In this document: piece by piece, positions 1-64,000 of the stretch | Layout of the letters: each line of letters begins with the position of its first letter | Position numbering within the stretch: the first letter of the stretch is position 1 | NCBI GenBank assembly: GCA_963774705.1 | Contig: CAVZFW010000001.1 | Coordinates: 269,743 to 333,742, forward strand | Reading direction: 5' to 3' | DNA length: 64,000 nt | Source of the DNA: an uncultured delta proteobacterium | GTDB taxonomy: Bacteria; Desulfobacterota; Binatia; Binatales; Binataceae | The notes under the pieces: model-generated | Database searches by the model: none | Told to the model about the DNA's origin: nothing | The model's input: only the letters and a program-made list of their open reading frames with translations | Translations under genes and position numbers: made by a program

Positions 1-1
1 G

Positions 2-1255
2 GCCGCCGCGCCGATCGGACGGCGCGAGTTCCTGCGCGCCGCGGCCGCATTATCCGCCGCCGGCGTATTCATTATCGGTCCGCACGCGTGGGCAGCCCGA
101 GCGCTCGACGGCGACCCAAGTCACAGACGGCTGGTCGTCGTTTTCATGCGCGGCGCGGTCGACGGGCTGAATGTTGTCGTGCCGTATGGTGATTCGCAGT
201 ACTACGAACAGCGCCCCACTCTCGCGATTCCGCGAACCGGCGGCGACGGTGCGGTGATCGATCTCGACGGCCATTTCGGCCTGAATCCCGCCCTCACTTC
301 GATCGTGCCGATGTGGCGCGACGGCACCCTCGCCTTCGTCCACGCTTGCGGATCGCCCGACCCGACGCGATCGCATTTCGACGCGCAGGATTACATGGAG
401 AGTGGTACGCCGGGACGCAAAAGCACCGGCGACGGCTGGATGAATCGCGTAATCGCGGCGCTGCCGGGAGCACATGGCCCGACCGCAGCGGTGAGTCTGG
501 GACCGACCGTGCCGCGAATTCTTTCCGGCCGGATGGCCGTCGCGAATATCCCGCTCGGTCGTGGAGCGGCGCGGCCATTGCCCTTGGACAATCCGAAAAT
601 CGAAGAAGCCTTCGACCGTCTCTACACCGGCGACGATCCGCTAAGTCGCACTTATCATGAAGGGCGCGTTGCGCGCACCAAGCTGCACGCCGAGCTGATG
701 CAGGATATGACGGAAGCCAATAATGGGGCGCCCTCGCCCGATGGTTTTGCCGACGACACCGGACGATTGGCGCGGCTGATTGCCCGCGACCCGAGTATCC
801 GTCTCGCCTTCCTCGCGCTCGGCGGATGGGACACGCACGTGAATCAAGGCGCATCGCAGGGGCAGCTCGCGAATCATCTGAAGCCGCTTGGCGCGGGGTT
901 GGCCAGCTTCGTCAAGGACCTCGGCGCTGCCTATGACGATACCGTCATTCTGGTGATTTCAGAGTTCGGCCGCACCGTGCACGAGAACGGCAATGGCGGC
1001 ACCGATCATGGCCACGGCAATGTCATGTGGGTGATGGGCGGGCCGGTGCGCGGACGCCGGGTGTACGCCAAGTGGCCCGGCCTGAGCCCCTCGGCGCTAT
1101 ACCAGGAGCGTGACGTCGCCGTGACCACCGATTTTCGCGAGCCAATCGGCCAGGTGCTGCACGCCCACCTCGGCCTGCCACCGACTCAGATCCAACAGAT
1201 CTTCCCGGAACGCCCGCGCGACAGCGGCAACACCGCCGGTTTGATCAAAGTGTGA
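2..1255 (+). CDS. DUF1501 domain-containing protein (sulfatase/alkaline-phosphatase-like), Tat-secreted; 5' end cut by window edge
   Basis: In-frame upstream translation from nt 2 gives a twin-arginine signal (GRREFLRAAAALSAAGVF). Hallmark DUF1501 motifs GGWDTH and GGTDHGHGN are present; stop at 1255. Confidence 0.85.
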   Translation, partial: AAAPIGRREFLRAAAALSAAGVFIIGPHAWAARALDGDPSHRRLVVVFMRGAVDGLNVVVPYGDSQYYEQRPTLAIPRTGGDGAVIDLDGHFGLNPALTSIVPMWRDGTLAFVHACGSPDPTRSHFDAQDYMESGTPGRKSTGDGWMNRVIAALPGAHGPTAAVSLGPTVPRILSGRMAVANIPLGRGAARPLPLDNPKIEEAFDRLYTGDDPLSRTYHEGRVARTKLHAELMQDMTEANNGAPSPDGFADDTGRLARLIARDPSIRLAFLALGGWDTHVNQGASQGQLANHLKPLGAGLASFVKDLGAAYDDTVILVISEFGRTVHENGNGGTDHGHGNVMWVMGGPVRGRRVYAKWPGLSPSALYQERDVAVTTDFREPIGQVLHAHLGLPPTQIQQIFPERPRDSGNTAGLIKV

Positions 1256-1275
1256 AATGCGACGCCGCGACTTGA

Positions 1276-2052
1276 TCAATATTGTTTGGACTGGGCCTCG
1301 GCGTCCATCTTGCGCAACTCCGAAAGCTTCTCGTCGGTCGGCTGCTGGAATTTGCGCTTCTCCGCGTCCACGACTTCCTGATGGCGATTCGGCAACTCGC
1401 CGTCGATCTTCTCGAGCGCCTCGCGGGCGAGCTTGCGGACCATCGGGCTGGGGTCTTTCGAGACTATATCGATCAGCTCATCGTTGGCCGAGGGATCGCC
1501 AATCTCACCGACGGCGTAAACGGCTGTGCCGCGACTGGCGGAATCATCGGTCTGCTTGAGGTAGTTGACGATGGGCATCGTGCCGCGCTGATCGCCGATT
1601 CGGCCGAGCGCAGCCACCAGGTGAAGCTTCTCGACGGGCGGAGTCTCGCGCAAGAAGAGTTCCTGCGACATGATCGGAACCGCATCGGAAACGCTGCGCG
1701 CGCCAAGCACATCGATCGCTTTGATGCGCACGCGGACGTCCGTGTCGGAGATCCCGCGAAAGAGAATCTCGTTGGCATCGTTGCTATCGACGTAACGCAG
1801 TTTCTCCAGTCCATCGACGCTGACGCGCGGATCGGCATCGGCGAACTTGCGCTTGGCCTCTCTAATCGCCTCGTCGACCGATTTGCCGGTATTCCGCAGG
1901 CTGCCCGGACCGGCCTGCTCCAGCGCCTGCAACGGCATCGTACCATTACGCTGACCGTTCGGACCGCCCAGCATCTGCGCACTCGCTGCCGCAGGAATTA
2001 TCATCGCGCCGGCCAGCAACGCCGTCGTCATCATCGAACGTGCTTTCGACAT
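1276..2052 (-). CDS. HEAT-repeat (PBS lyase-like) protein with N-terminal signal peptide
   Basis: ORF 1276..2079 trimmed to MSKARSMMTTALLAGAMIIPAAASA (signal peptide). Repeated helical HEAT-like units are present (GDPSANDELIDIVSKDPSPMVRKLAREAL). Confidence 0.7.
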   Translation of the reverse strand: MSKARSMMTTALLAGAMIIPAAASAQMLGGPNGQRNGTMPLQALEQAGPGSLRNTGKSVDEAIREAKRKFADADPRVSVDGLEKLRYVDSNDANEILFRGISDTDVRVRIKAIDVLGARSVSDAVPIMSQELFLRETPPVEKLHLVAALGRIGDQRGTMPIVNYLKQTDDSASRGTAVYAVGEIGDPSANDELIDIVSKDPSPMVRKLAREALEKIDGELPNRHQEVVDAEKRKFQQPTDEKLSELRKMDAEAQSKQY

Positions 2053-2162
2053 TTCAACGCCCTCCACAATTGGGCACAATCGACGGCCATAGTGTATTCG
2101 ATATCGAACATGATGTCATCCAGCGCCCATCGCGCCCGCGTCGCCCGCCGACGCATCGCGGA

Positions 2163-3072
2163 TTGGCCGCGCCCGCTACTACCGTGGCAATACTCGGCGC
2201 CGTTCTGGCATTCGCGGCGCTCTGCGCCGATGCCCAGAGCGATCCGCACCGTGCTCCCTCGCGGCGCCCGGCGCATCCGCGCGTTGTGCCTACGCCCGCA
2301 CCCTTGCCACTACCGGGCAATCTCCACATACCCGCTTACACGCCCGGGCCGAGTCCGTTTCGCGATGGTGAGACACTGCTCTATCGGGCCTCGTGGATGG
2401 GAGTGCCGGCGGCCGACGCGCGCGTGATTGATCGCTCGCAGCAAACTGCATCCGGAATGGTGGACGGGAATGATGTTACTCAACACCAGCCCGGTGGTGG
2501 ATATCGTGTACCGGATGCGCGACGTTTTCCGCGAGAATTTCGATTACATTTCTCTGCGCCCAAACGATATCACGATTCTGCAGCATGAAAAGCAACGCCT
2601 CGATCAATGGCAGGTAACTTTCGATCACGCCAATCATCTGGTGACCGCGATCAAGACCAGCCGTCACGGGAAGATCACGACGCGGCGCTTCAGCGGCGGC
2701 GATCCGCTCGGACCGTTCTCGGGCGTGATGATGGCGTTGTCGCAGCCGCTCAAGCCCGGCGATAGTCCCACGTTCGATGTTTTCAGCGGCGGCAATCGTT
2801 ACGTCTTTACCTTCAAGGTGCTTGGCCGCGAGCGGATCACGACCGCCCTCGGCACCTTCGACACGCTTAAAATCGAGCCGTGGGTGCTGTGGCTGAGCGA
2901 GGGCAGTTTCCGCAGCCAGTCGCGCGAGACCCGGTGTGGGTGTACGGACGACGGACGGCATCTGCCGGTCCGCATATCGTCGGAGGTATTTTTCGGCAGC
3001 GTGTACGCCGACCTGATCCAGAAAAGCGGTGGCCGTGCGACACCCGCGGCGCCCACGCACGCTGCTCAATAG
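2163..3072 (+). pseudogene. DUF3108 domain protein; a single +1/-1 frame change near 2430-2465 splits it between ORF 2040..2588 and ORF 2428..3072
   Basis: N-terminal piece has a signal peptide and the DUF3108-typical GETLLYRASWMGVPAADARV. C-terminal piece has VVDIVYRMRDVF...FDVFSGGNRYVFTFKVLGRERITTALGTFDTLKIEP. The two pieces are in frames 3 and 1 with a 160-nt overlap; TTG/GTG start inferred. Confidence 0.65.
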
Positions 3073-3161
3073 CGGAGCTGTACTGCTCGGCGGCTTACCC
3101 GATCGCGCACGCGCTGTGCTATTTTCGGCGCAGCAAAATTCCGTTGTAGGGAGCGCCATCG

Positions 3162-3776
3162 ATGGCCAAAAAGCTCGAGTTCTTTTACGACTGTTCGAGT
3201 CCATGGACGTATCTCGCATTCACAAAGATCGAGGAGGTCGCGGCGCGCCATAACGCGGAGCTGGTGTGGCGGCCGATCCTGGTCGGCGGTGTGTTCAACA
3301 CGGTGAATCCGTCGGTTTACGAATCGCGCGAACGGCCGGTGAAGGTCAAGGCGCGCTACTACAGAAAGGACCTTCAGGACTGGGCGCACCTGTACAAGAT
3401 CAAGATCACCGATCCGTCGGAGCTGGTGATCTTTCCGGTGAATTCGGTCAAGGCGATGCGCGGGGCCTTCGTCGCACTCGAGCATGGCAAGATTTCGGCA
3501 TACTCGCGCCGCGTGTTCGAGACTTACTGGGGCGCCAATCGCGACATCAGCAAGGACGAAGTCCTGCGCGACATGGTGCGCGAGACGGGCCTCGATGAAG
3601 CAGAGTATTTCAGCAAAATCGCGCTGCCCGAGTACAAGGAAAAGCTCAAAGCCAACACTGACGAACTAATCGAGCGCGGCGGCTTCGGGTCGCCGACGAT
3701 GTTTGCGGACGGCGCCATGTACTTCGGCAACGACCGCCTGGCGCTGGTCGAACACGCGCTCGTGCATAAGCACTAG
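3162..3776 (+). CDS. 2-hydroxychromene-2-carboxylate isomerase family protein (DsbA-like thioredoxin fold)
   Basis: 204-aa intact ORF with N-terminal FFYDCSSPWTYLAF motif characteristic of HCCA isomerase/DsbA-like proteins. AGGGAG Shine-Dalgarno upstream. Confidence 0.8.
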   Translation: MAKKLEFFYDCSSPWTYLAFTKIEEVAARHNAELVWRPILVGGVFNTVNPSVYESRERPVKVKARYYRKDLQDWAHLYKIKITDPSELVIFPVNSVKAMRGAFVALEHGKISAYSRRVFETYWGANRDISKDEVLRDMVRETGLDEAEYFSKIALPEYKEKLKANTDELIERGGFGSPTMFADGAMYFGNDRLALVEHALVHKH

Positions 3777-3825
3777 CCGCCGTCGGGGTGCGTAAGCACC
3801 TTCAGAGAACGGCATCTGAGCGATC

Positions 3826-4423
3826 GTGATGATGCCCGATCGCGTGCGCGCATTCGTCGCGATCCGAATGGACCCCGCGGTCGAGCAGGCGGTCATCGAC
3901 TTTATCGCGTCGATGCGGACGACCGGGAAATCGAGCTGCGACGGCGTACGTTGGGTCGTCCGCGCCAACCTCCATGTGACTTTGCGTTTTCTCGGCGATC
4001 GCGCCGCAGGGACGACACTCGATCGACTCGACGGCGCGCTCGGCGAAATCGCGACGGCGACAACCTGCTTCGGCATCGACGTTCGTGGTATCGGCGTGTT
4101 CCCCAATCGGAGGCGTCCCCGCGTTATCTGGGTCGGGTTGGAGAGCACGACCCTGCGGACCCTGGCGGCGCAGGTCGAAGGCGCTGCGGTTTTGGCAGGA
4201 TTAGCGCCGGAAGAGCGCACTCTTCACGCCTCACCTGACGATCGGCCGCATCCGCGACTTAACCGATTGGAACGAACTGCGACACCCAATCGAAGCCGCA
4301 CAGAATCGCCAGTTTGGCCTGACCCAGGTGAAATCCTTGATACTCTACCGGAGTATCCTCGGCCGCGATTCTCCCACGTACGAAGAGCTGGGGCATTATC
4401 GCTTCGCCGGCAGTGCTGAATAA
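3826..4423 (+). pseudogene. thpR: RNA 2',3'-cyclic phosphodiesterase ThpR (LigT, 2H family) with a 1-nt frame change near 4215-4223
   Basis: First HxT/S motif region VRWVVRANLHVTLRFLGD is in frame 1. The second motif FTPHLTIGRIRDL, continuing to a stop at 4421-4423, is only readable in frame 2. Direct translation of 4223 onward confirmed. Confidence 0.75.
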
Positions 4424-4465
4424 TGCGGTGAGCATCGGAGAGGCGAAAATTCCCGACCTTGGATT

Positions 4466-6751
4466 TCACGGCGCGGCCTTCGCGGCGGCGCGGGCGAGTC
4501 CGTCGCGGTCGAAGGCGATCACGAGTTGGCGCATGAAGGTCTCGCCGTGTGGCGGGTCGGTAAATTGACGCGGATAGGGAAAATAGATTCGGGCCGCGTC
4601 GCCGCGGTACTTCGCGATTAACGGACGCAGCGCATCGATTGAGCCGACCACACCGACGCCAATGAGACCACCATCGAGCGCCCCGAGAAAAAGCCCATTG
4701 CTGGTGCGGACCGCCGCCTCGTTGGTCGAATGCGGTGGCAAAAGATCGAGTGATTCCGCACTACGCGGACTCAGTCGCTCGAGATTGCCGCCGCCGGTGA
4801 GATACTTCCGCGCGGCGACCAGCAGCTCATCGAAGCGTGCGGCGTCGCATCGGCGTTCCATTTCGAGCGCGGACACCTGACGCCAGGGCGCGAGATCGGC
4901 TGGAGCGAAGTGATAGAGCGCGACGCCTCCCGTCTCGATTGGCGACAGATGCAACGGCGCCAGCACCGGTTCCCATAACGGACGCTCGCGATCCGCTATG
5001 ATAATCGTGGACACATCGTGATGTGCGAGGAACGCCATCAGTTGGTCGGTGAAGCCGGGAATATAGCTACGGTACAAGAGCGCTTTGACGATCGGCCAAC
5101 TCTGGAACTCGCGCGGCATGATGCTGGTCCATCCACCGGCCATGCGAAAGTACATCGCGGACTCGGCTTGCCAGAGCATGCTCGGACCACTCGGGCCGTA
5201 TGGAAGGATCGCGACGGTCTCGCCGGGTGCGAGATAGCGACTAATATTGCCATCGGTAAAGAACGTGGGCAGATCGACTGGTGCAACCCAAAAGCGCGCC
5301 GACAAATTGGGAATGAGAAAGATCGCGAGCGCCGCGACGCCAGCGAGTTTCGCGCCACGAGTTACCGCCTCCGAGCCCAGCCACAATGCGGCGACAATCG
5401 CGAGTGCGAGGAAGACGTACATCGGGAAGCGGCCGGGCAATGCGTTGTTGATCAATGGAAGATGCTGGAACAATTTCCACGGCAGTCCGAACAATTCGAT
5501 GCCAGCTATGTGGAGGCGAGGGCCGAGTGACGCGAGCATCGCAATCCCCGTGAACCAACACAGGAGTCGAGTGCGCGTTTCGGCCCAGTTGATGCGGAAG
5601 AAGATTAGCGCGATCGCGAGCAGCGGGAGGCCGAAGCATGCGCCGGTCTCGACCATCGCACCCGCAAAGCGCCGTGAGATCGCAGGGAGCGGGCCGAGCG
5701 TACCGAGCGTGTCGGCTGGCGTCGGAATAACGAAATTCAACAGATCGGCCGAGTAGGCGTTGGGCGAGTTCACCGGCGAGCGCGGAAAGCCCGGTTGGAA
5801 AAAGTAATAGAGATACGGCGAGACGAGGGCGAGGACGATCAGATAGACGAATGCCAATTGCGGCAGCAGCGCGTAGATGCGGCGTCGACTTTCATCGGAA
5901 CTGAGCATGGACGCAAGGGCGAGCGCGAGCGCACCGAAGAGGGTCATCGTCGCGAACATCTCGATCGAGAGTAAAAAAGACGCGGCAAGCAGCAGCGCCA
6001 TCATCGCGACGAAGGTAGTGGCGCGAATTTCAGCTTCGAGTCGGCGCAGAACGAGGATGACCGCGAGTGGGATCGGGAAGATGAGGATGAGGAGTAGATG
6101 CGCTCGAATCTCCGCGAGCATGTAAGCCGAGAAGCCAAAGATGTAGCCGCCCAACAGCGAGGGCCAAAAGCGTGCGGTGATTCGCCGACTGAGCATAAAC
6201 GCGGTCCAGGCGGCGAGCGCCGGAGCGGATAGGCAAAGCAGGTTGTAGGCAACGACCGGGCCGAAGCGCGCTGTGATCGGTGCGGCGATTATACCGGCAA
6301 GTGGGAGACCGGTCGTCCAGGTGAGGTTGAAGCCACCGGGAGCCCAGAGCAAATTGGTCACGAACGGATTAAGGCGGTGCGCAAGCGCATACGGCCACCA
6401 GACGAGGAACCACATATAAACCGAGGGATCGGCAGTGAGGCCGACGAATGAGCCGGTGGGATCGCGTGCGAGACCGCGGCCGAAAAAGAACATAGAGAAT
6501 GTGAGATAAATGGCGAGGGCGCCGAGGCCGAAGCGATCGCGCGGGTTCCGCAAGCTATTTCGCAAAGCTATCCACCGCGGAACTAGTCGCCACCCAAGAG
6601 ATTGCCGGACGACGCCTGCCGACAGATTAAACGGCATCGCGGGTGCGTCCAAGCGCTGGTCACTTGCTTTGCCGGTGCACGTTGGGCAGTTAGTTGTGAC
6701 GGTCGGGCGATATTGCGCTCGCCGCTTCCTCGGATTGTAGATGGAAACCAA
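4466..6751 (-). CDS. Large polytopic membrane protein (about 10+ TM helices plus C-terminal soluble domain), function unknown; possibly a GT-C-fold or YfhO-like protein
   Basis: 761-aa uninterrupted ORF. The first half is strongly hydrophobic and the second half hydrophilic. The true start may be an internal Met (MPFNLS at about 6637). It sits beside the glycosylation locus. Confidence 0.6.
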   Translation of the reverse strand: MVSIYNPRKRRAQYRPTVTTNCPTCTGKASDQRLDAPAMPFNLSAGVVRQSLGWRLVPRWIALRNSLRNPRDRFGLGALAIYLTFSMFFFGRGLARDPTGSFVGLTADPSVYMWFLVWWPYALAHRLNPFVTNLLWAPGGFNLTWTTGLPLAGIIAAPITARFGPVVAYNLLCLSAPALAAWTAFMLSRRITARFWPSLLGGYIFGFSAYMLAEIRAHLLLILIFPIPLAVILVLRRLEAEIRATTFVAMMALLLAASFLLSIEMFATMTLFGALALALASMLSSDESRRRIYALLPQLAFVYLIVLALVSPYLYYFFQPGFPRSPVNSPNAYSADLLNFVIPTPADTLGTLGPLPAISRRFAGAMVETGACFGLPLLAIALIFFRINWAETRTRLLCWFTGIAMLASLGPRLHIAGIELFGLPWKLFQHLPLINNALPGRFPMYVFLALAIVAALWLGSEAVTRGAKLAGVAALAIFLIPNLSARFWVAPVDLPTFFTDGNISRYLAPGETVAILPYGPSGPSMLWQAESAMYFRMAGGWTSIMPREFQSWPIVKALLYRSYIPGFTDQLMAFLAHHDVSTIIIADRERPLWEPVLAPLHLSPIETGGVALYHFAPADLAPWRQVSALEMERRCDAARFDELLVAARKYLTGGGNLERLSPRSAESLDLLPPHSTNEAAVRTSNGLFLGALDGGLIGVGVVGSIDALRPLIAKYRGDAARIYFPYPRQFTDPPHGETFMRQLVIAFDRDGLARAAAKAAP

Positions 6752-7500
6752 ATCGGAACTGCTGCCACTGCTCGATACGCTCTACGAATCGAGCAACCCG
6801 ACGCGCAAGTGGCTCCATTGCTCGCGGCGCGATTGGATCATCGGAAAGATTCGCGAGGCCGCGCATGAGCGCCCGGGACGTGCGCTCGAGGTCGGCTTCG
6901 GCGCTGGGCATTTATCTGCCGGCACTGGCCGAGGCCTTTAACGAGGTGGTCGCCGACCGACCTCGACCAGGCCCATCTCGATCATGCGCGCGGCATCGCA
7001 GCGAAGTATCCGAACCTGCGCCTGACTCCGTGACGACGTGATCGATTCGAAGCTGCCGGAGCACAGTTTCAGCCTGGTGCTGTGCAGCGAAGTGATCGAG
7101 CATATTCCGAACTCGGAGAGCGTGTTAGCGGCGATGCATCGGTTGCTCGAACCCGGCGGCATTCTGGTGCTCTCGACGCCGCAACGATGGAGCCTGATGG
7201 AGATTGCGGCAAAGGTCGCGTTCCTGCCAGGCGTGGTGAATCGTGGTGCGGCGGATTTACGGCGAGGCGGTGTTCGACATGGAGCATATAAATTCGATGA
7301 CGGCGCGCGAAGTCGAACGACAATTGAATCGTGCGGGGTTTCGGATTCGCGAACGTTACAAATCCGGAATGTATGTTCCCCTGGTGGCGGAATTCGCGGG
7401 CGAGCGCGGCCGTAGATTCGAGGAATGGTTCGAGCGTCGGATCCGCAGCAATCCGTTGAACTGGATGTTGTGGACGCAATACTACGTCGCCCAGGCGTGA
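6741..7500 (+). pseudogene. Class I SAM-dependent methyltransferase, disrupted by at least 4 frame changes
   Basis: Methyltransferase motifs are scattered over three frames: LEVGFGAGH (motif I), then VVATDLDQAHLDHARGIAAKYPNLRL readable only after shifting, then FSLVLCSEVIEHIPNSESVLAAMHRLLEPGGILVLSTPQ, then a C-terminal piece (ORF 7243..7500) in another frame. Confidence 0.7.
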
Positions 7501-7538
7501 GAGCATGCGCACCCGGCGAACGATCATTTGAGTCTGGG

Positions 7539-9367
7539 CTATCGATGGTGTGGGGTGCGCTCGAATAACACGCGCGGGCCGTGGCCGTCGACCGAAGGGG
7601 ATTCGAGAATCGGCTTGAAGCACTCGCGATTGGCCAACGGCGATGCGTCGAAATCGATCTTGCGCGCAACGACATAATTGAACATGCCGGCACCTTCGTC
7701 GCAGCGCAGATGATAGATCGGCGTCAGCGGCTGCGGCGAGTAGAAATTGAGATCGCAATCGCTCAGCCCAAGGTGTGCGACCGGGGCGCCCGCCGAAACT
7801 GTGCGAACGACTTCACGAGCGAAATCGCGCAAGGTCTCACGCTCTTCGAGCGCCGGATTCATCACCGCGAACCAAAACAACGAGCCGGCCGCGGCGACTA
7901 TGAGTACGCCGCTCGCCTGAAGGTCTGCGTTGCGCTGCCGCAATCCGACAATCGCTGTGACGCCCGCGGTAACGCACGCCGCGATCAGCGCGAGCATCCC
8001 TGAAGCCCTGCGCACTGCAAGCGACGAGAAGATCTCGAGGAATCGGCGGTCGGTAGGATGGAGCCGTAGCGACCAGCCCGAGGGCACACCGTGAATGACC
8101 GCGGCAACTGCGGCAAGCGCCATTACGAGCGAGGCCGCGGCGACGACGCCGGTCGCAATCGCGAATACCGTCGTAAAAGCGCGATCCAGTACCTTGCCTG
8201 ATGGTGGTTCTTCGTTGCTCGATTCCGAATCCTTCATTGCGATTTCGTGCGGCTCAGGCATCGCTGCGGTGTCAATCGCGACGCCAGTCAGAATCGCCAG
8301 CGGAGGAAACGCAGGCAAAATGTACACCAGGCATTTGCCGTGTGAGGTTGAGAAAAAGAAAAAAATCGCAGCGAACCAGCAAAGCGTAAGATACGGTTGA
8401 ATCCGGCAGTTGGCGGCCTCGTCGGGGCCATGCATAGATCGCGACGGCCGGGAGATAAGAGCTCCAGGGGATGAAGCCGGTAGTCGTTTGCGGCGTGAAA
8501 TACCAGAACGGATGCACGCAGTAGCCGGCGCCGCCGGCTTCCGCCGGGATGAACCGGCTCCACAGATTCATCGCGAGCTGCCATTGCAGAAACTTCTCGT
8601 CCGCCGACTTGGTAAGCCGCAAAATACCAGGAAAGACCAATCACCAGCGCCGACAACGAAGGTAAGGATCAGATCGAGGCGAAACAGGTCGCGCAATCGC
8701 CGGCGGACGACGAGATAGAGGCCGACGACTAGACCCGGCAGCAGAATCCCCAGAATTCCCTTTGTCAGAATCCCGGCGCCAATCATGATCGCGGCGAGTG
8801 TCAGAGCGCTCCGTCGCCGAGTGCGGATCGATTGTGGTATCACGGCTGGCGGCATGGCGCGCGGCATTCGGCACCGAAAGGTCGTCGTCCGACAAGCGCA
8901 GCGCGCGTTCGAACGCGATAGCGGCGGCTGTAACGAAAAGCGCGAGCATCGAGTCCATGCGCGGCTGACGGGCGGCGTCGAGAAAGAAATGGCAGAAGAG
9001 GAGTGAAGCCGCAGCCCAGAAGGCGACACGGCGATTGAGCGCGATCGGCGGCCCACAGAAAGACGATCGCGCAGGTCAACGCCGCCGCGAGTATCGAGGG
9101 CATCCGTAACGCGACCTCGCTCCATCCGAAGGCATAGACTCCGAGCGCGGCTGTCCACCAGTAGAGCGGCGGCACGTGAACCATCGGACCGGGCATGAAT
9201 CGCGGCAGAATTATGTTGCCCGCGAGAACGTCGCGCACTGCGCCCGATTCGCAAACGCCGAGTTCGCGCGCGAATGGCGCGGAGGGCGCGAGCATCAAGA
9301 GAAAGGCGAAGGCCGCCGCGAATATCGCGACGGACTCCGCGATAATCCGTCGGCGACTAACTGGCAC
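7539..9367 (-). pseudogene. ArnT/PMT-like GT-C glycosyltransferase (GT83/GT39 family), fragmented into at least 5 frame pieces
   Basis: N-terminal piece 8840..9367 (ESGAVRDVLAGNIILPRF...PPLYWWTAALGVYAFGWSEVALRMPSIL). Pieces 8568..9254 and 8641..8958. Piece 8272..8640 carries the ArnT-conserved HPFWYFTPQTTTGFIPWSSYLP. C-terminal piece 7539..8435 is TM-rich. Confidence 0.7.
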
Positions 9368-10148
9368 TGACGGATGGGATCGGAACTGCGACCGAATCGG
9401 CTTCGACAGGTGAGCGGGCGACCGCGATCAGCGACACGCCCAAAGGAACTCGCGCGCGGCCGATGAGGTGACGCTCGCTCGAGAAAATCCGCTGCAGGAT
9501 GACGTTGATCGATCGCGATGGCATCGCGAGATCGTGACGGCCGTCGGCTTCGATGCGATTGCGCAGCTGCAAACGTTGCAAGATTCGAGCGCCGGCAATC
9601 ATCGGAAACAGCATGAAGTTGTAATAACTCAGGTAGGTAACGTCCAGGCCGGCACCACGGAGGAGAGTGCGCAATTCCTTCGCGCCGTAGCGCCGACGAT
9701 GATGATGGGTGACGTCGTGATCGCTCCACAACCAGGGCATCGCGGGCACCGTCATCAGGAGCCATCCGCCGGGACACAAGCGCGCACGCAAAGCGCGCAG
9801 AGCGCCAGCTTCGTCATCGAGGTGTTCAAGAACGTCGGTCATGAGAATGAGGTCGAAACGCCGATCGCCAAACGGGATTTGATCTGGCAGCGCGCCTCGT
9901 TCGACCTCAGCCAGGCTGCGGGCCCGCGCAAAACCAACTGCACTCTCGTCAGCATCGAGCGCGAACAAATGGCCGCGACGCGCGAGCATTGCGAAATTGC
10001 CACCCGTGCCGCATCCCGGCTCGAGGATCGCAGCGTCGCTGGGCAGGTTCAATCGATCGATAATGTGATCGACGATGGCGCGGCGCGAGGCGAACCACCA
10101 GTGCGCATCCTCGACCTCTGCCATTCGTGGGTACAGACTCGGATCCAT
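9357..10148 (-). CDS. Class I SAM-dependent methyltransferase (intact)
   Basis: 263 aa with motif I ILEPGCGTGGNFAMLA, an FDLILMTDVLEHLDD motif, and LCPGGWLLMTVP. Confidence 0.8.
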   Translation of the reverse strand: MDPSLYPRMAEVEDAHWWFASRRAIVDHIIDRLNLPSDAAILEPGCGTGGNFAMLARRGHLFALDADESAVGFARARSLAEVERGALPDQIPFGDRRFDLILMTDVLEHLDDEAGALRALRARLCPGGWLLMTVPAMPWLWSDHDVTHHHRRRYGAKELRTLLRGAGLDVTYLSYYNFMLFPMIAGARILQRLQLRNRIEADGRHDLAMPSRSINVILQRIFSSERHLIGRARVPLGVSLIAVARSPVEADSVAVPIPSVSAS

Positions 10149-10152
10149 TGGG

Positions 10153-11160
10153 CTAACGCGACTCTTCCTCGAAGCCCCATCGATCGCGGACGAGATACAA
10201 AGGCCGGCCCTTGACCTCGCTATACATACGCGCGAGGTACTCGCCGATTATGCCGAGCGAGATCAACTGTACGCCGCCGAAGAACAATACCGCGACCATC
10301 AGCGAAGGATACCCGGGCAAATCGACCCCGCGAAAGACCTTCAGGCCGACGAGGAATAGCGCAAATATAAAGGCAAATAGCGAACAGGCAACGCCTATGT
10401 AGCTCCAGATTTTGAGCGGCATCGAACTGAACGACGTGATCGCGTCGAGCGCGAAGTTCCACAACCGCCAGTAGCTCCACTTGGTCTCGCCGGCATGGCG
10501 CGGCTGGCGGTCGAAAGTGATCGAGGCTTGCTTGAAACCGACCCACGCGAAAAGTCCTTTCATGAAGCGCGTGCGCTCGGGCAGGCGCACAAGGACGTCC
10601 ACCACGCGGCGATCGATCAGTCGAAAATCGCCGGTGTCGTGCGGGACCGGGATGTCGGTTATGCGATCGAAGATCTCGTAGAAGTACCGTGCGGTCTTGC
10701 GCTTTAGCCAGCTGTCACCCTCGCGCCGCTTGCGCCTGGCGAAGACGATATCGAAGCCCTCCCGCCACTTGGCGACCATCGGGATAATCAGCTCGGGCGG
10801 ATCCTGAAGGTCGGCGTCGATCGGGATCACGGCTGCGCCGCGAGCGTGGTCCAATCCTGCGCTGAGCGCGACATCCTTACCGAAGTTGCGCGAGAGACTG
10901 ATGACCTTGACGGCCGGCGTTCGACGGTGAAGCTCGATCAGGCGATCGAGGGTAGCATCGGTACTGCCGTCGTTGACGCAGATGACTTCCCAAGTGGTGC
11001 CGATGCGCTCCAGCACGGGAATCAGTTGCGCAAAGAACTCATCGATGCCCGTGATTTCGTTATGCACCGGGACGACGATCGAAATTTCGACGGTCGCGAT
11101 CGCCACATCGGGCGCGCCAATAAAGCGTGTGGCGCAGGGCATGGTTGCTTCAGTTCGCAT
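10153..11160 (-). CDS. GT2 family polyprenyl-phosphate sugar transferase (ArnC/DPM1/GtrB-like)
   Basis: ISIVVPVHNE...ICVNDGSTDAT...IDADLQDPP motifs plus two C-terminal TM helices, typical of ArnC/GtrB-type enzymes. 4 bp from the downstream methyltransferase gene. Confidence 0.85.
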   Translation of the reverse strand: MRTEATMPCATRFIGAPDVAIATVEISIVVPVHNEITGIDEFFAQLIPVLERIGTTWEVICVNDGSTDATLDRLIELHRRTPAVKVISLSRNFGKDVALSAGLDHARGAAVIPIDADLQDPPELIIPMVAKWREGFDIVFARRKRREGDSWLKRKTARYFYEIFDRITDIPVPHDTGDFRLIDRRVVDVLVRLPERTRFMKGLFAWVGFKQASITFDRQPRHAGETKWSYWRLWNFALDAITSFSSMPLKIWSYIGVACSLFAFIFALFLVGLKVFRGVDLPGYPSLMVAVLFFGGVQLISLGIIGEYLARMYSEVKGRPLYLVRDRWGFEEESR

Positions 11161-11193
11161 CGCAGACTTGAGGATCGGAGCATAACGAGCGAA

Positions 11194-12762
11194 TCATTTC
11201 GAGCGCCGGACCTCAAACAGGTCGTAATAGGCCGCTCCATAACGGGGATAGCGCTTCACCAATGAGATGCATCGCGGTGGCGTGGTGATTGCCAGGCGCC
11301 GCTCGTCGTGATTGTCGAGCGCGAGATATCCCGCGCCGCTTTGCGCTTGAAGCCAGATGCAAATATCCCGAATCGAATCGGTGGGCAACAGGATGAACGC
11401 GCACTGCGCGTAGTAAGCGAAGCGCCCATCGCGCGCCACTACCGCAGTGGGTCTTCCGCCGGTGCGCCGCGCGATTTCCTGGCCGGCGTAGCGCACCCCA
11501 CGCATGTCGAACCCGATGGGCCAGAGGGTCTGTGGCAGCAGGACCAGTGCGATCGCAATCGCGAGGGCGTACGGGGGGAGGCGCGAGAATCGCGTGCCCG
11601 CGATGACACGACTCAACCCTTCCGACATCGTCATGAGTCCGATCATTACCCAACCGAAGGAGAATGGAATCAGGTGAAGCATAAAACGCGCACCGGTGTA
11701 CGAGAAAGAGAAGGCGACAATGTAGGACATGGTCAAAAGCGCGAGCAACGCCTCGCCCATATTCGCGGGAATTGCGCGGCGCCGCGGCCAGAGCCCGACG
11801 ATTAGGCAAATGGACAGCACAGTGCCGAGTGCCTTGCTGAAGCCATAGAGCGATGCAAAAAAATCAGCGCCGACCTTTTCCAGATACAACCTCGGGCTTG
11901 CAAACAACGGTGCGAACGGCGACACGCTGTTGGAATAGCCCAGGCGTTGCCAAGCGAGCCGGTCGGGCGCGACGGTGCCCATCCCATACATCATCGCGGC
12001 AGTGAATTCTCGACCGACACTCCAGTGGCCGGTCGTTTCACGGAGATAGATCAAGTACGGCGCGGCGACGACGAGGAACATGGTCGCGAAAATCGTGCTG
12101 GCCGCGATCGTCCAAATAAAACTCCATTGCCGCCACCACAATGCCGCCGTCAGCACGAATCCGATGCCAACTATCAGCAGTCCAAACGCTTCGGTGCGAT
12201 ACAGATAAGCGAGTCCACCGACGAGGCCGGCCGCCGCTACGAGGGCGATTCGCTCTCGCTTGAGCCCGGCGATCAATAGCCATACGGCCGTCGTCAGAAG
12301 GAAAATGAAGCCAGCTTCGGTACGCACCGAAGCGGAATATGCGGCCATTTCGGGATGGATCGCGACGAGGATAGCGGAGCCGAGCGCGAGGTCGCGACGC
12401 TCGAAGACTTCGCGCGTCATCAGGTAAACGCTGACGACCGCAAAGCTGCCGAGAATCGCCGAGACACTGTTCCCCGCCAATTCCCAGTCGGAAATCACCC
12501 GGTGGACGATTGAGATAATCCAAGGGTATAGCGGCGAAAATACCGACGCTAACGCGGCCGCCGTATCGCCGGCGCCGAACTCCCGGGCCATCGCAAGGTA
12601 GGCCACGCCGTCACCCGCGATGCAATAGCTGGTCAGGCAGAGGTACAGTCGAATCCAAAGGGCTAGGGTTACGATCAGCGTGAGCGCCGTCCGTTCAGGA
12701 CAGTCCACCAGCGCAGACGGGAGCCACTCGGGATTCCCAGTACAACTGGAGCGATTTTGCAT
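11194..12762 (-). CDS. GT39/GT83-like GT-C glycosyltransferase (dolichyl/undecaprenyl-phosphate-sugar dependent), intact
   Basis: 522-aa polytopic ORF with the N-terminal topology and periodicity of PMT/ArnT-family proteins. Located immediately upstream of the GT2 gene. Confidence 0.6.
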   Translation of the reverse strand: MQNRSSCTGNPEWLPSALVDCPERTALTLIVTLALWIRLYLCLTSYCIAGDGVAYLAMAREFGAGDTAAALASVFSPLYPWIISIVHRVISDWELAGNSVSAILGSFAVVSVYLMTREVFERRDLALGSAILVAIHPEMAAYSASVRTEAGFIFLLTTAVWLLIAGLKRERIALVAAAGLVGGLAYLYRTEAFGLLIVGIGFVLTAALWWRQWSFIWTIAASTIFATMFLVVAAPYLIYLRETTGHWSVGREFTAAMMYGMGTVAPDRLAWQRLGYSNSVSPFAPLFASPRLYLEKVGADFFASLYGFSKALGTVLSICLIVGLWPRRRAIPANMGEALLALLTMSYIVAFSFSYTGARFMLHLIPFSFGWVMIGLMTMSEGLSRVIAGTRFSRLPPYALAIAIALVLLPQTLWPIGFDMRGVRYAGQEIARRTGGRPTAVVARDGRFAYYAQCAFILLPTDSIRDICIWLQAQSGAGYLALDNHDERRLAITTPPRCISLVKRYPRYGAAYYDLFEVRRSK

Positions 12763-12838
12763 CTCCGGCCTATCCTATTTGACGCGACGCGGCGCTCAAA
12801 CCGCGACAACGCCGGACAGACCGGCACGGATGCGGCAG

Positions 12839-13072
12839 TTACCCGGCTCGCTCGGAGCTTGCGGCCAGAGCGCTATCGCGCATCACCTTGGCCGCCTGCA
12901 ATCCCTTGGGCCCTTGCGCCACGTCGAACCGGACCTGTTCGCCCTGTTCGAGCGACCTGAATCCGTTCCCATCGATGGCGGTGTAATGGACGAAGACCTC
13001 CTGGCCGTCATCCATCGTAAGGAAACCGTAGCCCTTTTTGGGGCTAAACCATTTGACTACGCCGATAGCCAT
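12839..13072 (-). CDS. Cold-shock protein (CspA family) with a short C-terminal tail
   Basis: MAIGVVKWFSPKKGYGFLTMDDGQEVFVHYTAIDGNGFRSLEQGEQVRF matches the RNP1/RNP2 cold-shock domain. The start was trimmed from the longer ORF. Confidence 0.9.
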   Translation of the reverse strand: MAIGVVKWFSPKKGYGFLTMDDGQEVFVHYTAIDGNGFRSLEQGEQVRFDVAQGPKGLQAAKVMRDSALAASSERAG

Positions 13073-13298
13073 TCCCCCGAGAACCTCCATGAGGCGTGCC
13101 TCGATTGTCCCCGCTGCGCGGAAGTGGCCCCCCGGCCCCGTTCGCACGCGGTAAGGGCGCATATAACACACGGGTTGTCAAATACAAAATGGTCGGTTAA
13201 AGCTCGGAAAGAACGCAATTTTGCCTCAGTCGCCATTTGCTCGGCTAATCCCGTATCGCTACCGAGCTAATCCGCAATCGCGGTGCCCGATTGTGCGA
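13073..13298 (-). promoter_or_regulatory. Long 5' leader of the csp gene (about 225 nt); a candidate cold-shock 5'UTR regulatory element
   Basis: Non-coding gap between the csp start and the upstream gene. CspA-family mRNAs characteristically carry long structured leaders. Confidence 0.3.
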
Positions 13299-13589
13299 TC
13301 AGCCGCGCCAACGCTTCGGCCGCGCGTGCATGTGACAATGGTCAGGAATCTGGCGCATCACACCGTCGATGATGAATTCATCGTCGCCGTATTTCGATCG
13401 CGCGACCAGCGATAGCGCCTCAACCATGAACGCACGCTCTTCGACTGTCGGCCCTGCGCGATGCTCGCCCAATACCGCCATCGGAGTATCGCATGAATCG
13501 CAATCCAGAATGGTAAAACGAAACGGCTGGGTGAAACTCGCGTACCAAGGGGTGTATTCTTTCAACTCACACAAATCGCACTTAGACAT
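13299..13589 (-). CDS. Small Cys4 (CxxC...CxxC) zinc-ribbon-like hypothetical protein
   Basis: 96-aa ORF starting MSKCDLCELKEY...ILDCDSCDTP, giving two CxxC pairs. Sits in an otherwise non-coding interval. Confidence 0.45.
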   Translation of the reverse strand: MSKCDLCELKEYTPWYASFTQPFRFTILDCDSCDTPMAVLGEHRAGPTVEERAFMVEALSLVARSKYGDDEFIIDGVMRQIPDHCHMHARPKRWRG

Positions 13590-13704
13590 GATGCATCAGT
13601 GCTTAGCCGTTAGTTCGGCGCGCGACAAGTCTGGGAAGTAACGCTGACTCAGTGCTACAAATGGTCGCGACACGATAGCGAATTGACGTAGTGGAGGATC
13701 CTGG

Positions 13705-14892
13705 ATGGACGCCAAGGCCGCGGCACGGGAAAGATTCGGAGAAGCCGAACAGGAACTAATCGAACTAAGTCATCGGATTCATGCGCATCCGGAACTGGGC
13801 TTCGAGGAGGAACGCGCCGCACAGTGGATGTGCGAGACGATGGCGGACGCGGGCTTCGCGGTTGAGCGCGGCGTGTGCGGGATGCCGACGGCATTCGTCG
13901 CGCGGGCGGGCTCCGGACCACTGCACATCGCGATTTGCGCTGAGTACGATTGCCTGCCCGGCATTGGTCACGCTTGCGGGCACAATATTATCGCTGCGAG
14001 CAGCGCCGGGGCCGCTATCGCCGCGGCCAGGGTCGCGGACGACGCCGGATTGACGATTACGCTGCTTGGCACCCCGGCAGAAGAGATTTGTAACGCTGGC
14101 GGAAAGATCCTGATGCTCGAGCGCGGTGCCTTTGACGGCGTTCACGCGGCAATGATGGTTCATCCGGCGCCGGTCGATATATCCGCCCCGTCAATCATTG
14201 CTGCCGCGATGTTCGACGTACACTACACTGGCAAGGAAGCGCACGCGTCCGCATTTCCCCAACTAGGCATCAACGCCGCCGATGCTCTGACCGTGGCGCA
14301 GACTGCGATCGGTTTATTGCGCCAGCATATCCATGACAGCGATCGCATCCACGGCATTGTCACCAAGGGCGGCGAGGCGCCGAATATCGTTCCCGCGCAC
14401 ACCTCGGCCCGCTATATGGTGCGTGCGCAAACGCTCGGCAAACTCGGATCCTTGATCCCGAAGGTGCATCGATGTTTCGAGGCAGGAGCGATCGCAACCG
14501 GATCCAGCTATCAGATCGCGGGCGGCGATAAACCATATGCCGAGATGCGGCACGATCACGAGCTCGTGTCGCTTTACCGTCGCAATGCGGAGGCGCTCGG
14601 ACGCAGCTTCATCGATCCCGATCCGAAGGCGCGGCAGTCGGGTCATGAGCGCGCGATGGGGGCCGGCTCGACCGACATGGGCAACGTGTCTTTGCGGCTG
14701 CCGGCCATCCATCCGCTTATCGGGATCAATTCGATCCCGGCGGTCAATCATCAACCCGAATTCACCGCCGTTTGCGCCGCGCCAGACGCCGACCGCGCAA
14801 TCGTTGACGGCGCAATTGCGATGGCATGGACGGCGATCGATATCGCCAACGACAAGACTCTGCGCGAACGCCTGATGAAAGCTGGCGACTAG
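13705..14892 (+). CDS. M20 family amidohydrolase (hippurate hydrolase / N-acyl-amino-acid amidohydrolase-like)
   Basis: 395 aa with the HACGHNIIAA metal-binding motif and a TPAEE motif. GGAGGA Shine-Dalgarno 6 nt upstream. Confidence 0.85.
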   Translation: MDAKAAARERFGEAEQELIELSHRIHAHPELGFEEERAAQWMCETMADAGFAVERGVCGMPTAFVARAGSGPLHIAICAEYDCLPGIGHACGHNIIAASSAGAAIAAARVADDAGLTITLLGTPAEEICNAGGKILMLERGAFDGVHAAMMVHPAPVDISAPSIIAAAMFDVHYTGKEAHASAFPQLGINAADALTVAQTAIGLLRQHIHDSDRIHGIVTKGGEAPNIVPAHTSARYMVRAQTLGKLGSLIPKVHRCFEAGAIATGSSYQIAGGDKPYAEMRHDHELVSLYRRNAEALGRSFIDPDPKARQSGHERAMGAGSTDMGNVSLRLPAIHPLIGINSIPAVNHQPEFTAVCAAPDADRAIVDGAIAMAWTAIDIANDKTLRERLMKAGD

Positions 14893-14943
14893 ATGCGGCT
14901 GGCGCTCACGGGCACGCGTCAGCCTCTCCTTATGATGATCACG

Positions 14944-15288
14944 CTATTTGCTGGGTGAGGCCGCAGCAGCCGGAGCCGGCGAACTCGTCCCGGTGGCCGC
15001 ACCCTTCTTTGACGCGCTCGCCGAAGCAGAAGAGGCAGCCTTCTTCTTGCATTTGTAAACGCTCGAGGTCGAGATCTTCAGATCGGTGGCAATGTCCTTA
15101 GTTTTTTTCCCCGCTGCGATTTCGGACATTACTTTGTCGCATTCCACTTTTTTGCCGGCCGTCGCCCAGGCGCTCGTCGGATTGAAGCCCATGCCGACCG
15201 CGCCAACCATAGACAGTGTAGCTATTCCAAATGCAAGTTTCCGAATCACTATTATGCTCCCCGCGGGTAAGAGTCCCTTCCATCGCAT
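14944..15288 (-). CDS. Small secreted/lipoprotein-like hypothetical with a helix-turn-helix-like segment and an Ala/Ser-rich tail
   Basis: MRWKGLLPAGSIIVIRKLAFGIATLSMVGAVGMG (signal/TM), followed by an HTH-like segment IAAGKKTKDIATDLKISTSSVYK, then low-complexity KKAASSASASASKK. Confidence 0.35.
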   Translation of the reverse strand: MRWKGLLPAGSIIVIRKLAFGIATLSMVGAVGMGFNPTSAWATAGKKVECDKVMSEIAAGKKTKDIATDLKISTSSVYKCKKKAASSASASASKKGAATGTSSPAPAAAASPSK

Positions 15289-15345
15289 TTTTATCTCAGA
15301 AAACAGTAAGGCGCAAGAAGTACCCACTTGGCGTTAGCCAGATCG

Positions 15346-16366
15346 TCACAGCTCAAGCATGACCTTGGTCTGGTTCGATGGCTGTGTGAGAGCCGCAAAC
15401 GCGCGCGGCAGTTCGTCGAGGCCAACCGTGTGAGTAATCATTGGTTCGGTCGAAATGCGGCCCGAAGCGAGCACCGCAATCGCTGTTTCCACTTCGCCGG
15501 GCTCCAGCCCCAGGCTGAAGTTGACGTCGAGTTCCTTGCTCATCGCAAGGCCGGGCGGAAAGCCGTCGTCTTCCATCGAAACGCCCAGGATGGTCACGCG
15601 GCCCGCCGCGCGGCGCATGAGAGATCGCTTGCGCCATAGTTCCCGCTTCGCCGATGCACTCGAAGATGACGTCGGGACCGGCGCCGGTAATCCGGGCCAT
15701 CGCGGCGGCCGGGCTGTGCATCCGCGGGTCAACGGCCGCATCCGCGCCAAGCTTCAGGGCGACCTCGCGCCGATCCAACTGGAGTTCCGAAACCACGATT
15801 GCGCGCGCACCGGAGAATCGCGCCCACAACAGCGTCATCAGGCCGATCGCCTCCGGCTCCCATGATTACGCAGGTCTCGCCGGTCTGAAAGCGCGCACGG
15901 CGCAGTCCATGGAGGCCGACGACGAGCGGCTCGACCGTCGCCGCCGCACGAAAACTCATCGTCTTCGGGATCTTGAAGACACTGCCAGGCCGCGTCTTGA
16001 TCAACTCGGCATAACCGCCCGGAACGTCGCCGAATCCGACCATCCGCATTGCGTCGCACCGCACGCTCGATGCCGGCGCGGCAATTGGCGCATTCGCCGC
16101 ACGACAGATACGACATCACGACCACCGGATCGCCGGGATTCGAAACCGGTCACCCCAGCGCCGACTTTATCGACGACGCCCGCGATTTCGTGGCCCATGA
16201 TGGTGCCCGGCAGGGAGCTTCGCCTTGGCCGAAGTGGCGGCGTGCAGATCCGAACCGCAGATGCCACAAGCCTTGACGCCGGACGAAGTTCTCCGATCTG
16301 CACCGGATCAGGTAGTTCGACGACTTCGAGCGGCGCGCCGATCGCCTTGAATACGCATGCCTTCAT
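15346..16366 (-). pseudogene. Zn-dependent alcohol dehydrogenase (MDR family), at least 4 frame changes
   Basis: MKACVFKAIGAPLEVVELPDP...GHEIAGVVDKVGAGVTGF (16001..16366). SCGECANCRAG (15838..16125). GGYAELI...TCVIMGAGG (15729..16064). Cofactor domain and C-terminus in 15353..15838 and 15346..15750. Confidence 0.75.
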
Positions 16367-16473
16367 AATGGTGTTGCGAGATAGCGAATATCGCCGACGA
16401 AGGCGCTACCGCCGAGGGGCGGGCCTCTGAGATATACACGCCTTCATCGTCCGTGCTGCATCGAGGATACGGG

Positions 16474-17277
16474 CTATTTCTTCAGGTGCGGGAAGACCGG
16501 CGGGCGCTTCTCCTTCACCGCCGCGACACCTTCGTCCACGTCGGCGCTGAAGAAGCCGAGCATCTCGAAGGCGAGCGACGCATCGAAATGCGGACCGAAG
16601 GTCTTGACCCAGTTGTTGAGCGCGCGCTTGGTCAAACGCGCCGCCTGCTGCGGACCGCGAGCGATTTTTCGCGCGACCTCGAAGGCCTTGTCCATCAGCT
16701 TGTCCGCCGGCACGCACAGACTCACCAGTCCGATGCGCTCGGCTTCCTTGCCGTCGATGAAATCCGCCGTGATGAGGTAGTACTTCGCCTTCGCCAGGCC
16801 GCACAGCAACGGCCATAGAATGACCGCGTGATCGCCGGCGGCGACGCCGAGACGCAGATGGCCATCGGTGATGCGCATCGACTTCGGACGCGATCGTGAT
16901 GTCCGCCATGAACGCCACCGCGAGGCCCGCGCCGACCGCGACACCGTTGATCGCCGAGATGATGATCTTCTCGCAATTGACGATGTTGTAAACGATGTCG
17001 CCCGCCTCGCGCATCGCTTGCGAGATGTTGGCGTGATTGCCCTTCATCGTCCTCGATCATGTCGAGGTCGCCGCCCGCCGAAAACGCACGGCCCTTGCCG
17101 GTGATGATGACGACGTTGGTCTTCGGGATCGTCGTCGATGTCCCTCCACACCCGGCTCAGCTCCCAATGCAGGCGCGCATTGGTCGCGTTAAGCACGTCG
17201 GGCCGATTGATCGTGATCAGCAGGATGCCGTCGTCGTGGCGCGTGAATTCCAGAAACTGATATTCGTCGTACCTCAT
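16474..17277 (-). pseudogene. Enoyl-CoA hydratase/isomerase (crotonase) family, at least 2 frame changes
   Basis: N-terminal piece 17044..17277 (MRYDEYQFLEFTRHDDGILLITINRPDVLNA). Middle piece 16406..17047 ([27 protein letters not shown]). C-terminal piece 16474..16944 ([24 protein letters not shown]). Confidence 0.75.
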
Positions 17278-17406
17278 CGGGTGTTCTCCAAAAGTGGCGT
17301 CGCAGTCTTAGTAGCGCATCCGGCACCTCGGTGGAAAACCCGCGATCAATTGAAACGCAATGATGGGGTCTGATGGCGCAGCTTGATTATTCCGCTGCGA
17401 TCATTT

Positions 17407-18335
17407 GACCCGCGATCATCCAGCATAGATGTCCATGATTTTGTTCAGCAACGCGATCGCCTCGGCCTTCGGACGCTGAAATGAGTTGCGGCCGATGATC
17501 GATCCGAATCCGCCGCCTGCCTTGATCGCCTTGACCTCGTCGATCAGCGCCGCGTCGGTATCCTTCGGTCCACCCGAGAAAATGACGAATACGCCGGCCG
17601 TCGAAGCAGCTTTGCACGACGTGGCGCACGCGCTCGGTCAGCGGCTCCAGCGGAATCCGCTGGGCCTCATAGACTTTCTTCGCCTCGGCCAATTCCAAAT
17701 GCGATGAAGGGAGCTTGACCTTCACGATATTGGCGCCAAGCTGCGCCGCTATCTGCGCGGCATATGCAACGACATCCAGCGCGGTCTCGCCCTCCTTGCT
17801 GATGCCGGAGCCGCGCGGATATGACCACACCACCACCGCCAGCCCGCATTGCTTCGCCTCCTCCGCAATCCCCCGCAATTCCTCATACATATCTCGCCGC
17901 TCCGCGGATCCCGGGATAGATCGTGAACCCCACAGCGGAACATCCGAGCCGCAGCGCATCGTTAACGCTGCCGGTCACGGCGGAAATCGGATCGCGCTCG
18001 TCGTATAGCAGGTCGTGATTGTTCAGCTTCAGAATTAGCGGCAGCTCGCCGGCAAATTCGGCCGCGGCTGCTTCGAGGAAACCGAGCGGCGCTGCGTAGC
18101 CGCTGCATCCGGCCTCGAGCGCCAACTGGAAATGATAGTACGGATTGTAACCCGCCGGATTTACCGCGAAGCTGCGCGCCGGTCCGTGCTCGAAGCCCTG
18201 ATCAACCGGCAAAATAACTAGTTTGCCCGTGCCGGCTAGTCGCCCTTGATTAAAAAAGCGGGCGAGGTTAGTACGCACGCCAACGTTTTCGGAATCGTAG
18301 TAAGAAAGAATTTCGCGGACTCGCTTGGTCATCAT
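17407..18335 (-). pseudogene. fbaB: Class I fructose-bisphosphate aldolase (FbaB/DhnA type), at least 2 frame changes
   Basis: N-terminal piece matches E. coli FbaB (NQGRLAGTGKLVILPVDQGFEHGP). Middle piece is in ORF 17387..17959. The C-terminus (VIFSGGPKDTDAALIDEVKAIKAGGGFGSIIGRNSFQRP...IYAG*) was recovered by hand translation of a third frame ending at 17407. Confidence 0.75.
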
Positions 18336-18396
18336 GCGAATAGCCCCTCCTGGAGTAGTTTGGTTTTGGATCACCCTGCCGTGGGAGCGATGCCGC

Positions 18397-19389
18397 TTAT
18401 TTATCCTGCATCGCGACCGCCGCCCATGCCGCCCCAATCAGCGCCGCTGCCGGATTGAGCGAGACTCGAACGGCGATTCTTTCAAGCGTCGAGCGCAAGC
18501 GTCCCTTGTCAAGAAAGGCCTCGACAAGGGTGCCTCGCTGCAAGAACGGCAGGATCTTCGGCGCGATGCCTCCGCATAAATAAACCCCTCCGAGCGCGAG
18601 GTACTTCAATGCTAGGTTAGCTGCTTCGGCGCCGTAAATTGCCGTGAAGATTTCGAGCGCATTTACACAACGCGGATCACGGCCGCCGAGCGCGATCTCG
18701 CTGATAACTGCGGACGGATCCTCGGTGCGCATACGCTCGGAGAGCCAGTCCGGTTCGGCGCCCGGATTGCGCGAAACCACAAAGCGATAAATGTTGTGCA
18801 GTCCGGGTCCCGATAAAACGCGCTCGAAGCTTACGTGCCCGAACTCGCGCGCGAGGAATTCGAGCAGGCGGAATTGCTCGTCACCCCAAGGGGCGAAATC
18901 GCTATGGCCGCCCTCGCTAGCAACTGCAAAGTAGCGACTCGGCGTGGCGATCAACGCCGCCTCGCCCAAACCGGTGCCCGCCGCAATCACTGCAATGTTC
19001 GCGCGGCCCGCCCGTGCTTCGCCGCGATGCAAGATCGAAATCTCTGATTCCTTCAGGTAGGGAACGCCGTAAGCAGTCGCTTCAAGGTCGTTCATCAGGT
19101 GCGTGGGAGTTCCGCTCAGGGCGCGCTGAATCGAATCCCGCGCCATGCTCCACGACACGTTGGTGGCGTGGCTGACGCCATCGATCACGGGACCAGGCAC
19201 GCCGAAGCAGGCGGCATCGATTCGGTCCGCGGGGAGCAGAAATGCAGCACACGCTTGCTCGAGGCCTGGAAACGCGGCGGTTTGGTAAACCTGCTCGCGA
19301 ATCGCTTTCAGCTCGCCACCAGCGGCGCGAAACAACCCAAGATGAGTTTTGGTGCCGCCGATATCGCCAGCCAGTATCGTGCTCGCCAT
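18397..19389 (-). CDS. glk: Glucokinase
   Basis: 330-aa intact ORF with N-terminal ILAGDIGGTKTHLGLF ATP-binding motif and overall Glk-family layout. Confidence 0.85.
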   Translation of the reverse strand: MASTILAGDIGGTKTHLGLFRAAGGELKAIREQVYQTAAFPGLEQACAAFLLPADRIDAACFGVPGPVIDGVSHATNVSWSMARDSIQRALSGTPTHLMNDLEATAYGVPYLKESEISILHRGEARAGRANIAVIAAGTGLGEAALIATPSRYFAVASEGGHSDFAPWGDEQFRLLEFLAREFGHVSFERVLSGPGLHNIYRFVVSRNPGAEPDWLSERMRTEDPSAVISEIALGGRDPRCVNALEIFTAIYGAEAANLALKYLALGGVYLCGGIAPKILPFLQRGTLVEAFLDKGRLRSTLERIAVRVSLNPAAALIGAAWAAVAMQDK

Positions 19390-20515
19390 CGGTCCGCCTC
19401 GTGAAGCCAGATCATCTCTATGGTACCGCGCTAGCGAACCGAGGAAAGAGGCTCGGCGGATGCGCCCCGTTAGTCATTGCACTTGAGCGGCAAGGTCTTC
19501 TGACTACGCTTAATCTTGCGGCGGGCTCGAGCGTCACTTTCTGGTCGCTCTCAACGACAAAACTTTGCACCTGTGAGGGTCGGAATTTGGATGAGTTGCC
19601 AGGCCAGCTACTGCTGGTCGTTAAATTTTTAAAATCGCGACTTCCCAACAACGCAGCCTCTTTAGAGTTTTCGGACAAAACTCAATGCACTCAATGTATC
19701 AAAGCCGAGATTGGTCTCGAAGCTGAGCCTTCGATGACGCACGCCGTCTGGCGGTGGCTCCTTCTCTCCGAGTTTCCGAGGATTCAATCTCGCGTGCCAT
19801 CCGCCATGCTCTTCCAGTAAACCCGCTAGTCATATCCAACCGATCGTGCGGTCGTCTCAAGGCATGAAAGCTGCTTGAACAGGGAGCCATGCACTTGAGC
19901 TCGTTTCGCGACCGTTTTGCGCCAAAAGCACCCGATGCAGGAGGCCCCCACTGCGACGAGTTGCGCGCAATTGATCGCAATGAAAGCTCGAACTCACTGC
20001 GCAATTCTCTGTTGGAAAAGACGATTCAACGCGATTTGACGGGCTTTGTCGGCGTTATATAGTCGCAACTTTTGCCATAGGAATGATTTTAATGGTTTTT
20101 TATTCATTCGCGTACGGGCTCATGTTCCGCTTCAACGCGCTTATCAAACGAGCCGCCGGATGAGCGGGGCATCTGGCCCGAGAATCCAGCTGCGGCCATC
20201 AGGTTCTTCCGCGGAGGAGTCACAAATCGCTCGACGCTTCCTGGTGCGCTTTCCCCAGTACTGGTTTTCCTCAAGGCGTCTTTTTTGAGTGCCAATTTAC
20301 TTGCGCTAAAGAGGGAAGGTTAATTCGCCGCGGTCAACGGCGGGATTTCCCTTTTGAGCCGGATAGGGTTGGCAACCCTGCGCTGCACCGCTCGCAGAGG
20401 CGAGAGAATCGAGGCTCGCCAATCCCGCGTGATTTCTCCCGAGCAGAGCGGCCGAGGTCTCCGCATTGGAAATCGCCGGTGCATCGAACAACGTACGTTA
20501 GCCTCGATCCAGACA

Positions 20516-20926
20516 CTAATCCCCACCAATATGAGTCCCCTTCTCCGCTACCGAGCGACGCATGAGCAGAACGAACGCCACCAACAGAACCCCGACTGCA
20601 GCTGAAAATGTACACACGTCAAAGTAAGCCATTGACGACGCCTGTTGAGCTCGCGATTGGCCGAGGACGCCCAATGCCATCTGATTTGACAATACGGCAT
20701 CGCCGTTGTGCTGCACCTGCGGGAACGCATCCAGAAGCACGGCTTGGATCGAGGGTTGGAGACCACCCCCGGCCACCCCTGAAGCGCTCGAGATGCGATG
20801 ATAAAACCAAGGCTTCCAGCCATTCCGCACAAAGCGGACGCCAACGTAAAGATGGCTATCGAGGGCAGAAAATAGTTTCGCCTGCCGAGCCGCAGCGCAA
20901 GCCACCCGGAGAGATCGCGAGGCCAT
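20516..20926 (-). pseudogene. Remnant of an MFS (DHA-type) transporter gene inside an AT-rich decayed interval
   Basis: GVAGGGLQPSIQAVLLDAFPQVQHNGDAVLSNQMALGVLGQ matches the MFS helix 4-5 signature (GxGGGxLxPxxxAxIxDxFP...G). No full-length ORF is present; surrounding sequence 19400-21000 has visibly lower GC. Confidence 0.4.
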
Positions 20927-21094
20927 CAGCCCAGTCCGGCGAGAACCTGATCGAGTTTTCGTCAGGCATTGGCACGAAACTTCCTCAACAGCTGTGAGAG
21001 CGCCTCGGGGATGTTTTTCTTCCTATACGCGACTGCCGTTGCGCTTGGCACCGGAAGATACCGTCATCGCCAATGGAGCGATCCATGCGCTGTG

Positions 21095-21526
21095 TCACTT
21101 CCCGAGTGGGATCGTCAGCACCTTCTCGCTCGTGTCGACCACGAACACCGCAAGGAGCTTGGCCGGCTCCGTCTCGCTGGCATTGGCGCTGACACCGTGG
21201 CGGTCCCCGGGCAGCTCCGAGAAGCTCTCTCCAGCCTTGTAGATCGTCACCGGTCCGTCGTTGACCTGACTTCGGATTGCCCCCTCAAGCACAGTCGCGT
21301 AGATGAACGCGGATTTGGCATGGGTGTGACCAGGCGAGTAGCCGCCTGGGCTGTATTCCACGAGCACGCCCTTGATGCTCTTGCCGGGAACGTTCGGCAG
21401 CTCGTGCTGGTAGACGAGGGTCACCTTGGCGTTCTCCGACTTAGGCGCATTGGCGAGGACGCTCTCACACAACAGGCTCGCGAAAAGTAGCAGACAGACG
21501 AACAGCGGACTGATGATGCGTTTCAT
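21095..21526 (-). CDS. Cupin-domain protein with signal peptide
   Basis: MKRIISPLFVCLLLFASLLCESVLA signal. GYSPGHTHAKSAFIYATVLEG cupin motif. Confidence 0.7.
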   Translation of the reverse strand: MKRIISPLFVCLLLFASLLCESVLANAPKSENAKVTLVYQHELPNVPGKSIKGVLVEYSPGGYSPGHTHAKSAFIYATVLEGAIRSQVNDGPVTIYKAGESFSELPGDRHGVSANASETEPAKLLAVFVVDTSEKVLTIPLGK

Positions 21527-21558
21527 GGAGCCCTCTCGTTCAATTGGCGGATGTGAGA

Positions 21559-22314
21559 TCAGGCTCCTGCCTGCGAGCGGCGGAGCCATTCGTCGAAACC
21601 GATTCGGCCCAGGCACGCTTCGCCCAACGGCACGAGCGAGTGCTCCTCGACCCGGCCGCCGAAGTATCGGGCCTCGGGATCACTTACAACCTGGCGCGGG
21701 TCGCCGACCGCCTTCAGATAGCGGGCAACGACTTCGTTGAAAGGTGCTCGTTCCGGGCCCGCAATCTCGACTATGCCATTGACCGGCTGGCTCACCGCTA
21801 CCTCGGCCACGATGGCGGCGACGTCGTCCGCCGCGATGGGCTGGAACAGGCCGGGCGAAATCCTGACCATGTTGCTAACCGCACTTGAAGTGGCGATGCC
21901 GCTGAGGAATTCCAGGAACTGGGTCGACCGGATGATGGTGTAGGGGATGCCGGAGGTCTCGATCAGTTTCTCCTGGGCTACCTTGGCGCGGAAATAGCCA
22001 TTCTCGGGCGTCCGGTCCGTTCCGACTACGGATAGGGCGATATGGTGCCGCACGCCGGCTGCGGCTTCCGCGGCGTGAAGGTTGCGGCCGGAAGTCTCAA
22101 AGAATTCAAGCACCGGCGTGTCTTCAAATGAGGGGGAATTGGCAAGGTCGATCACCACCTGCGCACCAGCCAAGGCCTCTTTGAGTCCCTCGCCGGTGAT
22201 GGTGTTGACGCCGCCTTTGGGCGAGGCGGCGACGACCTCCTGATCACCTCGCCGCAGAATGGCGACAGTCTTCGAGCCGATCAGGCCGGTGCCGCCGATG
22301 ACAACGATTTTCAT
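21559..22314 (-). CDS. NAD(P)H-binding NmrA/SDR-like oxidoreductase
   Basis: MKIVVIGGTGLIGSK Rossmann motif; 251 aa intact. Confidence 0.8.
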   Translation of the reverse strand: MKIVVIGGTGLIGSKTVAILRRGDQEVVAASPKGGVNTITGEGLKEALAGAQVVIDLANSPSFEDTPVLEFFETSGRNLHAAEAAAGVRHHIALSVVGTDRTPENGYFRAKVAQEKLIETSGIPYTIIRSTQFLEFLSGIATSSAVSNMVRISPGLFQPIAADDVAAIVAEVAVSQPVNGIVEIAGPERAPFNEVVARYLKAVGDPRQVVSDPEARYFGGRVEEHSLVPLGEACLGRIGFDEWLRRSQAGA

Positions 22315-22779
22315 GTTTAGCCTCCTTGTCGAAGCCTAGAGTTCTGCGCCTTTCAGGGCTCGCTCAGCGCGGTCGTGGTACTTTCAGGTAACAGGAAAGG
22401 CGTTCGCACCATTGCCGACACGGAATCTCGACGTTGGCCGGTCCGCACGCCGCCCCGCGAAAGCGAGCAAGTGATCGCGCCTAGCGGGTAAAATCAGACA
22501 GCCCACACCAATTGTCAAATGTTGCGGATCGCCCGCATGATCAAAGGGCTTCCTTAATTGGCCACTAGCAGGGTATTGGTCAAAGGGTTGAATCACGAAG
22601 TTCGCTCAGTCTGATGACGTGACGAAGTGAGTATTGAGGTTCCGGGTGGGTCGTTACCGAGTTGGCCGTGGCAAGTACGACTTGCCAGTGATTCGATTCA
22701 TCCGCTGAGACAGAGCTTTGCGATTCTCAGCAGGTTATAGGCGGTGCCGACCAGTTAGGCGGGATCAACCTGTTCATCG

Positions 22780-23045
22780 GTAAGCGGCCCTACGCCGCGT
22801 TCGGCAACTCGATCGGCGATCAGCAGATGTTGGAGTGGACCCAAGCGGGCGACGGTGCACGATTGATGATGCTGGTTTTGCATGATGACTCAGAACGCGA
22901 GTACGCGTACGGTCCCGCTGCCGGTTTGCCGGATAGCAAGGTCGGTACGTTCTCCCAGGCGCTGTATGACGAGGCCAAGTCCAAAGGCTGGACCATCATC
23001 AGCATAAAGAAGGACTGGAAGCGCATTTTTGCCTTCGAGAAGTGA
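22780..23045 (+). pseudogene. C-terminal fragment of a HAD-superfamily hydrolase (5' part missing)
   Basis: In-frame GKRPYAAFGNSIGDQQMLEW (HAD motif IV GDxxxD). ORF 22827..23045 ends ...KGWTIISIKKDWKRIF. No N-terminal catalytic DxD region; stops upstream. Confidence 0.45.
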
Positions 23046-23335
23046 GATGACGATGCCGAACAGAGGCTCGGCTTATGCCATCGAGAGATTCTCGATGGCA
23101 CGGCGTTTTTCAACACCCTGCTAGTTGGCTGATTAATTGCGCTTGAAGCTTGACCCACGCTCCGCACAGCTATTTCACGACGGCACTTTGAGCGACGCTC
23201 TCGGTATAGCGACCGCTAATCGAGCAGCACGACGGCCGACGTGACGATCGTGCGCTTTAGAAGTATTCAAGCGCGACAAAGGAAGAGCCGGATTGATGCC
23301 GGCCCTTCCTTAACTGCCAATCAACGATTGCCGTT

Positions 23336-24199
23336 TCATGCAAGGACGAACCGGAACGAGTCACCTTTCTTTACGATCTTCCCAGCCGATGGTGTCGCGA
23401 AATGCGTCCCCAGTACGATCGTTCCTGTATCCGCGTAGCGCTCGCAGAAGGCACGGCGCGTCTTCTTCGCATGCGCCAAATCGACGTCGAAGTTGTCGTC
23501 CCATTCCGGATAACGGCATTGAATCGGATGATGCATCATATCGCCAGTAATTACCGCGTTCTGACCTTTCGATGAAATCCGCACTGAGAAATGACCGGGC
23601 GTATGTCCAGGCGTTGCTTCAAGCCACACTTCATCCGAAAGTTTGCCGCCGTCATCTACCAGGTCCGCCAACCCATGATCGAAAATCGGCCGCACTGAGT
23701 CTTCCACCGGCGCTTTGAAGAAGTCGTCCTGCTGACGCGAGAAGAAGTCCCATTCCGTGCCGCCGACCAGATAACGCGAATTCGGAAAAGTGGGCACCCA
23801 CTTGCCGTTTTGCAGCATGGTGTTCCAACCCACGTGATCGACGTGCAGGTGGGTGCAGATCACGTTGGTAATCAACTCGCGGGCGCAGCCCGCCGTCTTC
23901 AAGTCTTCGAGGAAGGGTAGATGCATCTGGTTCCACTCGGGAAAGGCCGGACGTACCTTGTCGTTGCCGATGCAAGTGTCGACGATGATCCGCTGATCCT
24001 TCGACTCGATCAGCAGCGAATGGACACTGAGCTTGATTTTCCCGGTTTCGTCGGAAAACGCGGGATAGAGCCAATCGGCCTCTTTGCGAATATTTTCGGC
24101 GGTCGCATTCGGTAGCAGCATCGTGCCGTCCCATCGCGCCTCCGATTCAACAACCCGCGAGATCTTGACGTCTCCAATCTTCCACTGATTCATGCGCAT
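23336..24199 (-). CDS. MBL-fold metallo-hydrolase (lactonase-like)
   Basis: CTHLHVDHVGW (HxHxDH) and a downstream TPGHTPGH motif; 287 aa intact. Confidence 0.8.
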   Translation of the reverse strand: MRMNQWKIGDVKISRVVESEARWDGTMLLPNATAENIRKEADWLYPAFSDETGKIKLSVHSLLIESKDQRIIVDTCIGNDKVRPAFPEWNQMHLPFLEDLKTAGCARELITNVICTHLHVDHVGWNTMLQNGKWVPTFPNSRYLVGGTEWDFFSRQQDDFFKAPVEDSVRPIFDHGLADLVDDGGKLSDEVWLEATPGHTPGHFSVRISSKGQNAVITGDMMHHPIQCRYPEWDDNFDVDLAHAKKTRRAFCERYADTGTIVLGTHFATPSAGKIVKKGDSFRFVLA

Positions 24200-24353
24200 G
24201 CACTCCTCTAATCTGTGAATTTAATCCCTTACGATTCCCGCCAGTTCTGTCGACCAACATCAAGAGAGAAGGAAAAGCTATCACGGTGACACCAATGCCC
24301 CAAAGCGGTGCCGGCTAATCGCCCACACTCCAATCAGGGAGCCATCCGCTGGC

Positions 24354-24752
24354 ATGAAGCTGGCGGCCGTCTCGAACTGGATATTGCTCCACTTGGGCGC
24401 AATACATCCCGGCAACCCCGTTTCCGTATATCTCCAGGGCGCGCCAAACGGACATCGCCGAGTGTCGTCCGGACGAGCCGTTTGGCGCCGCATCATGGTA
24501 GGTACTCGTTCGCCTCGACCCAAACAGATCGACAGGGTCGCGCTAAACAGAGTCAGGAACATCGCGCGCAAAGTTCACAGCGCTATCGACCGTCGCACCA
24601 CTCGCCACTCGGGGTACGCCATCAGTCAGATCAAGCGAAAACGGGTGGAAGATATCTTCGGTTGGATGAAGACCATCGGCGGATTGCGCAAGACCCGCTT
24701 GACCGATCGTGGGAAGGTGGCATTGCGATCCGAGCTTGGGTTGGCGTTTTAA
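24354..24752 (+). mobile_element. Truncated IS5/IS4-family DDE transposase C-terminal fragment
   Basis: ...QIKRKRVEDIFGWMKTIGGLRKTRLTDRGKV... matches the conserved C-terminal block of IS5-family transposases. No N-terminal DDE region or terminal inverted repeats were identified. Confidence 0.5.
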
Positions 24753-25097
24753 GACCAGGCGGCGACGCCATTTGTTTCGGTATCAGCAACACAACGAAAA
24801 GGCCGGATTTGCTGCTGTGTTCAAGACCGCCAGATACTAGACAATGTCTCGGGCAGCCGAGCGCGATTAGCCGGCCTGCACGATGCAGTTTCGCAACGAT
24901 CGCGCGCTATTTTCCCACACTTAATCCAAAACTCCCGACCGACAGAAACCGCATGATAAGTCCCGCTGGACGAATCGATATCGATCTTTGCTGAGACAGG
25001 AGCAACACAAAGTACGTCCCAGCCAACATTGGCGAAGTTATGAGAAGGTGAGTTCGGATATATTCTTTCGTCGCCACCTTCTACTTGTCCGGTTCGA

Positions 25098-25631
25098 TTG
25101 GCTCCGGCATGCGGCGTGCTTATGGACCTGCAGATATTCGATGAGCTTTCCATTGAAGCGCGCAGGAGGAATTACGTGAGGCTCAAGAGGTTGCGGGAGA
25201 ACTTACCGCAGCAATCGCACTACGACGACCAGCTGGCTCGCACTTGTTTTAATATCGACAGACAGATTACCGTCAAGGAGTTACGGGCACTGCATCGATT
25301 ACTGATCGATAAAGCGATGGCAATCGAGATGCTCGCCGCGGAGCGGGTGTTCAGCGCCCGGCTGAACGAGAAATTAGCCGGAAAAGCGCGATTGCTGCGC
25401 AAAGTCGCTCGAGAACTTGAACCCTTGCGACGGGCCGCGGCGAAGGCACGACGCACCCTGCAGTGCTGCGGGAGCTTGAGCTGTCCCGGCTTCCCAACGA
25501 TAGCCAACGGCCAAAAGTCAAGATTGACCCCTACTACCACTGACCTCTTTCCGCGACAATTTAGCGAGCGGTCAGGCCGAAACCCGCATATTGAACGCGC
25601 GCGGCCTTTCAACGAGAGGAATGACTGCTGA
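25098..25631 (+). CDS. Hypothetical protein in the low-GC island (possibly itself a remnant)
   Basis: 177-aa ORF in AT-richer sequence with no recognisable motifs. Overlaps the next fragment by 40 nt. Confidence 0.25.
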   Translation: MAPACGVLMDLQIFDELSIEARRRNYVRLKRLRENLPQQSHYDDQLARTCFNIDRQITVKELRALHRLLIDKAMAIEMLAAERVFSARLNEKLAGKARLLRKVARELEPLRRAAAKARRTLQCCGSLSCPGFPTIANGQKSRLTPTTTDLFPRQFSERSGRNPHIERARPFNERNDC

Positions 25632-26020
25632 TTCCAAGCTGGCGAGGCGCCAGTTACTGCCTCGAATTCTAAAACCACTAAGGCCAAACCTGATCGCACT
25701 AAAAATTAAGCGCTGGTATAGCCACGACCAAAATCACTCGTGGAACCCTTCAGGCTCGCCTTCAGCGTACGTGAAGTATCGCGTTAGGCGGGCGGTTGAG
25801 TTCCTCAGTGACTTCGACGATCGAGCGGTGTTAGAGGCGGCGCGGCGTCGTCGAGTTGACGGCGTGATCTGCGGCCATGTCCATCGCGCCGAATAACGGC
25901 TGATTGGGCCCATCTGGTACATCAACGACGGTGATTGGGTACACAGCCGTACGGCACTGATCGAAGACTATCACGGCGCGTTGAGTCTACTACGATGGAA
26001 CGGACACCGCGAAACGTGCG
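25591..26020 (+). pseudogene. Metallophosphoesterase C-terminal fragment (LpxH/calcineurin-like), frameshifted
   Basis: VDGVICGHVHRAE then stop. After a frame change, the sequence reads RLIGPIWYINDGDWV..., the typical GHxH...GDW end of metallophosphoesterases. Confidence 0.45.
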
Positions 26021-27250
26021 TCAGTCACTGACAGCGATGACCAAACGAAAGCGTCATGAACTACCACAAGGCCCTCCGGCGATGGACGTGGTTTTTCTTT
26101 GATGCCGGCCACGACCAACGAGCCTCGGCTACTGCGATGAACGCAGTAGCCGAATAGCAAATGCGGCGCTGGTACATTCGCGTCGTAAACGTGCCCGACG
26201 CGCTCGACCCAGTCGACTGCATCCGTGTCCGCAAGTGGCCAAGCCTTTCGGTGCAAGGATCGATGACCAGTCCTTACCAAAGAGCGGTTTTTGGCGCGAA
26301 CATCAAATTGCGCCCGGAACGATGAGCGGCGGTGCTGGCTGTTTGTGTCCAAAGTCGAAAATGCTCATCAGATCTCCGTACGAACCGCTCTCGTAGCCGT
26401 CGCGCTTGTACCAGTTGTTGGAGCCCAGCGATGGATTCGGATTTCAATCAGTGCGGCAGGCGGCGTCACCGGATTCCCGCTGCCATCTCCGTAGTACGCG
26501 ATATCTCCTGTTCCCAGATAGATGAAGCTGGCACCGGTGCCACCGATAATTCCCTGGTGGAAGCTGTCGCTCAATGCGTAGTGGTCAGCGATGAACTTGA
26601 ATACCGGTGCGTCTCCCCGGCATGTTGTAGAAGCCCATCGCAACTCCGCCCTGATGCGTACTCTGATTGGTAAACGGAATGGGTGTGGGTTTCCCTTCGC
26701 TTCCCATCTCGGCGGTTGTAGCCACCCATGGGAATAGATCGCTCCTTCCTTCATCGAATTGCTGCCACATCTGAAAGAACCGATGGACCGGGTCGCCGGC
26801 GAACGAGTTCTGGTACGCGGTGAACCTGCTGATCTGAAAGGGTCCACCAGGCAGATTCGCGGAAAATCGCGGATCGGGTTCGTTTGGCTTGCGGCCAAGC
26901 GCATAGGTCGTATTAGGTTGTGGCAGCGTTGCGAAAACACTCGTCCGCGTCGGCGCGATCGAATAGTGATTGGTATCGGTCGCCTGCCACTGTTCAGATC
27001 TGCCGGCGTTCGGCCCGGGCGCGCCGTCCGCATCCACGATCACCTGAGAGAGCAGATTAACCACGTGCTGCCCGCTCAACGGTTTATAGGTGGCGAACAG
27101 ATGATCGAAGCTCCGATTTTCTCCGACAATTACGACCAGGTGACAAATCGGCGTTTTCGGGCTGCCGTTTGCGATCGCTTCGAAGGGCGCCATCCAAAAG
27201 CCGCCAGTCAATGAGATAGCGACCACCATTTTCGTGATTGCTCGCTTCAA
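25990..27250 (-). pseudogene. Phosphoesterase-family protein (phospholipase C/acid phosphatase AcpA, PF04185) with signal peptide, at least 2 frame changes
   Basis: 26585..27250 has MKRAITKMVVAISL signal and the family-defining VVIVGENRSFDHLFATY. 26368..27033 carries FKFIADHYALSDSFHQGIIGGTGASFIYLGTGD in another frame. Further C-terminal pieces lie in 25990..26352. Confidence 0.65.
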
Positions 27251-27491
27251 TCGATTTTCCCTTCACTCGCCCTCGTCGACGACCAGTTCAATGGGTCCCA
27301 TCAGCACCTGAAAGACATGGGGGCCACGAAAGTAGCGGTTGAATTCGCCGCCAACATACTTCCAATTGTCGCTCGGATCGAACCAGGCTTCGGTCGGGGG
27401 TGTACAAAGCAGTTTTGTGAGAGATCGGCGGCGCGGCCGCGCGGTGTCCTCACCGAGCGCGTATCTAATCACAATTAATTTGCGGGATATT

Positions 27492-27569
27492 TTGGTGGAC
27501 GCACCAGGACTTGAACCTGGGACCCCTTGCATGTGAGGCAAGTGCTCTAACCGGGCTGAGCTATGCGTC
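27492..27569 (-). tRNA. tRNA-Val (anticodon CAC), CCA encoded
   Basis: Hand-folded from the reverse complement: acceptor GGACGCA/TGCGTCC, D-arm GCTC-AGCCCGGTTA-GAGC, anticodon stem CTTGC/GCAAG with loop CTCACAT, T-arm CCAGG-TTCAAGT-CCTGG, discriminator A, CCA; 78 nt. Confidence 0.9.
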
Positions 27570-27816
27570 CACTCGGGGATCGGATTATTGCGCCGCAGCC
27601 GTGTCGCTCGCAAGAGTGGGACTGGTGATTTATCCGGCTGCGCCGCGCGCTTGTCTGCAGACAATTGACGCTGATCTGGCAGACTGATACCTCTGACGCT
27701 GATCCGGCGGACGGACACGTCGAGTGGACGCATCGCCGGGGCCCCACGGGTAATTCAAGCGATCGCCGGCTTGGTCTGCGGACGAATGAGCTTGCGGTGG
27801 AGGGGCGGGACGAAGG

Positions 27817-28709
27817 CCACATGAGCACCTCTAGCATCAACTCCCAGGTCAGCGCCGCGTCGATTTTCCATCGCGATGTCCTGCAGTACCGCGAATACAA
27901 GTTGCTGCTGCAGGCGAATCGCTTCAGTCGTCCGCAGGAGTTCCACAAGTTCTGGAAGATCACGCGGCGCGTGGCGAAGGAGCTGGGAATCGCGATTCGC
28001 AAGCGCGGCAAGCCGATGGAGACGCATCTGCGCGAGGTAATCTTCTTCGACACGCCGAAGTTTCGGCTCTACAACCACGGCTTCATCTTGCGGCGACGGA
28101 CGTTTTACGCGAACGGCGTGCCGCGGCCCGAGTATGAACTGACGCTCAAGTTCCGCGATCCGGATCTGGCGACGGCAACGGAAGTCGACGTGCGGCCGCT
28201 GGTGCCCTGCATCAACGTGGTCAAGTTCGAAGGAGGAGGTCCTGCTGCCTTACGACCAGATCGAGGGTGTGCGCATGATCTATTCGCATAGCTGCGAGCT
28301 CGATACCCCCAACACCATTTTGACGCAAAGCTTCCAGACCATCTGCGAGGTCTTTCCGGCACTGCTGCGGACCGGGGCGAAGGCGAAGACCGCGCTCTCG
28401 GTAGTCAACGGAATCGCGATCGAAGAGGTGCTGGTGAACTTCGGTGAAATCGATTTTGGCGACAAAATGACGGCCAAGGCTACGCTCGCAATCTGGCGCA
28501 ATCGAATGACCCAGGAGCATTTTATCGGCGAGTATGGATTCCAGCTCAGGTTTCGTTCGCCGGGGGGTTTTCGCGGCGAGCCCAAGGAGCTGTCCGAGGC
28601 CTTTTACCTGGGCCTGCAGCGTGAGGCTTCCGAGTGGATTGAGATGGGGACGACCAAGACCTCGATGATCTACCGGATGGGGAAGACGCCGGTGTTGAGA
28701 AACGAATGA
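27817..28709 (+). pseudogene. Unrecognised protein of about 297 aa, possibly CYTH/triphosphate-tunnel-like; one frame change at about 28230-28240
   Basis: ORF 27665..28291 (frame 2, from MSTSS) and ORF 28269..28709 (frame 3) join seamlessly as ...CINVVKFE|EEVLLPYDQIEGVRMIYSH... across the G/A-rich run gaaggaggagg. Alternating charged motifs YREYKLLL, EYELTLKF and GEIDFGD are weakly CYTH-like. Confidence 0.5.
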
Positions 28710-28727
28710 AGGGTAAGCATCAACGCG

Positions 28728-29384
28728 ATGAATGAGGGTAGCCGGAGCGACGCCAACCTGCGTGAAGCATCGCGGGTGCCCAAACGCCCGAGTCTCGGCG
28801 AATTGTTCAAGGTTTTCCTGACGGCCGGCGGAATCAGTTTCGGCGGCGGCGTGGTCGCGTACCTGAGGCAATACCTGGTGAACGCGAACGGGTGGCTGGA
28901 CGACGACGATTTTCTCGATGCGCTCGAAGTCAGCGAAACGCTCCCCGGTCTGAACTCGGTCAACATGAGCGTGATCGTGGGCGATCGGATGCGCGGTGCG
29001 CTCGGCGCGGCGGTCGCGGTGGTTGGGCTGATGCTGCCCGGGATGGTGGTGATGATGACGCTCGGCGTGCTGTGGGATCAGCAGCGTCACAACGTTTACG
29101 TGAACCATTTTCTGGTCGGCGTGGCAGCATCGGCGGTAGGCCTGCTGCTGACGGTGACGCTGCAACTGGGGCATAAGCAATTCGTGCGTCCGCTCGATCT
29201 CATCTTGATGGCGGTGACGTTCGGGGCGGTCAGCGTGTTCAAGGTTGCACTCGGCTGGGTGTTGCTGGTGGTCGGTCCGATCGCCGTATGGCTTTACCGG
29301 CCGCGCGGCGCGGTTGAAACGGCAGAGCGCTTCGTCCACTTGCGCGAACGCTTCCGTTCGCATCGATCGCATTGGCGGCATTGA
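28728..29384 (+). CDS. chrA: Chromate transporter ChrA, short-chain CHR half 1
   Basis: FKVFLTAGGISFGGGVVAYLRQYLV and LPGLNSVNMSVIVG are CHR-family signatures. Confidence 0.85.
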   Translation: MNEGSRSDANLREASRVPKRPSLGELFKVFLTAGGISFGGGVVAYLRQYLVNANGWLDDDDFLDALEVSETLPGLNSVNMSVIVGDRMRGALGAAVAVVGLMLPGMVVMMTLGVLWDQQRHNVYVNHFLVGVAASAVGLLLTVTLQLGHKQFVRPLDLILMAVTFGAVSVFKVALGWVLLVVGPIAVWLYRPRGAVETAERFVHLRERFRSHRSHWRH

Positions 29385-29941
29385 GCGGCATGAGCAAGAT
29401 CTTCAGTTTGGCGTGGATTTTTGCGCTACTCGGAATCCTGGCGGTCGGCGGCGGCACCGCGGTGCTGCCGGAGATGCAACGAATGACGGTCGATCAGTAC
29501 CATTGGGTGACGGCCAAGCAGTTTCGCGACATCTATAGCCTCGGCCAGGTCGCGCCCGGGCCGAATATGCTGATGGTCATGGTTATCGGCTACCGGGTGG
29601 CGGGTTATCTTGGCGCGACGGTGGTCGCCTTCGCATTTTTCATCCCGGATTGCATTCTGACGTTGTTCGCGAACCGGATGTGGCTGCGATTTTCCGATTC
29701 GCCATGGCGGCTCTCGATCCAACGTGGGTTGGCGCCGATTGCGATTGGGCTGATGCTGTCCGGCACGTATTCGATCGGACGGCTGTCGATCCATAACTGG
29801 TTAAGCCTGGGGATCGCGGCGGCGACGCTGAGCGTGCTGCTGTGGCGACGGGTGAATCCGCTGCTGCTGATCTCGGTTGCGGGCATTTTGTATGTGCTTT
29901 TTGGACCGAATCCGGTCAGTGCAATTGGGTTAACTAACTGA
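29372..29941 (+). CDS. chrA: Chromate transporter ChrA, short-chain CHR half 2
   Basis: LGILAVGGGTAVLPEMQ...LGQVAPGPNMLMVMVIGY. Overlaps the first half by 13 nt, suggesting translational coupling. Confidence 0.85.
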   Translation: MAALSGMSKIFSLAWIFALLGILAVGGGTAVLPEMQRMTVDQYHWVTAKQFRDIYSLGQVAPGPNMLMVMVIGYRVAGYLGATVVAFAFFIPDCILTLFANRMWLRFSDSPWRLSIQRGLAPIAIGLMLSGTYSIGRLSIHNWLSLGIAAATLSVLLWRRVNPLLLISVAGILYVLFGPNPVSAIGLTN

Positions 29942-30277
29942 AAACATTGGATAAAATTGGGTTCGTTTTGTAGAATTCCGTCAGTGACGTCTGGCCCCTT
30001 TTAATGAGTTGCCCGCGCCGGGGGAACGACGCGGGCCGGAGGCTGGGGCGCCCGCTTAAAAGGTCGGCTTCGGACCAGGCAAACAAGCACCCCTCGAGGT
30101 TTAGGAGGACAACCCTCTTGTAGCACTATGCGCCTTTTGGTTGTGGTTGGATAGTGGGCCTTTTCTGACACTGAAAAATATACCTGGCTGACGGCGATGC
30201 ACTCGCTGACGTCCTCCGGGCGCCAGGGCTCAATATCGTGCATTTACGCTTACTGGAGCGGCGTGAGACGCAACGAC

Positions 30278-30284
30278 AAGGAGG
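30278..30284 (+). promoter_or_regulatory. Shine-Dalgarno (AAGGAGG) for the PPOX gene
   Basis: aaggagg lies 7 nt upstream of ATG 30292. Confidence 0.6.
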
Positions 30285-30291
30285 AGTGCGC

Positions 30292-30723
30292 ATGAAGATT
30301 CCCCAATCGGTACGCGAACTGATCGACAGGGCGCCACTCGCTCATCTGACCACCCTCAATGCGAAAGGCGGCCCGCAGGTGACGGTCGTCTGGGTCGGAA
30401 TCGAGGACGAGGAGTTCGTGATTAGCCACCTGGCGGTGCATCAGAAGGTCAAAAACATCCGTCGCGACGCCAGAGTTGCGCTGTCCATGCTCAGTGACAA
30501 GACCAACGCGCAGGGCCTGCGCGAATACGTGGTGATTTACGGTGACGCGCGGGTGACCGAAGGCGGCGCGGTGGACCTTTTGCACCGCCTGGCGCCAAAG
30601 TATCTGGGTCCGAAGGCCGATTTTCCGCCTTCTTCGATGCGGAACATCGCAGGTTACGTGACGCGAATTACGCCGGCGCGCTTCGCTGGGATCGGACCAT
30701 GGGCCGCGCAAGCCGCCGAGTGA
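30292..30723 (+). CDS. Pyridoxamine 5'-phosphate oxidase family protein (F420-dependent PPOX class, TIGR03618-like)
   Basis: MKIPQSVRELIDRAPLAHLTTLNAKGGPQVTVVW... typical PPOX-class split-barrel N-terminus. Start trimmed to the SD-supported ATG. Confidence 0.75.
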   Translation: MKIPQSVRELIDRAPLAHLTTLNAKGGPQVTVVWVGIEDEEFVISHLAVHQKVKNIRRDARVALSMLSDKTNAQGLREYVVIYGDARVTEGGAVDLLHRLAPKYLGPKADFPPSSMRNIAGYVTRITPARFAGIGPWAAQAAE

Positions 30724-30765
30724 GTGGACGACTCCAGGTAAAGCGCGCGAGCAAAGGGAGCCGGG

Positions 30766-32046
30766 TCAGTTTTTGTCGTCGTCGTCGATTTCGTCGGGAG
30801 GTTCTGCGTGCGGGTCTTCCTCAGACGGGGCGCGGCTGGTCAGGCGAAAATAATTTATCGAAGCGAGCACCATGCGCCATCCGGAGGGGAATTCGATTGC
30901 GCCGGCGTCGGGATGCGGCTCGGCGTCGATGAGGACCTTGCGCCCGCGATGCCATTGCACGAGCAACATCTGATGGCCGAGTTGGCGGCCGCTTGGCGGA
31001 TCGATCGCGAAATCACCGAAGAGCGTGGTGGTGTGGAGATCAGCAAACGCGCTGCGCAGACGCGCCTGATCGAGAGCGCCCGCGCGGCGTAATGCGGCGA
31101 CGGTGACGAGTCCGGCGGCGTATGCTTGTGCGGCCGGATAGTCGCATTCGAGGGCTCCACGGGTCGCCATCCGGCGCGCGAAGTCATGCGGGGAGGGCCC
31201 GAGTTCGGGAACGATGTCGAAGTCCGGTTCCCATTGGCTGGGGCCGACGATGCCCTCGGCGTCGAGGCCGAGATCGCGACCGAAGCGCGCCACGCCGGCG
31301 GCGACGCATCCGAGGAACGGGATATTGGCTGAGTTGGTGACGCAGAGTTTCATGATCGCGAGGTCGTGGGCGTAACTGCCGGCGCTGACGACCGCGTTGA
31401 TGCGGTTGCGGCGCAGCGCGGCAAGGAGAACTTCGGGGGTGTGATCGGGATCGAAGCGGGTCGAGAATTTGAGGCGCAGACGCACTCCATGAAGCCAGTT
31501 GCGGCGCAGGTTGCATTGACGCTCCGCGCCCATCGCGACGGCGCTCGCAAAGGGCGTCTTGGCGGACACGATCGCGACGCGCTTGCGCCAGAACTTGAGC
31601 GTCGCGAGCAGGCGGACAACGCCATTCAAGTAAGTGCTCGCGGGACTAAGGATGCCGACGATCATGCGGGGGCGATCGGTGACGCGATCGGTTGCAAGAG
31701 GGTCGGGATAGAGATCGTCGGCCGCGCCACCATGGTTAACCAGGAGCATCCCGGCTTCGTCGGCGACGGTGGCGGCGGCGCGCGTGAGGGCGGTCGAGTA
31801 GGGGCCGAAGAGGACGTCGACGTGGCGCTCGAAGCAGAGCCAGCGGTAGATTTCGCGCGCGCGATCGCGGCGGCTGGCGTCGTCGCGATACTCGAGCTGG
31901 ATGGCGCAGCGCTCGCCGGCAATCTCGATACCGCCGGCGGCGTTTATATCGTCGGCAAAGAGGCGCAGCGCGGCTTCGATCTGCAAACCGATCGCGGAGT
32001 ATTCACCGCTGAGAGGAAGCGAGAGGCCGATGACGATCGTTCGCAT
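30766..32046 (-). CDS. Periplasmic-binding-protein type I (LivK-like) ABC transporter substrate-binding protein, no obvious signal peptide
   Basis: 426 aa. VIGLSLPLSGEYSAIG and overall PBP1 layout. Acidic C-terminal tail EIDDDDKN. Confidence 0.6.
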   Translation of the reverse strand: MRTIVIGLSLPLSGEYSAIGLQIEAALRLFADDINAAGGIEIAGERCAIQLEYRDDASRRDRAREIYRWLCFERHVDVLFGPYSTALTRAAATVADEAGMLLVNHGGAADDLYPDPLATDRVTDRPRMIVGILSPASTYLNGVVRLLATLKFWRKRVAIVSAKTPFASAVAMGAERQCNLRRNWLHGVRLRLKFSTRFDPDHTPEVLLAALRRNRINAVVSAGSYAHDLAIMKLCVTNSANIPFLGCVAAGVARFGRDLGLDAEGIVGPSQWEPDFDIVPELGPSPHDFARRMATRGALECDYPAAQAYAAGLVTVAALRRAGALDQARLRSAFADLHTTTLFGDFAIDPPSGRQLGHQMLLVQWHRGRKVLIDAEPHPDAGAIEFPSGWRMVLASINYFRLTSRAPSEEDPHAEPPDEIDDDDKN

Positions 32047-32188
32047 GGGAACACGGCAAGGAAAGTCAGTGGTTCAGGAGCGCTCGCGAGATCGCCTAGC
32101 GAACAGGTTTCAGACTTCTCATTAGGTAAAATCCGGTCACCGTCCGAACGGCCGCGCGGCTGCGTTGCAGCCGAGAAAAACTAAGCGA

Positions 32189-33130
32189 TCATACACCAGT
32201 ACGCACTATCGGTGAGACTATGGCGAGGCCGTCGCGGATGACGATGTGGCCATCGGGATTGCAGGTTTCATAGGCATAGGTGCGAAGCCGGTCGCGATCG
32301 GCGAACTGTAGTCCGTCAGGAGCAGCGGACGATAAGCGTTCGGCGTCCGAGCGGAGTTCGGCAGGGTCAGGAGCCGACCAGACCTTGGTGGTGATGGTGT
32401 CGCCGGGAAAGACCGGGCGGGAAAAGCGCACGGCGAGCGCCTTGAGCCGCGTCGGGTCGCCGGCGCACAGGTGATCGACGATCGCTTTCGCGGTGAAGGC
32501 CATCGTGCAGAGACCGTGAACAATGATGCCGGGAAGGCCCGCCATTCTAGCGACATTCGCATCCACGTGAATCGGATTGAGATCGCCAGACGCGGCCGCA
32601 TAGCGGGAAGTCTGATCGAGGTCGATGGTTTGTGCGACGGTAATGAGCGGCGCGCCGCGATCGAGAGTCGGCTGGCCCCTCGAATCAACCGAGGCGACCG
32701 ATGTGCGCCGTCCGCGTATGAAACTGGTGAACACGGTGCGGTTGACGATATCCCCGCGGTCGTTGCGCGCCTCGAGTTCAAGCGCCATCGATTCGCCACC
32801 TTGATGGGTTTCGATCGAAGCAATTTTAGCCGTGGAAGTGATCGAATCACCGGGGCGAATCGGCGTGTAGAACGACATGGCGTGCGCGGAATGGAGCAGA
32901 CGGAGAAGGTCGGCATGAAGCTCGGGATCGGTCATCACGGTGATCACGGAAAGCCAGGTGACGACTGCGGTGAACATCGGGGACGCGACGATTCCGCCAG
33001 CCGCATTATCGTCGAAATAGCGCGGGTTATCGTCGTTGCAGGCGAGCGCGTAATTCTCGATGGCGTCGCGGGTGACGGTGGTGGTCAGGGGCGGGTAGGT
33101 TTTGCCGAGGCATGCGGGGTTGAGCGGCAC
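32189..33130 (-). CDS. MaoC-like double hot-dog dehydratase/(R)-specific enoyl-CoA hydratase
   Basis: 313 aa. The C-terminal half has the MaoC motif GDLNPIHVDANVARMAGLPGIIVHG; the N-terminal half is a second hot-dog domain. Confidence 0.8.
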   Translation of the reverse strand: MPLNPACLGKTYPPLTTTVTRDAIENYALACNDDNPRYFDDNAAGGIVASPMFTAVVTWLSVITVMTDPELHADLLRLLHSAHAMSFYTPIRPGDSITSTAKIASIETHQGGESMALELEARNDRGDIVNRTVFTSFIRGRRTSVASVDSRGQPTLDRGAPLITVAQTIDLDQTSRYAAASGDLNPIHVDANVARMAGLPGIIVHGLCTMAFTAKAIVDHLCAGDPTRLKALAVRFSRPVFPGDTITTKVWSAPDPAELRSDAERLSSAAPDGLQFADRDRLRTYAYETCNPDGHIVIRDGLAIVSPIVRTGV

Positions 33131-33292
33131 GGGATTCTACTTGACGGTCCACATTTGAATCGGCGGGCGAACGATCATGTGAAATTTCGAAATGCCCTCA
33201 CCCGCGTTCGCGATGCTCACGCGACCTCTCCCTGGACAAGGAGAGGTGTTGGAAGGCAGCAGCAGCATTTTTCGCAGGTTGGTTAAGGCCTT

Positions 33293-33838
33293 TTAGTTTT
33301 CGTCGCGATAGATGTACCAATTCTTCCTGAAGGGCTTAAAGGCCATGTAGAAGCTGCTTGATGGATATATCGGATTGAGGTCTCGGGGCATGCTATCTAA
33401 CGACGCTACGATTGGAGAGAGTGGCTTCTCGGAATAAACATAACCTTTTGAGGAGCCTGCCGGAACAATCCCAGAGGTGTATATCGGAAAAATTATGACG
33501 TCGATTGAATCACTTTCAATACCCGTAATATCAATTGCCGTATTTTCAATTCCCATTGGAAGGCCGACTTTACGGAACAATTCGCGGTAGCGATTCCATC
33601 GTTCTGTAGACAATCCGACGTTCGCTCTCGGCCAAGAGGCATCAGTGTCCAGCGACGTAAAGTCGGGCGCAATTCCAACAAGATGTTTGTCCTGCTCCGC
33701 CATCACAACAAGCTGCGGCAGATCCGATTCCAGACCAGGAAACTGGCGCTCCAAGGTCGCATCATGTGGAGGACCAGTGATCCATACGTAGCCGACAATT
33801 GGTAGCGCTGTAACCACTATCAGCGCGCCAATCCACAC
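33293..33838 (-). CDS. Hypothetical membrane-anchored protein in a local low-GC pocket
   Basis: MWIGALIVVTALPIVGYVWITG N-terminal anchor. 181 aa with no recognisable motifs. Local GC is clearly lower than in the flanks. Confidence 0.45.
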   Translation of the reverse strand: MWIGALIVVTALPIVGYVWITGPPHDATLERQFPGLESDLPQLVVMAEQDKHLVGIAPDFTSLDTDASWPRANVGLSTERWNRYRELFRKVGLPMGIENTAIDITGIESDSIDVIIFPIYTSGIVPAGSSKGYVYSEKPLSPIVASLDSMPRDLNPIYPSSSFYMAFKPFRKNWYIYRDEN

Positions 33839-33908
33839 TGAGAAGTCTTAGTAGTGCCCTTAGCAAACGTTTCATCCGCGAATGACACCGGGACCTCAGG
33901 GACGCTGG

Positions 33909-35228
33909 TTAGTCGAGTTCGCGGCCGCCGACGAATACCGCCTTCAGATTCAGATCGCGGTCGAGCACGATTAAATCGGCGCGCCAGCCGGGTTCGATGC
34001 GGCCGCGATCGGTGAGGCCGAGAATCGCGGAGGGGCCGAACGCGGACATCTCGCCGTATTCGGAGAGCACGCCATTGAGGGACCATCCGTTGTCAACGAG
34101 CCGTTTGGCGGTGAGGTGCAAGCCGTCGAGCATCGTGATGACGCTGCCGGCGAGAGCGCCGTCGGGGAGCCTGGCGGCGCCGTCGGCGATACGGGCTTCG
34201 CCGACGAGGCCGCCAAAGAGCGGCATCGGAGACCCGTCGGTGCCGGCGAGTGCGACGCGGTCGGTGGTAATAACCGGGTTGAAATTCGGTGTATTGAGCA
34301 GGGCCGGATGCAGATGGACGCCATCGGGAATGACGGCGGCGCGGGCGGTCGAGAGCGACAGCGCGGCGCCGACAACGCCCGGCGCGCGATGGTGCAGCGG
34401 GGGCATCGCGTTAAACAAATGGGTGAACATGCGCGCACCGGCGTCGATGGCGGCCAGCGTCTGATCGTAGGTCGCGTCGGTATGGCCGATGGAAACGACT
34501 ACGCCGCGGGCGGTCAACGCACGGATGGCATGGAGCGCGCCGTCGAGTTCGGGCGCGAGGGTAATTAGCTTAAGGGTCTTGAGGCGGCCGACGCGATCGA
34601 GCGCGTCACCCTGGGGCAGCAGATTCATCGGGGGGTGAATGCCGCGCCGCGCGGGTGAGATGAAGGGACCCTCGAGATGCATCCCGAGGATGGTCGCACC
34701 GGGCGGATTGCTGCCGCCGCGATGGACGGCGCGATCGGAGGCGGCTTGAGCCGCCATCGCCTCGGCGATAACCGCATCTACGCGCTCGATGGTCTCGAGC
34801 GGCGACGTGATGACGGTCGGGAGCCATCCGGTGGTGCCTTCGTGCGCGAGGCAATGGGCGAGTTCGACGAGGTCTTCGGCGGTGGCGGACATCACATCGA
34901 TACCACAAGCGCCGTTGACCTGGAGATCGATGAAGCCGGGGAGGATGAAGTCGTCTATGGCGTGTTGGCGCTTTTTGAGACGCAGGATGCGATCGTCGAA
35001 GCTCAACTCGCCCTGGTGGACGGCGCTGCCGAATTTGGTGCGCGACAGGACAAGGCCGGTCAGTTGGCCGACGGCAATGCGCTTGCGGCGGGGGGCAGCC
35101 TTGACGAGGCGGAGGGTGGGAGGTTTTCTAATTGGCACGGAAACGTTCAGCCAGCAGTCGCGAGAAGCGCGGCAGGTAAAGCAGGTCGAAGGTATTGTCC
35201 TTGCCGGGGAACATCGCGACCGCGGCAC
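33909..35228 (-). CDS. nagA: N-acetylglucosamine-6-phosphate deacetylase
   Basis: LPGFIDLQVNGACGIDVM, ILGMHLEGPFIS, LITLAPEL and SIGHTDATY are conserved NagA motifs. The annotated start at 35228 is probably too far upstream; the real start is uncertain. Confidence 0.8.
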   Translation of the reverse strand: MPRSRCSPARTIPSTCFTCRASRDCWLNVSVPIRKPPTLRLVKAAPRRKRIAVGQLTGLVLSRTKFGSAVHQGELSFDDRILRLKKRQHAIDDFILPGFIDLQVNGACGIDVMSATAEDLVELAHCLAHEGTTGWLPTVITSPLETIERVDAVIAEAMAAQAASDRAVHRGGSNPPGATILGMHLEGPFISPARRGIHPPMNLLPQGDALDRVGRLKTLKLITLAPELDGALHAIRALTARGVVVSIGHTDATYDQTLAAIDAGARMFTHLFNAMPPLHHRAPGVVGAALSLSTARAAVIPDGVHLHPALLNTPNFNPVITTDRVALAGTDGSPMPLFGGLVGEARIADGAARLPDGALAGSVITMLDGLHLTAKRLVDNGWSLNGVLSEYGEMSAFGPSAILGLTDRGRIEPGWRADLIVLDRDLNLKAVFVGGRELD

Positions 35229-35379
35229 CTTTGAGCGCGTGAACGTGGTCCCAGGCCTGTTCGAGGGTCATTGAATCGTCCTGCGCGATGGTGGCGAAGG
35301 TCAGTTCGACCAGAAAGCGCAGGCGCCGGATCATCTTGTTTTCGTGCTCGATGCGAGCCGCCCGTTCCTGATCAGTCAT
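35128..35379 (-). CDS. Small hypothetical protein
   Basis: ORF 35128..35424 trimmed to MTDQERAARIEHENKMIRRL...; no motifs. Would overlap the long nagA ORF. Confidence 0.25.
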   Translation of the reverse strand: MTDQERAARIEHENKMIRRLRFLVELTFATIAQDDSMTLEQAWDHVHALKGAAVAMFPGKDNTFDLLYLPRFSRLLAERFRAN

Positions 35380-35947
35380 GGCGTTGCCGTCCCGGATGCG
35401 GATGTCGCCGAAAGCGCGGCGCATCGGAGACTATAGCGTATCGCCACCGCGCTTGTCGCATCGGGAAGATACCGTAAGGCCGATCAAGAGCTCGGCAATG
35501 ACAGGTTCGCCCGAAGCGATCAGCACTCGTCACCACGATTATGAACCAACGAAATCTTTCGATTTGTTGAGCTCGGTGCGTAGAACACAACCGCCGATTA
35601 TGGCGTATTCGCAGGAGGGATCCAGAACGCTAACGTCGATCAGGTCGATCGAAGGCAAACTGGTCGAACAGCCGGTAAATCGCGGCCTCGGTATCGGAAA
35701 GGCACTGCTCGACGAACAGGGTGGCCTTTGCCGCTGGCTGAAGCTCGCGATCCCATGGGTGGATGTCGCCGCGCGACCCACTCGATCTCAAGACGGTTGA
35801 TGGCGCTCCTGAGGCGAAGCCCGTGTCGCCGAACCTCGCCCCGGCGATTCAAGGCGAGCGAGGTCTCGATATTTCGCCGGTATTGCGATCCTTCATCCCA
35901 GAGTCGCGTCAGGATCCGCCACATATACGTTCAATCCAACGATTCCT

Positions 35948-36944
35948 TCAGGCAATGCCGTAATGCCGGCGTTTGCGCCAGAGCGTCGTTACATTGATAC
36001 CGAGAGTTGCCGCTGCCCGCTCCAAAGTAGGGCTCTCAGCCAGCACGCGTAAAATATGCTCGCGCTCGAAGTCTCTCAGTCTGGTGCCCTGCGCGGTTGG
36101 AACGAAAACCTCTGACACCGGGTGACGGACGGAATCCGGTAGGTCATCGACAGTGATTGTCTGTGACCGGGCGAGGGTCGCGGCGCGCTCCAAGGCATTG
36201 TGAAGCTCGCGAATGTTCCCGGGCCATCCGTAAGCGACCAGCGCGGCGACCGCCTTTGAGGTCGGTGTTAATCGGTTGGTCCCTCTTTTGATTGAGATCT
36301 GCGTGCAATAGCCAGTGCGCCAACGGAAGGATGTCCTGGGTACGTTCGCGGAGCGGCGGAAGGGTGAACGAGATCACGTTGAGCCGATAATACAGGTCCT
36401 CGCGAAAACGTCCGGCAGCGACCTCGGCTTCGAGATGTCGATTGGACGCGGCCATCAGGCGAACGTCTACGCTGATCGTGTGATCGCTCCCGACCCGCTC
36501 GAATCTGCGCTCCTGGATGAAGCGAAGAAGCTTGGCCTGCAAGGCAGTAGGCAGTTCAGCGATTTCATCGAACAGCACCGTGCCGCCGTGGCCGGCCTCG
36601 AGACGGCCGGGTTTATCGTTGACGGCGCCAGTGAACGCTCCGCGGACGTGACCGAACAGCTCGTTCTCCAGCAAATGCTCGGCGAGAGTCGTGCAGGTGA
36701 TCACGACAAACGGTCCGCCACGCCGCGGACTCCATCGATGAATCTGGCGCGCAAGTACATCCTTGCCGGTACCGCTCTCGCCGTTCAGGAGAATTGTGGT
36801 GTCGGCGGTCGCGGCGCGTTGCACCGTCTCGAGCAGCGCGATCATCGCGGGGTTCTGCGATTCGAGGAGCGGGGCCGCTTCGATGGATTCTCGCGCAGCT
36901 TCATCGCTGGCTGATGAAATATCAGTGGGCCTTCGAATCTCCAT
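35948..36944 (-). pseudogene. Sigma-54-dependent transcriptional activator (AAA+ sigma-54-interaction domain and HTH, no receiver domain), one frame change about 36190-36290
   Basis: 36144..36944 carries Walker A GESGTGKDVLARQIH, GAFTGA, and an ESELFGH-like motif. The HTH C-terminus (ERAATLARSQTITVDDLPD...TLGINVTTLWRKRRHYGI) is in the other frame (35948..36193). Confidence 0.7.
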
Positions 36945-37003
36945 AGCCCCTACGATCCCGAGGAGTACCCCGCGTCTGATGAAGCTGCGCTTCGGTCTGT
37001 TGA

Positions 37004-38012
37004 CTAGCTTTGCGGCGCGCCGTAGCGCTTGGCCAATTCAAGGTTGACCTGCAGCACGTTGACCATCTTCTCGCCGACCAGCCCGCCCAGCGGCGCGAAC
37101 GCGTCGGTCTGCAGCATCTGATCGATCTCCGTGCGCACCTCGGCGGGATTGCGCTTCGTATCGGTCGCCCATTTCGAGGCGACGCGATCGAGTTGGTATT
37201 CGGCGTTATCCAGCGTGATATGCGGATCCAAGCCGGAGCCCGAAGTCGTCACCATGTCGCCCGGCACATTGGCGAGGTCGGCGTCCGCATGGTCCTGGCG
37301 CCACATGTCGAAGAAGATCGATTGGATATCCGAGCCGCTCGCGACGGGCTCGATCGCGGTTTGGCTTTTCCCACCGGGCAACTGAGTCGGTTACGGCCGA
37401 GGGAAACTTGCCGGGATTCTCGCTTCGAGAAATTCTCGAAGAACATCACTGCCAGATCCGACGCCTGCGGCTGTGGGGTAGCAGGATTTTGCTTGATCCA
37501 ATCCGCCACCTCGGCCTTATGCGCCTTTGCCCAGTCGGTAATGTACTGAGCATGCGACGGGTCGGCGCTCACCCACGATTGCGCGAGTTCATTATGGTTG
37601 TCCGCCCATTGTGCGACGAGGTGCGGAGCTGCCCTGGTATTGATCCTGCTGAAACCAGGCCTCGACGTCGGGCGCGACGAGTTGTCCTTTTTTCGGGCCG
37701 CTCGCGTATTTGACGATCGGTCCCAGCATTCGCGCGACGCGATCGCGCAATAGGTAGTTCGAGGCGGCTAGCGTGGACGATGCGGAGGCCGATCCATCGT
37801 AGGAGGCCGCCGACGGACGCGGCCAGAAATACTCGTCCTTGGTGAACGGCTGTGCGATCAACAGCGACCCCACCGGCTTACCGTCGGGTCCGTTAACCAT
37901 GCTGCCGTTGGCGGTAAACGGAAAGAGCGTTTGCCCGATCGCCCACACGGCCAGCGGATAGATCAGGCAACAGATAACTACCGTCGATCCGAGGAGCCAT
38001 AAACTTTTGAGT
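37004..38012 (-). pseudogene. kdpC: K+-transporting ATPase subunit C, at least 3 frame changes
   Basis: The ATG at 38012 gives MNSITQK, then the TM helix LWLLGSTVVICCLIYPLAVWAIGQTLFPFTANGS only after a shift. Pieces 37592..37948, 37249..37572 and 37004..37381 (VTTSGSGLDPHITLDNAEYQ) each carry KdpC-conserved blocks. Confidence 0.8.
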
Positions 38013-38051
38013 GATGCTGTTCATTATTTTATCCTCAGCGCCACGCTACCG

Positions 38052-40214
38052 TCAGGCGACCATGTGCATGGCGGCCAGTCCGACATCGATGAGCTTTATT
38101 CCGATGAAGGGAAGAATCACGCCGCCGACGCCCCACACCAGCAGGTTCTTGCGCAGGAGGGCATCGGCGCCGAGCGGCTGATACTTGACGCCCTTCAGAG
38201 CGACCGGAATCAGGGCCGGAATGATGAGGGCGTTGAAGATGACCGCGGACAGTATTGCGGACGTTGGCGAATGGAGATTCATAATGTCCATCGCCTTCAG
38301 CCAGGGCAGCGTACCGGCGAAGAGTGCTGGCACAATCGCGAAATACTTGGCCACGTCGTTGGCCACCGAAAAGGTGGTTAGTGCGCCTCGCGTCATCAGG
38401 AGTTGCTTGCCGACTTCGACCACTTCAATCAGCTTGGTCGGATCGGAATCCAGGTCGACCATGTTGCCGGCTTCCTTGGCCGCCTGAGTGCCGGAATTCA
38501 TGGCGACGCCGACGTCGGCCTGAGCTAGCGCGGGTGCGTCGTTAGTGCCGTCGCCCATCATCGCGACCAGCTTGCCGTCGGCCTGCTCCTTGCGGATGTA
38601 AGCGAGCTTGGATTCGGGCGTGGCCTGCGCAACGAAGTCATCGACGCCGGCCTGCTTGGCGATCGTCGCGGCGGTAAGTGGATTGTCGCCGGTGATCATC
38701 ACGGTGCGCAGTCCCATCTTGCGAAGCCGCTCGAAGCGTTCGCTCATTCCCGGTCTTGAGAATGTCTTCCAACGCGAGAACACCGGCGATCTTGGAATTC
38801 TCGGCGACTACCAGAGGGGTTGCGCCTTTGGAGGCGATCGCATCGACAGCTTGCTGCAACGCGGCGGGTATAGTGCCGTCTCTTTGTTTGACGAAAGCGA
38901 CTACCGCATCAGCAGCGCCTTTCCGAATGCACCTGCCGTCAGGAAAATCGACGCCGCTCATTCGTGACTGCGCACTGAACGGGATGAACGTCGCATCGGC
39001 GGGGGCGCTCAAATCTTTGGAGATGACGCCGATTGCCTGCGCGGCGGTGACGATGCTTTTGCCTTCCGGGGTTTCGTCCGCGGTGGACGCAACGCCGCCA
39101 GAAGAGCCAACCTAAGTTGTGAGTAGCCAGTCACGGCTACGAAGTCGGTGGCCCGGCGATTGCCCACGGTAATGGTGCCCGTCTTATCGAGCAGGACGGT
39201 GTCGATATCCCCGGCGGTTTCAACCGACTTGCCGCTCTTGGCGATGATGTTCGCCTGTAATGCGCGATCCATGCCGGCAATACCGATCGCAGCTAGCAGC
39301 GCACCGATCGTAGTGGGAATCAGGCACACCAGCAGCGCAACGAGGGTCGGCACATCGGTGCCGAGGCTCTTTAGCGGATCTGAAAGGCTCAAGGTAACCC
39401 ATCATGTATTGTTCGGCATTCCAGGCCATCGGCCAGATCGGAATTACGACGATCAGAAAGGCCAAGGTGAGTCCTGAAAGCACCAGCGTAAGCGCGATTT
39501 CATTTGGTGTCTTTTGACGCACGGCACCCTCGACCAGCGCGATCATGCGATCGAGGAAGGCCTGACCCGGCAGGGCCGTGATTTTCACGACGATTCGATC
39601 TGAGATGACCCTGGTTCCGCCGGTAACGCCGGAACGATCGCCGCCGGCCTCGCGGATAACCGGCGCAGACTCACCCGTGATCGCAGATTCATCGACCGAC
39701 GCGATGCCCTCGACCACCTCGCCGTCGCTGGGAATTACTTGCCCCGCGGCTACCACGACGCGATCACCCGGTTTGAGATCGGTCGATAGCACTTCTTCGA
39801 CCGCGTCCCCGGCTCTTGAGATCGATAGGCGGGTGTCTCGCTGCGCGTCTTGCGGAGCGACTCGCGCCTGCGCCTTACCGCGAGCCTCCGCCAGTGCCGT
39901 CGCGAAATTCGCGAACAGCACCGTCAGGAAGAGCCAGAAATCCAGCGCAATGAAGTAGGTAATCGGAACTTGACTCGACTGAGGTACTTACGAGCGCCTG
40001 TATGATGAAGAGCAAGCGTCAGCACGGCGCCGATCTCGACCACGAACATGACCGGATTGCTCCACTGAATGTCCGGGCGAAGCATCACCAAAGATTGCTT
40101 CAAGGCATCGCGCACGAGTTCGGGTTCAAACAGCTTCCGGCTTTTGATTCGCCTTGGCGGGCGCGGATGTTCGGGTGCTTCAAGCGGCCGTAGCGGTGTT
40201 GCAACTGCTCCCAT
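38052..40214 (-). pseudogene. kdpB: K+-transporting ATPase subunit B (P-type ATPase), at least 4 frame changes
   Basis: N-terminus 39924..40214 (NPVMFVVEIGAVLTL). 39220..39921 (actuator region). 39009..39392 contains the phosphorylation motif DKTGTIT. 38638..39012, and 38052..38783 ([10 protein letters not shown]...[20 protein letters not shown]). Confidence 0.85.
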
Positions 40215-40263
40215 TTTTAGATCCTCCGAAAAGTGCGCTGCGCTAGGACAATGACTCTCGAAA

Positions 40264-42116
40264 TCAGCGACCTCGCCGGTCGTTCCTTTCGTCTAGCCGC
40301 CGAACGGTATCGGCCCCAGATGCTCGGCGAGCGGACCGAGCGCGGCGACCGGCAGGAATAGCAACGCTCCTACGATCGCGATCGTGCCCAAAGAGCAGAC
40401 AGCCGAATGTAAATGTGTCGTCACGCAAGGTTCCGAGGCCAAAGGGCGTACTCTTCTTCATGCCGAGAAACGCCGCCATCGCGATCGGAGCTATGATCGG
40501 TAGATAACGGCCGAACAGAATTACCAGGCCGCCGCCGATGTCCCACGGTACGGCCTCGGGCGAAGGATTCGAATTGCTATTCAGACCGTAGGAGACTCCC
40601 AGACCGTCGAAGGCCGAACCGTTGTTGGCCGACGACGACGAGAACTGGTAAACGATTTCCGAAAGACCGTGCGCGGCCGGGATTATTCTCCGCCTTGATT
40701 CCCCAATTGGTCGCCGCGAACAGACCCGGACGGTTCCAGAATCAGGAAGCGGATGAACCAGCAGGGCGAGCATCGCGAGCGTCATCTCGCGGCCGCCGAT
40801 TTTCTTGCCCAGGTATTCCGGCGTGCGTCCCACCATCTGGCCGGCGAGAAAGATGCCGACGATCAGGAACAGCAGCAGGTTGATCATGCCGACGCCCTTG
40901 CCGCCGTAGATGCAGTTCAGCCACATCCCGACGAAAGGCGACAGTCCGGCGATCGGATTGAGGCTGTCGTGCTCCGCGTTGACCGCGCCGCACGTCACAT
41001 CAACCGTGGCTGCCGCAAAGGTAGCTCCCGCCGAGGTACCGAAACGCAGCTCCTTACCCTCGAGATTGCCCAGGTGCTGATCGACCGGTAGTCCCGCCAC
41101 GGCAGGCAGAGTAATAACCTGTTTTCCACCGGGCGCATTCGCGCTCGCAACCGTGAATGTTCTGCTTTGAGGGTGTGCGGTTAGCCCGGGGTTAGGCTTC
41201 ATCGTATCGAAATAGATCGCCCAGACGACCGTGCCCACAAATAGCAGCAGCATCACCGAGAATATGACTATTGCGTGGCGTAAGCGTCCGAGCATCCGTC
41301 CGTACATCAGGACCAGCGCCATCGGAAACAGCATCATGCAGAAGGTTGTCAAAAAAGTTCGTCCCGGCACTGGGATTCTCGAACGGATGCGCTGAATTCA
41401 TGCCGAAGAAGCCACCGCCGTTGGTGCCCATCATTTTCATGGGTACGAACGCGGCGAGCGGACCGATTACTATGTTCTGTTGCTTCGGCTGATTATTGCT
41501 GTCGGTGCCCATTGCCGCAGGCTCGAGCGTCGAGACCTGATAGGCATTCTGATAGGTCATCGGCATTCCCTGGGTCAGGAACACCATGCTGATCACGAAT
41601 GCCGCGGGCAGAAACATATAGACAATTACGCGCCACATATCGACAAAGAAGTTGCCCAGGTGTGAATCGCCGCGTAACGCACGAATAATCGCGGCGAGCG
41701 CACACAGTCCAACCGCTGCCGACATGAAAAAATTTGCTATGCAGAAGAAGATCTGACTGAAATTCGAGAAAGCCACGTCTCCCGAATAGTGCTGCATGTT
41801 CGTGTTGGTTATGAACGAGATGCACCGTATGGAAGATCGTGGTGGGTGCCAGCATGCCGAGGCCGCGCGGATTCAGCGGCATCACGGGTTGCAGCGCCAG
41901 CACGACGAAGCCGTAAACGAAGAGGACAGCGTTGAAGATCAGCAGCGCGACGGTGTATTGCTTCCAGCTTTGCGGACCGCCGTACAGCTTTTCCTCGAAC
42001 CATCGGAACGGTCGTAGCGGCTGGTAGTTGCCGTCCATGATCCTTGCCATGTAACGGCTGAGCGGAATGGCGATTACGATGGTGAAGACGATTATCGAGA
42101 TTGGCAGTAGCCACAT
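40264..42116 (-). pseudogene. kdpA: K+-transporting ATPase subunit A, at least 4 frame changes
   Basis: 41493..42116 N-terminus (MWLLPISIIVFTIV...LIFNAVLFVYGF). 41192..41797 (MQHYSGDVAFSNFSQIFFCIANFFMSAAVG). 40264..41370 and 40742..40993 C-terminal pieces with internal shifts. Confidence 0.85.
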
Positions 42117-42167
42117 TGGCTGGGTCCTCTTCTGTTAATCAGCTCTTGGCGTCAGCGGCCGTAATGA

Positions 42168-42248
42168 CTAGAACCACTCCGGCCGGACCATTGCGGTGAT
42201 CAGATAGACGAATGCGAGGGCGGCAACGATTGCTGTGAGGTAGATCAC
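42168..42248 (-). CDS. kdpF: KdpF-like micro-protein (GTG start), apparent 1-nt deletion before the conserved PE-x-F end
   Basis: Hand translation gives VIYLTAIVAALAFVYLITAMVRP, then SGSSHYGR*. Restoring one G in ccgag-tgg yields ...RPEWF*, the canonical KdpF C-terminus (compare M. tuberculosis ...LLFPEKF). Confidence 0.55.
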   Translation of the reverse strand: MIYLTAIVAALAFVYLITAMVRPEWF

Positions 42249-42258
42249 GAACGCCTCC

Positions 42259-42354
42259 CTAAATCTTCTCGCAGCCCAGCAAGAACGCGTAACACAGGCC
42301 GAGCCCGGCCAGACCCATTAGAAATAGTGCTGGGAGCCATACTGCTTCGTTCAT
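42259..42354 (-). CDS. Second KdpF-like 31-aa hydrophobic micro-ORF immediately upstream
   Basis: Hand translation: MNEAVWLPALFLMGLAGLGLCYAFLLGCEKI*. Single TM helix. The end ...LLGCEKI resembles ...LLFPEKF. Confidence 0.4.
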   Translation of the reverse strand: MNEAVWLPALFLMGLAGLGLCYAFLLGCEKI

Positions 42355-43111
42355 CAGTTTTCCTCCGAAATGACAGACCGGATTTATCGAGATTAGCCAA
42401 GGCTGCTGACGCGAATGTTTCGAGTACGGGGCAAGGACCTTCCCCGAATGTATTAAATCGGGTTACACTTTCGGCGCCGACTAAGGGGTTACTATCCTCG
42501 TCGAGCACCGCGATTTTGCTGCCACAGACCAGAAAGCGCCATTCGCACAGTCTGCAATAATAAAGACGGGCTTTCCGGGAAGTGAGAGCGGTGTCGCACA
42601 GTGGCCCAATTACAAACTCATGACGGGAGGAGCTCAGACGGTGCCGTGAAGTGGCTGCAGCCGAGCCTTTCCATAGCTTCATGCTTAACGCTAAGGGCAA
42701 TTGTCAGACCAGACGGAAAAGGTCCGGAATCAAAGGCGAAATCAGTTATGAGCGAAATCCCAACATCGGCGTCGTGTTGTCAAACGAGATGCGTAATTGC
42801 ATTTTGAAATTGCCCGTGGCGCGCGGTGCAAGTTCGTTTACCGGGTAGGGCGAGGGTCCGCGTTATTGTTCGCATACCCAGGAATCCCATTTGGTGCGGC
42901 TCCTGATAGGGCGTCGCCGCGCTCGATCGCCTTCGGCTAAATCGCCTGCAGCCTGCGCCCAAAGTGTTCATGTTCATCCTGCACGATCCGACCCAAAGAG
43001 CACCGCATCACGGTCGCGAATGAGTGATGCGAGTCAGTGCACGTAATACAAGCGGGGGTCGAATGGTGCGCCTTGTGTTAGCAAGGGCACGATGGCAACC
43101 TCGATTCGTCA

Positions 43112-44026
43112 ATGCGAACGCGAATCAAGAGCAGCTTCATTTACCTGGCCAACGCGGTCAGCGATTTGCGCGGGAATTGGTTGACGCTTGCGCTGGTGTT
43201 GTCGCCGGTGGTGTTTTTGTCGGCGCTGTGCGTGCTGCCGGATGCGCTAAACATACAACATCAACTGATGCGAACCTTTCAGCCGGGGATGCGCTCGGTG
43301 GGCTGGTGGTCAGTACAGATACCGTACGCGCCAGATACCGGGCCGCCACCGCCGCCGCTGTTTGGCCACTGGACGCTGAGGGCGCTGCATCTGACGCTAA
43401 CAGCGATCGCGTTTTTGGTGAAGCTGGTGGGGCTTTGCGCGATCAAGCGAGTCAGGTCGGGGATGCGCCACGCGCGCGTACTCAATGAAGCGATCGAGGT
43501 ATATCGCGAGGCGATCACGCTGGTGCCTTCGTTTCTGTGGATCGCCCTGATCCAGGTGATCGCAATCGGAGTCGGGTTCGTCTTGCTGGTGATACCCGGA
43601 CTGTTGGCGTTTGTGTGGCTCTACCTCGCCCCGTACGCGCTCGTGTTTGACAATCGGCGAAGTTGGCAGGCGCTGCTATACAGCCGCGATCTGATGCGTG
43701 GACAGCTATTGAAGGTCGCAGTGCGGATAATAGTCTTTCTTGCGGTGTGGTCGGGGTTCAACGTGTGGGTGGGCGGCGCGTTCTTCGCGTTGAGCCTGCT
43801 GGTCAGCCCGCTCGCAGTCTGGAGCGGCGCGCTGACGTCGGTCATCTTCCTGTTCACCTGTTTCGCGGCGGCGGTAGCTTACACGACGACCGTGTTTTTC
43901 ATGGCGGCGGGTGCGCGGCTGTATGAGGACCTGCGGGCGATAGCGACCGAGAGCGTGGCAGCGGCGCAGGACGCATCGTTGCCGGCCACGACTCCGCCAC
44001 CGAATCTCTCACCTGCGACCGAGTAA
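43112..44026 (+). CDS. Hypothetical polytopic membrane protein (about 6 TM helices) with Pro-rich loop and Ala/Thr/Pro-rich tail
   Basis: 304-aa intact ORF with hydrophobic periodicity and a PPPPP loop; no family recognised. Confidence 0.55.
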   Translation: MRTRIKSSFIYLANAVSDLRGNWLTLALVLSPVVFLSALCVLPDALNIQHQLMRTFQPGMRSVGWWSVQIPYAPDTGPPPPPLFGHWTLRALHLTLTAIAFLVKLVGLCAIKRVRSGMRHARVLNEAIEVYREAITLVPSFLWIALIQVIAIGVGFVLLVIPGLLAFVWLYLAPYALVFDNRRSWQALLYSRDLMRGQLLKVAVRIIVFLAVWSGFNVWVGGAFFALSLLVSPLAVWSGALTSVIFLFTCFAAAVAYTTTVFFMAAGARLYEDLRAIATESVAAAQDASLPATTPPPNLSPATE

Positions 44027-44051
44027 AGTTTCCTCCGAATGGCGACTCGTA

Positions 44052-47000
44052 TCAGGTGCCGCTCGCGAGGCGGGACAGGGCACGCACAGTGACCTGCAAC
44101 GGCGGCAATCCGATTGAAGTCAGCGTGCGCAGATCGCCCATCATCCGTTCGACTTCGGCGGCGCGACGTTCGTGGCCCGGGGTGATTAAAGTAGCGGCGC
44201 GGGCGCCGTCGGAGGCACCTTCGAGCGCCATACGGCATAGTTGGATGCGCGCCCACGAGAGTTCGGCGGCCAGATCGCGTGCGGCACGGCGCTCCCAGCG
44301 GTCGTCGCTGCTGATCGCTTCGATGGCAAGTTCGATCGAAGCGAACTCGATGCGTTCGCTAAGCCCGAAGTAAGCGCGGGCGACGACCATCGGATCGCGG
44401 CCGCAGTCGAAGGCTAGACTCAGCACATTGAGCAGATGATCGGCGAAGGCGAGACGCGCCAGTTCGTGCGCGAGTTGCTCCTGATGGACGGCGGCGCGGA
44501 GCTCGCGATAGGTGCGCTCGAAGCGAGCGCGCTCGCCACCAGCCAGGACGTCCTCAAATTCGGCGGCCAGATGGCGCAGTTGCGGCTCGATCCGGCCGAT
44601 GATGACGCCGAGCGGTTCGGCCGTAGCGTGCGCGATGGCCCAGGTGCAGGCGCGTCGGGCCGCGCGTTCGAGGCCGAGAAAGGCGCCCAACTCGGCCTCG
44701 GCGGTGAGTTCGGCAACGTTGGCCTTGAGCTCGGCGGCGCGGTGAGGGAGTTCGAGGACGCCGGAAGCGGAGAGCCACGCACGCAGCGCCTCGGCGGCCT
44801 CGATGCCGTGGTCTCGTTCGAGGTCGAAGACGAACACCGAGCCCATGAGATCGACCATCTCGTTGACGAGGCGGGTTGCGATGAGTTCGCGGCGCAGGCT
44901 GTGCCGCGGAATTTCAGCGGCCAGCGCGGCAGCGATGGTGTGGGGAAAATAGGGCCGCAGGAAGCGGTCGATGAGATACGGATCGGCGATTAGATCGGTT
45001 TGTTCGAGCCGCGAGGCGAGATCGATCTTGGTGTAGGCAGTGAGCATCGCGAGCTCCGGCCGGGTCAAGCCGGCGAAGCGCGAACGCCGCTCGCGCAGCT
45101 CCTCGTGGGTCGGGAGGATCGCGTCGGCGCGGCGCACGACGGCGTTCTGCTCGAGCGTGGTGAGGTGATCGCGAAACGCGCTCACACTGGTGCGGCTGCG
45201 CAGTTGCTCGAGGCTCAGCGAGAGGACCTGGTCGCGGTTGTCGCGCAGCACGCCTTCGGCGACCTCCTCGGCGGCGGCGGCGAGACGTCGATTGCGTCCG
45301 CTCGCGGTGAGTTCGGCGCGTGCGACAATCGGCGCAAAGAGAATCTTCAAGTTGACTTCGTGGTCTGACATATCGACGCCGGCGGAATTATCGATGGCGT
45401 CGTTGTTGATGCGCCCGCCGCCAAGCGCGAACTCGATGCGGGCGGCCTGGGTGAAGCCGAGGTTGCCGCCTTCGACGACGACCTTGCAGCGCAATTCGGG
45501 CGCGGCGACGCGAACGTTATCGTTGGCATGGTCGCCGACTTCGGCGTCGGTTTCGCCGCTCGCGCGCACGTAGGTGCCGATGCCGCCGTTGTAGAGCAGG
45601 TCGGCGTTAGCGCGAAGGATCGTCTGCACGAGGCTGTCGGCGTCGAGTTCGCTGGTCTCGCAGCCGATCGCGCGACGCGCCTCCGAGCTGAGCGCAATGC
45701 GCTTTTGTCCACGGCGAAAAACGCCACCACCCTTGCTGATCCGCTTCCCGTCGTAGTCGGCCCAGCTTGAAGCGGACAATTCGAAGAGGCGTTTGCGCTC
45801 CGCGAAACTCGCCTTGGGATCGGGATCGGGGTCGATGAAAATGTGGCGATGGTCGAAGGCCGCCACGAGTTTGAGGTTGTCGGAACGCAGCAGGCCGTTG
45901 CCGAAGACGTCGCCTGACATATCGCCGATGCCGACGACGGTGATGGGCGCGCCGCGATCGATCTCGCGGCCCATCTCGCGCAGATGACGCTTGGCGGATT
46001 CCCACGCGCCGCGCGCCGTAATGCCCATCCGCTTGTGGTCGTATCCGTGCTCGCCCCCGGAGGCGAAGGCGTCGCCCAGCCAGAAGCCGCGGCTTTCGGC
46101 GATTTCGTTGGCCAAGTCTGAAAAGCTCGCGGTGCCCTTGTCCGCGGCGACCACCAAATAGGGACCGTCGTTATCGAGTACGCGAACGCGCGGCGGACGG
46201 ACGACGACGCCATCGACGATGTTGTCGGTCAGATCGAGCATCGCGTTGATCAGCGTCTTGTAGGCGGCGATCGCGGTTTCGCGATCAGGCGGACGGTTGC
46301 TGCGCGATTTGACGACGAACCCGCCCTTTGATCCAATCGGCACGATGATCGCGTTTTTGACGGTCTGCGTTTTCATCAGGTCGAGAATTTCAGTGCGATA
46401 ATCGTCGGTACGATCACTATGGCGGATGCCGCCGCGGGCGATTTTGCCGCCACGCAGATGGCAGCCCTCGACGTGCGGACTGTTGACGTGAATTTCGTAG
46501 AGCGGAGTGGCGTCCGGGAGATTCGAAATGCGCGCGCTCTCGAACTTCAGCGCGATATACGCATTGGCCGCGGTTTGGGCCTGGAAGTAGCTGGTGCGGA
46601 CAGTCGCCTCAACCATCGCGAGCAGCGTGCGTGCAAAGCGATCGTCGGCGATATTCTCGACCGCGCCGCACTGTTCGAGGTAGCCGGCGCGCAGCGCGGC
46701 GAATTGGTCAAGCGGAGTCTCGCGATCGGGATCAAAGCGGACAATGAAAAAATCGATGAGCAGGCGCGCGAGGTGCGGATAGAGCAGCAGCGGGCGATTC
46801 GCGGCCAGGCGGGCGGGCACCAGGCGCATCTGAAAAGCGGCGGCGAGATACGCGCGGACTAGCGCAACCTCCCGCCAGGCGAGTCCGGCGTTGAGCGTAA
46901 GCGCATTGAGCGCGTCGTCCTCGGCGCGACCGTCGCGCACCGCGGCCAAGGCTTCGGCGACGAGTCCCGCGCCGGGCAACTGGTCAAGCGCATGCCCGTT

Positions 47001-48788
47001 GAGGCTGCGCACGCGGAACGCCTGGACGTGAGCCGCGCGCCGCTGATCGCCGAACAGGGGACGCAGGTCGTGGGCTTCTTCGCTGACCGTCGAAATGCCG
47101 AAGTTTTGCAGCGTTGGCACCAGTTCGGAGAGAATCGGGGCATCGCCGACTTCGTACATGCGCAGTTCGCTTTCGTTGCTGGCGCCGCCCGGCGCGGGAG
47201 TATGTATATCGACGCCAAAGGAACCGTCCGCGAGGAGGGCCTCGGCGCGTTCGATATCGTGCCGCGCGAGCTCGGGCGCGGTGCCCGATCGATATGCGAG
47301 GCTAAACGCGTCGCGCCAGCGCAGGGCGATTTCTTTGCCGCGCGCCGGTCCGTAGTGCTCGACCAGGTGGTCGCGCAAGAAATCATCCCAGGTTCGGGCG
47401 AGGCGGATAACGTCGGATTCCATCGCGGCGACCGCCGCCAGACCCGGTGGCACCGCCGAAAAGCAGAAGTGCAAACGGGCCGTGTAGCTATCGCTGAGGG
47501 CCAGGTGGTAGTAAACCAGTTTGCCGCCAAGATGACGCGCCAGCGCCTCCTGGATGTTCACGCGGACGTTGGCCGAAAAGTGCTCGCGCGGCATGATCAC
47601 CAGCGCAATAACGTTGCCGCGCACCGGATCGGATTGCAGGCTGAGACGCACCTCGCCTGCGTTCTTGAGGTCCAGCACAACGCGGATCTGTGCGCGCAAT
47701 TCAGCGACCCGGGCGCGGAAGAGCTCCTCCTTGGGAAAGCTGTTGAAGACTGCGACGAATTGCTTGTAGTCGTGCGAGCCAACCTGGACGTGTTCGGCGG
47801 CCAGCACTTCGTCCAGTTTGGCGCGAAGCACCGGGATGTGCTGCGATTCTTCGGCATACGCGCGCGAGGTAAATAGCCCGACGAAGCGGTCGAAACTGAT
47901 TGCCTCACCGTTGGGTCCGCAACGGCGCAGCGTGAGGTCATCCAACGGCGCGCGCCGGTGTACGCGGGCTTCCGCGCGCGCCTTGCCGACGATCAGCGGT
48001 GCTCCGTCGAACAACAACGTGCGATGATCCGCGTCCATCGAATCGAGCGTCACCGGATTGGCGTAACGGGAACGCGCTTCGTTGCGCATAATGCCGAGAC
48101 CGGAGCCGGGCTCAGCGACCAGCGCGCGCTTACCGTCGTGATTAACCACGCGATACCGGCGATAGCCGAGAAAAACGAAGCCGTCGTAAACCAGCCAGCG
48201 CAGCAGATCGCGAAGTTCGACGAGGTTGCGAGCAGCCGCGGTCTCTTCGCAAATTTCGAGGGCGCGCCTGGTCATCGCGGCGAAGTCGTTGTTGACCTCG
48301 ATCACTTCGTCGAGGATCTCGGCGAGTCCTCGCTCCAGCGCAGTGGCCGTGAATCCGGCGGGCAATTCGATTTCCGTGTGGGTAAACGATTCGGCGTGCT
48401 CGCCGGCGGCCGTCTGCTCGAAAGAGACCATTGATCCATCGGCGTCGCGAGCGACATTGAACACGGGATGCAGCAGCAGGCGGACGGGAATCCCATTCTC
48501 GTGAAAAAACTCGAGCACGCTGTCGACGATAAACGGTCGGTCATCCATCGCGGTTTCAACCACGCACGAGCCGTCGGCGTCGCCGGCACGCACCCGCAAC
48601 TTCATGAGTCCGTTGCGGGTGGCGAAGAATTCGAACGCATCGGCGGCGATCGCGAGCCGCTTTTGCGGCGGGTAACTATCGCTCAGATCAGATGAGATTC
48701 GCTCGAACAGCCGATTGGCAAAGATGCCGAGGCGCTGCCGGCGTTCGAGTTGCTCGCTTGATTCCTGCTGAATTGCTTCGGTGGCCAA
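44052..48788 (-). CDS. gdh: NAD-specific glutamate dehydrogenase, large (about 180 kDa) class
   Basis: 1578-aa uninterrupted ORF with catalytic-core blocks typical of large NAD-GDH (GGIRHSDRTDDYRTEILDLMKTQTVKNAIIVPIGSKGGFVVK; MGITARGAWESAKRHLREMG). Confidence 0.9.
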   Translation of the reverse strand: MATEAIQQESSEQLERRQRLGIFANRLFERISSDLSDSYPPQKRLAIAADAFEFFATRNGLMKLRVRAGDADGSCVVETAMDDRPFIVDSVLEFFHENGIPVRLLLHPVFNVARDADGSMVSFEQTAAGEHAESFTHTEIELPAGFTATALERGLAEILDEVIEVNNDFAAMTRRALEICEETAAARNLVELRDLLRWLVYDGFVFLGYRRYRVVNHDGKRALVAEPGSGLGIMRNEARSRYANPVTLDSMDADHRTLLFDGAPLIVGKARAEARVHRRAPLDDLTLRRCGPNGEAISFDRFVGLFTSRAYAEESQHIPVLRAKLDEVLAAEHVQVGSHDYKQFVAVFNSFPKEELFRARVAELRAQIRVVLDLKNAGEVRLSLQSDPVRGNVIALVIMPREHFSANVRVNIQEALARHLGGKLVYYHLALSDSYTARLHFCFSAVPPGLAAVAAMESDVIRLARTWDDFLRDHLVEHYGPARGKEIALRWRDAFSLAYRSGTAPELARHDIERAEALLADGSFGVDIHTPAPGGASNESELRMYEVGDAPILSELVPTLQNFGISTVSEEAHDLRPLFGDQRRAAHVQAFRVRSLNGHALDQLPGAGLVAEALAAVRDGRAEDDALNALTLNAGLAWREVALVRAYLAAAFQMRLVPARLAANRPLLLYPHLARLLIDFFIVRFDPDRETPLDQFAALRAGYLEQCGAVENIADDRFARTLLAMVEATVRTSYFQAQTAANAYIALKFESARISNLPDATPLYEIHVNSPHVEGCHLRGGKIARGGIRHSDRTDDYRTEILDLMKTQTVKNAIIVPIGSKGGFVVKSRSNRPPDRETAIAAYKTLINAMLDLTDNIVDGVVVRPPRVRVLDNDGPYLVVAADKGTASFSDLANEIAESRGFWLGDAFASGGEHGYDHKRMGITARGAWESAKRHLREMGREIDRGAPITVVGIGDMSGDVFGNGLLRSDNLKLVAAFDHRHIFIDPDPDPKASFAERKRLFELSASSWADYDGKRISKGGGVFRRGQKRIALSSEARRAIGCETSELDADSLVQTILRANADLLYNGGIGTYVRASGETDAEVGDHANDNVRVAAPELRCKVVVEGGNLGFTQAARIEFALGGGRINNDAIDNSAGVDMSDHEVNLKILFAPIVARAELTASGRNRRLAAAAEEVAEGVLRDNRDQVLSLSLEQLRSRTSVSAFRDHLTTLEQNAVVRRADAILPTHEELRERRSRFAGLTRPELAMLTAYTKIDLASRLEQTDLIADPYLIDRFLRPYFPHTIAAALAAEIPRHSLRRELIATRLVNEMVDLMGSVFVFDLERDHGIEAAEALRAWLSASGVLELPHRAAELKANVAELTAEAELGAFLGLERAARRACTWAIAHATAEPLGVIIGRIEPQLRHLAAEFEDVLAGGERARFERTYRELRAAVHQEQLAHELARLAFADHLLNVLSLAFDCGRDPMVVARAYFGLSERIEFASIELAIEAISSDDRWERRAARDLAAELSWARIQLCRMALEGASDGARAATLITPGHERRAAEVERMMGDLRTLTSIGLPPLQVTVRALSRLASGT

Positions 48789-48979
48789 CGAAGATCACCT
48801 GACGAAGAATGGTTGAAGTGGAAGAGTCCGGGCAAAATGCCCGACACCACCGGAAATTATAGATTGCGCGCCGCCTCTATCGCCACTCTCGACTCACACA
48901 CGTTAAGACGCGCAGTCAGCTATAATATTCCGGATAGGCGCGAGAGATTCGTGGCGCATGGCTCATCCGCCGTTTTTAG

Positions 48980-50227
48980 ATGCCGGAAATCGAAATCAAT
49001 GCGATGACCTTTGGACCTTACGGAGTCGGCCGCCTCGACGGCAAATCCGTGATGGTCCCGCACGCCGCGCCGGGAGACCGGTTAGAGGTGGCGCTCAAGT
49101 CCGAGCGTCGCGATTACGCGATCGCGCGAATCGATCGAATAATCCGGCCCGGGCGCAGCCGACGCGAGCCGCCATGCCGGTTCCTGCCGCGCTGTGGCGG
49201 ATGCGACTGGCAACAGATCGAATATCCCGCGCAGGTGGCGCTCAAGGCGGAATTGATTGCGGCGGAATTCCAGCGCGCGCTGGGCGTGGAACTCGATCCA
49301 CGGGGTCTCATCGAAGCGGCACCAGCCGAGTTTGCATACCGTTCGCGGACCCGCTTCAAGACCAGTGGCGCAGCGGTCGGGTTCCACGAAACGGGCAGCA
49401 ATTCGATGGTGGAAATCGATCGGTGCATGGTGGCCGTCGCGCCTGATCGAATCCCAGTCGCGTTGGCCACGGCGTTGGGCCGGCGATGCATCGAGATCGA
49501 AGTGGTCAGGGATAACCAGGGCGAAGTGCAGATCGCCCATCTAGCGAAGGCGCCCGGCAATGCGGAGGTCTCACGCGCGCGCCAGGTGATGAGTGGCGAC
49601 AACACGATTCGCGGCGTTGTGCTGCGCGGCGGCAATCGGCGTGAAGTGTTGGGCGACGGGAAAATTTTGTTCGAGCTGGAGCCGGGTTGCGAAATCGAAA
49701 CCGACGCCGACCTGTTCAGCCAGGTCAACCGGGCACAAAACGTAAAGCTCGTCGCGACAGTGGCTGCGATGGCGACGGTGCGCGCCGAAATGCCGGTGCT
49801 CGATCTGTTCTGCGGGGCCGGCAATTTCAGTCTGCCGCTGGCACGGCGCGGCGCGCGCGTCACGGGCGTCGATGCGGACGCGCTCGCGATTGCGAGCGCT
49901 CAACAAAATGCCGTGCGGATGGCGCTCAAGGATGCGCAGTTTATCGCGATGAAAGCGACGGAAACCGCGCGCTTCTTCGCGCAGGCACATTACCGGCCGG
50001 AACTCGTGATCATCGATCCGCCGCGTACCGGCGCGCTCGAGTTGATGGAAGCAGTCGCGCGGCTGCGTCCGCGTGCGGTAATCTATGTCTCGTGCGACAC
50101 CCCGACCCTCGTGCGCGACTTGCAAAGCCTGGCCGCAAACGGATACGAAATTAGCGAGGTTCGAGGGTTCGATTTCTTTCCGAACACGCATCACGCGGAG
50201 GTCGCCGTCCACGCGCTATTGACTTAG
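48980..50227 (+). CDS. rlmD: 23S rRNA (uracil-C5)-methyltransferase RlmD/RumA family (TRAM domain, 4Fe-4S cluster, SAM MTase)
   Basis: N-terminal TRAM domain, a CRFLPRCGGCDWQ cysteine cluster, motif I LDLFCGAGNFSLPLA, and an IDPPRTG motif. Confidence 0.85.
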   Translation: MPEIEINAMTFGPYGVGRLDGKSVMVPHAAPGDRLEVALKSERRDYAIARIDRIIRPGRSRREPPCRFLPRCGGCDWQQIEYPAQVALKAELIAAEFQRALGVELDPRGLIEAAPAEFAYRSRTRFKTSGAAVGFHETGSNSMVEIDRCMVAVAPDRIPVALATALGRRCIEIEVVRDNQGEVQIAHLAKAPGNAEVSRARQVMSGDNTIRGVVLRGGNRREVLGDGKILFELEPGCEIETDADLFSQVNRAQNVKLVATVAAMATVRAEMPVLDLFCGAGNFSLPLARRGARVTGVDADALAIASAQQNAVRMALKDAQFIAMKATETARFFAQAHYRPELVIIDPPRTGALELMEAVARLRPRAVIYVSCDTPTLVRDLQSLAANGYEISEVRGFDFFPNTHHAEVAVHALLT

Positions 50228-50282
50228 GTCAGAGTGCATTCCTAATCTAAGCGAAGGTGATGGACGCGCCTTCTCGCCAGGG

Positions 50283-50543
50283 GTGTTTACCAAAACAATG
50301 CCGAAGCAGGAAAAACTAGCCCGCCCCAAGATCACGATAATTCCGGGTCGGGGCGTTGCCCAAACCATCAATTACCTGCTCGAAGATCGCGATGACCTCG
50401 AATGGATAATCGCGGTCGGGCGCACCAAGAATGGCGAACTTTTCTTCTATGACACCGGCGGCGATATCGTCGAAGACCTGGGGACTCTCGAGTACCTTAA
50501 GGCGCGGATAATCCGCGCCCATTTCGGCGACGAATACGAGTAA
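50283..50543 (+). CDS. Small hypothetical protein (86 aa)
   Basis: Intact ORF in the gap between rlmD and the next gene; no motifs. Confidence 0.4.
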   Translation: MFTKTMPKQEKLARPKITIIPGRGVAQTINYLLEDRDDLEWIIAVGRTKNGELFFYDTGGDIVEDLGTLEYLKARIIRAHFGDEYE

Positions 50544-50568
50544 CCCGCGAGCACTCGCGTGAAATGCG

Positions 50569-51306
50569 ATGGCGGTGCGCTCAGCGCCAAGCCGTTCGAG
50601 ATTCCGCGCTATCGGCGCCATTTGCTGCTTCATTTTCGTAATATCAATTGAGTGCGCGCCGTGCGCCGTATCGCTGGCGCGTGCCCAGCAGGTGCGGGTC
50701 CTGCCTTCCCAACAAAAGCCTTCAACCGAGGACTTGCCGCGCGAGCGCGCCCCATCGCAGTCGGAGACGCTCCCGATCATCCCACAGCGTCCGGTGATGC
50801 CTGACAATCCCGGATCGAATATACGCGAGATTCCCCTGCCCGAAATCTTCAGGGGTTGCTGGGCCGGCGAGGTTCCTGAGGTCGATTCGATGACACCGCT
50901 GTCGGCCGACGCCGTACACGTTCGATGGCTGACCAAGTTGTACAAGCTCTGCTACAAGCAGGTCGGTACCGGCGACCGCTGGCATCTGACTTTCGCCGAG
51001 ACCTCGGTGGCGCAACGATCGATTGTCAGCGATCAGCGGCAATCGGTTCGCGTCAAATCGGTGGCCGGCAGGGATCGCGCCGAGCTAACCGCGTATCTTC
51101 ATTTCCGCGCGCCGCAGCTGACTCTTTTCGACCGACCCAGCGGGGTCGTCAATACCCTTGACGAACTGACTCAATTGCACTGCGCGGTGACGCCGGACCG
51201 TGAAGCGATGGACGTGCGGGCTGAGGTTTTCGTCGAAAACAGCGGTGAGTCGTGGGTCCAGATGACCTGGCACACACGATTATTGCGTACACCGACGGCC
51301 GACTAG
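50569..51306 (+). CDS. Hypothetical secreted protein
   Basis: N-terminal hydrophobic segment AIGAICCFIFVISIECAPCAVSLARAQQ (signal-peptide-like). 245 aa with no recognised family. Confidence 0.45.
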   Translation: MAVRSAPSRSRFRAIGAICCFIFVISIECAPCAVSLARAQQVRVLPSQQKPSTEDLPRERAPSQSETLPIIPQRPVMPDNPGSNIREIPLPEIFRGCWAGEVPEVDSMTPLSADAVHVRWLTKLYKLCYKQVGTGDRWHLTFAETSVAQRSIVSDQRQSVRVKSVAGRDRAELTAYLHFRAPQLTLFDRPSGVVNTLDELTQLHCAVTPDREAMDVRAEVFVENSGESWVQMTWHTRLLRTPTAD

Positions 51307-51332
51307 TCGATCAATAAAGGATCAAGGGCGAA

Positions 51333-51785
51333 TCAGTCTTCGAATTCTTCCCGCGGAGGGCGCGCGTAGATTTTACCGTCCTCGATCTCAAGCGGCACGC
51401 GGTAAAGCATCTTGCCGCAGGTTTCCGCAGGTCCTGCGATGCACTCCCCGTTCGATGGATCGTAGTAGGCATTGTGGGTCTGGCACATCAGGTAGCGACC
51501 GCGCTCGGCGAAGAATTGGTTGTCAACCCAGTCCATCGCCATCGGCACGTGGCGACATCGATTGACGTAGGCGTGGAGCTGGCCTCGGAAATTGATCACG
51601 AAGCATTCCTCGTCGGCGTCGCGAACAGGCATCAGGAACTTAAGCGAGGTACCGCGCTTGACGTCTGTCACGGGGCCGACGAGATAACGAACGCCATTGG
51701 GCGTATGCTCGCGCCGATCATCCCGATTGTGGCGCGGCGGTTTATGCCCTCCTAGCGTGGCGCTGCGATCGTGTTTTTCAGACAT
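51333..51785 (-). CDS. Rieske [2Fe-2S] domain protein
   Basis: CRHVPMAMDW and CQTHNAYY (CxH...CxxH). The annotated start overlaps the upstream FAH gene by 34 nt; an internal GTG at about 51671 is an alternative start. Confidence 0.75.
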   Translation of the reverse strand: MSEKHDRSATLGGHKPPRHNRDDRREHTPNGVRYLVGPVTDVKRGTSLKFLMPVRDADEECFVINFRGQLHAYVNRCRHVPMAMDWVDNQFFAERGRYLMCQTHNAYYDPSNGECIAGPAETCGKMLYRVPLEIEDGKIYARPPREEFED

Positions 51786-52516
51786 CCGATCCGTTCGATC
51801 TCAACCTCGACGACATCGCCGACCTTCATCGGCCCGACGCCCGCCGGCGTCCCGGTCGAAATCACGTCGCCCGGCAGCAGCGTCATCACCTGCGAAATGA
51901 AGCTGATGAGATGATCGCAATTGAAGATGAGCTGCGAGGTGCGGCTCCTCTGGCGGACTTCGCCGTTGACACGCGTCTCGAGGGCGAGGTCGGAGGGGTC
52001 GAGCTCGGTGATGATCCAGGGGCCGAGCGGCGCGAACGTGTCGAAGCCTTTGCCGCGCGTGAATTGAACGTCGCGCCGTTGAAGATCGCGAGCGGTGACG
52101 TCGTTGGCGCACGTATAACCGAGCACGTATCGGCGGGCCTCCGCGGGCGACACATTGCGGGCGGTCTTAGCGATTACGATCGCAAGTTCGCCCTCGTGAT
52201 GGAGGTTGCCGGTTTGCGGCGGGTAAACGATTTCGTCGCCCGGACCAATCACCGCGGTTGACGGCTTGATGAAGAGCATCGGCTCCTTGGGCAGTTCGCG
52301 GTTTCCCTCCGCGGCATGATCGGCGTAATTGAGCCCGATCGCGACGATCTTGCTCGGCGCGGCAGGGGCCAACAGGTGCACATCCTTCAAAGCTATCGCC
52401 GCGGCTCCCTTCGCCGGTGTCAGCGCATCGATCGTGCCTTCGAGCATCGAAATGCGATCGTTCTCGAGCGCACCGTAACGGTCGCGTCCCTCATGCGTGA
52501 AGCGCACAATCTTCAT
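51752..52516 (-). CDS. Fumarylacetoacetate hydrolase (FAH) family protein
   Basis: 254 aa with FAH-fold motifs (IVAIGLNYADHAAE; HEGELAIVI; GTPAGVG). Confidence 0.85.
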   Translation of the reverse strand: MKIVRFTHEGRDRYGALENDRISMLEGTIDALTPAKGAAAIALKDVHLLAPAAPSKIVAIGLNYADHAAEGNRELPKEPMLFIKPSTAVIGPGDEIVYPPQTGNLHHEGELAIVIAKTARNVSPAEARRYVLGYTCANDVTARDLQRRDVQFTRGKGFDTFAPLGPWIITELDPSDLALETRVNGEVRQRSRTSQLIFNCDHLISFISQVMTLLPGDVISTGTPAGVGPMKVGDVVEVEIERIGCLKNTIAAPR

Positions 52517-52539
52517 CGTTTCTTTGCCCTGCTCCCTGT

Positions 52540-53943
52540 ATGTCCTTGATCCGGCCCGCGCCCCAAGTCTTTCGCGTTCCGCACCGCCCTGTCCAGAGCC
52601 GCGGTCGCGTGAGCGGCTTGCCGCGTTTTGCCAAAGCCCCTAGCATCGTGAGGCGCGCGCCGGACATCGTCCGTGATGCGCAATTGGCGCAGGGGGCGTG
52701 CGAAACTTCGATGGAGAATCCAAAAATTCGGGCGGTCGAGGCCTTTCCGGTCGATCAGGACGGGCAGAACTACATTTGCCTGCGCGATCCGAGTGGCATA
52801 GCGCCGACGCCAATCCTGATCGGAATGGGCGCATACTTCCTGGTGACATTGTTCGACGGCACCAATTCGAAACTCGATCTCAAGGCGGCGTTCACCCGGC
52901 GTTTCGGCGATCTGCTGCCCTCGGAACATCTTGACGGTCTGATCAACGCACTGGATCAGGGTTACTTTCTGGATTCGCCCGCGTACGCGGCGCGAATCGA
53001 CGCGGTGCGCGAGGAATACCTGCGCAATCCGCAACGCCCCGCTGCGCTCGCCGGGCTTTGCTACGAAAATGATGCGATCAAGCTACGGCGAGAAATCGAA
53101 GCGTTCTTCAGTGCGCCGGGTGGCCCGGGACAGATTCCTCAACCGAACAGCAATGGTGCGGCGCTAAGCGGTCTGATCGCGCCGCATATCGATCCGCGGC
53201 GCGGCGGACCCGCATACGCGCACGCATACGGCGAGTTGCTCACGCGCGAGCGGCCCGACCTCGTGATCATCCTGGGAACGTCGCATTACGGCAGCGGTCC
53301 ACAACTATTTACCGCAACGCACAAGGACTATATGACGCCGCTCGGCGCCGTCACGACCGATCGCGAATTCGTCGATCGGCTGGCAACACGGTATAGCGAC
53401 GGCGATCTGTTCGCCGAAGAACTGCTCCATCGCAACGAGCATTCGATCGAGTTCCAGGCCCTGTTTCTCGCGTGGGCGTTGGGCACCACGGGCTATAAAG
53501 TCGTGCCGATTCTGGTCGGCTCCTTCCACGAGATGGTGACTAGCGGCGAAACCCCTGCGCTCGACTCGCGCGTGGGCGGTTTTATCGAGGTGTTGCGCGC
53601 CGAACTCGCGGCCGAAAACCGCCGCGTCCTGATCGTTGCGGGCGTTGACTTCGCGCACGTCGGCAAAAAGTTCGGCGACTCCTTCAGCGCCGACCAGAAG
53701 ATTGCAGAATGGGTGAAGGCCGAGGATCTCGCCCTTATCGAAAACATCAAGCGCGGCGATCCAGCGGGTTTCTTCGCCGACATCGCCAAGGATCAGGACC
53801 AGCGAAAAATTTGCGGACTGTCACCGATGTACACCCAGCTCGAATTACTGCGCGACCATCGCGCGCGACTGCTGATGCACGACATCGCAATGGAGCCGCA
53901 GACCGAATCGGCGGTCTCATTTGCCAGTCTCGCGATCGATTGA
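52540..53943 (+). CDS. MEMO1 / AmmeMemoRadiSam-system protein B homologue with about 140-aa N-terminal extension
   Basis: The C-terminal 270 aa match the MEMO1 family (LSGLIAPHIDPRRGG; IILGTSHYG; VAGVDFAHVG). The likely start is MENPKIRAV at about 52711. No AMMECR1 or radical-SAM partner nearby. Confidence 0.75.
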   Translation: MSLIRPAPQVFRVPHRPVQSRGRVSGLPRFAKAPSIVRRAPDIVRDAQLAQGACETSMENPKIRAVEAFPVDQDGQNYICLRDPSGIAPTPILIGMGAYFLVTLFDGTNSKLDLKAAFTRRFGDLLPSEHLDGLINALDQGYFLDSPAYAARIDAVREEYLRNPQRPAALAGLCYENDAIKLRREIEAFFSAPGGPGQIPQPNSNGAALSGLIAPHIDPRRGGPAYAHAYGELLTRERPDLVIILGTSHYGSGPQLFTATHKDYMTPLGAVTTDREFVDRLATRYSDGDLFAEELLHRNEHSIEFQALFLAWALGTTGYKVVPILVGSFHEMVTSGETPALDSRVGGFIEVLRAELAAENRRVLIVAGVDFAHVGKKFGDSFSADQKIAEWVKAEDLALIENIKRGDPAGFFADIAKDQDQRKICGLSPMYTQLELLRDHRARLLMHDIAMEPQTESAVSFASLAID

Positions 53944-53988
53944 CTTCTTGACGAAACAGGCCGACCAGTTCTCCGACTACCGGCCCGC

Positions 53989-54711
53989 CTAGCGTTTCTC
54001 GTTCGCCTTGAGAAACTCGCGAACGCGTTTCACCGCCGCCGGAATGGCGTCAGGAGTCTTCCACGACTCGACCAACTCGGCCTTCGGCGCGAGCGATGCG
54101 ATCTCGCGCGAGACAGGCGCCGGATGATAGAGGTCGTCGCCCGCGAGCACGAGTAACGGATGAGTGCATTTGCGCACGAAATCGCGCGTCACTGAAAAGA
54201 CGAAGTCGCTACCGTACATGCGCTCGCGAAAGGTCGTCAGCGCGTCGTCAGTCAGACTCGCGTCGTGTCGCTGCAAGGCCTTCGCCCAACCGTCGAACAT
54301 CTCGCGGAAGGCCTCGCGGTTTTCGTGCAGGCCGATCGGATTTTGCAACACTGCGGCGCTAACGCGATGCGGGGCCTCATTGATCAGGCTCAGGCAATAC
54401 GACGACCCGATGCAGCCACCCATCGTATGGCAGCGCGCGATGCCGAGATGGTCGAGCAGGGCGAGGTGGTCGGCCGTATAGGTATGCCAGCCGTCGGCGG
54501 CACTGACCGGTCCACGCGACTGACCCGCATTACGCTGATCCATCGCGATTACACGGAAATCGGCGGCGAATTCCGTGGTCGGGTCGAATGGGCTCTTATG
54601 CCAGAACTCGATGCTCGACCGCATCCCGCCGGGCGCAAAAAGCAACAAGGGATAGCCGGAACCAAATTCTTCGTAGTAGAGCGAAACGCCGTCGCGCTCG
54701 AATTTTGGCAT
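53989..54711 (-). CDS. Alpha/beta hydrolase
   Basis: 240 aa with HTMGGCIGS nucleophile elbow variant and an LLLFAPGG motif. Confidence 0.7.
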   Translation of the reverse strand: MPKFERDGVSLYYEEFGSGYPLLLFAPGGMRSSIEFWHKSPFDPTTEFAADFRVIAMDQRNAGQSRGPVSAADGWHTYTADHLALLDHLGIARCHTMGGCIGSSYCLSLINEAPHRVSAAVLQNPIGLHENREAFREMFDGWAKALQRHDASLTDDALTTFRERMYGSDFVFSVTRDFVRKCTHPLLVLAGDDLYHPAPVSREIASLAPKAELVESWKTPDAIPAAVKRVREFLKANEKR

Positions 54712-55165
54712 GACAAATTACCTCCGCATCAGGACGGTGCCGACAACTCGAAAGGTTGCACCACGCACTATGCCGTCGGAGCTAGCGATAAATCGATGGG
54801 CACGCAAGCTCTCGAATGCAAACCCGCCGCCTCATGTGCCTTGGTGAGTGGCAAATCTGCGGCCACAGAATGTCGAGATTTTGTCGCCAATCTTGCCGCT
54901 TTCTAACAACTCTCTGGCGTGAATTGATGCTTAGTCGGGCGCGCGATTACGGCACATATCTTGGGTTACAAGGGTCGTTAGAGGTACTTACGCGAAACAT
55001 ATTTCAGGTCATGTCGGGTGGGGTGGAACTGATGGTGTGGGGGGCGAGATCGCGTCGGAGGGTCCATGCGACCCTCCGGCGTCGATTGGCCGTAGCCGTC
55101 TTCTCGACCATCGATTTCGTGCTGACGCGCCTCGATGGCGAAAAACGTGCAGTGCAAGCAGGTCG

Positions 55166-56356
55166 CTAACGGGCTCGCGGCAAGCCAAGCACTCGTTCGG
55201 CGATGATGTTGCGTTGAATCTCCGACGTACCGCCTTCGATTGTATTGGCCCGTGAGCGCAGGAAATGATGTTGCCAGCGGCCACTCTGGACGGCATACGG
55301 CGATCCTTTGACCAGTTGACTTGCCGGGCCCTCGAGTTCGATCACAAACTCCTGCATCCGTTGATTCAGCTCCGACCACGCGAGCTTGGAAATCGATCCT
55401 TCGGGTCCGGGATTTCCGCCCTTGAGAATCTGCGAGAAGGCTCGGTATGAAGTGAAACGCATCATTTCGAGCTCGACGTAAAACTGCGCGAGGCGCTGGC
55501 GAATCACCGGATCCTTGGTCGCGGGTGCGCCATTGCGCATCGTGGTGCGGGCGAGATCAAGAATTTCCTCATAGACGATGCGGTAACGCATCACGCCCGC
55601 CATTGCCATCGTGCCGCGCTCATTCATCAGCGTTGTGGTCGCGACACGCCAACCCTCGTTGAGGCCGCCGAGCAGATTCCGGCGTGGCACATGAACGTCT
55701 TCGAAGAACATCTCGTTGAACTCGGACTCGCCGGTCATCTGGCGGAGCGGGCGCACAGTAATTCCGGGACTCTTCATATCGACCAGCAGATAGCTGAGGC
55801 CACGATGTTTGGGCGCGTCGGGATCGGTTCGCACCAGCAGCATGCACCAGTCGGCGATATGGCCGAGCGTGGTCCACACCTTCTGTCCGTTCACGATAAA
55901 CTCGTCACCCTGAAGCTCGGCGCGAGTACGAGCAGCGGCTACGTCCGAACCGGAATCGGGTTCGGAGAAGCCCTGGCACCAGATTTCCTCACAGCTCAGA
56001 ATCTTCGGCAGATAGCGAGCCTTCTGTTCGTCGTTGCCATACGTGATGATGGTCGGCGCCGCCATCGTGAGACCGAGGACGTTGAGCGGTGCGGGTGCGC
56101 GCACGCGTGCGACTTCCTCATTGAAGATCGCCATCTCGATCTGCGATGCGCCCTGCCCGCCAAACTCCTTCGGCCAGGCCATGCCGAGAAAACCGCCCTC
56201 GTACAGGCGCCGCTGCCAGTCACGCATGAATTCGATCATCGACATGCCGTCGGGACGGAAGCCCGCCTTGCCCCATCCGGGCGGCAGATTATCGCGCAGG
56301 AAAGTCTGCACCTTTGCGCGAAATTCTTCCTGATCCGGCGAAAAGCTCAGGTCCAT
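55166..56356 (-). CDS. Acyl-CoA dehydrogenase family protein
   Basis: 396 aa with ACAD N-, middle- and C-domain motifs (CQGFSEPDSGSD; TIEGGTSEIQRNIIAERVLGLP). Confidence 0.85.
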   Translation of the reverse strand: MDLSFSPDQEEFRAKVQTFLRDNLPPGWGKAGFRPDGMSMIEFMRDWQRRLYEGGFLGMAWPKEFGGQGASQIEMAIFNEEVARVRAPAPLNVLGLTMAAPTIITYGNDEQKARYLPKILSCEEIWCQGFSEPDSGSDVAAARTRAELQGDEFIVNGQKVWTTLGHIADWCMLLVRTDPDAPKHRGLSYLLVDMKSPGITVRPLRQMTGESEFNEMFFEDVHVPRRNLLGGLNEGWRVATTTLMNERGTMAMAGVMRYRIVYEEILDLARTTMRNGAPATKDPVIRQRLAQFYVELEMMRFTSYRAFSQILKGGNPGPEGSISKLAWSELNQRMQEFVIELEGPASQLVKGSPYAVQSGRWQHHFLRSRANTIEGGTSEIQRNIIAERVLGLPRAR

Positions 56357-56440
56357 CGATCAATCTCCAACAGGGTGTTCAGCGGCGCGGCCTTAACTGT
56401 CAAATCAGCCGAGTTCATCCGAGTGTATTCATCAGTTGTA

Positions 56441-56842
56441 TCAATTCGGCGCGGCCCCATTCGACTTCGAAGCGATGGCGGTTGGCCATTCTCTGGAGCT
56501 GGTGTGGATTGCGCCTGCGGGTGGCGCCAATGCGATCGCTTCCTCGACCGTACGGGCGACCCATTCCTCGCCGTGAATCAGGAGTTTGAGACGGTCTCGC
56601 AGAGTTCCGGCGGCCGCCACCTTCGCGGCAAAAGGTCCGACCGAACTGGACGAGGGGTCACCGCCGGATCGAATCAACTGCTCCAGCTGGCTGACGGTAG
56701 CGGACTCATCCTCACGCGAAGTCGCGAGCAGCGCATGCAATTCCGGTTGCGTAACTTCGAGCAGCAAAGCGTCTATCGCGATCACCCCCGCACGTTCGGA
56801 TTCGAGCAGGAGATTAAGGATTTGTGCGAGCGCCTGATCCAC
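56441..56842 (-). CDS. Hypothetical protein (helical, 133 aa)
   Basis: An ORF fills the gap between the ACAD and nrnA-like genes; no motifs. Could be spurious in GC-rich DNA. Confidence 0.3.
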   Translation of the reverse strand: MDQALAQILNLLLESERAGVIAIDALLLEVTQPELHALLATSREDESATVSQLEQLIRSGGDPSSSSVGPFAAKVAAAGTLRDRLKLLIHGEEWVARTVEEAIALAPPAGAIHTSSREWPTAIASKSNGAAPN

Positions 56843-56916
56843 GGCGCGAATCTACTTCGCGACGGAATCGTCCGCAAGCTCCAATAATAGTCCTCGGTCG
56901 ATGGAATCCGGCGGAT

Positions 56917-57889
56917 TCAGGAGGTTTTTTCCAGGCGATCGCCGAGGATCTCAGCAAGGCGTTGCGCGGGTGCGCGCTTGGCATCGGCGATCGCGAAACC
57001 GGCTGCCGCCGCATGACCGCCGCCGCCAAACTGATGCGCCAGCGCGGAAAGGTCGACTTCGCAATCGACGCTGCGCCGCAAGCTCACGCCGAGGCTGCGC
57101 AAATCGAACAGCGCGATCACCGTATGCGTTTGGCCTTCGTAAAGCTTCGAGGCTACTTCGCTGCTGTAGCCCATGCAGCACGCAGTGCGAATTCGAAGAC
57201 CGTTGCCTAACGGCCGCTCGACCATGGTGGCGTGGGCGAGATCGAGGCTTTTGTCCATCGCCTTACGACCCGCTTCGAGTGCGATCCGCATACGACGGCT
57301 CATCACCGGTTCAGTCAGCTTGGTGATCTCGCGGTACGAATCGACTGCCGCCCAGCGTCTGCACCGCGAGCGCCCAATCGGCTGATTCGGGCACCTGATG
57401 AACCCAGCGGTCGTGGTCGTCGGCGATTGCGACGAACGGGAAGAACTTCTCGAACTCTGCGAGCCGCGACTGCTCGCCGCGCTCCTCAGCCAGACCCTTC
57501 AGATAATTGAAGGCGAGCCGCGCGGCCGAGAACTCCTCGGAAAGCAGCCGGCCGGTGAATGGCACGTCGAACTCCGGCGCGTCGGCGCGCGAGACCGCCG
57601 TGCGATGGTGATCGATCCAGTATAGGCGTGCGCCGTTGCTGACCAGGTTGGTCAGGTGTTCCGCGGTCTTGGACGAAGTCCACGAAATGTCGGTGATCCA
57701 AATCTCGTCGTCGCCGCCCTTTGCCCGTAAATTCTGGATGACCCGGTCGCTGTCGCCGTTCGCCGCGAGCATCGTGGTTACGCGCTGCTCGGGATAAAAG
57801 CGCTTGATCGCCGCCGCCGCCATCACTCCGTCAAGACAGGACGGGCCGTGGCTCACGATCTGTATGTTGTGCCGATCGGGTCGAGGCAT
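56917..57889 (-). pseudogene. nrnA: DHH-family phosphoesterase (NrnA-like oligoribonuclease/pAp phosphatase), one frame change near 57306-57320
   Basis: DHH domain in 57311..57889. DHHA1 domain with FGGGGHAAAAGF in 56917..57306, in a different frame. Confidence 0.7.
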
Positions 57890-58013
57890 AGTCTTTCGAG
57901 TCTATTCAATTGTTGCGTCTCATGCGATGCGTCTCGAATGAGCGCGAAACACCTTCACGTAGCACGAGGTGCCTGTAGCCACGCGCTTCGGGCGATGAAG
58001 ATTTTTTTTCACC

Positions 58014-59565
58014 GTGCTAGAGTCCCTACGGATCGAGCAAGCGACGCCATGTAGCGGCGTGCGCGCGCGACGGACACTGCATCAAGTGGAACCATCGATT
58101 CTGGAGCGTTCGCAACACCCGGTATCGCGGCGCGATATCGACCCGAACGTGCTCAAGATTCTCTACCGCCTCGATGCCGCGGGCTACGCCGCGTATCTGG
58201 TCGGGCGGCGGTGTGCGCGATCTGATGATGGGGCGGCGGCCCAAGGACTTCGACATCGCGACTTCGGCGCATCCGCAGCAGGTGCGCGATCTGTTCCGCA
58301 ATTCGCGCCTGATCGGACGCCGTTTTCGACTCGTTCACGTTTTTTTCGGCCCGCAGAATATTGAAGTCTCGACCTTTCGGCGACGCGCCGAGGACGTTGC
58401 CGAAGGCGATGACCCGATGATTCGTCACGACAACACGTTCGGCACACCCGAAGAGGACGCGTTTCGCCGCGATTTCACTGTCAACGCGCTCTTTTACGAT
58501 CCGCGCTCCTTTGAAGTGATCGATTATGTCGGTGGCGTCCCCGACCTCGAGGCGCGGCTGATTCGTACGATTGGCGATCCGGAAGTGCGGATGCGCGAGG
58601 ATCCGGTCCGCATGATTCGTGCGGTGCGCTTCGCGACCAAACTCAGTTTCGAGATCGAACCGGCGACGCGCGCGGCGATCGAACGTCATAGCGGCGACCT
58701 CGCCAAGTCTTCGGTGCCGCGGCTGGTCGAGGAGATCTTCCGCACGCTGAGTTTCAAGGGCGCCGAGCGCGCTTTGTTCCTGATGGAGCAATTGGGCCTG
58801 CTCGAAGTGCTGCTGCCGAAGCTTTCGGCGCATCTGCGGGCGCACACCGACGGCGCCGGAACCGACCTCGAGATCACCGCCACCGCACGAAATCTCGCCG
58901 CGCTCGGAAATGTAATCGAAAATGGCGACGAGCCCTCGCGTCCGCTGATACTGGCCTGCCTCTTCGCCGACTTCCATCACGTGGCAATCGCGAGCGCGGG
59001 CGACGCCCAGCGGCTGATGTTGGTGGAATTTCTGCGCGAACGTGGATTCTCGCGTGCCGACACCGACCACATGCGACTGCTGCTCGAGGCGGCGACTCAT
59101 ATGAGGATGCGAACGCGCATCGCGAGGCGCATCGTACGCCGCCCCTACTATCCCGAGGCCCGCCGCCTTTTCGAGTTAATCGCGCCGACCTACGACGTTG
59201 AAGTCGAGGCCTTCGATCGATTCCTCGCCGAAGGACGCGACCAGCCGCGCCATCGCCACCACATTTCCGCAACCACTTCAGGCGGCGCCGATCGCAACCT
59301 CGACGCGGCAGCGGCGTCAGCTCAGCCTGGACGCCATCGCCGACGCCGCCGCGGAGGACGCCGGCGACGACGCTCGAATAGGTCTCCCGGGCAAATTCTC
59401 ATCGATTCGATCGCCTCGCCAGAGAGCGACTCCTTACCTGACCGGAACTCGTTAGACGTTGCTGCCGCCCGGGTGAACGAGCCAGTGCAAGCCACCACTG
59501 AGAAGCTTGTTGGCGACGCAGCGCATAGCGCGCCGGACCACCGCAGACTCCCGCATCCACGCTAG
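58014..59565 (+). pseudogene. pcnB: Poly(A) polymerase I / tRNA nucleotidyltransferase family, one frame change at about 58203-58210
   Basis: The N-terminal 60 aa (ILYRLDAAGYAAYLVG) are in frame 3. The head-domain motif GGGVRDLMMGRRPKDFDIAT...LIGRRFRLVHV continues in frame 1. The shift sits in the G-rich run gggcggcgg. Confidence 0.8.
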
Positions 59566-59732
59566 GCATATAGGTTCCCGAGCCGTGCTCTCATGTTATG
59601 GCTTGTTCAATTCGTCCTCTTCAACTACTTTTGAGGCTCCTTTGAGTTAACTGCGGGATATTCCGCCGCTCACCGACTACCGTATTCAACGGCCTCGGAC
59701 GGGCGCTCGATTCTCTGAGGCGAGGTTGCGCT

Positions 59733-60659
59733 TTGGCAGCAAACAACGTGCGCTCGGAAATGATCTGGATGGACGGCGCGATGGTGCCCTACGACCAGGC
59801 CAACATCCACGTTCTCACCCACAGCCTGCATTACGGGTTGGCGGTATTTGAAGGGATGCGATGTTACAAGTCCGAGAATGGACGATCGGCCATTTTCCGT
59901 GCGCAGGAGCATATTCGCCGCCTGTTTGATTCCGCGCATATCGTCGAGATGCGTATCCCGTTCAGTCCGGAAGAAGTGGTGAAGGCGTGCACCGATGTCG
60001 TTCGCGTCAACAAGTTTGACGAATGCTACCTGCGTCCGATCGCCTTTTACGGCGCCGGCGAGATGGGCGTGGTGGCGCGCAACAACCAGGTTCGCCTCGC
60101 CATAGCAGCATGGCCATGGGGCGCCTATCTCGGCGATGACGGCATCACGAAAGGCGTGCGCCTGAAGACCTCTTCATTCGTCCGCTTCCATCACAATTCG
60201 ATGATGCCGATGGCGAAGCTGTCTGCGAACTATGTCAACTCGGCGCTGGCGGGCTACGAGGCGCGCCGCAACGGTTATGATGAAGCGCTGTTACTGGACG
60301 TCAACGGGTACGTTTCCGAAGGCAGCGGTGAAAACTTCTTCATCGTGCGCGACGGGGTCGTGCGCACGCCGCCGCTGATGTCGTGTCTGGCGGGGATCAC
60401 GCGCGAATCGGTGATTAAGATCCTGGCCGACGATGGTATCCAGGTGTTGGAGCAGCCGTTTCCGCGCGATATGGTCTATATCGCCGATGAGGCCTTCATG
60501 ACGGGCACCGCAGCCGAAGTTACGCCGGTGCGCGAACTCGATGATCGGCAAATCGGCGAGGGCAAGCCCGGTCCGATCACGCGCAAAGTGATCGAGGTCT
60601 TCCACGGCGCGTTGCGCGGCCGCGAACCGCGCTACGGCAAATGGCTGCACTATGTCTAG
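59733..60659 (+). CDS. ilvE: Branched-chain amino acid aminotransferase
   Basis: 308 aa. MIWMDGAMVPYDQANIHVLTHSLHYGLAVFEGMRCY and an ETGTAAEVTPV-type region are classic IlvE class IV aminotransferase features. Confidence 0.9.
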   Translation: MAANNVRSEMIWMDGAMVPYDQANIHVLTHSLHYGLAVFEGMRCYKSENGRSAIFRAQEHIRRLFDSAHIVEMRIPFSPEEVVKACTDVVRVNKFDECYLRPIAFYGAGEMGVVARNNQVRLAIAAWPWGAYLGDDGITKGVRLKTSSFVRFHHNSMMPMAKLSANYVNSALAGYEARRNGYDEALLLDVNGYVSEGSGENFFIVRDGVVRTPPLMSCLAGITRESVIKILADDGIQVLEQPFPRDMVYIADEAFMTGTAAEVTPVRELDDRQIGEGKPGPITRKVIEVFHGALRGREPRYGKWLHYV

Positions 60660-60696
60660 GCTCCGTCCCGAACTGCTCGCGGCAAGCACCTAATCG

Positions 60697-61350
60697 ATGA
60701 GGTTCCTAACGACCGTAACAGGAGTCGTCCTTATGGGAGCCCTCTTCAATCTTCTTTTTCCGTGGCTGGCGCGCGGCGAGATGCTCAAGGTGGGCGACGC
60801 CGCACCGGAATTTTCGACTACTGCTGTACTGGGCGATCAAGCGACGCCAATTAAGCTCAGCGACTATCGCGGCCGCAAGGTCGTGCTCTATTTCTATCCC
60901 AAGGACAATACGCCCGGCTGCACCAGGGAAGCGTGTACCTTTCGCGACGGCTACAACGACTTGCAGCGCTGGGGCATCGTGCTGCTCGGATGCAGTATCG
61001 ATAGCGCAGACAGTCATCGCGCATTCGCCCGCAAATACAGCCTGCCGTTTCCGCTGCTGCTCGATCCGGATAACAAAATCGCCAAGGCCTACGGCGCCGA
61101 CAACGGAATTCCCATCCTGGGTCTCGACCGCCGTATCACGTATGTTATCGGCGAGGACGGTAATATCCTGAAGGTCTATCCGAGCGTCGATCCGGCCAGC
61201 CACGCGAAACAAATCGTTCGCGACCTCGGTGCCGACCAGCAACCGCCAACGCCGGTCGCGACGCCGTCACCCACGCCCGCCGCGGAGCCTACGAGTGGGC
61301 CGAAGCAGCGCAAAGGCGTCGATTCCGATTCGGACAGCGAACCCGACTAG
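60697..61350 (+). CDS. bcp: Peroxiredoxin (Bcp-type thiol peroxidase) with signal peptide and Pro/Thr/Ser-rich acidic C-terminal tail
   Basis: YFYPKDNTPGCTREAC peroxidatic-Cys motif. N-terminal hydrophobic leader. The C-terminus QQPPTPVATPSPTPAAEPTSGP...DSDSDSEPD is low complexity. Confidence 0.85.
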   Translation: MRFLTTVTGVVLMGALFNLLFPWLARGEMLKVGDAAPEFSTTAVLGDQATPIKLSDYRGRKVVLYFYPKDNTPGCTREACTFRDGYNDLQRWGIVLLGCSIDSADSHRAFARKYSLPFPLLLDPDNKIAKAYGADNGIPILGLDRRITYVIGEDGNILKVYPSVDPASHAKQIVRDLGADQQPPTPVATPSPTPAAEPTSGPKQRKGVDSDSDSEPD

Positions 61351-61455
61351 GCTGTCACGCCACTAATTGCTTCACTTGGTGGATAGCCCAGGCTGACCGC
61401 AAGCAGCACCGCGGCGGCTGCGAGTATCTCGCCATTGGACTCGCGCCCAACAATG

Positions 61456-62112
61456 TTAATCAGGGCCGCTGCGTGCGCCTGAACCGTTCGCCGCAACCGA
61501 TTCGCGATAGCCTCCGCTGCCGTCCGGATCGAAGGCCGCGTCGATTAACCAATTCGGATCGCAGTTGGTCTCGCGCAGAGCCTCCGCTACGGCGCGCCGC
61601 CAGAACTCCCGCGGCTCAGCGATGTCGAAATTGGTCACAAGTTCGACGCGATCGCGCAACAGCGAAATCAATGGTCGATAGCGCTCATTCAATCTGAGCC
61701 GCTCGTCGATGTCCTGATCGCGGAGAAATTCACCGACGAGCCCATCATCGCCGTAAATTCCCGCTGAACCCGCGGCTGGTTCGAGCTCGACGAAGTGTTC
61801 TTGAGTTCCGTCGCGTTCCAGGCCGAGCGGATAAAGCCTGCAGGCAAGCGGCCGTCCAACATGAATCGTGCACTGTACGCCGTCGAGCGCGACGCATTCG
61901 CCATTGGCGCCGAAGCGAAGCAATGATCCCCGCCGCATCGCATAACGCGCAACCACCTCACTCGTACTGAGGCCGATTGCACGAGCGATCGCAATCACGT
62001 CGACCGGCGATAGCGTTATCGACTGGTTGCGGCAACAGCGCCCGCATTGATTACAGCGATACGAGAATCGGCTTTGCCGGTTCATCGAAGAGGATGTAAG
62101 CGCTTCGGGCAT
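61456..62112 (-). CDS. ykgJ: YkgJ-family cysteine-cluster protein (putative Fe/Zn-binding, UPF0153)
   Basis: CNQCGRCC ... CVALDGVQCTIHVGRPLACRLYP matches the CxxCxxCC family signature. Confidence 0.75.
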   Translation of the reverse strand: MPEALTSSSMNRQSRFSYRCNQCGRCCRNQSITLSPVDVIAIARAIGLSTSEVVARYAMRRGSLLRFGANGECVALDGVQCTIHVGRPLACRLYPLGLERDGTQEHFVELEPAAGSAGIYGDDGLVGEFLRDQDIDERLRLNERYRPLISLLRDRVELVTNFDIAEPREFWRRAVAEALRETNCDPNWLIDAAFDPDGSGGYRESVAANGSGARSGPD

Positions 62113-62188
62113 CGTCGCTAACGCTACCTAATTCGGCGCGGCTTATGTACGATCGTTCGATAGATCCGGCGAAGCGAAAGGTGGCCCC

Positions 62189-63373
62189 ATGGATTTCAAC
62201 TATTCGACCGAACAGGAAGCCTATCGCCATTCGGTGCGCTCGTGGCTCGAGGCCAATCAGCCGCCACCGCTGACGCTCGAGGAAAGAGAGCGCATTGACG
62301 AGGACCTGTTGTGGGAACGCAACAAGCGTTGGCACAAGAAGCTCTACGAGCATGGCTGGGTGGGACTCAACTGGCCGAAGGAATACGGCGGACGCGGCGC
62401 CACCTTTATCGAGCAGGTGATCTTTCAGCAGGAACTTGGACGCCTGGGCCTTCCGATGGGCATCAATGTCCTGGGTATCATCATGAACGGCCCCGCGCTG
62501 ATGCAATGGGGCACGGACGCACAGAAGGAGCGCTATCTCAAGCCGATTCTCACCGCCGATGAAATCTGGTGCGAGGGCATGTCCGAGCCGGGCGCCGGTT
62601 CCGACCTCGCTTCGATTCAGACGCGCGCTGATCTCCATGGCGATGAGTTCATCGTCAACGGCCAGAAGGTCTGGACCACGCATGCGCACCGTTCGGATTT
62701 TTGCCAGCTCTTCGTACGGACCGATCCCGAGGTCCCCAAGCACAAGGGCATGAGCGCGCTGCTGGTCGATATGAAGAGCCCGGGCGTGACGGTGAAGCCG
62801 CTCAAACAGATAACCGGCGACTCCGAATTCAACGAGATCTTTTTCGAAGACGTGCGCGTCCCGAAGGAAAACCTGCTCGGTCCGCTTAACGCCGGATGGC
62901 AGGTGCTGGTCGCCACGCTGATGCATGAGCGCTTTGGCATCAGCGAGACTATCGGCGGCACCGAAGTGATTCTCGCCCAGCTAATCGAGATGGCGAAGAC
63001 GATTCCGGTCGAGGGTCATTCGGCAGTCGAGGACGACGAGATCCGCCACCAGATCGCGCAGTTCGCGATTGAAGTCGCGGCCAAGAAATACAACGGACTG
63101 CGTTCGCTAACCAAGCGGCTCAAGGGCCAGCAACCGGGTGCGGAGTCGTCGATCGGCAAACTCATTTCGACGGACCTGTCACAACGGATGACGAAGTTCG
63201 CGACGCGACTCCTCGGCGGCTACGCGATGATCGAGCGCAAATCGCTATTCGCGCCCGATGGCGACTGGATGCGCCGCATCCTCAACGTTGAAATGTTGAC
63301 GATTGCGGGCGGCACTTCGGCGGTGCAAAAGAACATGATCGGCGAACGCATCCTGCAACTGCCCAAGGGCTAA
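62189..63373 (+). CDS. Acyl-CoA dehydrogenase family protein (paralogue of the 55166..56356 gene)
   Basis: 394 aa with the same domain order and similar blocks (CEGMSEPGAGSDL; IAGGTSAVQKNMIGERILQLP). Confidence 0.85.
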   Translation: MDFNYSTEQEAYRHSVRSWLEANQPPPLTLEERERIDEDLLWERNKRWHKKLYEHGWVGLNWPKEYGGRGATFIEQVIFQQELGRLGLPMGINVLGIIMNGPALMQWGTDAQKERYLKPILTADEIWCEGMSEPGAGSDLASIQTRADLHGDEFIVNGQKVWTTHAHRSDFCQLFVRTDPEVPKHKGMSALLVDMKSPGVTVKPLKQITGDSEFNEIFFEDVRVPKENLLGPLNAGWQVLVATLMHERFGISETIGGTEVILAQLIEMAKTIPVEGHSAVEDDEIRHQIAQFAIEVAAKKYNGLRSLTKRLKGQQPGAESSIGKLISTDLSQRMTKFATRLLGGYAMIERKSLFAPDGDWMRRILNVEMLTIAGGTSAVQKNMIGERILQLPKG

Positions 63374-63603
63374 GCGACTTACCCACACCGTCCGCGCCGC
63401 ACTGCGCCCGCTCGTCTATTCGATTCAGCGGTTCGGACGGCGGACGAGTCTTCGCAGCGCAATCCACGGGAATTCGCCTTCAAAGTCAATCTTGTCGGCG
63501 GCCTCAAGTTCTGTCACAAAGCAATGCGCCAGATGAGCGGAATGTAACGAAGCCTGCCATTTTCTCGGCGCCGTTCGACCGTCAGCTCGATGGAGGACCC
63601 GAA

Positions 63604-64000
63604 ATGCCCTTGATGCGATTTGGCGTGCTCGTTGGAACCCTTGGATTCTCACTTCTCGCGTTAATCTTGAACGCGGCCTCCTCCTTCGCGGCCGATGATC
63701 CGAAAGTCAACGCCGGCGATACCGCGTGGGTGCTCACGTCTTCGGCGCTCGTGCTACTGATGACGGCGCCTGGTCTCGCGCTCTTTTACGCCGGAATGGT
63801 GCGGCGCAAAAACGTTCTTGCCACGTTGATGCAGAGCTTCATCATGGTCGCGATCGTTTCTGTGCAGTGGGTTCTCTTCGGTTACAGTCTGGCCTTTTCG
63901 CCGTTTAACATGCTCATTGGCGGCTTGAGCTGGATAGGACTGAGCGGCGTCAGTGCGACGCAGGCCTACCCAAGCTACGCCGCCACCATCCCGCATCAGG
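63604..64000 (+). CDS. amt: Ammonium transporter (Amt family), 3' end beyond the window
   Basis: Hand translation from ATG 63604 gives MPLMRFGVLVGTLGFSLLALILNAASSFAADDPKVNAGDTAWVLTSSALVLLMTAPGLALFYAGMVRRKNVL..., a signal peptide plus the canonical Amt TM1-2 block. It is not in the ORF track because no stop falls within the window. Confidence 0.85.
   Translation, partial: MPLMRFGVLVGTLGFSLLALILNAASSFAADDPKVNAGDTAWVLTSSALVLLMTAPGLALFYAGMVRRKNVLATLMQSFIMVAIVSVQWVLFGYSLAFSPFNMLIGGLSWIGLSGVSATQAYPSYAATIPHQ

Follow-up and report, generated by a model that had tools for sequence, protein, structure and literature searches.

Organization of the locus

Six genes for envelope glycosylation lie side by side in a 64-kb stretch of DNA (the whole of which is called the window here) from an uncultured member of the Binataceae, and every open reading frame named in the original prediction is present where it had been placed. 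In order of descending coordinates, the features are as follows.

GT-C 1, 11194..12762, minus strand: intact 522-aa GT-C protein with Pfam PMT_2/PMT matches
GT2, 10153..11160, minus strand: intact 335-aa protein, predicted GtrB-type polyprenyl-phosphate hexosyltransferase
Methyltransferase 1, 9357..10148, minus strand: intact 263-aa class I SAM-dependent methyltransferase
GT-C 2, 7539..9367, minus strand: ArnT-like GT-C gene with a reading frame broken by five single-base insertions
Methyltransferase 2, 6741..7500, plus strand: class I SAM-dependent methyltransferase gene with four single-base insertions
Intergenic region, 6566..6740, between the divergent methyltransferase 2 and DUF6311-type GT-C genes, as set by the gene coordinates
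GT-C 3, 4466..6565, minus strand: intact DUF6311-type polytopic protein with a predicted GT-C fold, 699 aa by alignment to its orthologues

The reading of this region as a polyprenyl-phosphate-sugar glycosylation locus built around GT-C enzymes is upheld by matches in Pfam, NCBIfam and the PDB and by the GT-C folds. The locus is a conserved envelope-glycosylation cluster of the Binataceae that holds one donor synthase, three GT-Cs and two methyltransferases, and this six-gene arrangement is now defined for these uncultured bacteria. At least ten assemblies of related Binataceae carry the cluster in intact form; in L001-L010, which include both short-read and long-read assemblies, all six genes are intact and the gene order is identical. 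Methyltransferase 2 and GT-C 2 are transcribed towards each other, and methyltransferase 2 and the gene for the large membrane protein, GT-C 3, point away from each other. Positions 6566-6740 presumably act as a promoter region common to this divergent pair, which is kept in L001-L010 and also in L013 and L009, which are more distant.

A GtrB-type donor synthase and its companions

GT2 matches Glycos_transf_2 of Pfam at 111 bits and the Synechocystis GtrB protein sll0501 (PDB 5EKP) at 448 bits and 59.7% identity, in a gap-free alignment of 310 residues (22-331) that is full-length and includes the C-terminal transmembrane hairpin. The active-site residues of GtrB named in PMC12698845 are D94, D96, Q98, D99, R122, R125, K132, D157 and R197, and these nine positions, which cover the DxD motif and the contacts to Und-P and UDP-Glc, are identical in GT2 without exception (9/9). 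The GtrB match agrees with the expectation that GT2 is a polyprenyl-phosphate transferase and not a cellulose or chitin synthase, and judged by its sequence the enzyme is probably a GtrB-type polyprenyl-phosphate hexosyltransferase that transfers glucose. The gene had also been described as ArnC-like, but it is no orthologue of ArnC, which scores 172 bits against the 448 bits of GtrB, and no arnA, arnB or arnD lies nearby. Among NCBIfam models the best match is PgfS (280 bits, cut-off 500), followed by ArnC (180 bits, cut-off 529), both below their cut-offs.

Methyltransferase 1 matches Methyltransf_23 of Pfam (67.6 bits) and related models, its PDB and NCBIfam matches are generic only, and it shares 85% amino acid identity with its counterpart in the related assembly L001, with 0 indels. 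Methyltransferase 2, once corrected for frame as described below, matches Methyltransf_23 at 75.7 bits.

Three GT-C proteins

GT-C 1 is intact and 84% identical at the amino acid level to its L001 orthologue, with 0 indels. Its Pfam matches are PMT_2 (53.8 bits, cut-off 26.1) and PMT (26.9 bits, cut-off 22.7), models that do not separate GT39 from GT83 because they also cover ArnT-like proteins. It has no sequence match to any PDB chain, and it carries an invariant G50-D51-G52 after TM1. The AF2 model (pLDDT 89.4) has as its top Foldseek matches STT3/AglB/PglB, ArnT (TM 0.54/0.53) and ALG12/9, with STT3 at TM 0.57-0.61. Structure does not favour an assignment to PMT/GT39, as the Foldseek TM to Pmt1 and Pmt4 is 0.35 and 0.26, below the values for ArnT and STT3.

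GT-C 2 had been described as an ArnT-like gene in at least 5 pieces, and both parts of that description stand. Six successive frame pieces can be read, and the gene therefore contains five frameshifts. Reading in three frames, together with DNA alignment to L001, puts single-base insertions at about 9048, 8818, 8649, 8598 and 8391, and removal of the five inserted bases restores an ORF of 599 codons with 0 stops. The frame-corrected protein matches PMT_2 at 46.1 bits and PMT at 33.1 bits. In PDB searches ArnT 5EZM is matched with E=1e-15 by a single sequence and with E=1.3e-23 by the family profile, and neither search matched any other GT-C. The ArnT-specific block of the original prediction is present, and it aligns to Cupriavidus ArnT (PDB 5EZM), where SVFYFLPLVIGGFLPWA is the corresponding stretch; the wording GFLPWS was mistaken, as the block reads HPFWYFTPQTTTGFIPWS. 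Against the NCBIfam ArnT equivalog NF009784, which has a cut-off of 567, the corrected protein scores 115.7 bits and the intact orthologue P0001 scores 115.4.

One reading of these matches is an Arn-type system, in which GT2 would be ArnC making Und-P-L-Ara4FN, and GT-C 2 would place L-Ara4N on lipid A and confer resistance to cationic peptides. Among solved structures and NCBIfam models, ArnT is indeed the one that GT-C 2 resembles most, and among the named matches of GT2, ArnC comes second. Such a system is nonetheless highly improbable here, given that GT2 is much nearer to GtrB, that both equivalog scores fall far under their cut-offs, and that arnA, arnB, arnD and arnE/F are missing from the locus, the 64-kb window and the syntenic loci. 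The original prediction had noted that ArnC and ArnT normally modify lipid A or glycoproteins and had proposed a search for arnA/B/D-type genes as a check; none was found in the regions just named, and the lipid A reading is not supported.

The large polytopic protein is encoded by a maximal ORF of 761 aa (4466-6751, TTG start). Its orthologues are 699 aa long and align from 6565, and the public annotation has a 723-aa protein that starts at 6637. It is 85% identical to the L001 protein at the amino acid level, with 0 indels, and its orthologues carry the precomputed assignment PF19830 (DUF6311), a family of unknown function of which no mention was found in the literature searched. Sequence searches gave no Pfam or PDB match, and profile-profile comparison with GT-C 1 and GT-C 2 gave no signal. 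The AF2 model (pLDDT 89.9, pTM 0.90) has GT-C enzymes as all of its best 27 PDB matches in Foldseek (probability 1.00, E down to 4.7e-6), with TM of 0.25-0.48 across these 27 and 0.33-0.48 in the best 22. Across 55 homologues, conservation of D46, which lies in the loop after TM1 (helix 13-28), is 90% or more. On the strength of the structural model, a GT-C fold can be confidently predicted for the DUF6311-type protein and, with it, for a family of unknown function. The locus would thus encode three GT-C enzymes, and the earlier count of two GT-C acceptors is superseded by the Foldseek matches.

Frameshifts and the question of gene decay

Two of the six genes are broken in the deposited sequence. 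In methyltransferase 2, DNA alignment to L001 places single-base insertions at about 6905, 6952, 7028 and 7242, and removal of these four bases gives an ORF of 251 codons with 0 stops. The frameshifts are a property of the deposited sequence itself, since pieces of 298 aa, 85 aa and 66 aa are called as proteins on the 452,618-bp NCBI/ENA contig. The original prediction saw in this the ongoing loss of one glycosylation target. On that view a genuine and very recent pseudogenization is removing GT-C 2, methyltransferase 2 and one target, with the remaining GT-Cs and the donor synthase retained. The deposited frameshifts are themselves a point in its favour, as is their concentration in certain genes, with 11 kb of neighbouring genes free of them, and GT-C 2 adjoins methyltransferase 2, so that a functional link between the two is possible.

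The kind of mutation argues otherwise. All 15 of the cleanly alignable frameshifts, which lie in GT-C 2, methyltransferase 2, LigT, enoyl-CoA hydratase and DeoC, are +1 insertions, and the inserted bases (G5/T5/C3/A2) have no slippage context. Insertions of the homopolymer type make up 5 of the 15, where a fraction of 0.45 would be expected for random insertion, with no homopolymer bias. Alcohol dehydrogenase and DUF3108 also have small deletion-type gaps, in poorly aligning regions. The idea that the insertions are merged SNPs gave p=0.057. Bacterial pseudogenes are known for a deletion-biased, repeat-associated spectrum, the opposite of what is seen here, and no nonsense mutation is left in either gene after frame correction.

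Selection gives a similar answer. Compared with L001, the corrected GT-C 2 has a dN/dS of 0.20 and methyltransferase 2 one of 0.105, against 0.065-0.19 for intact neighbours; amino acid changes specific to the window and to L001 number 29 and 20 in GT-C 2 (1.45) and 6 and 8 in methyltransferase 2 (0.75), against ratios of 0.9-2.5 for neighbours. In this comparison neither gene has a rise in dN/dS or a lineage-specific excess of substitutions, a sign that selection is not relaxed in spite of nine indels.

The distribution of the frameshifts also bears on the matter. They form blocks at about 6905-9049, about 15604-17892 and 37016-42099, each of which spans adjacent genes, opposite strands included, and the ~11 kb of genes between blocks has none that is affected. 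The same pattern recurs elsewhere in the window in the unrelated genes kdpABC, alcohol dehydrogenase, enoyl-CoA hydratase, DeoC, LigT and DUF3108. Blocks that run across gene and strand boundaries speak against genuine pseudogenization.

The events are strongly clustered, a feature also expected under gene-specific relaxed selection.

Related assemblies speak against genuine loss. Every relative examined has an intact locus, and GT-C 2 is full-length in nearly all of 28 metagenome loci, save those ended by contig ends. L014, an independent JGI contig and the only one found from the same population, has 99.4% DNA identity and 0 gaps over 4.2 kb, in the clean stretch 10906-15128 that includes GT-C 1, with the broken genes lying outside it. 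A sister long-read assembly, L011 (ENA contig_80468, 90% identity), has private indels of its own, 14 1-bp insertions and 8 deletions, and these sit elsewhere: M20, GT-C 1, methyltransferase 1 and DUF6311 are broken there, and all of them are intact in the window. For related MAGs the source is a catalogue built from Nanopore data alone, with Flye and one round of Medaka, and the contig of the window is presumably from a long-read assembly as well.

Genuine pseudogenization is therefore improbable on this evidence, and a biological process behind the insertion-only blocks as a whole has next to no chance of being the explanation. The decay of GT-C 2 and methyltransferase 2 most likely reflects, by the sequence comparisons, single bases wrongly inserted in the assembly as deposited and not biological loss; the nine insertions would be consensus errors that arose where a long-read metagenome assembly was locally of poor quality, and the organism itself probably has both genes intact. 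A point against this reading is that Nanopore consensus usually errs by deletion within homopolymers and not by context-free insertion. The case is of more than local concern, as a metagenome assembly whose consensus contains spurious insertions can give the appearance of pseudogenes with multiple hits, and to report the loss of a glycosylation arm from the sequence of the window would be to draw a false biological conclusion. Such errors can be recognized by an insertion-only spectrum, selection that is not relaxed, grouping in physical blocks that run over gene boundaries, and orthologues that are intact.

A model for the pathway

[quoted passage not shown] The lipid-linked sugar would then be flipped by a flippase encoded outside the locus; neither here nor in L001-L010 are the six genes interrupted or flanked by a gene for a GtrA, SMR or MATE flippase. 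In the periplasm, up to three mutually unrelated GT-Cs, of the PMT_2, ArnT-like and DUF6311 types, would use this sugar, with GT-C 1, 2 and 3 glycosylating one or more envelope acceptors. Both cytoplasmic SAM methyltransferases would probably methylate the sugar or a lipid-linked intermediate.

The locus could instead consist of two independent modules that happen to lie side by side, an operon of GT-C 1, GT2, methyltransferase 1 and GT-C 2 and a methyltransferase 2/DUF6311 pair, with the GT2 product not common to both. Occurrence of the divergent pair without the GT2 operon, certain in the distant L013 and possible in L009, speaks for such a division, as does L012, where DUF6311 adjoins an Acyl_transf_3 gene instead. 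Set against this are the adjacency of the two groups in 9/9 close relatives with contigs that span both, and the lack of a second donor synthase nearby, and independent modules seem on balance unlikely. A more specific proposal holds that DUF6311 is an unrecognized GT-C family that forms a module with a dedicated, divergent SAM methyltransferase and, in the Binataceae, shares with the two other unrelated GT-Cs a GtrB-made donor, polyprenyl-phosphate-glucose, to build or decorate a methylated envelope glycan; we offer it tentatively, as a possibility that is somewhat doubtful in its full form. The broader account, that of a conserved envelope-glycosylation cluster working by the mechanism outlined above with frameshifts that are assembly errors, is likely, and the locus as a whole is ordinary and conserved, with a probable assembly artefact in its sequence.

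Comparison with known systems

The ArnC/ArnT pathway also pairs a GT2 with a GT83 enzyme, and GT-C 2 shares with Cupriavidus ArnT the transmembrane core and the YF..P...GF(L/I)PW block. The present cluster departs from it in its GtrB-like GT2, in equivalog scores far below cut-off, and in the absence of arnA/B/D/E/F nearby.

In the Gtr system (PMC11127046), the flippase GtrA, the Und-P-glucose synthase GtrB and a serotype-specific GT-C glucosylate the O-antigen of Shigella and Salmonella. Here too a GtrB-type synthase adjoins transferases of the GT-C fold; unlike the Gtr system, the locus has no GtrA/SMR/MATE gene, three mutually unrelated GT-Cs in place of one, and two SAM methyltransferases, and it is chromosomal and conserved across the family rather than phage-borne.

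In Streptococcus mutans, the Pgf cluster for protein glycosylation combines the GT2 PgfS with PgfM1 and PgfM2, two membrane proteins that resemble GT-Cs. No NCBIfam model matches GT2 better than PgfS (280 bits), and both clusters have one donor synthase with several GT-Cs. GT2 nevertheless scores under the PgfS cut-off (500), the present locus has no epimerase, and the organism is of the Gram-negative type. GT-C 3 has its best structural matches among GT-C_A enzymes (AglB/STT3/PglB, DPY19 and AftA/AftD; probability 1.00, TM 0.37-0.48), from which it differs in sequence, with identity of 9-15%.

Gene content and conservation of the locus

The layout of the locus as first described is correct, with an ORF listing and three-frame translation in agreement on the position and strand of each gene.

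Genes of the locus (window positions)
11194-12762, minus strand: GT-C 1, a 522-aa ORF matching Pfam PMT_2 and PMT
10153-11160, minus strand: GT2, a 335-aa ORF matching Pfam Glycos_transf_2
9357-10148, minus strand: methyltransferase 1, a 263-aa ORF, class I SAM methyltransferase
7539-9367, minus strand: GT-C 2, readable with five frame switches
6741-7500, plus strand: methyltransferase 2, readable with four frame switches
4466-6751, minus strand: DUF6311-type protein, a long ORF (4466-6565 also used for the gene)

The synteny is conserved. GT-C 1, GT2, methyltransferase 1, GT-C 2, methyltransferase 2 on the opposite strand and the DUF6311-type gene follow one another in this order, flanked by CSD and M20 genes on one side and by LigT and DsbA genes on the other. 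Two related loci (L001 and L002) have the same order with every gene intact, as do eight loci on genome contigs (L003-L010) within the reach of each contig. Furthermore, GT-C 2 is full-length in nearly all of 28 metagenome loci, the exceptions being cut by contig ends. Nearly all homologues of GT-C 1, GT-C 2 and the DUF6311-type protein belong to MAGs of Candidatus Binataceae or to metagenomes from soil, and the relatives found among genome contigs reach at most 76% identity.

The predicted donor synthase and the GT-C proteins

GT2 aligns with the Synechocystis GtrB protein sll0501 over 310 residues without gaps (59.7% identity, 448 bits), compared with 172 bits for ArnC. Nine GtrB residues have been named for binding of Mg2+, UDP-Glc and Und-P and for catalysis (PMC12698845), and all nine are conserved in GT2. 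The similarity and the conserved residues together identify GT2, at the level of sequence, as a GtrB-type polyprenyl-phosphate hexosyltransferase. The polyprenyl-phosphate transferase originally predicted is thereby upheld over a cellulose- or chitin-synthase-like enzyme, and the general class of the locus, polyprenyl-phosphate-sugar glycosylation, is supported by its gene content and by the family and fold assignments.

The more specific reading of the locus as an ArnC/ArnT pair modifying lipid A is not supported for either protein, as GT2 scores so much higher against GtrB than against ArnC, and the ArnT equivalog model, with its cut-off of 567 bits, gives the frame-corrected GT-C 2 a score of 115.7. 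All four larger fragments of GT-C 2 match parts of the PMT_2 and ArnT models in Pfam and NCBIfam, ArnT is the sole match of the GT-C 2 family profile among solved structures (E=1.3e-23), and the block HPFWYFTPQTTTGFIPWS, from which the resemblance was first noticed, aligns to SVFYFLPLVIGGFLPWA of Cupriavidus ArnT. By these profile scores GT-C 2 is ArnT-like and not an ArnT orthologue. Neither a gene of the arnA, arnB or arnD type nor a flippase gene was found, whether within the locus, in its syntenic copies or elsewhere in the window.

GT-C 1 and the DUF6311-type protein had no match in sequence searches of the PDB, and both were compared as predicted models. The GT-C 1 model (pLDDT 89.4) matches STT3/AglB/PglB, ArnT (TM 0.54/0.53) and ALG12/9, with weaker similarity to the PMTs (TM 0.35/0.26); the profile libraries used do not tell GT39 from GT83 for this protein. 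Membership of the large membrane protein in DUF6311 comes from precomputed PF19830 hits on its orthologues. A Pfam-A search returned no hits for the 4466-6565 protein or for two orthologues, P0122 and P0214, and the precomputed annotations place PF19830.5 on the same proteins. The best 27 PDB matches of its model (pLDDT 89.9, pTM 0.90) are all GT-C enzymes, each with probability 1.00, and the locus therefore has three predicted GT-C-fold proteins instead of the two GT-C acceptors first proposed. Profile-profile comparison of the three families gave no signal (probability 0.3-2%, from shallow alignments), and the three GT-Cs, as far as such shallow profile alignments tell, are not recent paralogues.

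Methyltransferases and a possible DUF6311 module

Searches of the PDB and NCBIfam returned only generic class I matches for both methyltransferases, from which no substrate can be assigned. In more distant genomes the divergent methyltransferase-DUF6311 pair is present without the GT2 operon, and so the pair may be a separate module. Distant DUF6311 homologues were also seen in other surroundings, adjoining an Acyl_transf_3 O-acyltransferase in one locus (L012, 10001-13419) and only a divergent methyltransferase in another (L013, 9105-12118). These neighbours hint at glycans that undergo acylation or methylation as further substrates of the DUF6311 proteins' own modification.

Frameshifts in GT-C 2 and methyltransferase 2

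The window genes are called as proteins on the 452,618-bp NCBI/ENA contig, including fragments of 298, 85 and 66 aa, showing that the frameshifts belong to the deposited assembly. Indels were placed by DNA alignment to L001, the closest intact orthologous locus (~84-90% DNA identity). Relative to L001, the frame of GT-C 2 is interrupted at five single-base insertions (~9048, ~8818, ~8649, ~8598 and ~8391) and that of methyltransferase 2 at four (~6905, ~6952, ~7028 and ~7242), and the intact neighbouring genes have no indels. Deletion of the nine bases restores ORFs of 599 and 251 codons with no stop codons.

Selection does not look relaxed in either gene once corrected. Their dN/dS values are 0.20 for GT-C 2 and 0.105 for methyltransferase 2, with intact neighbours at 0.065-0.19, and private amino-acid changes, polarized with outgroups, number 29 in the window to 20 in L001 for GT-C 2 and 6 to 8 for methyltransferase 2 (neighbour ratios 0.9-2.5). 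Natural decay of long standing would be expected to show in deletions, nonsense mutations, indels at repeats and a loss of constraint, and none of these marks is seen in either gene. The idea that one glycosylation arm is being lost is not supported: the breaks are insertions only, dN/dS is not raised, and the reading frames are restored without stops. A natural history that requires nine very recent independent insertions here, and some dozens alike in unrelated housekeeping genes, is not credible. Given this and the absence of decay marks, the breaks are most likely consensus errors limited to parts of the assembly that are locally of poor quality. Real pseudogenisation of GT-C 2 and methyltransferase 2 is improbable and keeps a small chance, since none of the 28 metagenome loci found with the corrected GT-C 2 is from the same population, the best being 83% identical.

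Frameshifts across the window and in related assemblies

Within the first 19 kb, 7 of ~19 genes are frameshifted, namely those for DUF3108, LigT, methyltransferase 2, GT-C 2, a Zn-alcohol dehydrogenase, an enoyl-CoA hydratase and DeoC.

Positions of the other five of these genes, compared with intact orthologues
15349-18338, minus strand
3826-4420 and 2283-3033, plus strand

The enoyl-CoA hydratase gene has three insertions (net back in frame), DeoC two and LigT one. The alcohol dehydrogenase gene has at least five single-base insertions, and also two gaps of 2 bp towards its N-terminus, where the alignment is poor. DUF3108 has one or two insertions and a single deletion, though stop codons remain in its alignment. 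Every one of the 15 cleanly aligned events (in GT-C 2, methyltransferase 2, LigT, enoyl-CoA hydratase and DeoC) is a +1 insertion. The inserted bases are G (5), T (5), C (3) and A (2), and 5 of the 15 extend an identical neighbouring base, against an expected fraction of 0.45 for random insertion, so there is no slippage signature. It may be that the insertions are strain polymorphism merged into the consensus, as 9 of the 15 bases are readable as a synonymous second allele (expected fraction 0.37, p=0.057) and 8 of the 15 lie directly before a third codon position; the result is suggestive but not significant, and this origin is not adopted.

Frame pieces and transitions were mapped with a frame Viterbi. 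The potassium-transport operon kdpABC (37016-42099, minus strand) falls into at least 12 frame pieces, with all six transitions in kdpA in the direction of a +1 insertion. The direction is mixed in kdpB and kdpC, where three of six transitions are opposite; these could reflect either two close insertions, as seen in the GT-C 2 control, or a real deletion. The frameshifts form blocks (~6905-9049, ~15604-17892 and 37016-42099) that span gene and strand boundaries, with ~11 kb of coding sequence between them free of events. By our own arithmetic, a uniform rate of ~21 events in ~18 kb of coding sequence would leave such an event-free ~11 kb with a probability of ~1e-9.

Two stretches of lower GC (0.55-0.59) with no coherent coding frame, 19400-21100 and 24200-26750, could be what is left of mobile elements or else sequence with a heavy load of errors. 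The end of an ORF at 24354-24752 (plus strand) resembles the C-terminus of an IS5-type transposase, and an ORF at 26585-27250 (minus strand) resembles a phosphoesterase/phospholipase-C fragment.

An independent JGI contig from the same population (L014) aligns without gaps to 4,223 bp of frameshift-free sequence at 99.38% identity. The sister assembly L011 (ENA ERZ25039534 contig_80468; 90% identity) has private indels at sites other than those of the window, namely 14 insertions of one base and 8 deletions, and these disrupt M20, GT-C 1, methyltransferase 1, GT-C 2, methyltransferase 2 and DUF6311. L011 also has split glucokinase and ADH genes, and in L013 (ERZ25039537 contig_56931) a protein kinase gene and luciferase-like genes are split. 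These split genes suggest a consensus-error problem at the level of the data set in long-read-style assemblies. Related MAGs of the clade belong to a catalogue built from Nanopore data alone, with Flye as the assembler and a single round of Medaka polishing, and the authors of the catalogue themselves checked it for Nanopore-associated errors (PMC12313526).

Proposed mechanism and comparison with Gtr systems

The observed features of the locus are its gene content, the families and folds assigned to its proteins, a conserved GtrB active site and conserved synteny, and a mechanism can be proposed from them. On the cytoplasmic side, GT2 would make polyprenyl-phosphate-glucose, which a flippase encoded outside the locus would export, and GT-C 1, GT-C 2 and possibly the DUF6311-type protein would pass the sugar to periplasmic acceptors, with the methyltransferases presumably altering either the lipid-linked intermediate or the sugar itself. 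As a whole, the locus represents a known kind of system in an ordinary, conserved form, and its modest novelty lies in the predicted GT-C fold of DUF6311. The proposed mechanism follows the logic of Gtr-type three-component systems (PMC11127046). Unlike those systems, the Binataceae locus has no linked flippase and combines several GT-Cs with two methyltransferases.

Follow-up and report, generated by a model that had tools for sequence, protein, structure and literature searches.

A decayed flank beside a tRNA-Val gene of an uncultured Binataceae bacterium and its conserved CYTH-like and chrA neighbours

The tRNA-Val gene and the gene remnants on its 3' side

The 64-kb stretch of DNA analysed in this study (hereafter the window) has one sole tRNA gene, an intact tRNA-Val(CAC) located at 27493-27570 on the minus strand (ARAGORN; Rfam tRNA, 68.8 bits) and 100% identical to the orthologous tRNA of seven relatives (within L001-L009). 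The gene had been recognised in a sequence-only reading, which placed it one base off, at 27492-27569. Its 3' end at 27493 faces a dead zone, in which the remnants begin 240 nt further on. Profile searches and tblastn confirmed that the fragments listed in that reading, i.e., a HAD hydrolase, the C-terminus of an IS5-family transposase, a metallophosphoesterase and a frameshifted phospholipase C/AcpA, are real, and the MBL lactonase-like gene that it had set apart as the lone exception is the only intact gene within the dead zone.

The HAD-family hydrolase remnant (22761-23033, plus strand) retains the C-terminal 27% of the protein, corresponding by tblastn to aa 245-335 of a 336-aa Ensifer HAD hydrolase (68% identity), and no match to the N-terminal 244 aa was found by tblastn anywhere in 21-24 kb. 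The ORF at 22384-22596, with which the interval of the earlier reading starts, is without detectable homology. The intact MBL-fold hydrolase gene (23336-24199, minus strand; Pfam Lactamase_B, 6e-20) is lactonase-like, scores far under the cut-offs of the NCBIfam AidB and YtnP lactonase models, and has its best metagenome relatives (78% identity) in unrelated contexts. Its GC content of 0.554 is the lowest among all intact genes. The IS5-family transposase remnant (~24447-24746, plus strand) consists of the C-terminal ~100 aa and covers only positions 221-277 of the 285 positions of the NCBIfam transpos_IS5_4 profile; aa 75-174 of the query are 41-61% identical to annotated plasmid IS5 transposases by tblastn. 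A complete DDE transposase is absent, and the repeat search gave no matching inverted repeat.

The LpxH-like metallophosphoesterase remnant (25531-25998, plus strand) is the C-terminal half of a gene with 228 relatives by exhaustive phmmer. It matches Pfam Metallophos weakly and corresponds by tblastn to aa 166-313 of the 335-aa protein P0241, in one frame across an in-frame stop at 25894-25896; the N-terminal 165 aa, which hold the catalytic half, are missing. The ORF at 25098-25631 had also been counted among the remnants; it is present in the sequence, but it is probably spurious, with no homologue in Pfam, NCBIfam or PHROGs and with an overlap with the LpxH-like remnant. Nearest to the tRNA lies an AcpA/phospholipase-C-type phosphoesterase pseudogene (26303-27250, minus strand; Pfam Phosphoesterase and tblastn) with a signal-peptide-like N-terminus, in which positions 2-101 and 104-152 of the Pfam profile are matched in separate frames. 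The tblastn alignment runs through frames -3, -1 and -3 with two 1-bp frameshifts, at ~26618 (one G gained in a G run) and ~26445 (one A lost in an A run), and an internal deletion of ~0.8 kb has fused the final 26 aa directly to ~aa 297. This gene may be native, as its family is common in Binataceae. The truncation of the HAD gene, the truncation and stop of the LpxH-like gene, the deletion in the phospholipase gene and the IS5 stub are true decay, because sequencing error cannot make truncations, a deletion or an in-frame stop.

The dead zone is clearly lower in GC than the rest, as had been noticed before: the GC content of 22384-27492 is 0.558, compared with a mean of 0.603 (sd 0.016) over all 5.1-kb windows, and since the lowest non-overlapping 5.1-kb window has 0.578, this is the lowest-GC stretch of the 64 kb. 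The tetranucleotide deviation is raised across ~18-27 kb and is at the baseline again at tRNA-Val. The low GC is nevertheless weak evidence of foreign origin, because homologues of the MBL-fold and phospholipase genes in other genomes are themselves 1-6 GC points under their host loci, and the ORF-free patches of the window (GC 0.51-0.56) are as low as the dead zone.

Directly left of the dead zone is an intact two-gene cassette on the minus strand (21095-22314), composed of a cupin gene (21095-21616; Pfam Cupin_2) and an SDR/NmrA gene (21559-22314; Pfam NmrA and NAD_binding_10). At least 8000 homologues of the SDR protein fall below E 1e-40, and those listed, among them proteins of Methylobacterium, Burkholderia and Pararobbsia, share 84-89% identity with it. 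At the DNA level, plasmids of Rhodovastum and Paraburkholderia match the cassette with 77-81% identity, and matches spanning exactly both genes occur in 364 plasmid records. Judged from these identities, the cassette was acquired recently by horizontal transfer.

Gene decay is not specific to the tRNA flank, because frameshifted operons of normal GC are also found elsewhere in the window: an alcohol dehydrogenase (ADH), an enoyl-CoA hydratase (ECH) and a class I aldolase at 15.3-18.4 kb, each split over 2-3 frames, and kdpA, kdpB and kdpC at 37.0-42.1 kb, split over at least nine frame segments. A remnant of an MFS transporter lies at 19.4-21.0 kb. The pattern resembles that of pseudogene-rich regions under relaxed selection, with several frameshifts per gene clustered by operon among intact genes, and with older remnants in which the codon-position GC signal is gone; it differs from them in that the case covers only 64 kb and that the genes with frameshifts alone may be artefacts.

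The CYTH-like gene and the chrA pair on the 5' side

On the other side of the tRNA, the unrecognised and frameshifted gene of the earlier reading is a conserved, unannotated gene at 27821-28709 (plus strand), assigned to the CYTH/triphosphate-tunnel fold by predicted structure. Alignment with the DNA of four relatives confirmed its frameshift, which is due to one extra base (G) at ~28229; the defect has either arisen very recently or is an error of sequencing. The gene has 374 homologues of ~295 aa, all annotated as hypothetical. Sequence profiles gave no Pfam or NCBIfam match at E<=1, PF01928 included, and no match to PDB entries. The AF2 model (pLDDT 88.7, pTM 0.86) has TTM/CYTH proteins as its top Foldseek matches in the PDB, with E down to 5e-8 and probability 1.0, and the protein is accordingly predicted by modelling to have the eight-stranded beta-barrel tunnel fold. 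The likeness to known CYTH/TTM proteins (AtTTM3, HpAC1, ThTPase, YgiF, CyaB) extends over the top 34 Foldseek matches (probability 0.99-1.0) and to conserved basic and acidic residues on the strands, whereas its length of 295 aa contrasts with ~175-210 aa in the known members, and its N-terminal motif has the consensus Y-R-E-Y-K, not ExExK. In 66 of 70 genome loci from several phyla, the CYTH-like gene immediately precedes chrA-N in the same orientation, and it opens an operon that it shares with the chrA pair.

The two chrA genes follow at 28728-29384 (ChrA-N; Pfam Chromate_transp 2-163/166, E 6e-37) and 29390-29941 (ChrA-C; Chromate_transp 2-164/166, E 4e-39), both intact and on the plus strand. 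Binataceae relatives have a collinear ChrA-N of 65-85% identity, and ChrA-C is 80% identical to its orthologue in L152 from residue 1 onwards; in the relatives, too, the pair consists of two separate genes (208-215 aa and 185 aa). What had been called a split chrA is not split, because each gene holds one full Chromate_transp domain and the orthologues are likewise two genes. From these domains and orthologues the pair is predicted to form a complete short-chain CHR (SCHR) transporter of two subunits. This two-gene architecture has been described (PMC8940164). As in SCHR pairs such as ywrB/ywrA (chr3N/chr3C) of Bacillus subtilis, the two genes are adjacent, on the same strand, ~185-218 aa each and single-domain; here, however, they are preceded by a CYTH-fold gene and not by the Lrp-type regulator ChrS.

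Conserved and variable flanks of tRNA-Val in Binataceae

The window was compared with the 11 relatives that have tRNA-Val on their contig, in all of which ChrA-N follows ~1.2 kb on (L001-L003, L005-L007, L009, L012 and L151-L153). The order tRNA-Val, CYTH-like gene, chrA-N and chrA-C is kept in 11/11, down to 65% identity, and collinearity with the window extends to 35.4 kb. In GC, GC3 and tetranucleotide profile, these last three genes are host-typical. By this synteny, they are ancestral neighbours of tRNA-Val on its conserved 5' side, and the proposal of the chrA pair as possible surviving island cargo is refuted. Left of tRNA-Val, no gene is in common between the window and any of the 11 relatives, and the 3' flank differs in each relative, with at least six different configurations.

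Tyrosine integrases use the 3' side of tRNA genes. An integrase adjoins the 3' end of tRNA-Val in L002, L003 and L005; a perfect 45-bp direct repeat of the tRNA 3' end bounds an 8.2-kb Prim-Pol/DUF3631 element in L003; a 27/28 repeat of it is present in L007; and the island at tRNA-Val in L002 carries IS1595 and IS3 genes. On these comparative sequences, tRNA-Val is a demonstrated integration site in Binataceae relatives, occupied by tyrosine-integrase elements. The dead zone of the window lies at the 3' end of tRNA-Val, the site used by mobile elements in relatives.

The corresponding traces were searched for in the window. No copy of the 3' end of tRNA-Val rises above the level of shuffled sequence: compared without gaps, its 45-nt core agrees at no more than 24/45 positions anywhere in the 64 kb, compared with a mean maximum of 25.6 after shuffling, and blastn-short and the repeat search of the window were also without an att match. 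With three integrases from relatives as tblastn queries, nothing fell below E=2 in the window; six-frame Pfam scans of the gaps 19390-21094, 22315-22760, 24750-25530 and 27257-27492 revealed no recombinase, and the PHROGs search no integrase remnant.

Origin of the decayed flank

We consider it reasonably probable that the locus represents a lineage-specific accessory zone at a tRNA hotspot, with the conserved CYTH-like/chrA core on the other side. In this arrangement tRNA-Val would be the edge of a core block comprising the CYTH-like gene, chrA-N, chrA-C, a periplasmic binding protein, a MaoC dehydratase and an amidohydrolase, and its 3' side would be a variable zone of at least 21.1-27.5 kb that probably starts at ~19.4 kb. 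The zone would be a patchwork of accessory DNA in which the recently transferred cupin-SDR cassette and the MBL-fold gene are intact and ~4 kb consists of dead remnants. These owe their loss of function to 5' truncations, frameshifts, an in-frame stop and an internal deletion. Most likely, the tRNA hotspot would have received one insertion or several; IS activity and deletions may then have eliminated both the integrase and the att site at the far end, with neutral decay afterwards. A decayed accessory region on the 3' side is plausible because every relative has a different 3' flank.

The old, decaying integrated element of the sequence-only reading is retained in part. The position at the tRNA 3' end, the hotspot in relatives, the unshared flank, the IS5 remnant and the neighbouring cupin-SDR cassette agree with it, but an integrase remnant and an att repeat were not found in the window, and the low GC is weak. 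Compared with tRNA-associated islands carrying tyrosine integrases, the zone is alike in its position 3' of a tRNA gene, in being absent at the site of the relatives, in its IS remnant and horizontally acquired cassette, and possibly in its composition, and it differs in that the window is without integrase, att direct repeat or mobility genes. The 3' flank is at most an unbounded, eroded island remnant. The time and mode of its acquisition cannot be reconstructed because the closest relatives available are only ~80% identical in protein. A decayed flank of this kind beside tRNA-Val is an ordinary feature.

Decay in place, in which native chromosomal DNA of a widely gene-losing lineage was never an island and the tRNA would be no more than a rearrangement breakpoint, is unlikely but has to be considered seriously. 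The three further decaying units within the 64 kb (ADH-ECH-aldolase, MFS remnant and kdpABC), the frequency of phospholipase homologues in Binataceae, with split copies likewise in L156, L157 and L158, the GC equal to that of non-coding DNA and of the same gene families elsewhere, and the searches without integrase or att repeat are all consistent with it. Against it stands that the zone lies exactly at the 3' side of a tRNA that serves relatives as att site, that an IS5 stub and a clearly transferred cassette occur in or beside it, that its genes flank the tRNA in 0/11 relatives, and that the tetranucleotide deviation halts at the tRNA.

An artefactual origin of the frameshifts is distinctly less probable still. 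The sequence comes from one 452,618-nt contig of a metagenome-assembled genome, which also supplies the exact matches to the proteins P0121 and P0391 and was possibly built from long reads, and consensus indel errors, perhaps in low-coverage, strain-variable segments, could account for frameshifts which, in every case examined, are single-base changes. Three of them are in short runs (GGG to GGGG, AAAA to AAA, GG to GGG), the related long-contig genome L156 has many split genes too, and the frameshifted CYTH-like gene is 77-80% identical to its orthologues, as similar as its intact neighbours. However, two frameshifts are outside homopolymers, and the phospholipase gene is also split in the NCBI SMAG assembly L158, which may count against an artefact. 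Moreover, ~15 frameshifts fall within ~10 kb (8 genes, 4 units) and zero were detected in ~39 kb of long uninterrupted ORFs, including one of 4.7 kb, a clustering that a uniform error rate would give with a chance of ~(0.2)^15; and indel errors do not account for the truncations, the 0.8-kb deletion and the in-frame stop.

A single old island across both sides of the tRNA, with the CYTH-like gene and a broken chrA as cargo, has in its favour only the adjacency and the frameshift of the CYTH-like gene, and it is rejected as extremely improbable because the synteny at tRNA-Val is kept in all 11 relatives, in addition to the occurrence of the three-gene module across phyla, its 5'-side location and host-typical composition, and the completeness of each single-domain chrA gene.

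The 3' side of tRNA-Val(CAC)

The sole tRNA gene of the window, tRNA-Val(CAC), was placed by ARAGORN and Rfam at 27493-27570 on the minus strand, and its 3' end therefore points to lower coordinates, into a region (22384-27492) that a sequence-only reading had taken for the remnant of an integrated island. The low GC noticed there was confirmed, at 0.558 against a mean of 0.603 (sd 0.016) over all 5.1-kb windows, the second-lowest non-overlapping one having 0.578. The codon-position GC signal was weak across most of the region, and the tetranucleotide distance was raised over about 18-27 kb and had returned to baseline by tRNA-Val. The gene remnants described in that reading are real, because their truncations, deletion and in-frame stop are not producible by indel errors. 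The HAD hydrolase remnant (22761-23033) aligns solely with residues 245-335 of a 336-aa Ensifer HAD hydrolase, the IS5-family transposase remnant (about 24447-24746) retains the last 100 or so residues, and the LpxH-like metallophosphoesterase remnant (25531-25998) covers residues 166-313 of 335 across an in-frame stop. The AcpA/phospholipase-C-type gene (26303-27250, minus strand) contains two frame switches, an additional G within a G run near 26618 and a missing A within an A run near 26445, as well as a deletion of about 0.8 kb that joins approximately residue 297 to the last 26 residues. The MBL-fold gene (23336-24199) is indeed the single intact exception, and its likeness to lactonases holds at superfamily level only. 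An ORF at 25098-25631, which overlaps the LpxH-like remnant, has no homologue. Homologues of the phospholipase-C-type gene were also split or truncated in three more Binataceae genomes, with a different break position in each (loci L156, 10001-11786; L157, 10001-10801; and L158, 5326-6966, the last from an NCBI SMAG assembly).

A PHROGs search of ten unexplained ORFs gave no match, and neither did a tblastn search of the LpxH-like fragment against plasmids. The MBL protein had 595 relatives in metagenomes with at most 78% identity, none of which shared its gene context, and DNA-level plasmid searches with 22.3-27.5 kb and 14.9-21.1 kb returned background similarity only (65-76%). ORF-free patches of the window have a GC of 0.51-0.56. 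Low GC was dropped as proof of foreign origin, because MBL homologues fell below the GC of their host locus in 14 of 15 cases and phospholipase-C-type homologues in two of three, with the third equal. The compositional deviation is thus present as the sequence-only reading expected, and low GC points only weakly to foreign DNA. Better evidence for horizontal transfer is provided by the intact cupin and SDR/NmrA two-gene cassette just left of the region (about 21094-22332; genes 21095-22314). At the protein level it shares 84-89% identity with sequences from Methylobacterium, Burkholderia, Pararobbsia and other proteobacteria, which are among at least 8000 homologues; at the DNA level, copies on plasmids are 77-81% identical to it. 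Judged from these matches, the cassette is widely transferred.

Among homologous loci fetched from other Binataceae genomes, a tyrosine integrase lies directly at the 3' end of tRNA-Val in L002, L003 and L005. In L003 the tRNA 3' end recurs as a perfect 45-bp repeat, TGGTGGACGCACCAGGACTTGAACCTGGGACCCCTTGCATGTGAG, which flanks 8.2 kb with an integrase and Prim-Pol/DUF3631 (451-8749). A 27/28 repeat surrounds two genes for acyl-CoA dehydrogenases, with no integrase, in L007 (5971-8780), and the island of L002 (1-7884) carries a decaying integrase with IS1595 and IS3 genes. The islands of the relatives are likewise GC-poor. Since integrases and att repeats occur at the same tRNA gene in relatives, tRNA-Val(CAC) is a real integration hotspot in Binataceae and can be recorded as such, its att core being defined at 45 bp. 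The att-site search in the window came out negative, three methods finding no direct repeat of the tRNA 3' end above chance, and no integrase remnant was found in the window; the zone is therefore without defined boundaries. In the synteny comparison, relatives keep the right neighbours of tRNA-Val and share nothing on its left, where no gene is common to the window and any of them. PhoU and a desaturase are common to the left flanks of L001 and L007, separated from the tRNA gene in L007 by a 6.4-kb insert; the flank genes are a sigma-54 regulator in L012, a 1303-aa Ig-like protein in L151, and nth, pyrF, dprA and topA in both L152 and L153. An insertion bounded by such flank genes was rejected, because topA, dprA, pyrF, nth and PhoU are absent further left in the window. 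Of the island-remnant reading, what stands is partial support for a decayed accessory zone beside a tRNA hotspot; the integrase and att site are absent. Accessory DNA that varies and decays next to a tRNA gene is textbook knowledge for bacterial chromosomes, and the zone is ordinary in this respect.

Gene decay elsewhere in the window

Gene decay extends outside 22384-27492. Three consecutive genes of normal GC (0.61) on the minus strand at 15346-18437, encoding a zinc-type alcohol dehydrogenase, an enoyl-CoA hydratase and a class I (DeoC/LacD-type) fructose-bisphosphate aldolase, are each spread over 2-3 frames, and the glucokinase gene adjoining the aldolase operon (18397-19389) is intact. 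The ORF-poor stretch that follows (19390-21094, minus strand, with a low GC of 0.556) holds the remnant of a decayed MFS transporter at 19.4-21.0 kb; nowhere else in the region does tetranucleotide composition deviate as much. The kdpABC potassium-pump operon (37007-42134, minus strand) is split over at least nine frame segments, with KdpA profile positions 3-101, 101-252 and 247-525 in three frames, KdpB in at least four segments and KdpC in two. The block at 35.4-43.1 kb is missing between orthologous neighbours in the relative's locus L152. A 1578-aa ORF at 44052-48788 (minus strand) is GC-rich (0.644) and deviates strongly in tetranucleotide composition (z up to 2.7).

The frameshifts may come from low-coverage accessory segments, which are possible because the source is a 452-kb contig of a metagenome-assembled genome. 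Uniform sequencing error is argued against by the clustering of about 15 frameshifts within about 10 kb, with none detected across about 39 kb of long uninterrupted ORFs. The many frameshifted genes of this contig call for read-level validation before metabolic inference from the genome.

The conserved 5' side and the CYTH-like gene

The nearest relatives in a genome scan with ChrA-N are Candidatus Binataceae metagenome-assembled genomes with 65-85% identity. The same tRNA-Val(CAC) lies about 1.2 kb upstream of ChrA-N in eight of these loci and in three more that were fetched via the unknown gene beside it. Right of the tRNA gene the window is collinear with relatives up to 35.4 kb, through the unknown gene (27821-28709, plus strand), ChrA-N (28728-29384, plus strand), ChrA-C (29390-29941, plus strand), a periplasmic binding protein, a MaoC dehydratase, an amidohydrolase and an 83-aa gene, and this side is therefore ancestral. 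A PNPOx-like gene (30238-30723, plus strand) lies between chrA-C and the binding-protein gene; AnmK is found there in L151-L153 and nothing in L001.

The right side is the 5' side of tRNA-Val, which is not where cargo brought in by an integrase would lie. The chrA pair had been proposed as surviving cargo and as a split gene, and both proposals are wrong: the pair is collinear beside the tRNA gene in relatives, which carry the same two genes, and each gene encodes one complete Chromate_transp domain. On these sequence features, the pair is the known short-chain CHR architecture rather than a split gene. Short-chain CHR proteins are encoded by two genes, for example B. subtilis ywrB/ywrA (PMC8940164). 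The appropriate annotation for the pair together with the gene upstream of it is a conserved operon; neither "island cargo" nor "broken gene" applies.

The upstream gene, correctly recognised as frameshifted, has one extra G at about 28229, and relatives encode an intact protein of about 295 aa. All 374 members of its family are annotated as hypothetical, and profile searches of Pfam, NCBIfam and PDB gave no sequence match. The AlphaFold model (pLDDT 88.7) was matched by Foldseek to CYTH/triphosphate-tunnel enzymes (E 5e-8, probability 1.0); the predicted fold is alike, but the N-terminal motif is YREYK in place of ExExK. Of 70 loci from several phyla (L001-L070, in each the stretch at about 9000-10000 that precedes the ChrA-N match), 66 have this CYTH-like gene directly upstream of ChrA-N and thus of the short-chain chrA pair; the gene overlaps or abuts ChrA-N. 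The three-gene module was found in Binataceae, Verrucomicrobiota, Xanthobacter, Ancylobacter, Methylocella, Chelatococcus and Bryobacteraceae, and a more distant CYTH-like homologue was found without chrA. A literature search found no paper linking CYTH with chromate transporters. We tentatively propose, giving it somewhat less than an even chance, that the CYTH-fold family is the first gene of a module with the short-chain CHR pair; this would hint at an as yet undescribed functional link between a tunnel-type oxyanion- or polyphosphate-binding protein and CHR transport. As a separate part of the same proposal, recent pseudogenes may be unusually numerous in the genome. Only two leads merit follow-up: the pseudogene density of the contig, and the CYTH-fold/short-chain CHR association, which offers a small, testable way into a protein family not yet characterised.

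The spacer between tRNA-Val and the CYTH-like gene contains a 28-nt tandem duplication (27666-27721, 82% identical) and, beside it at 27721-27736, a 15/16 inverted copy of the tRNA 5' end and leader; both may be due to chance.
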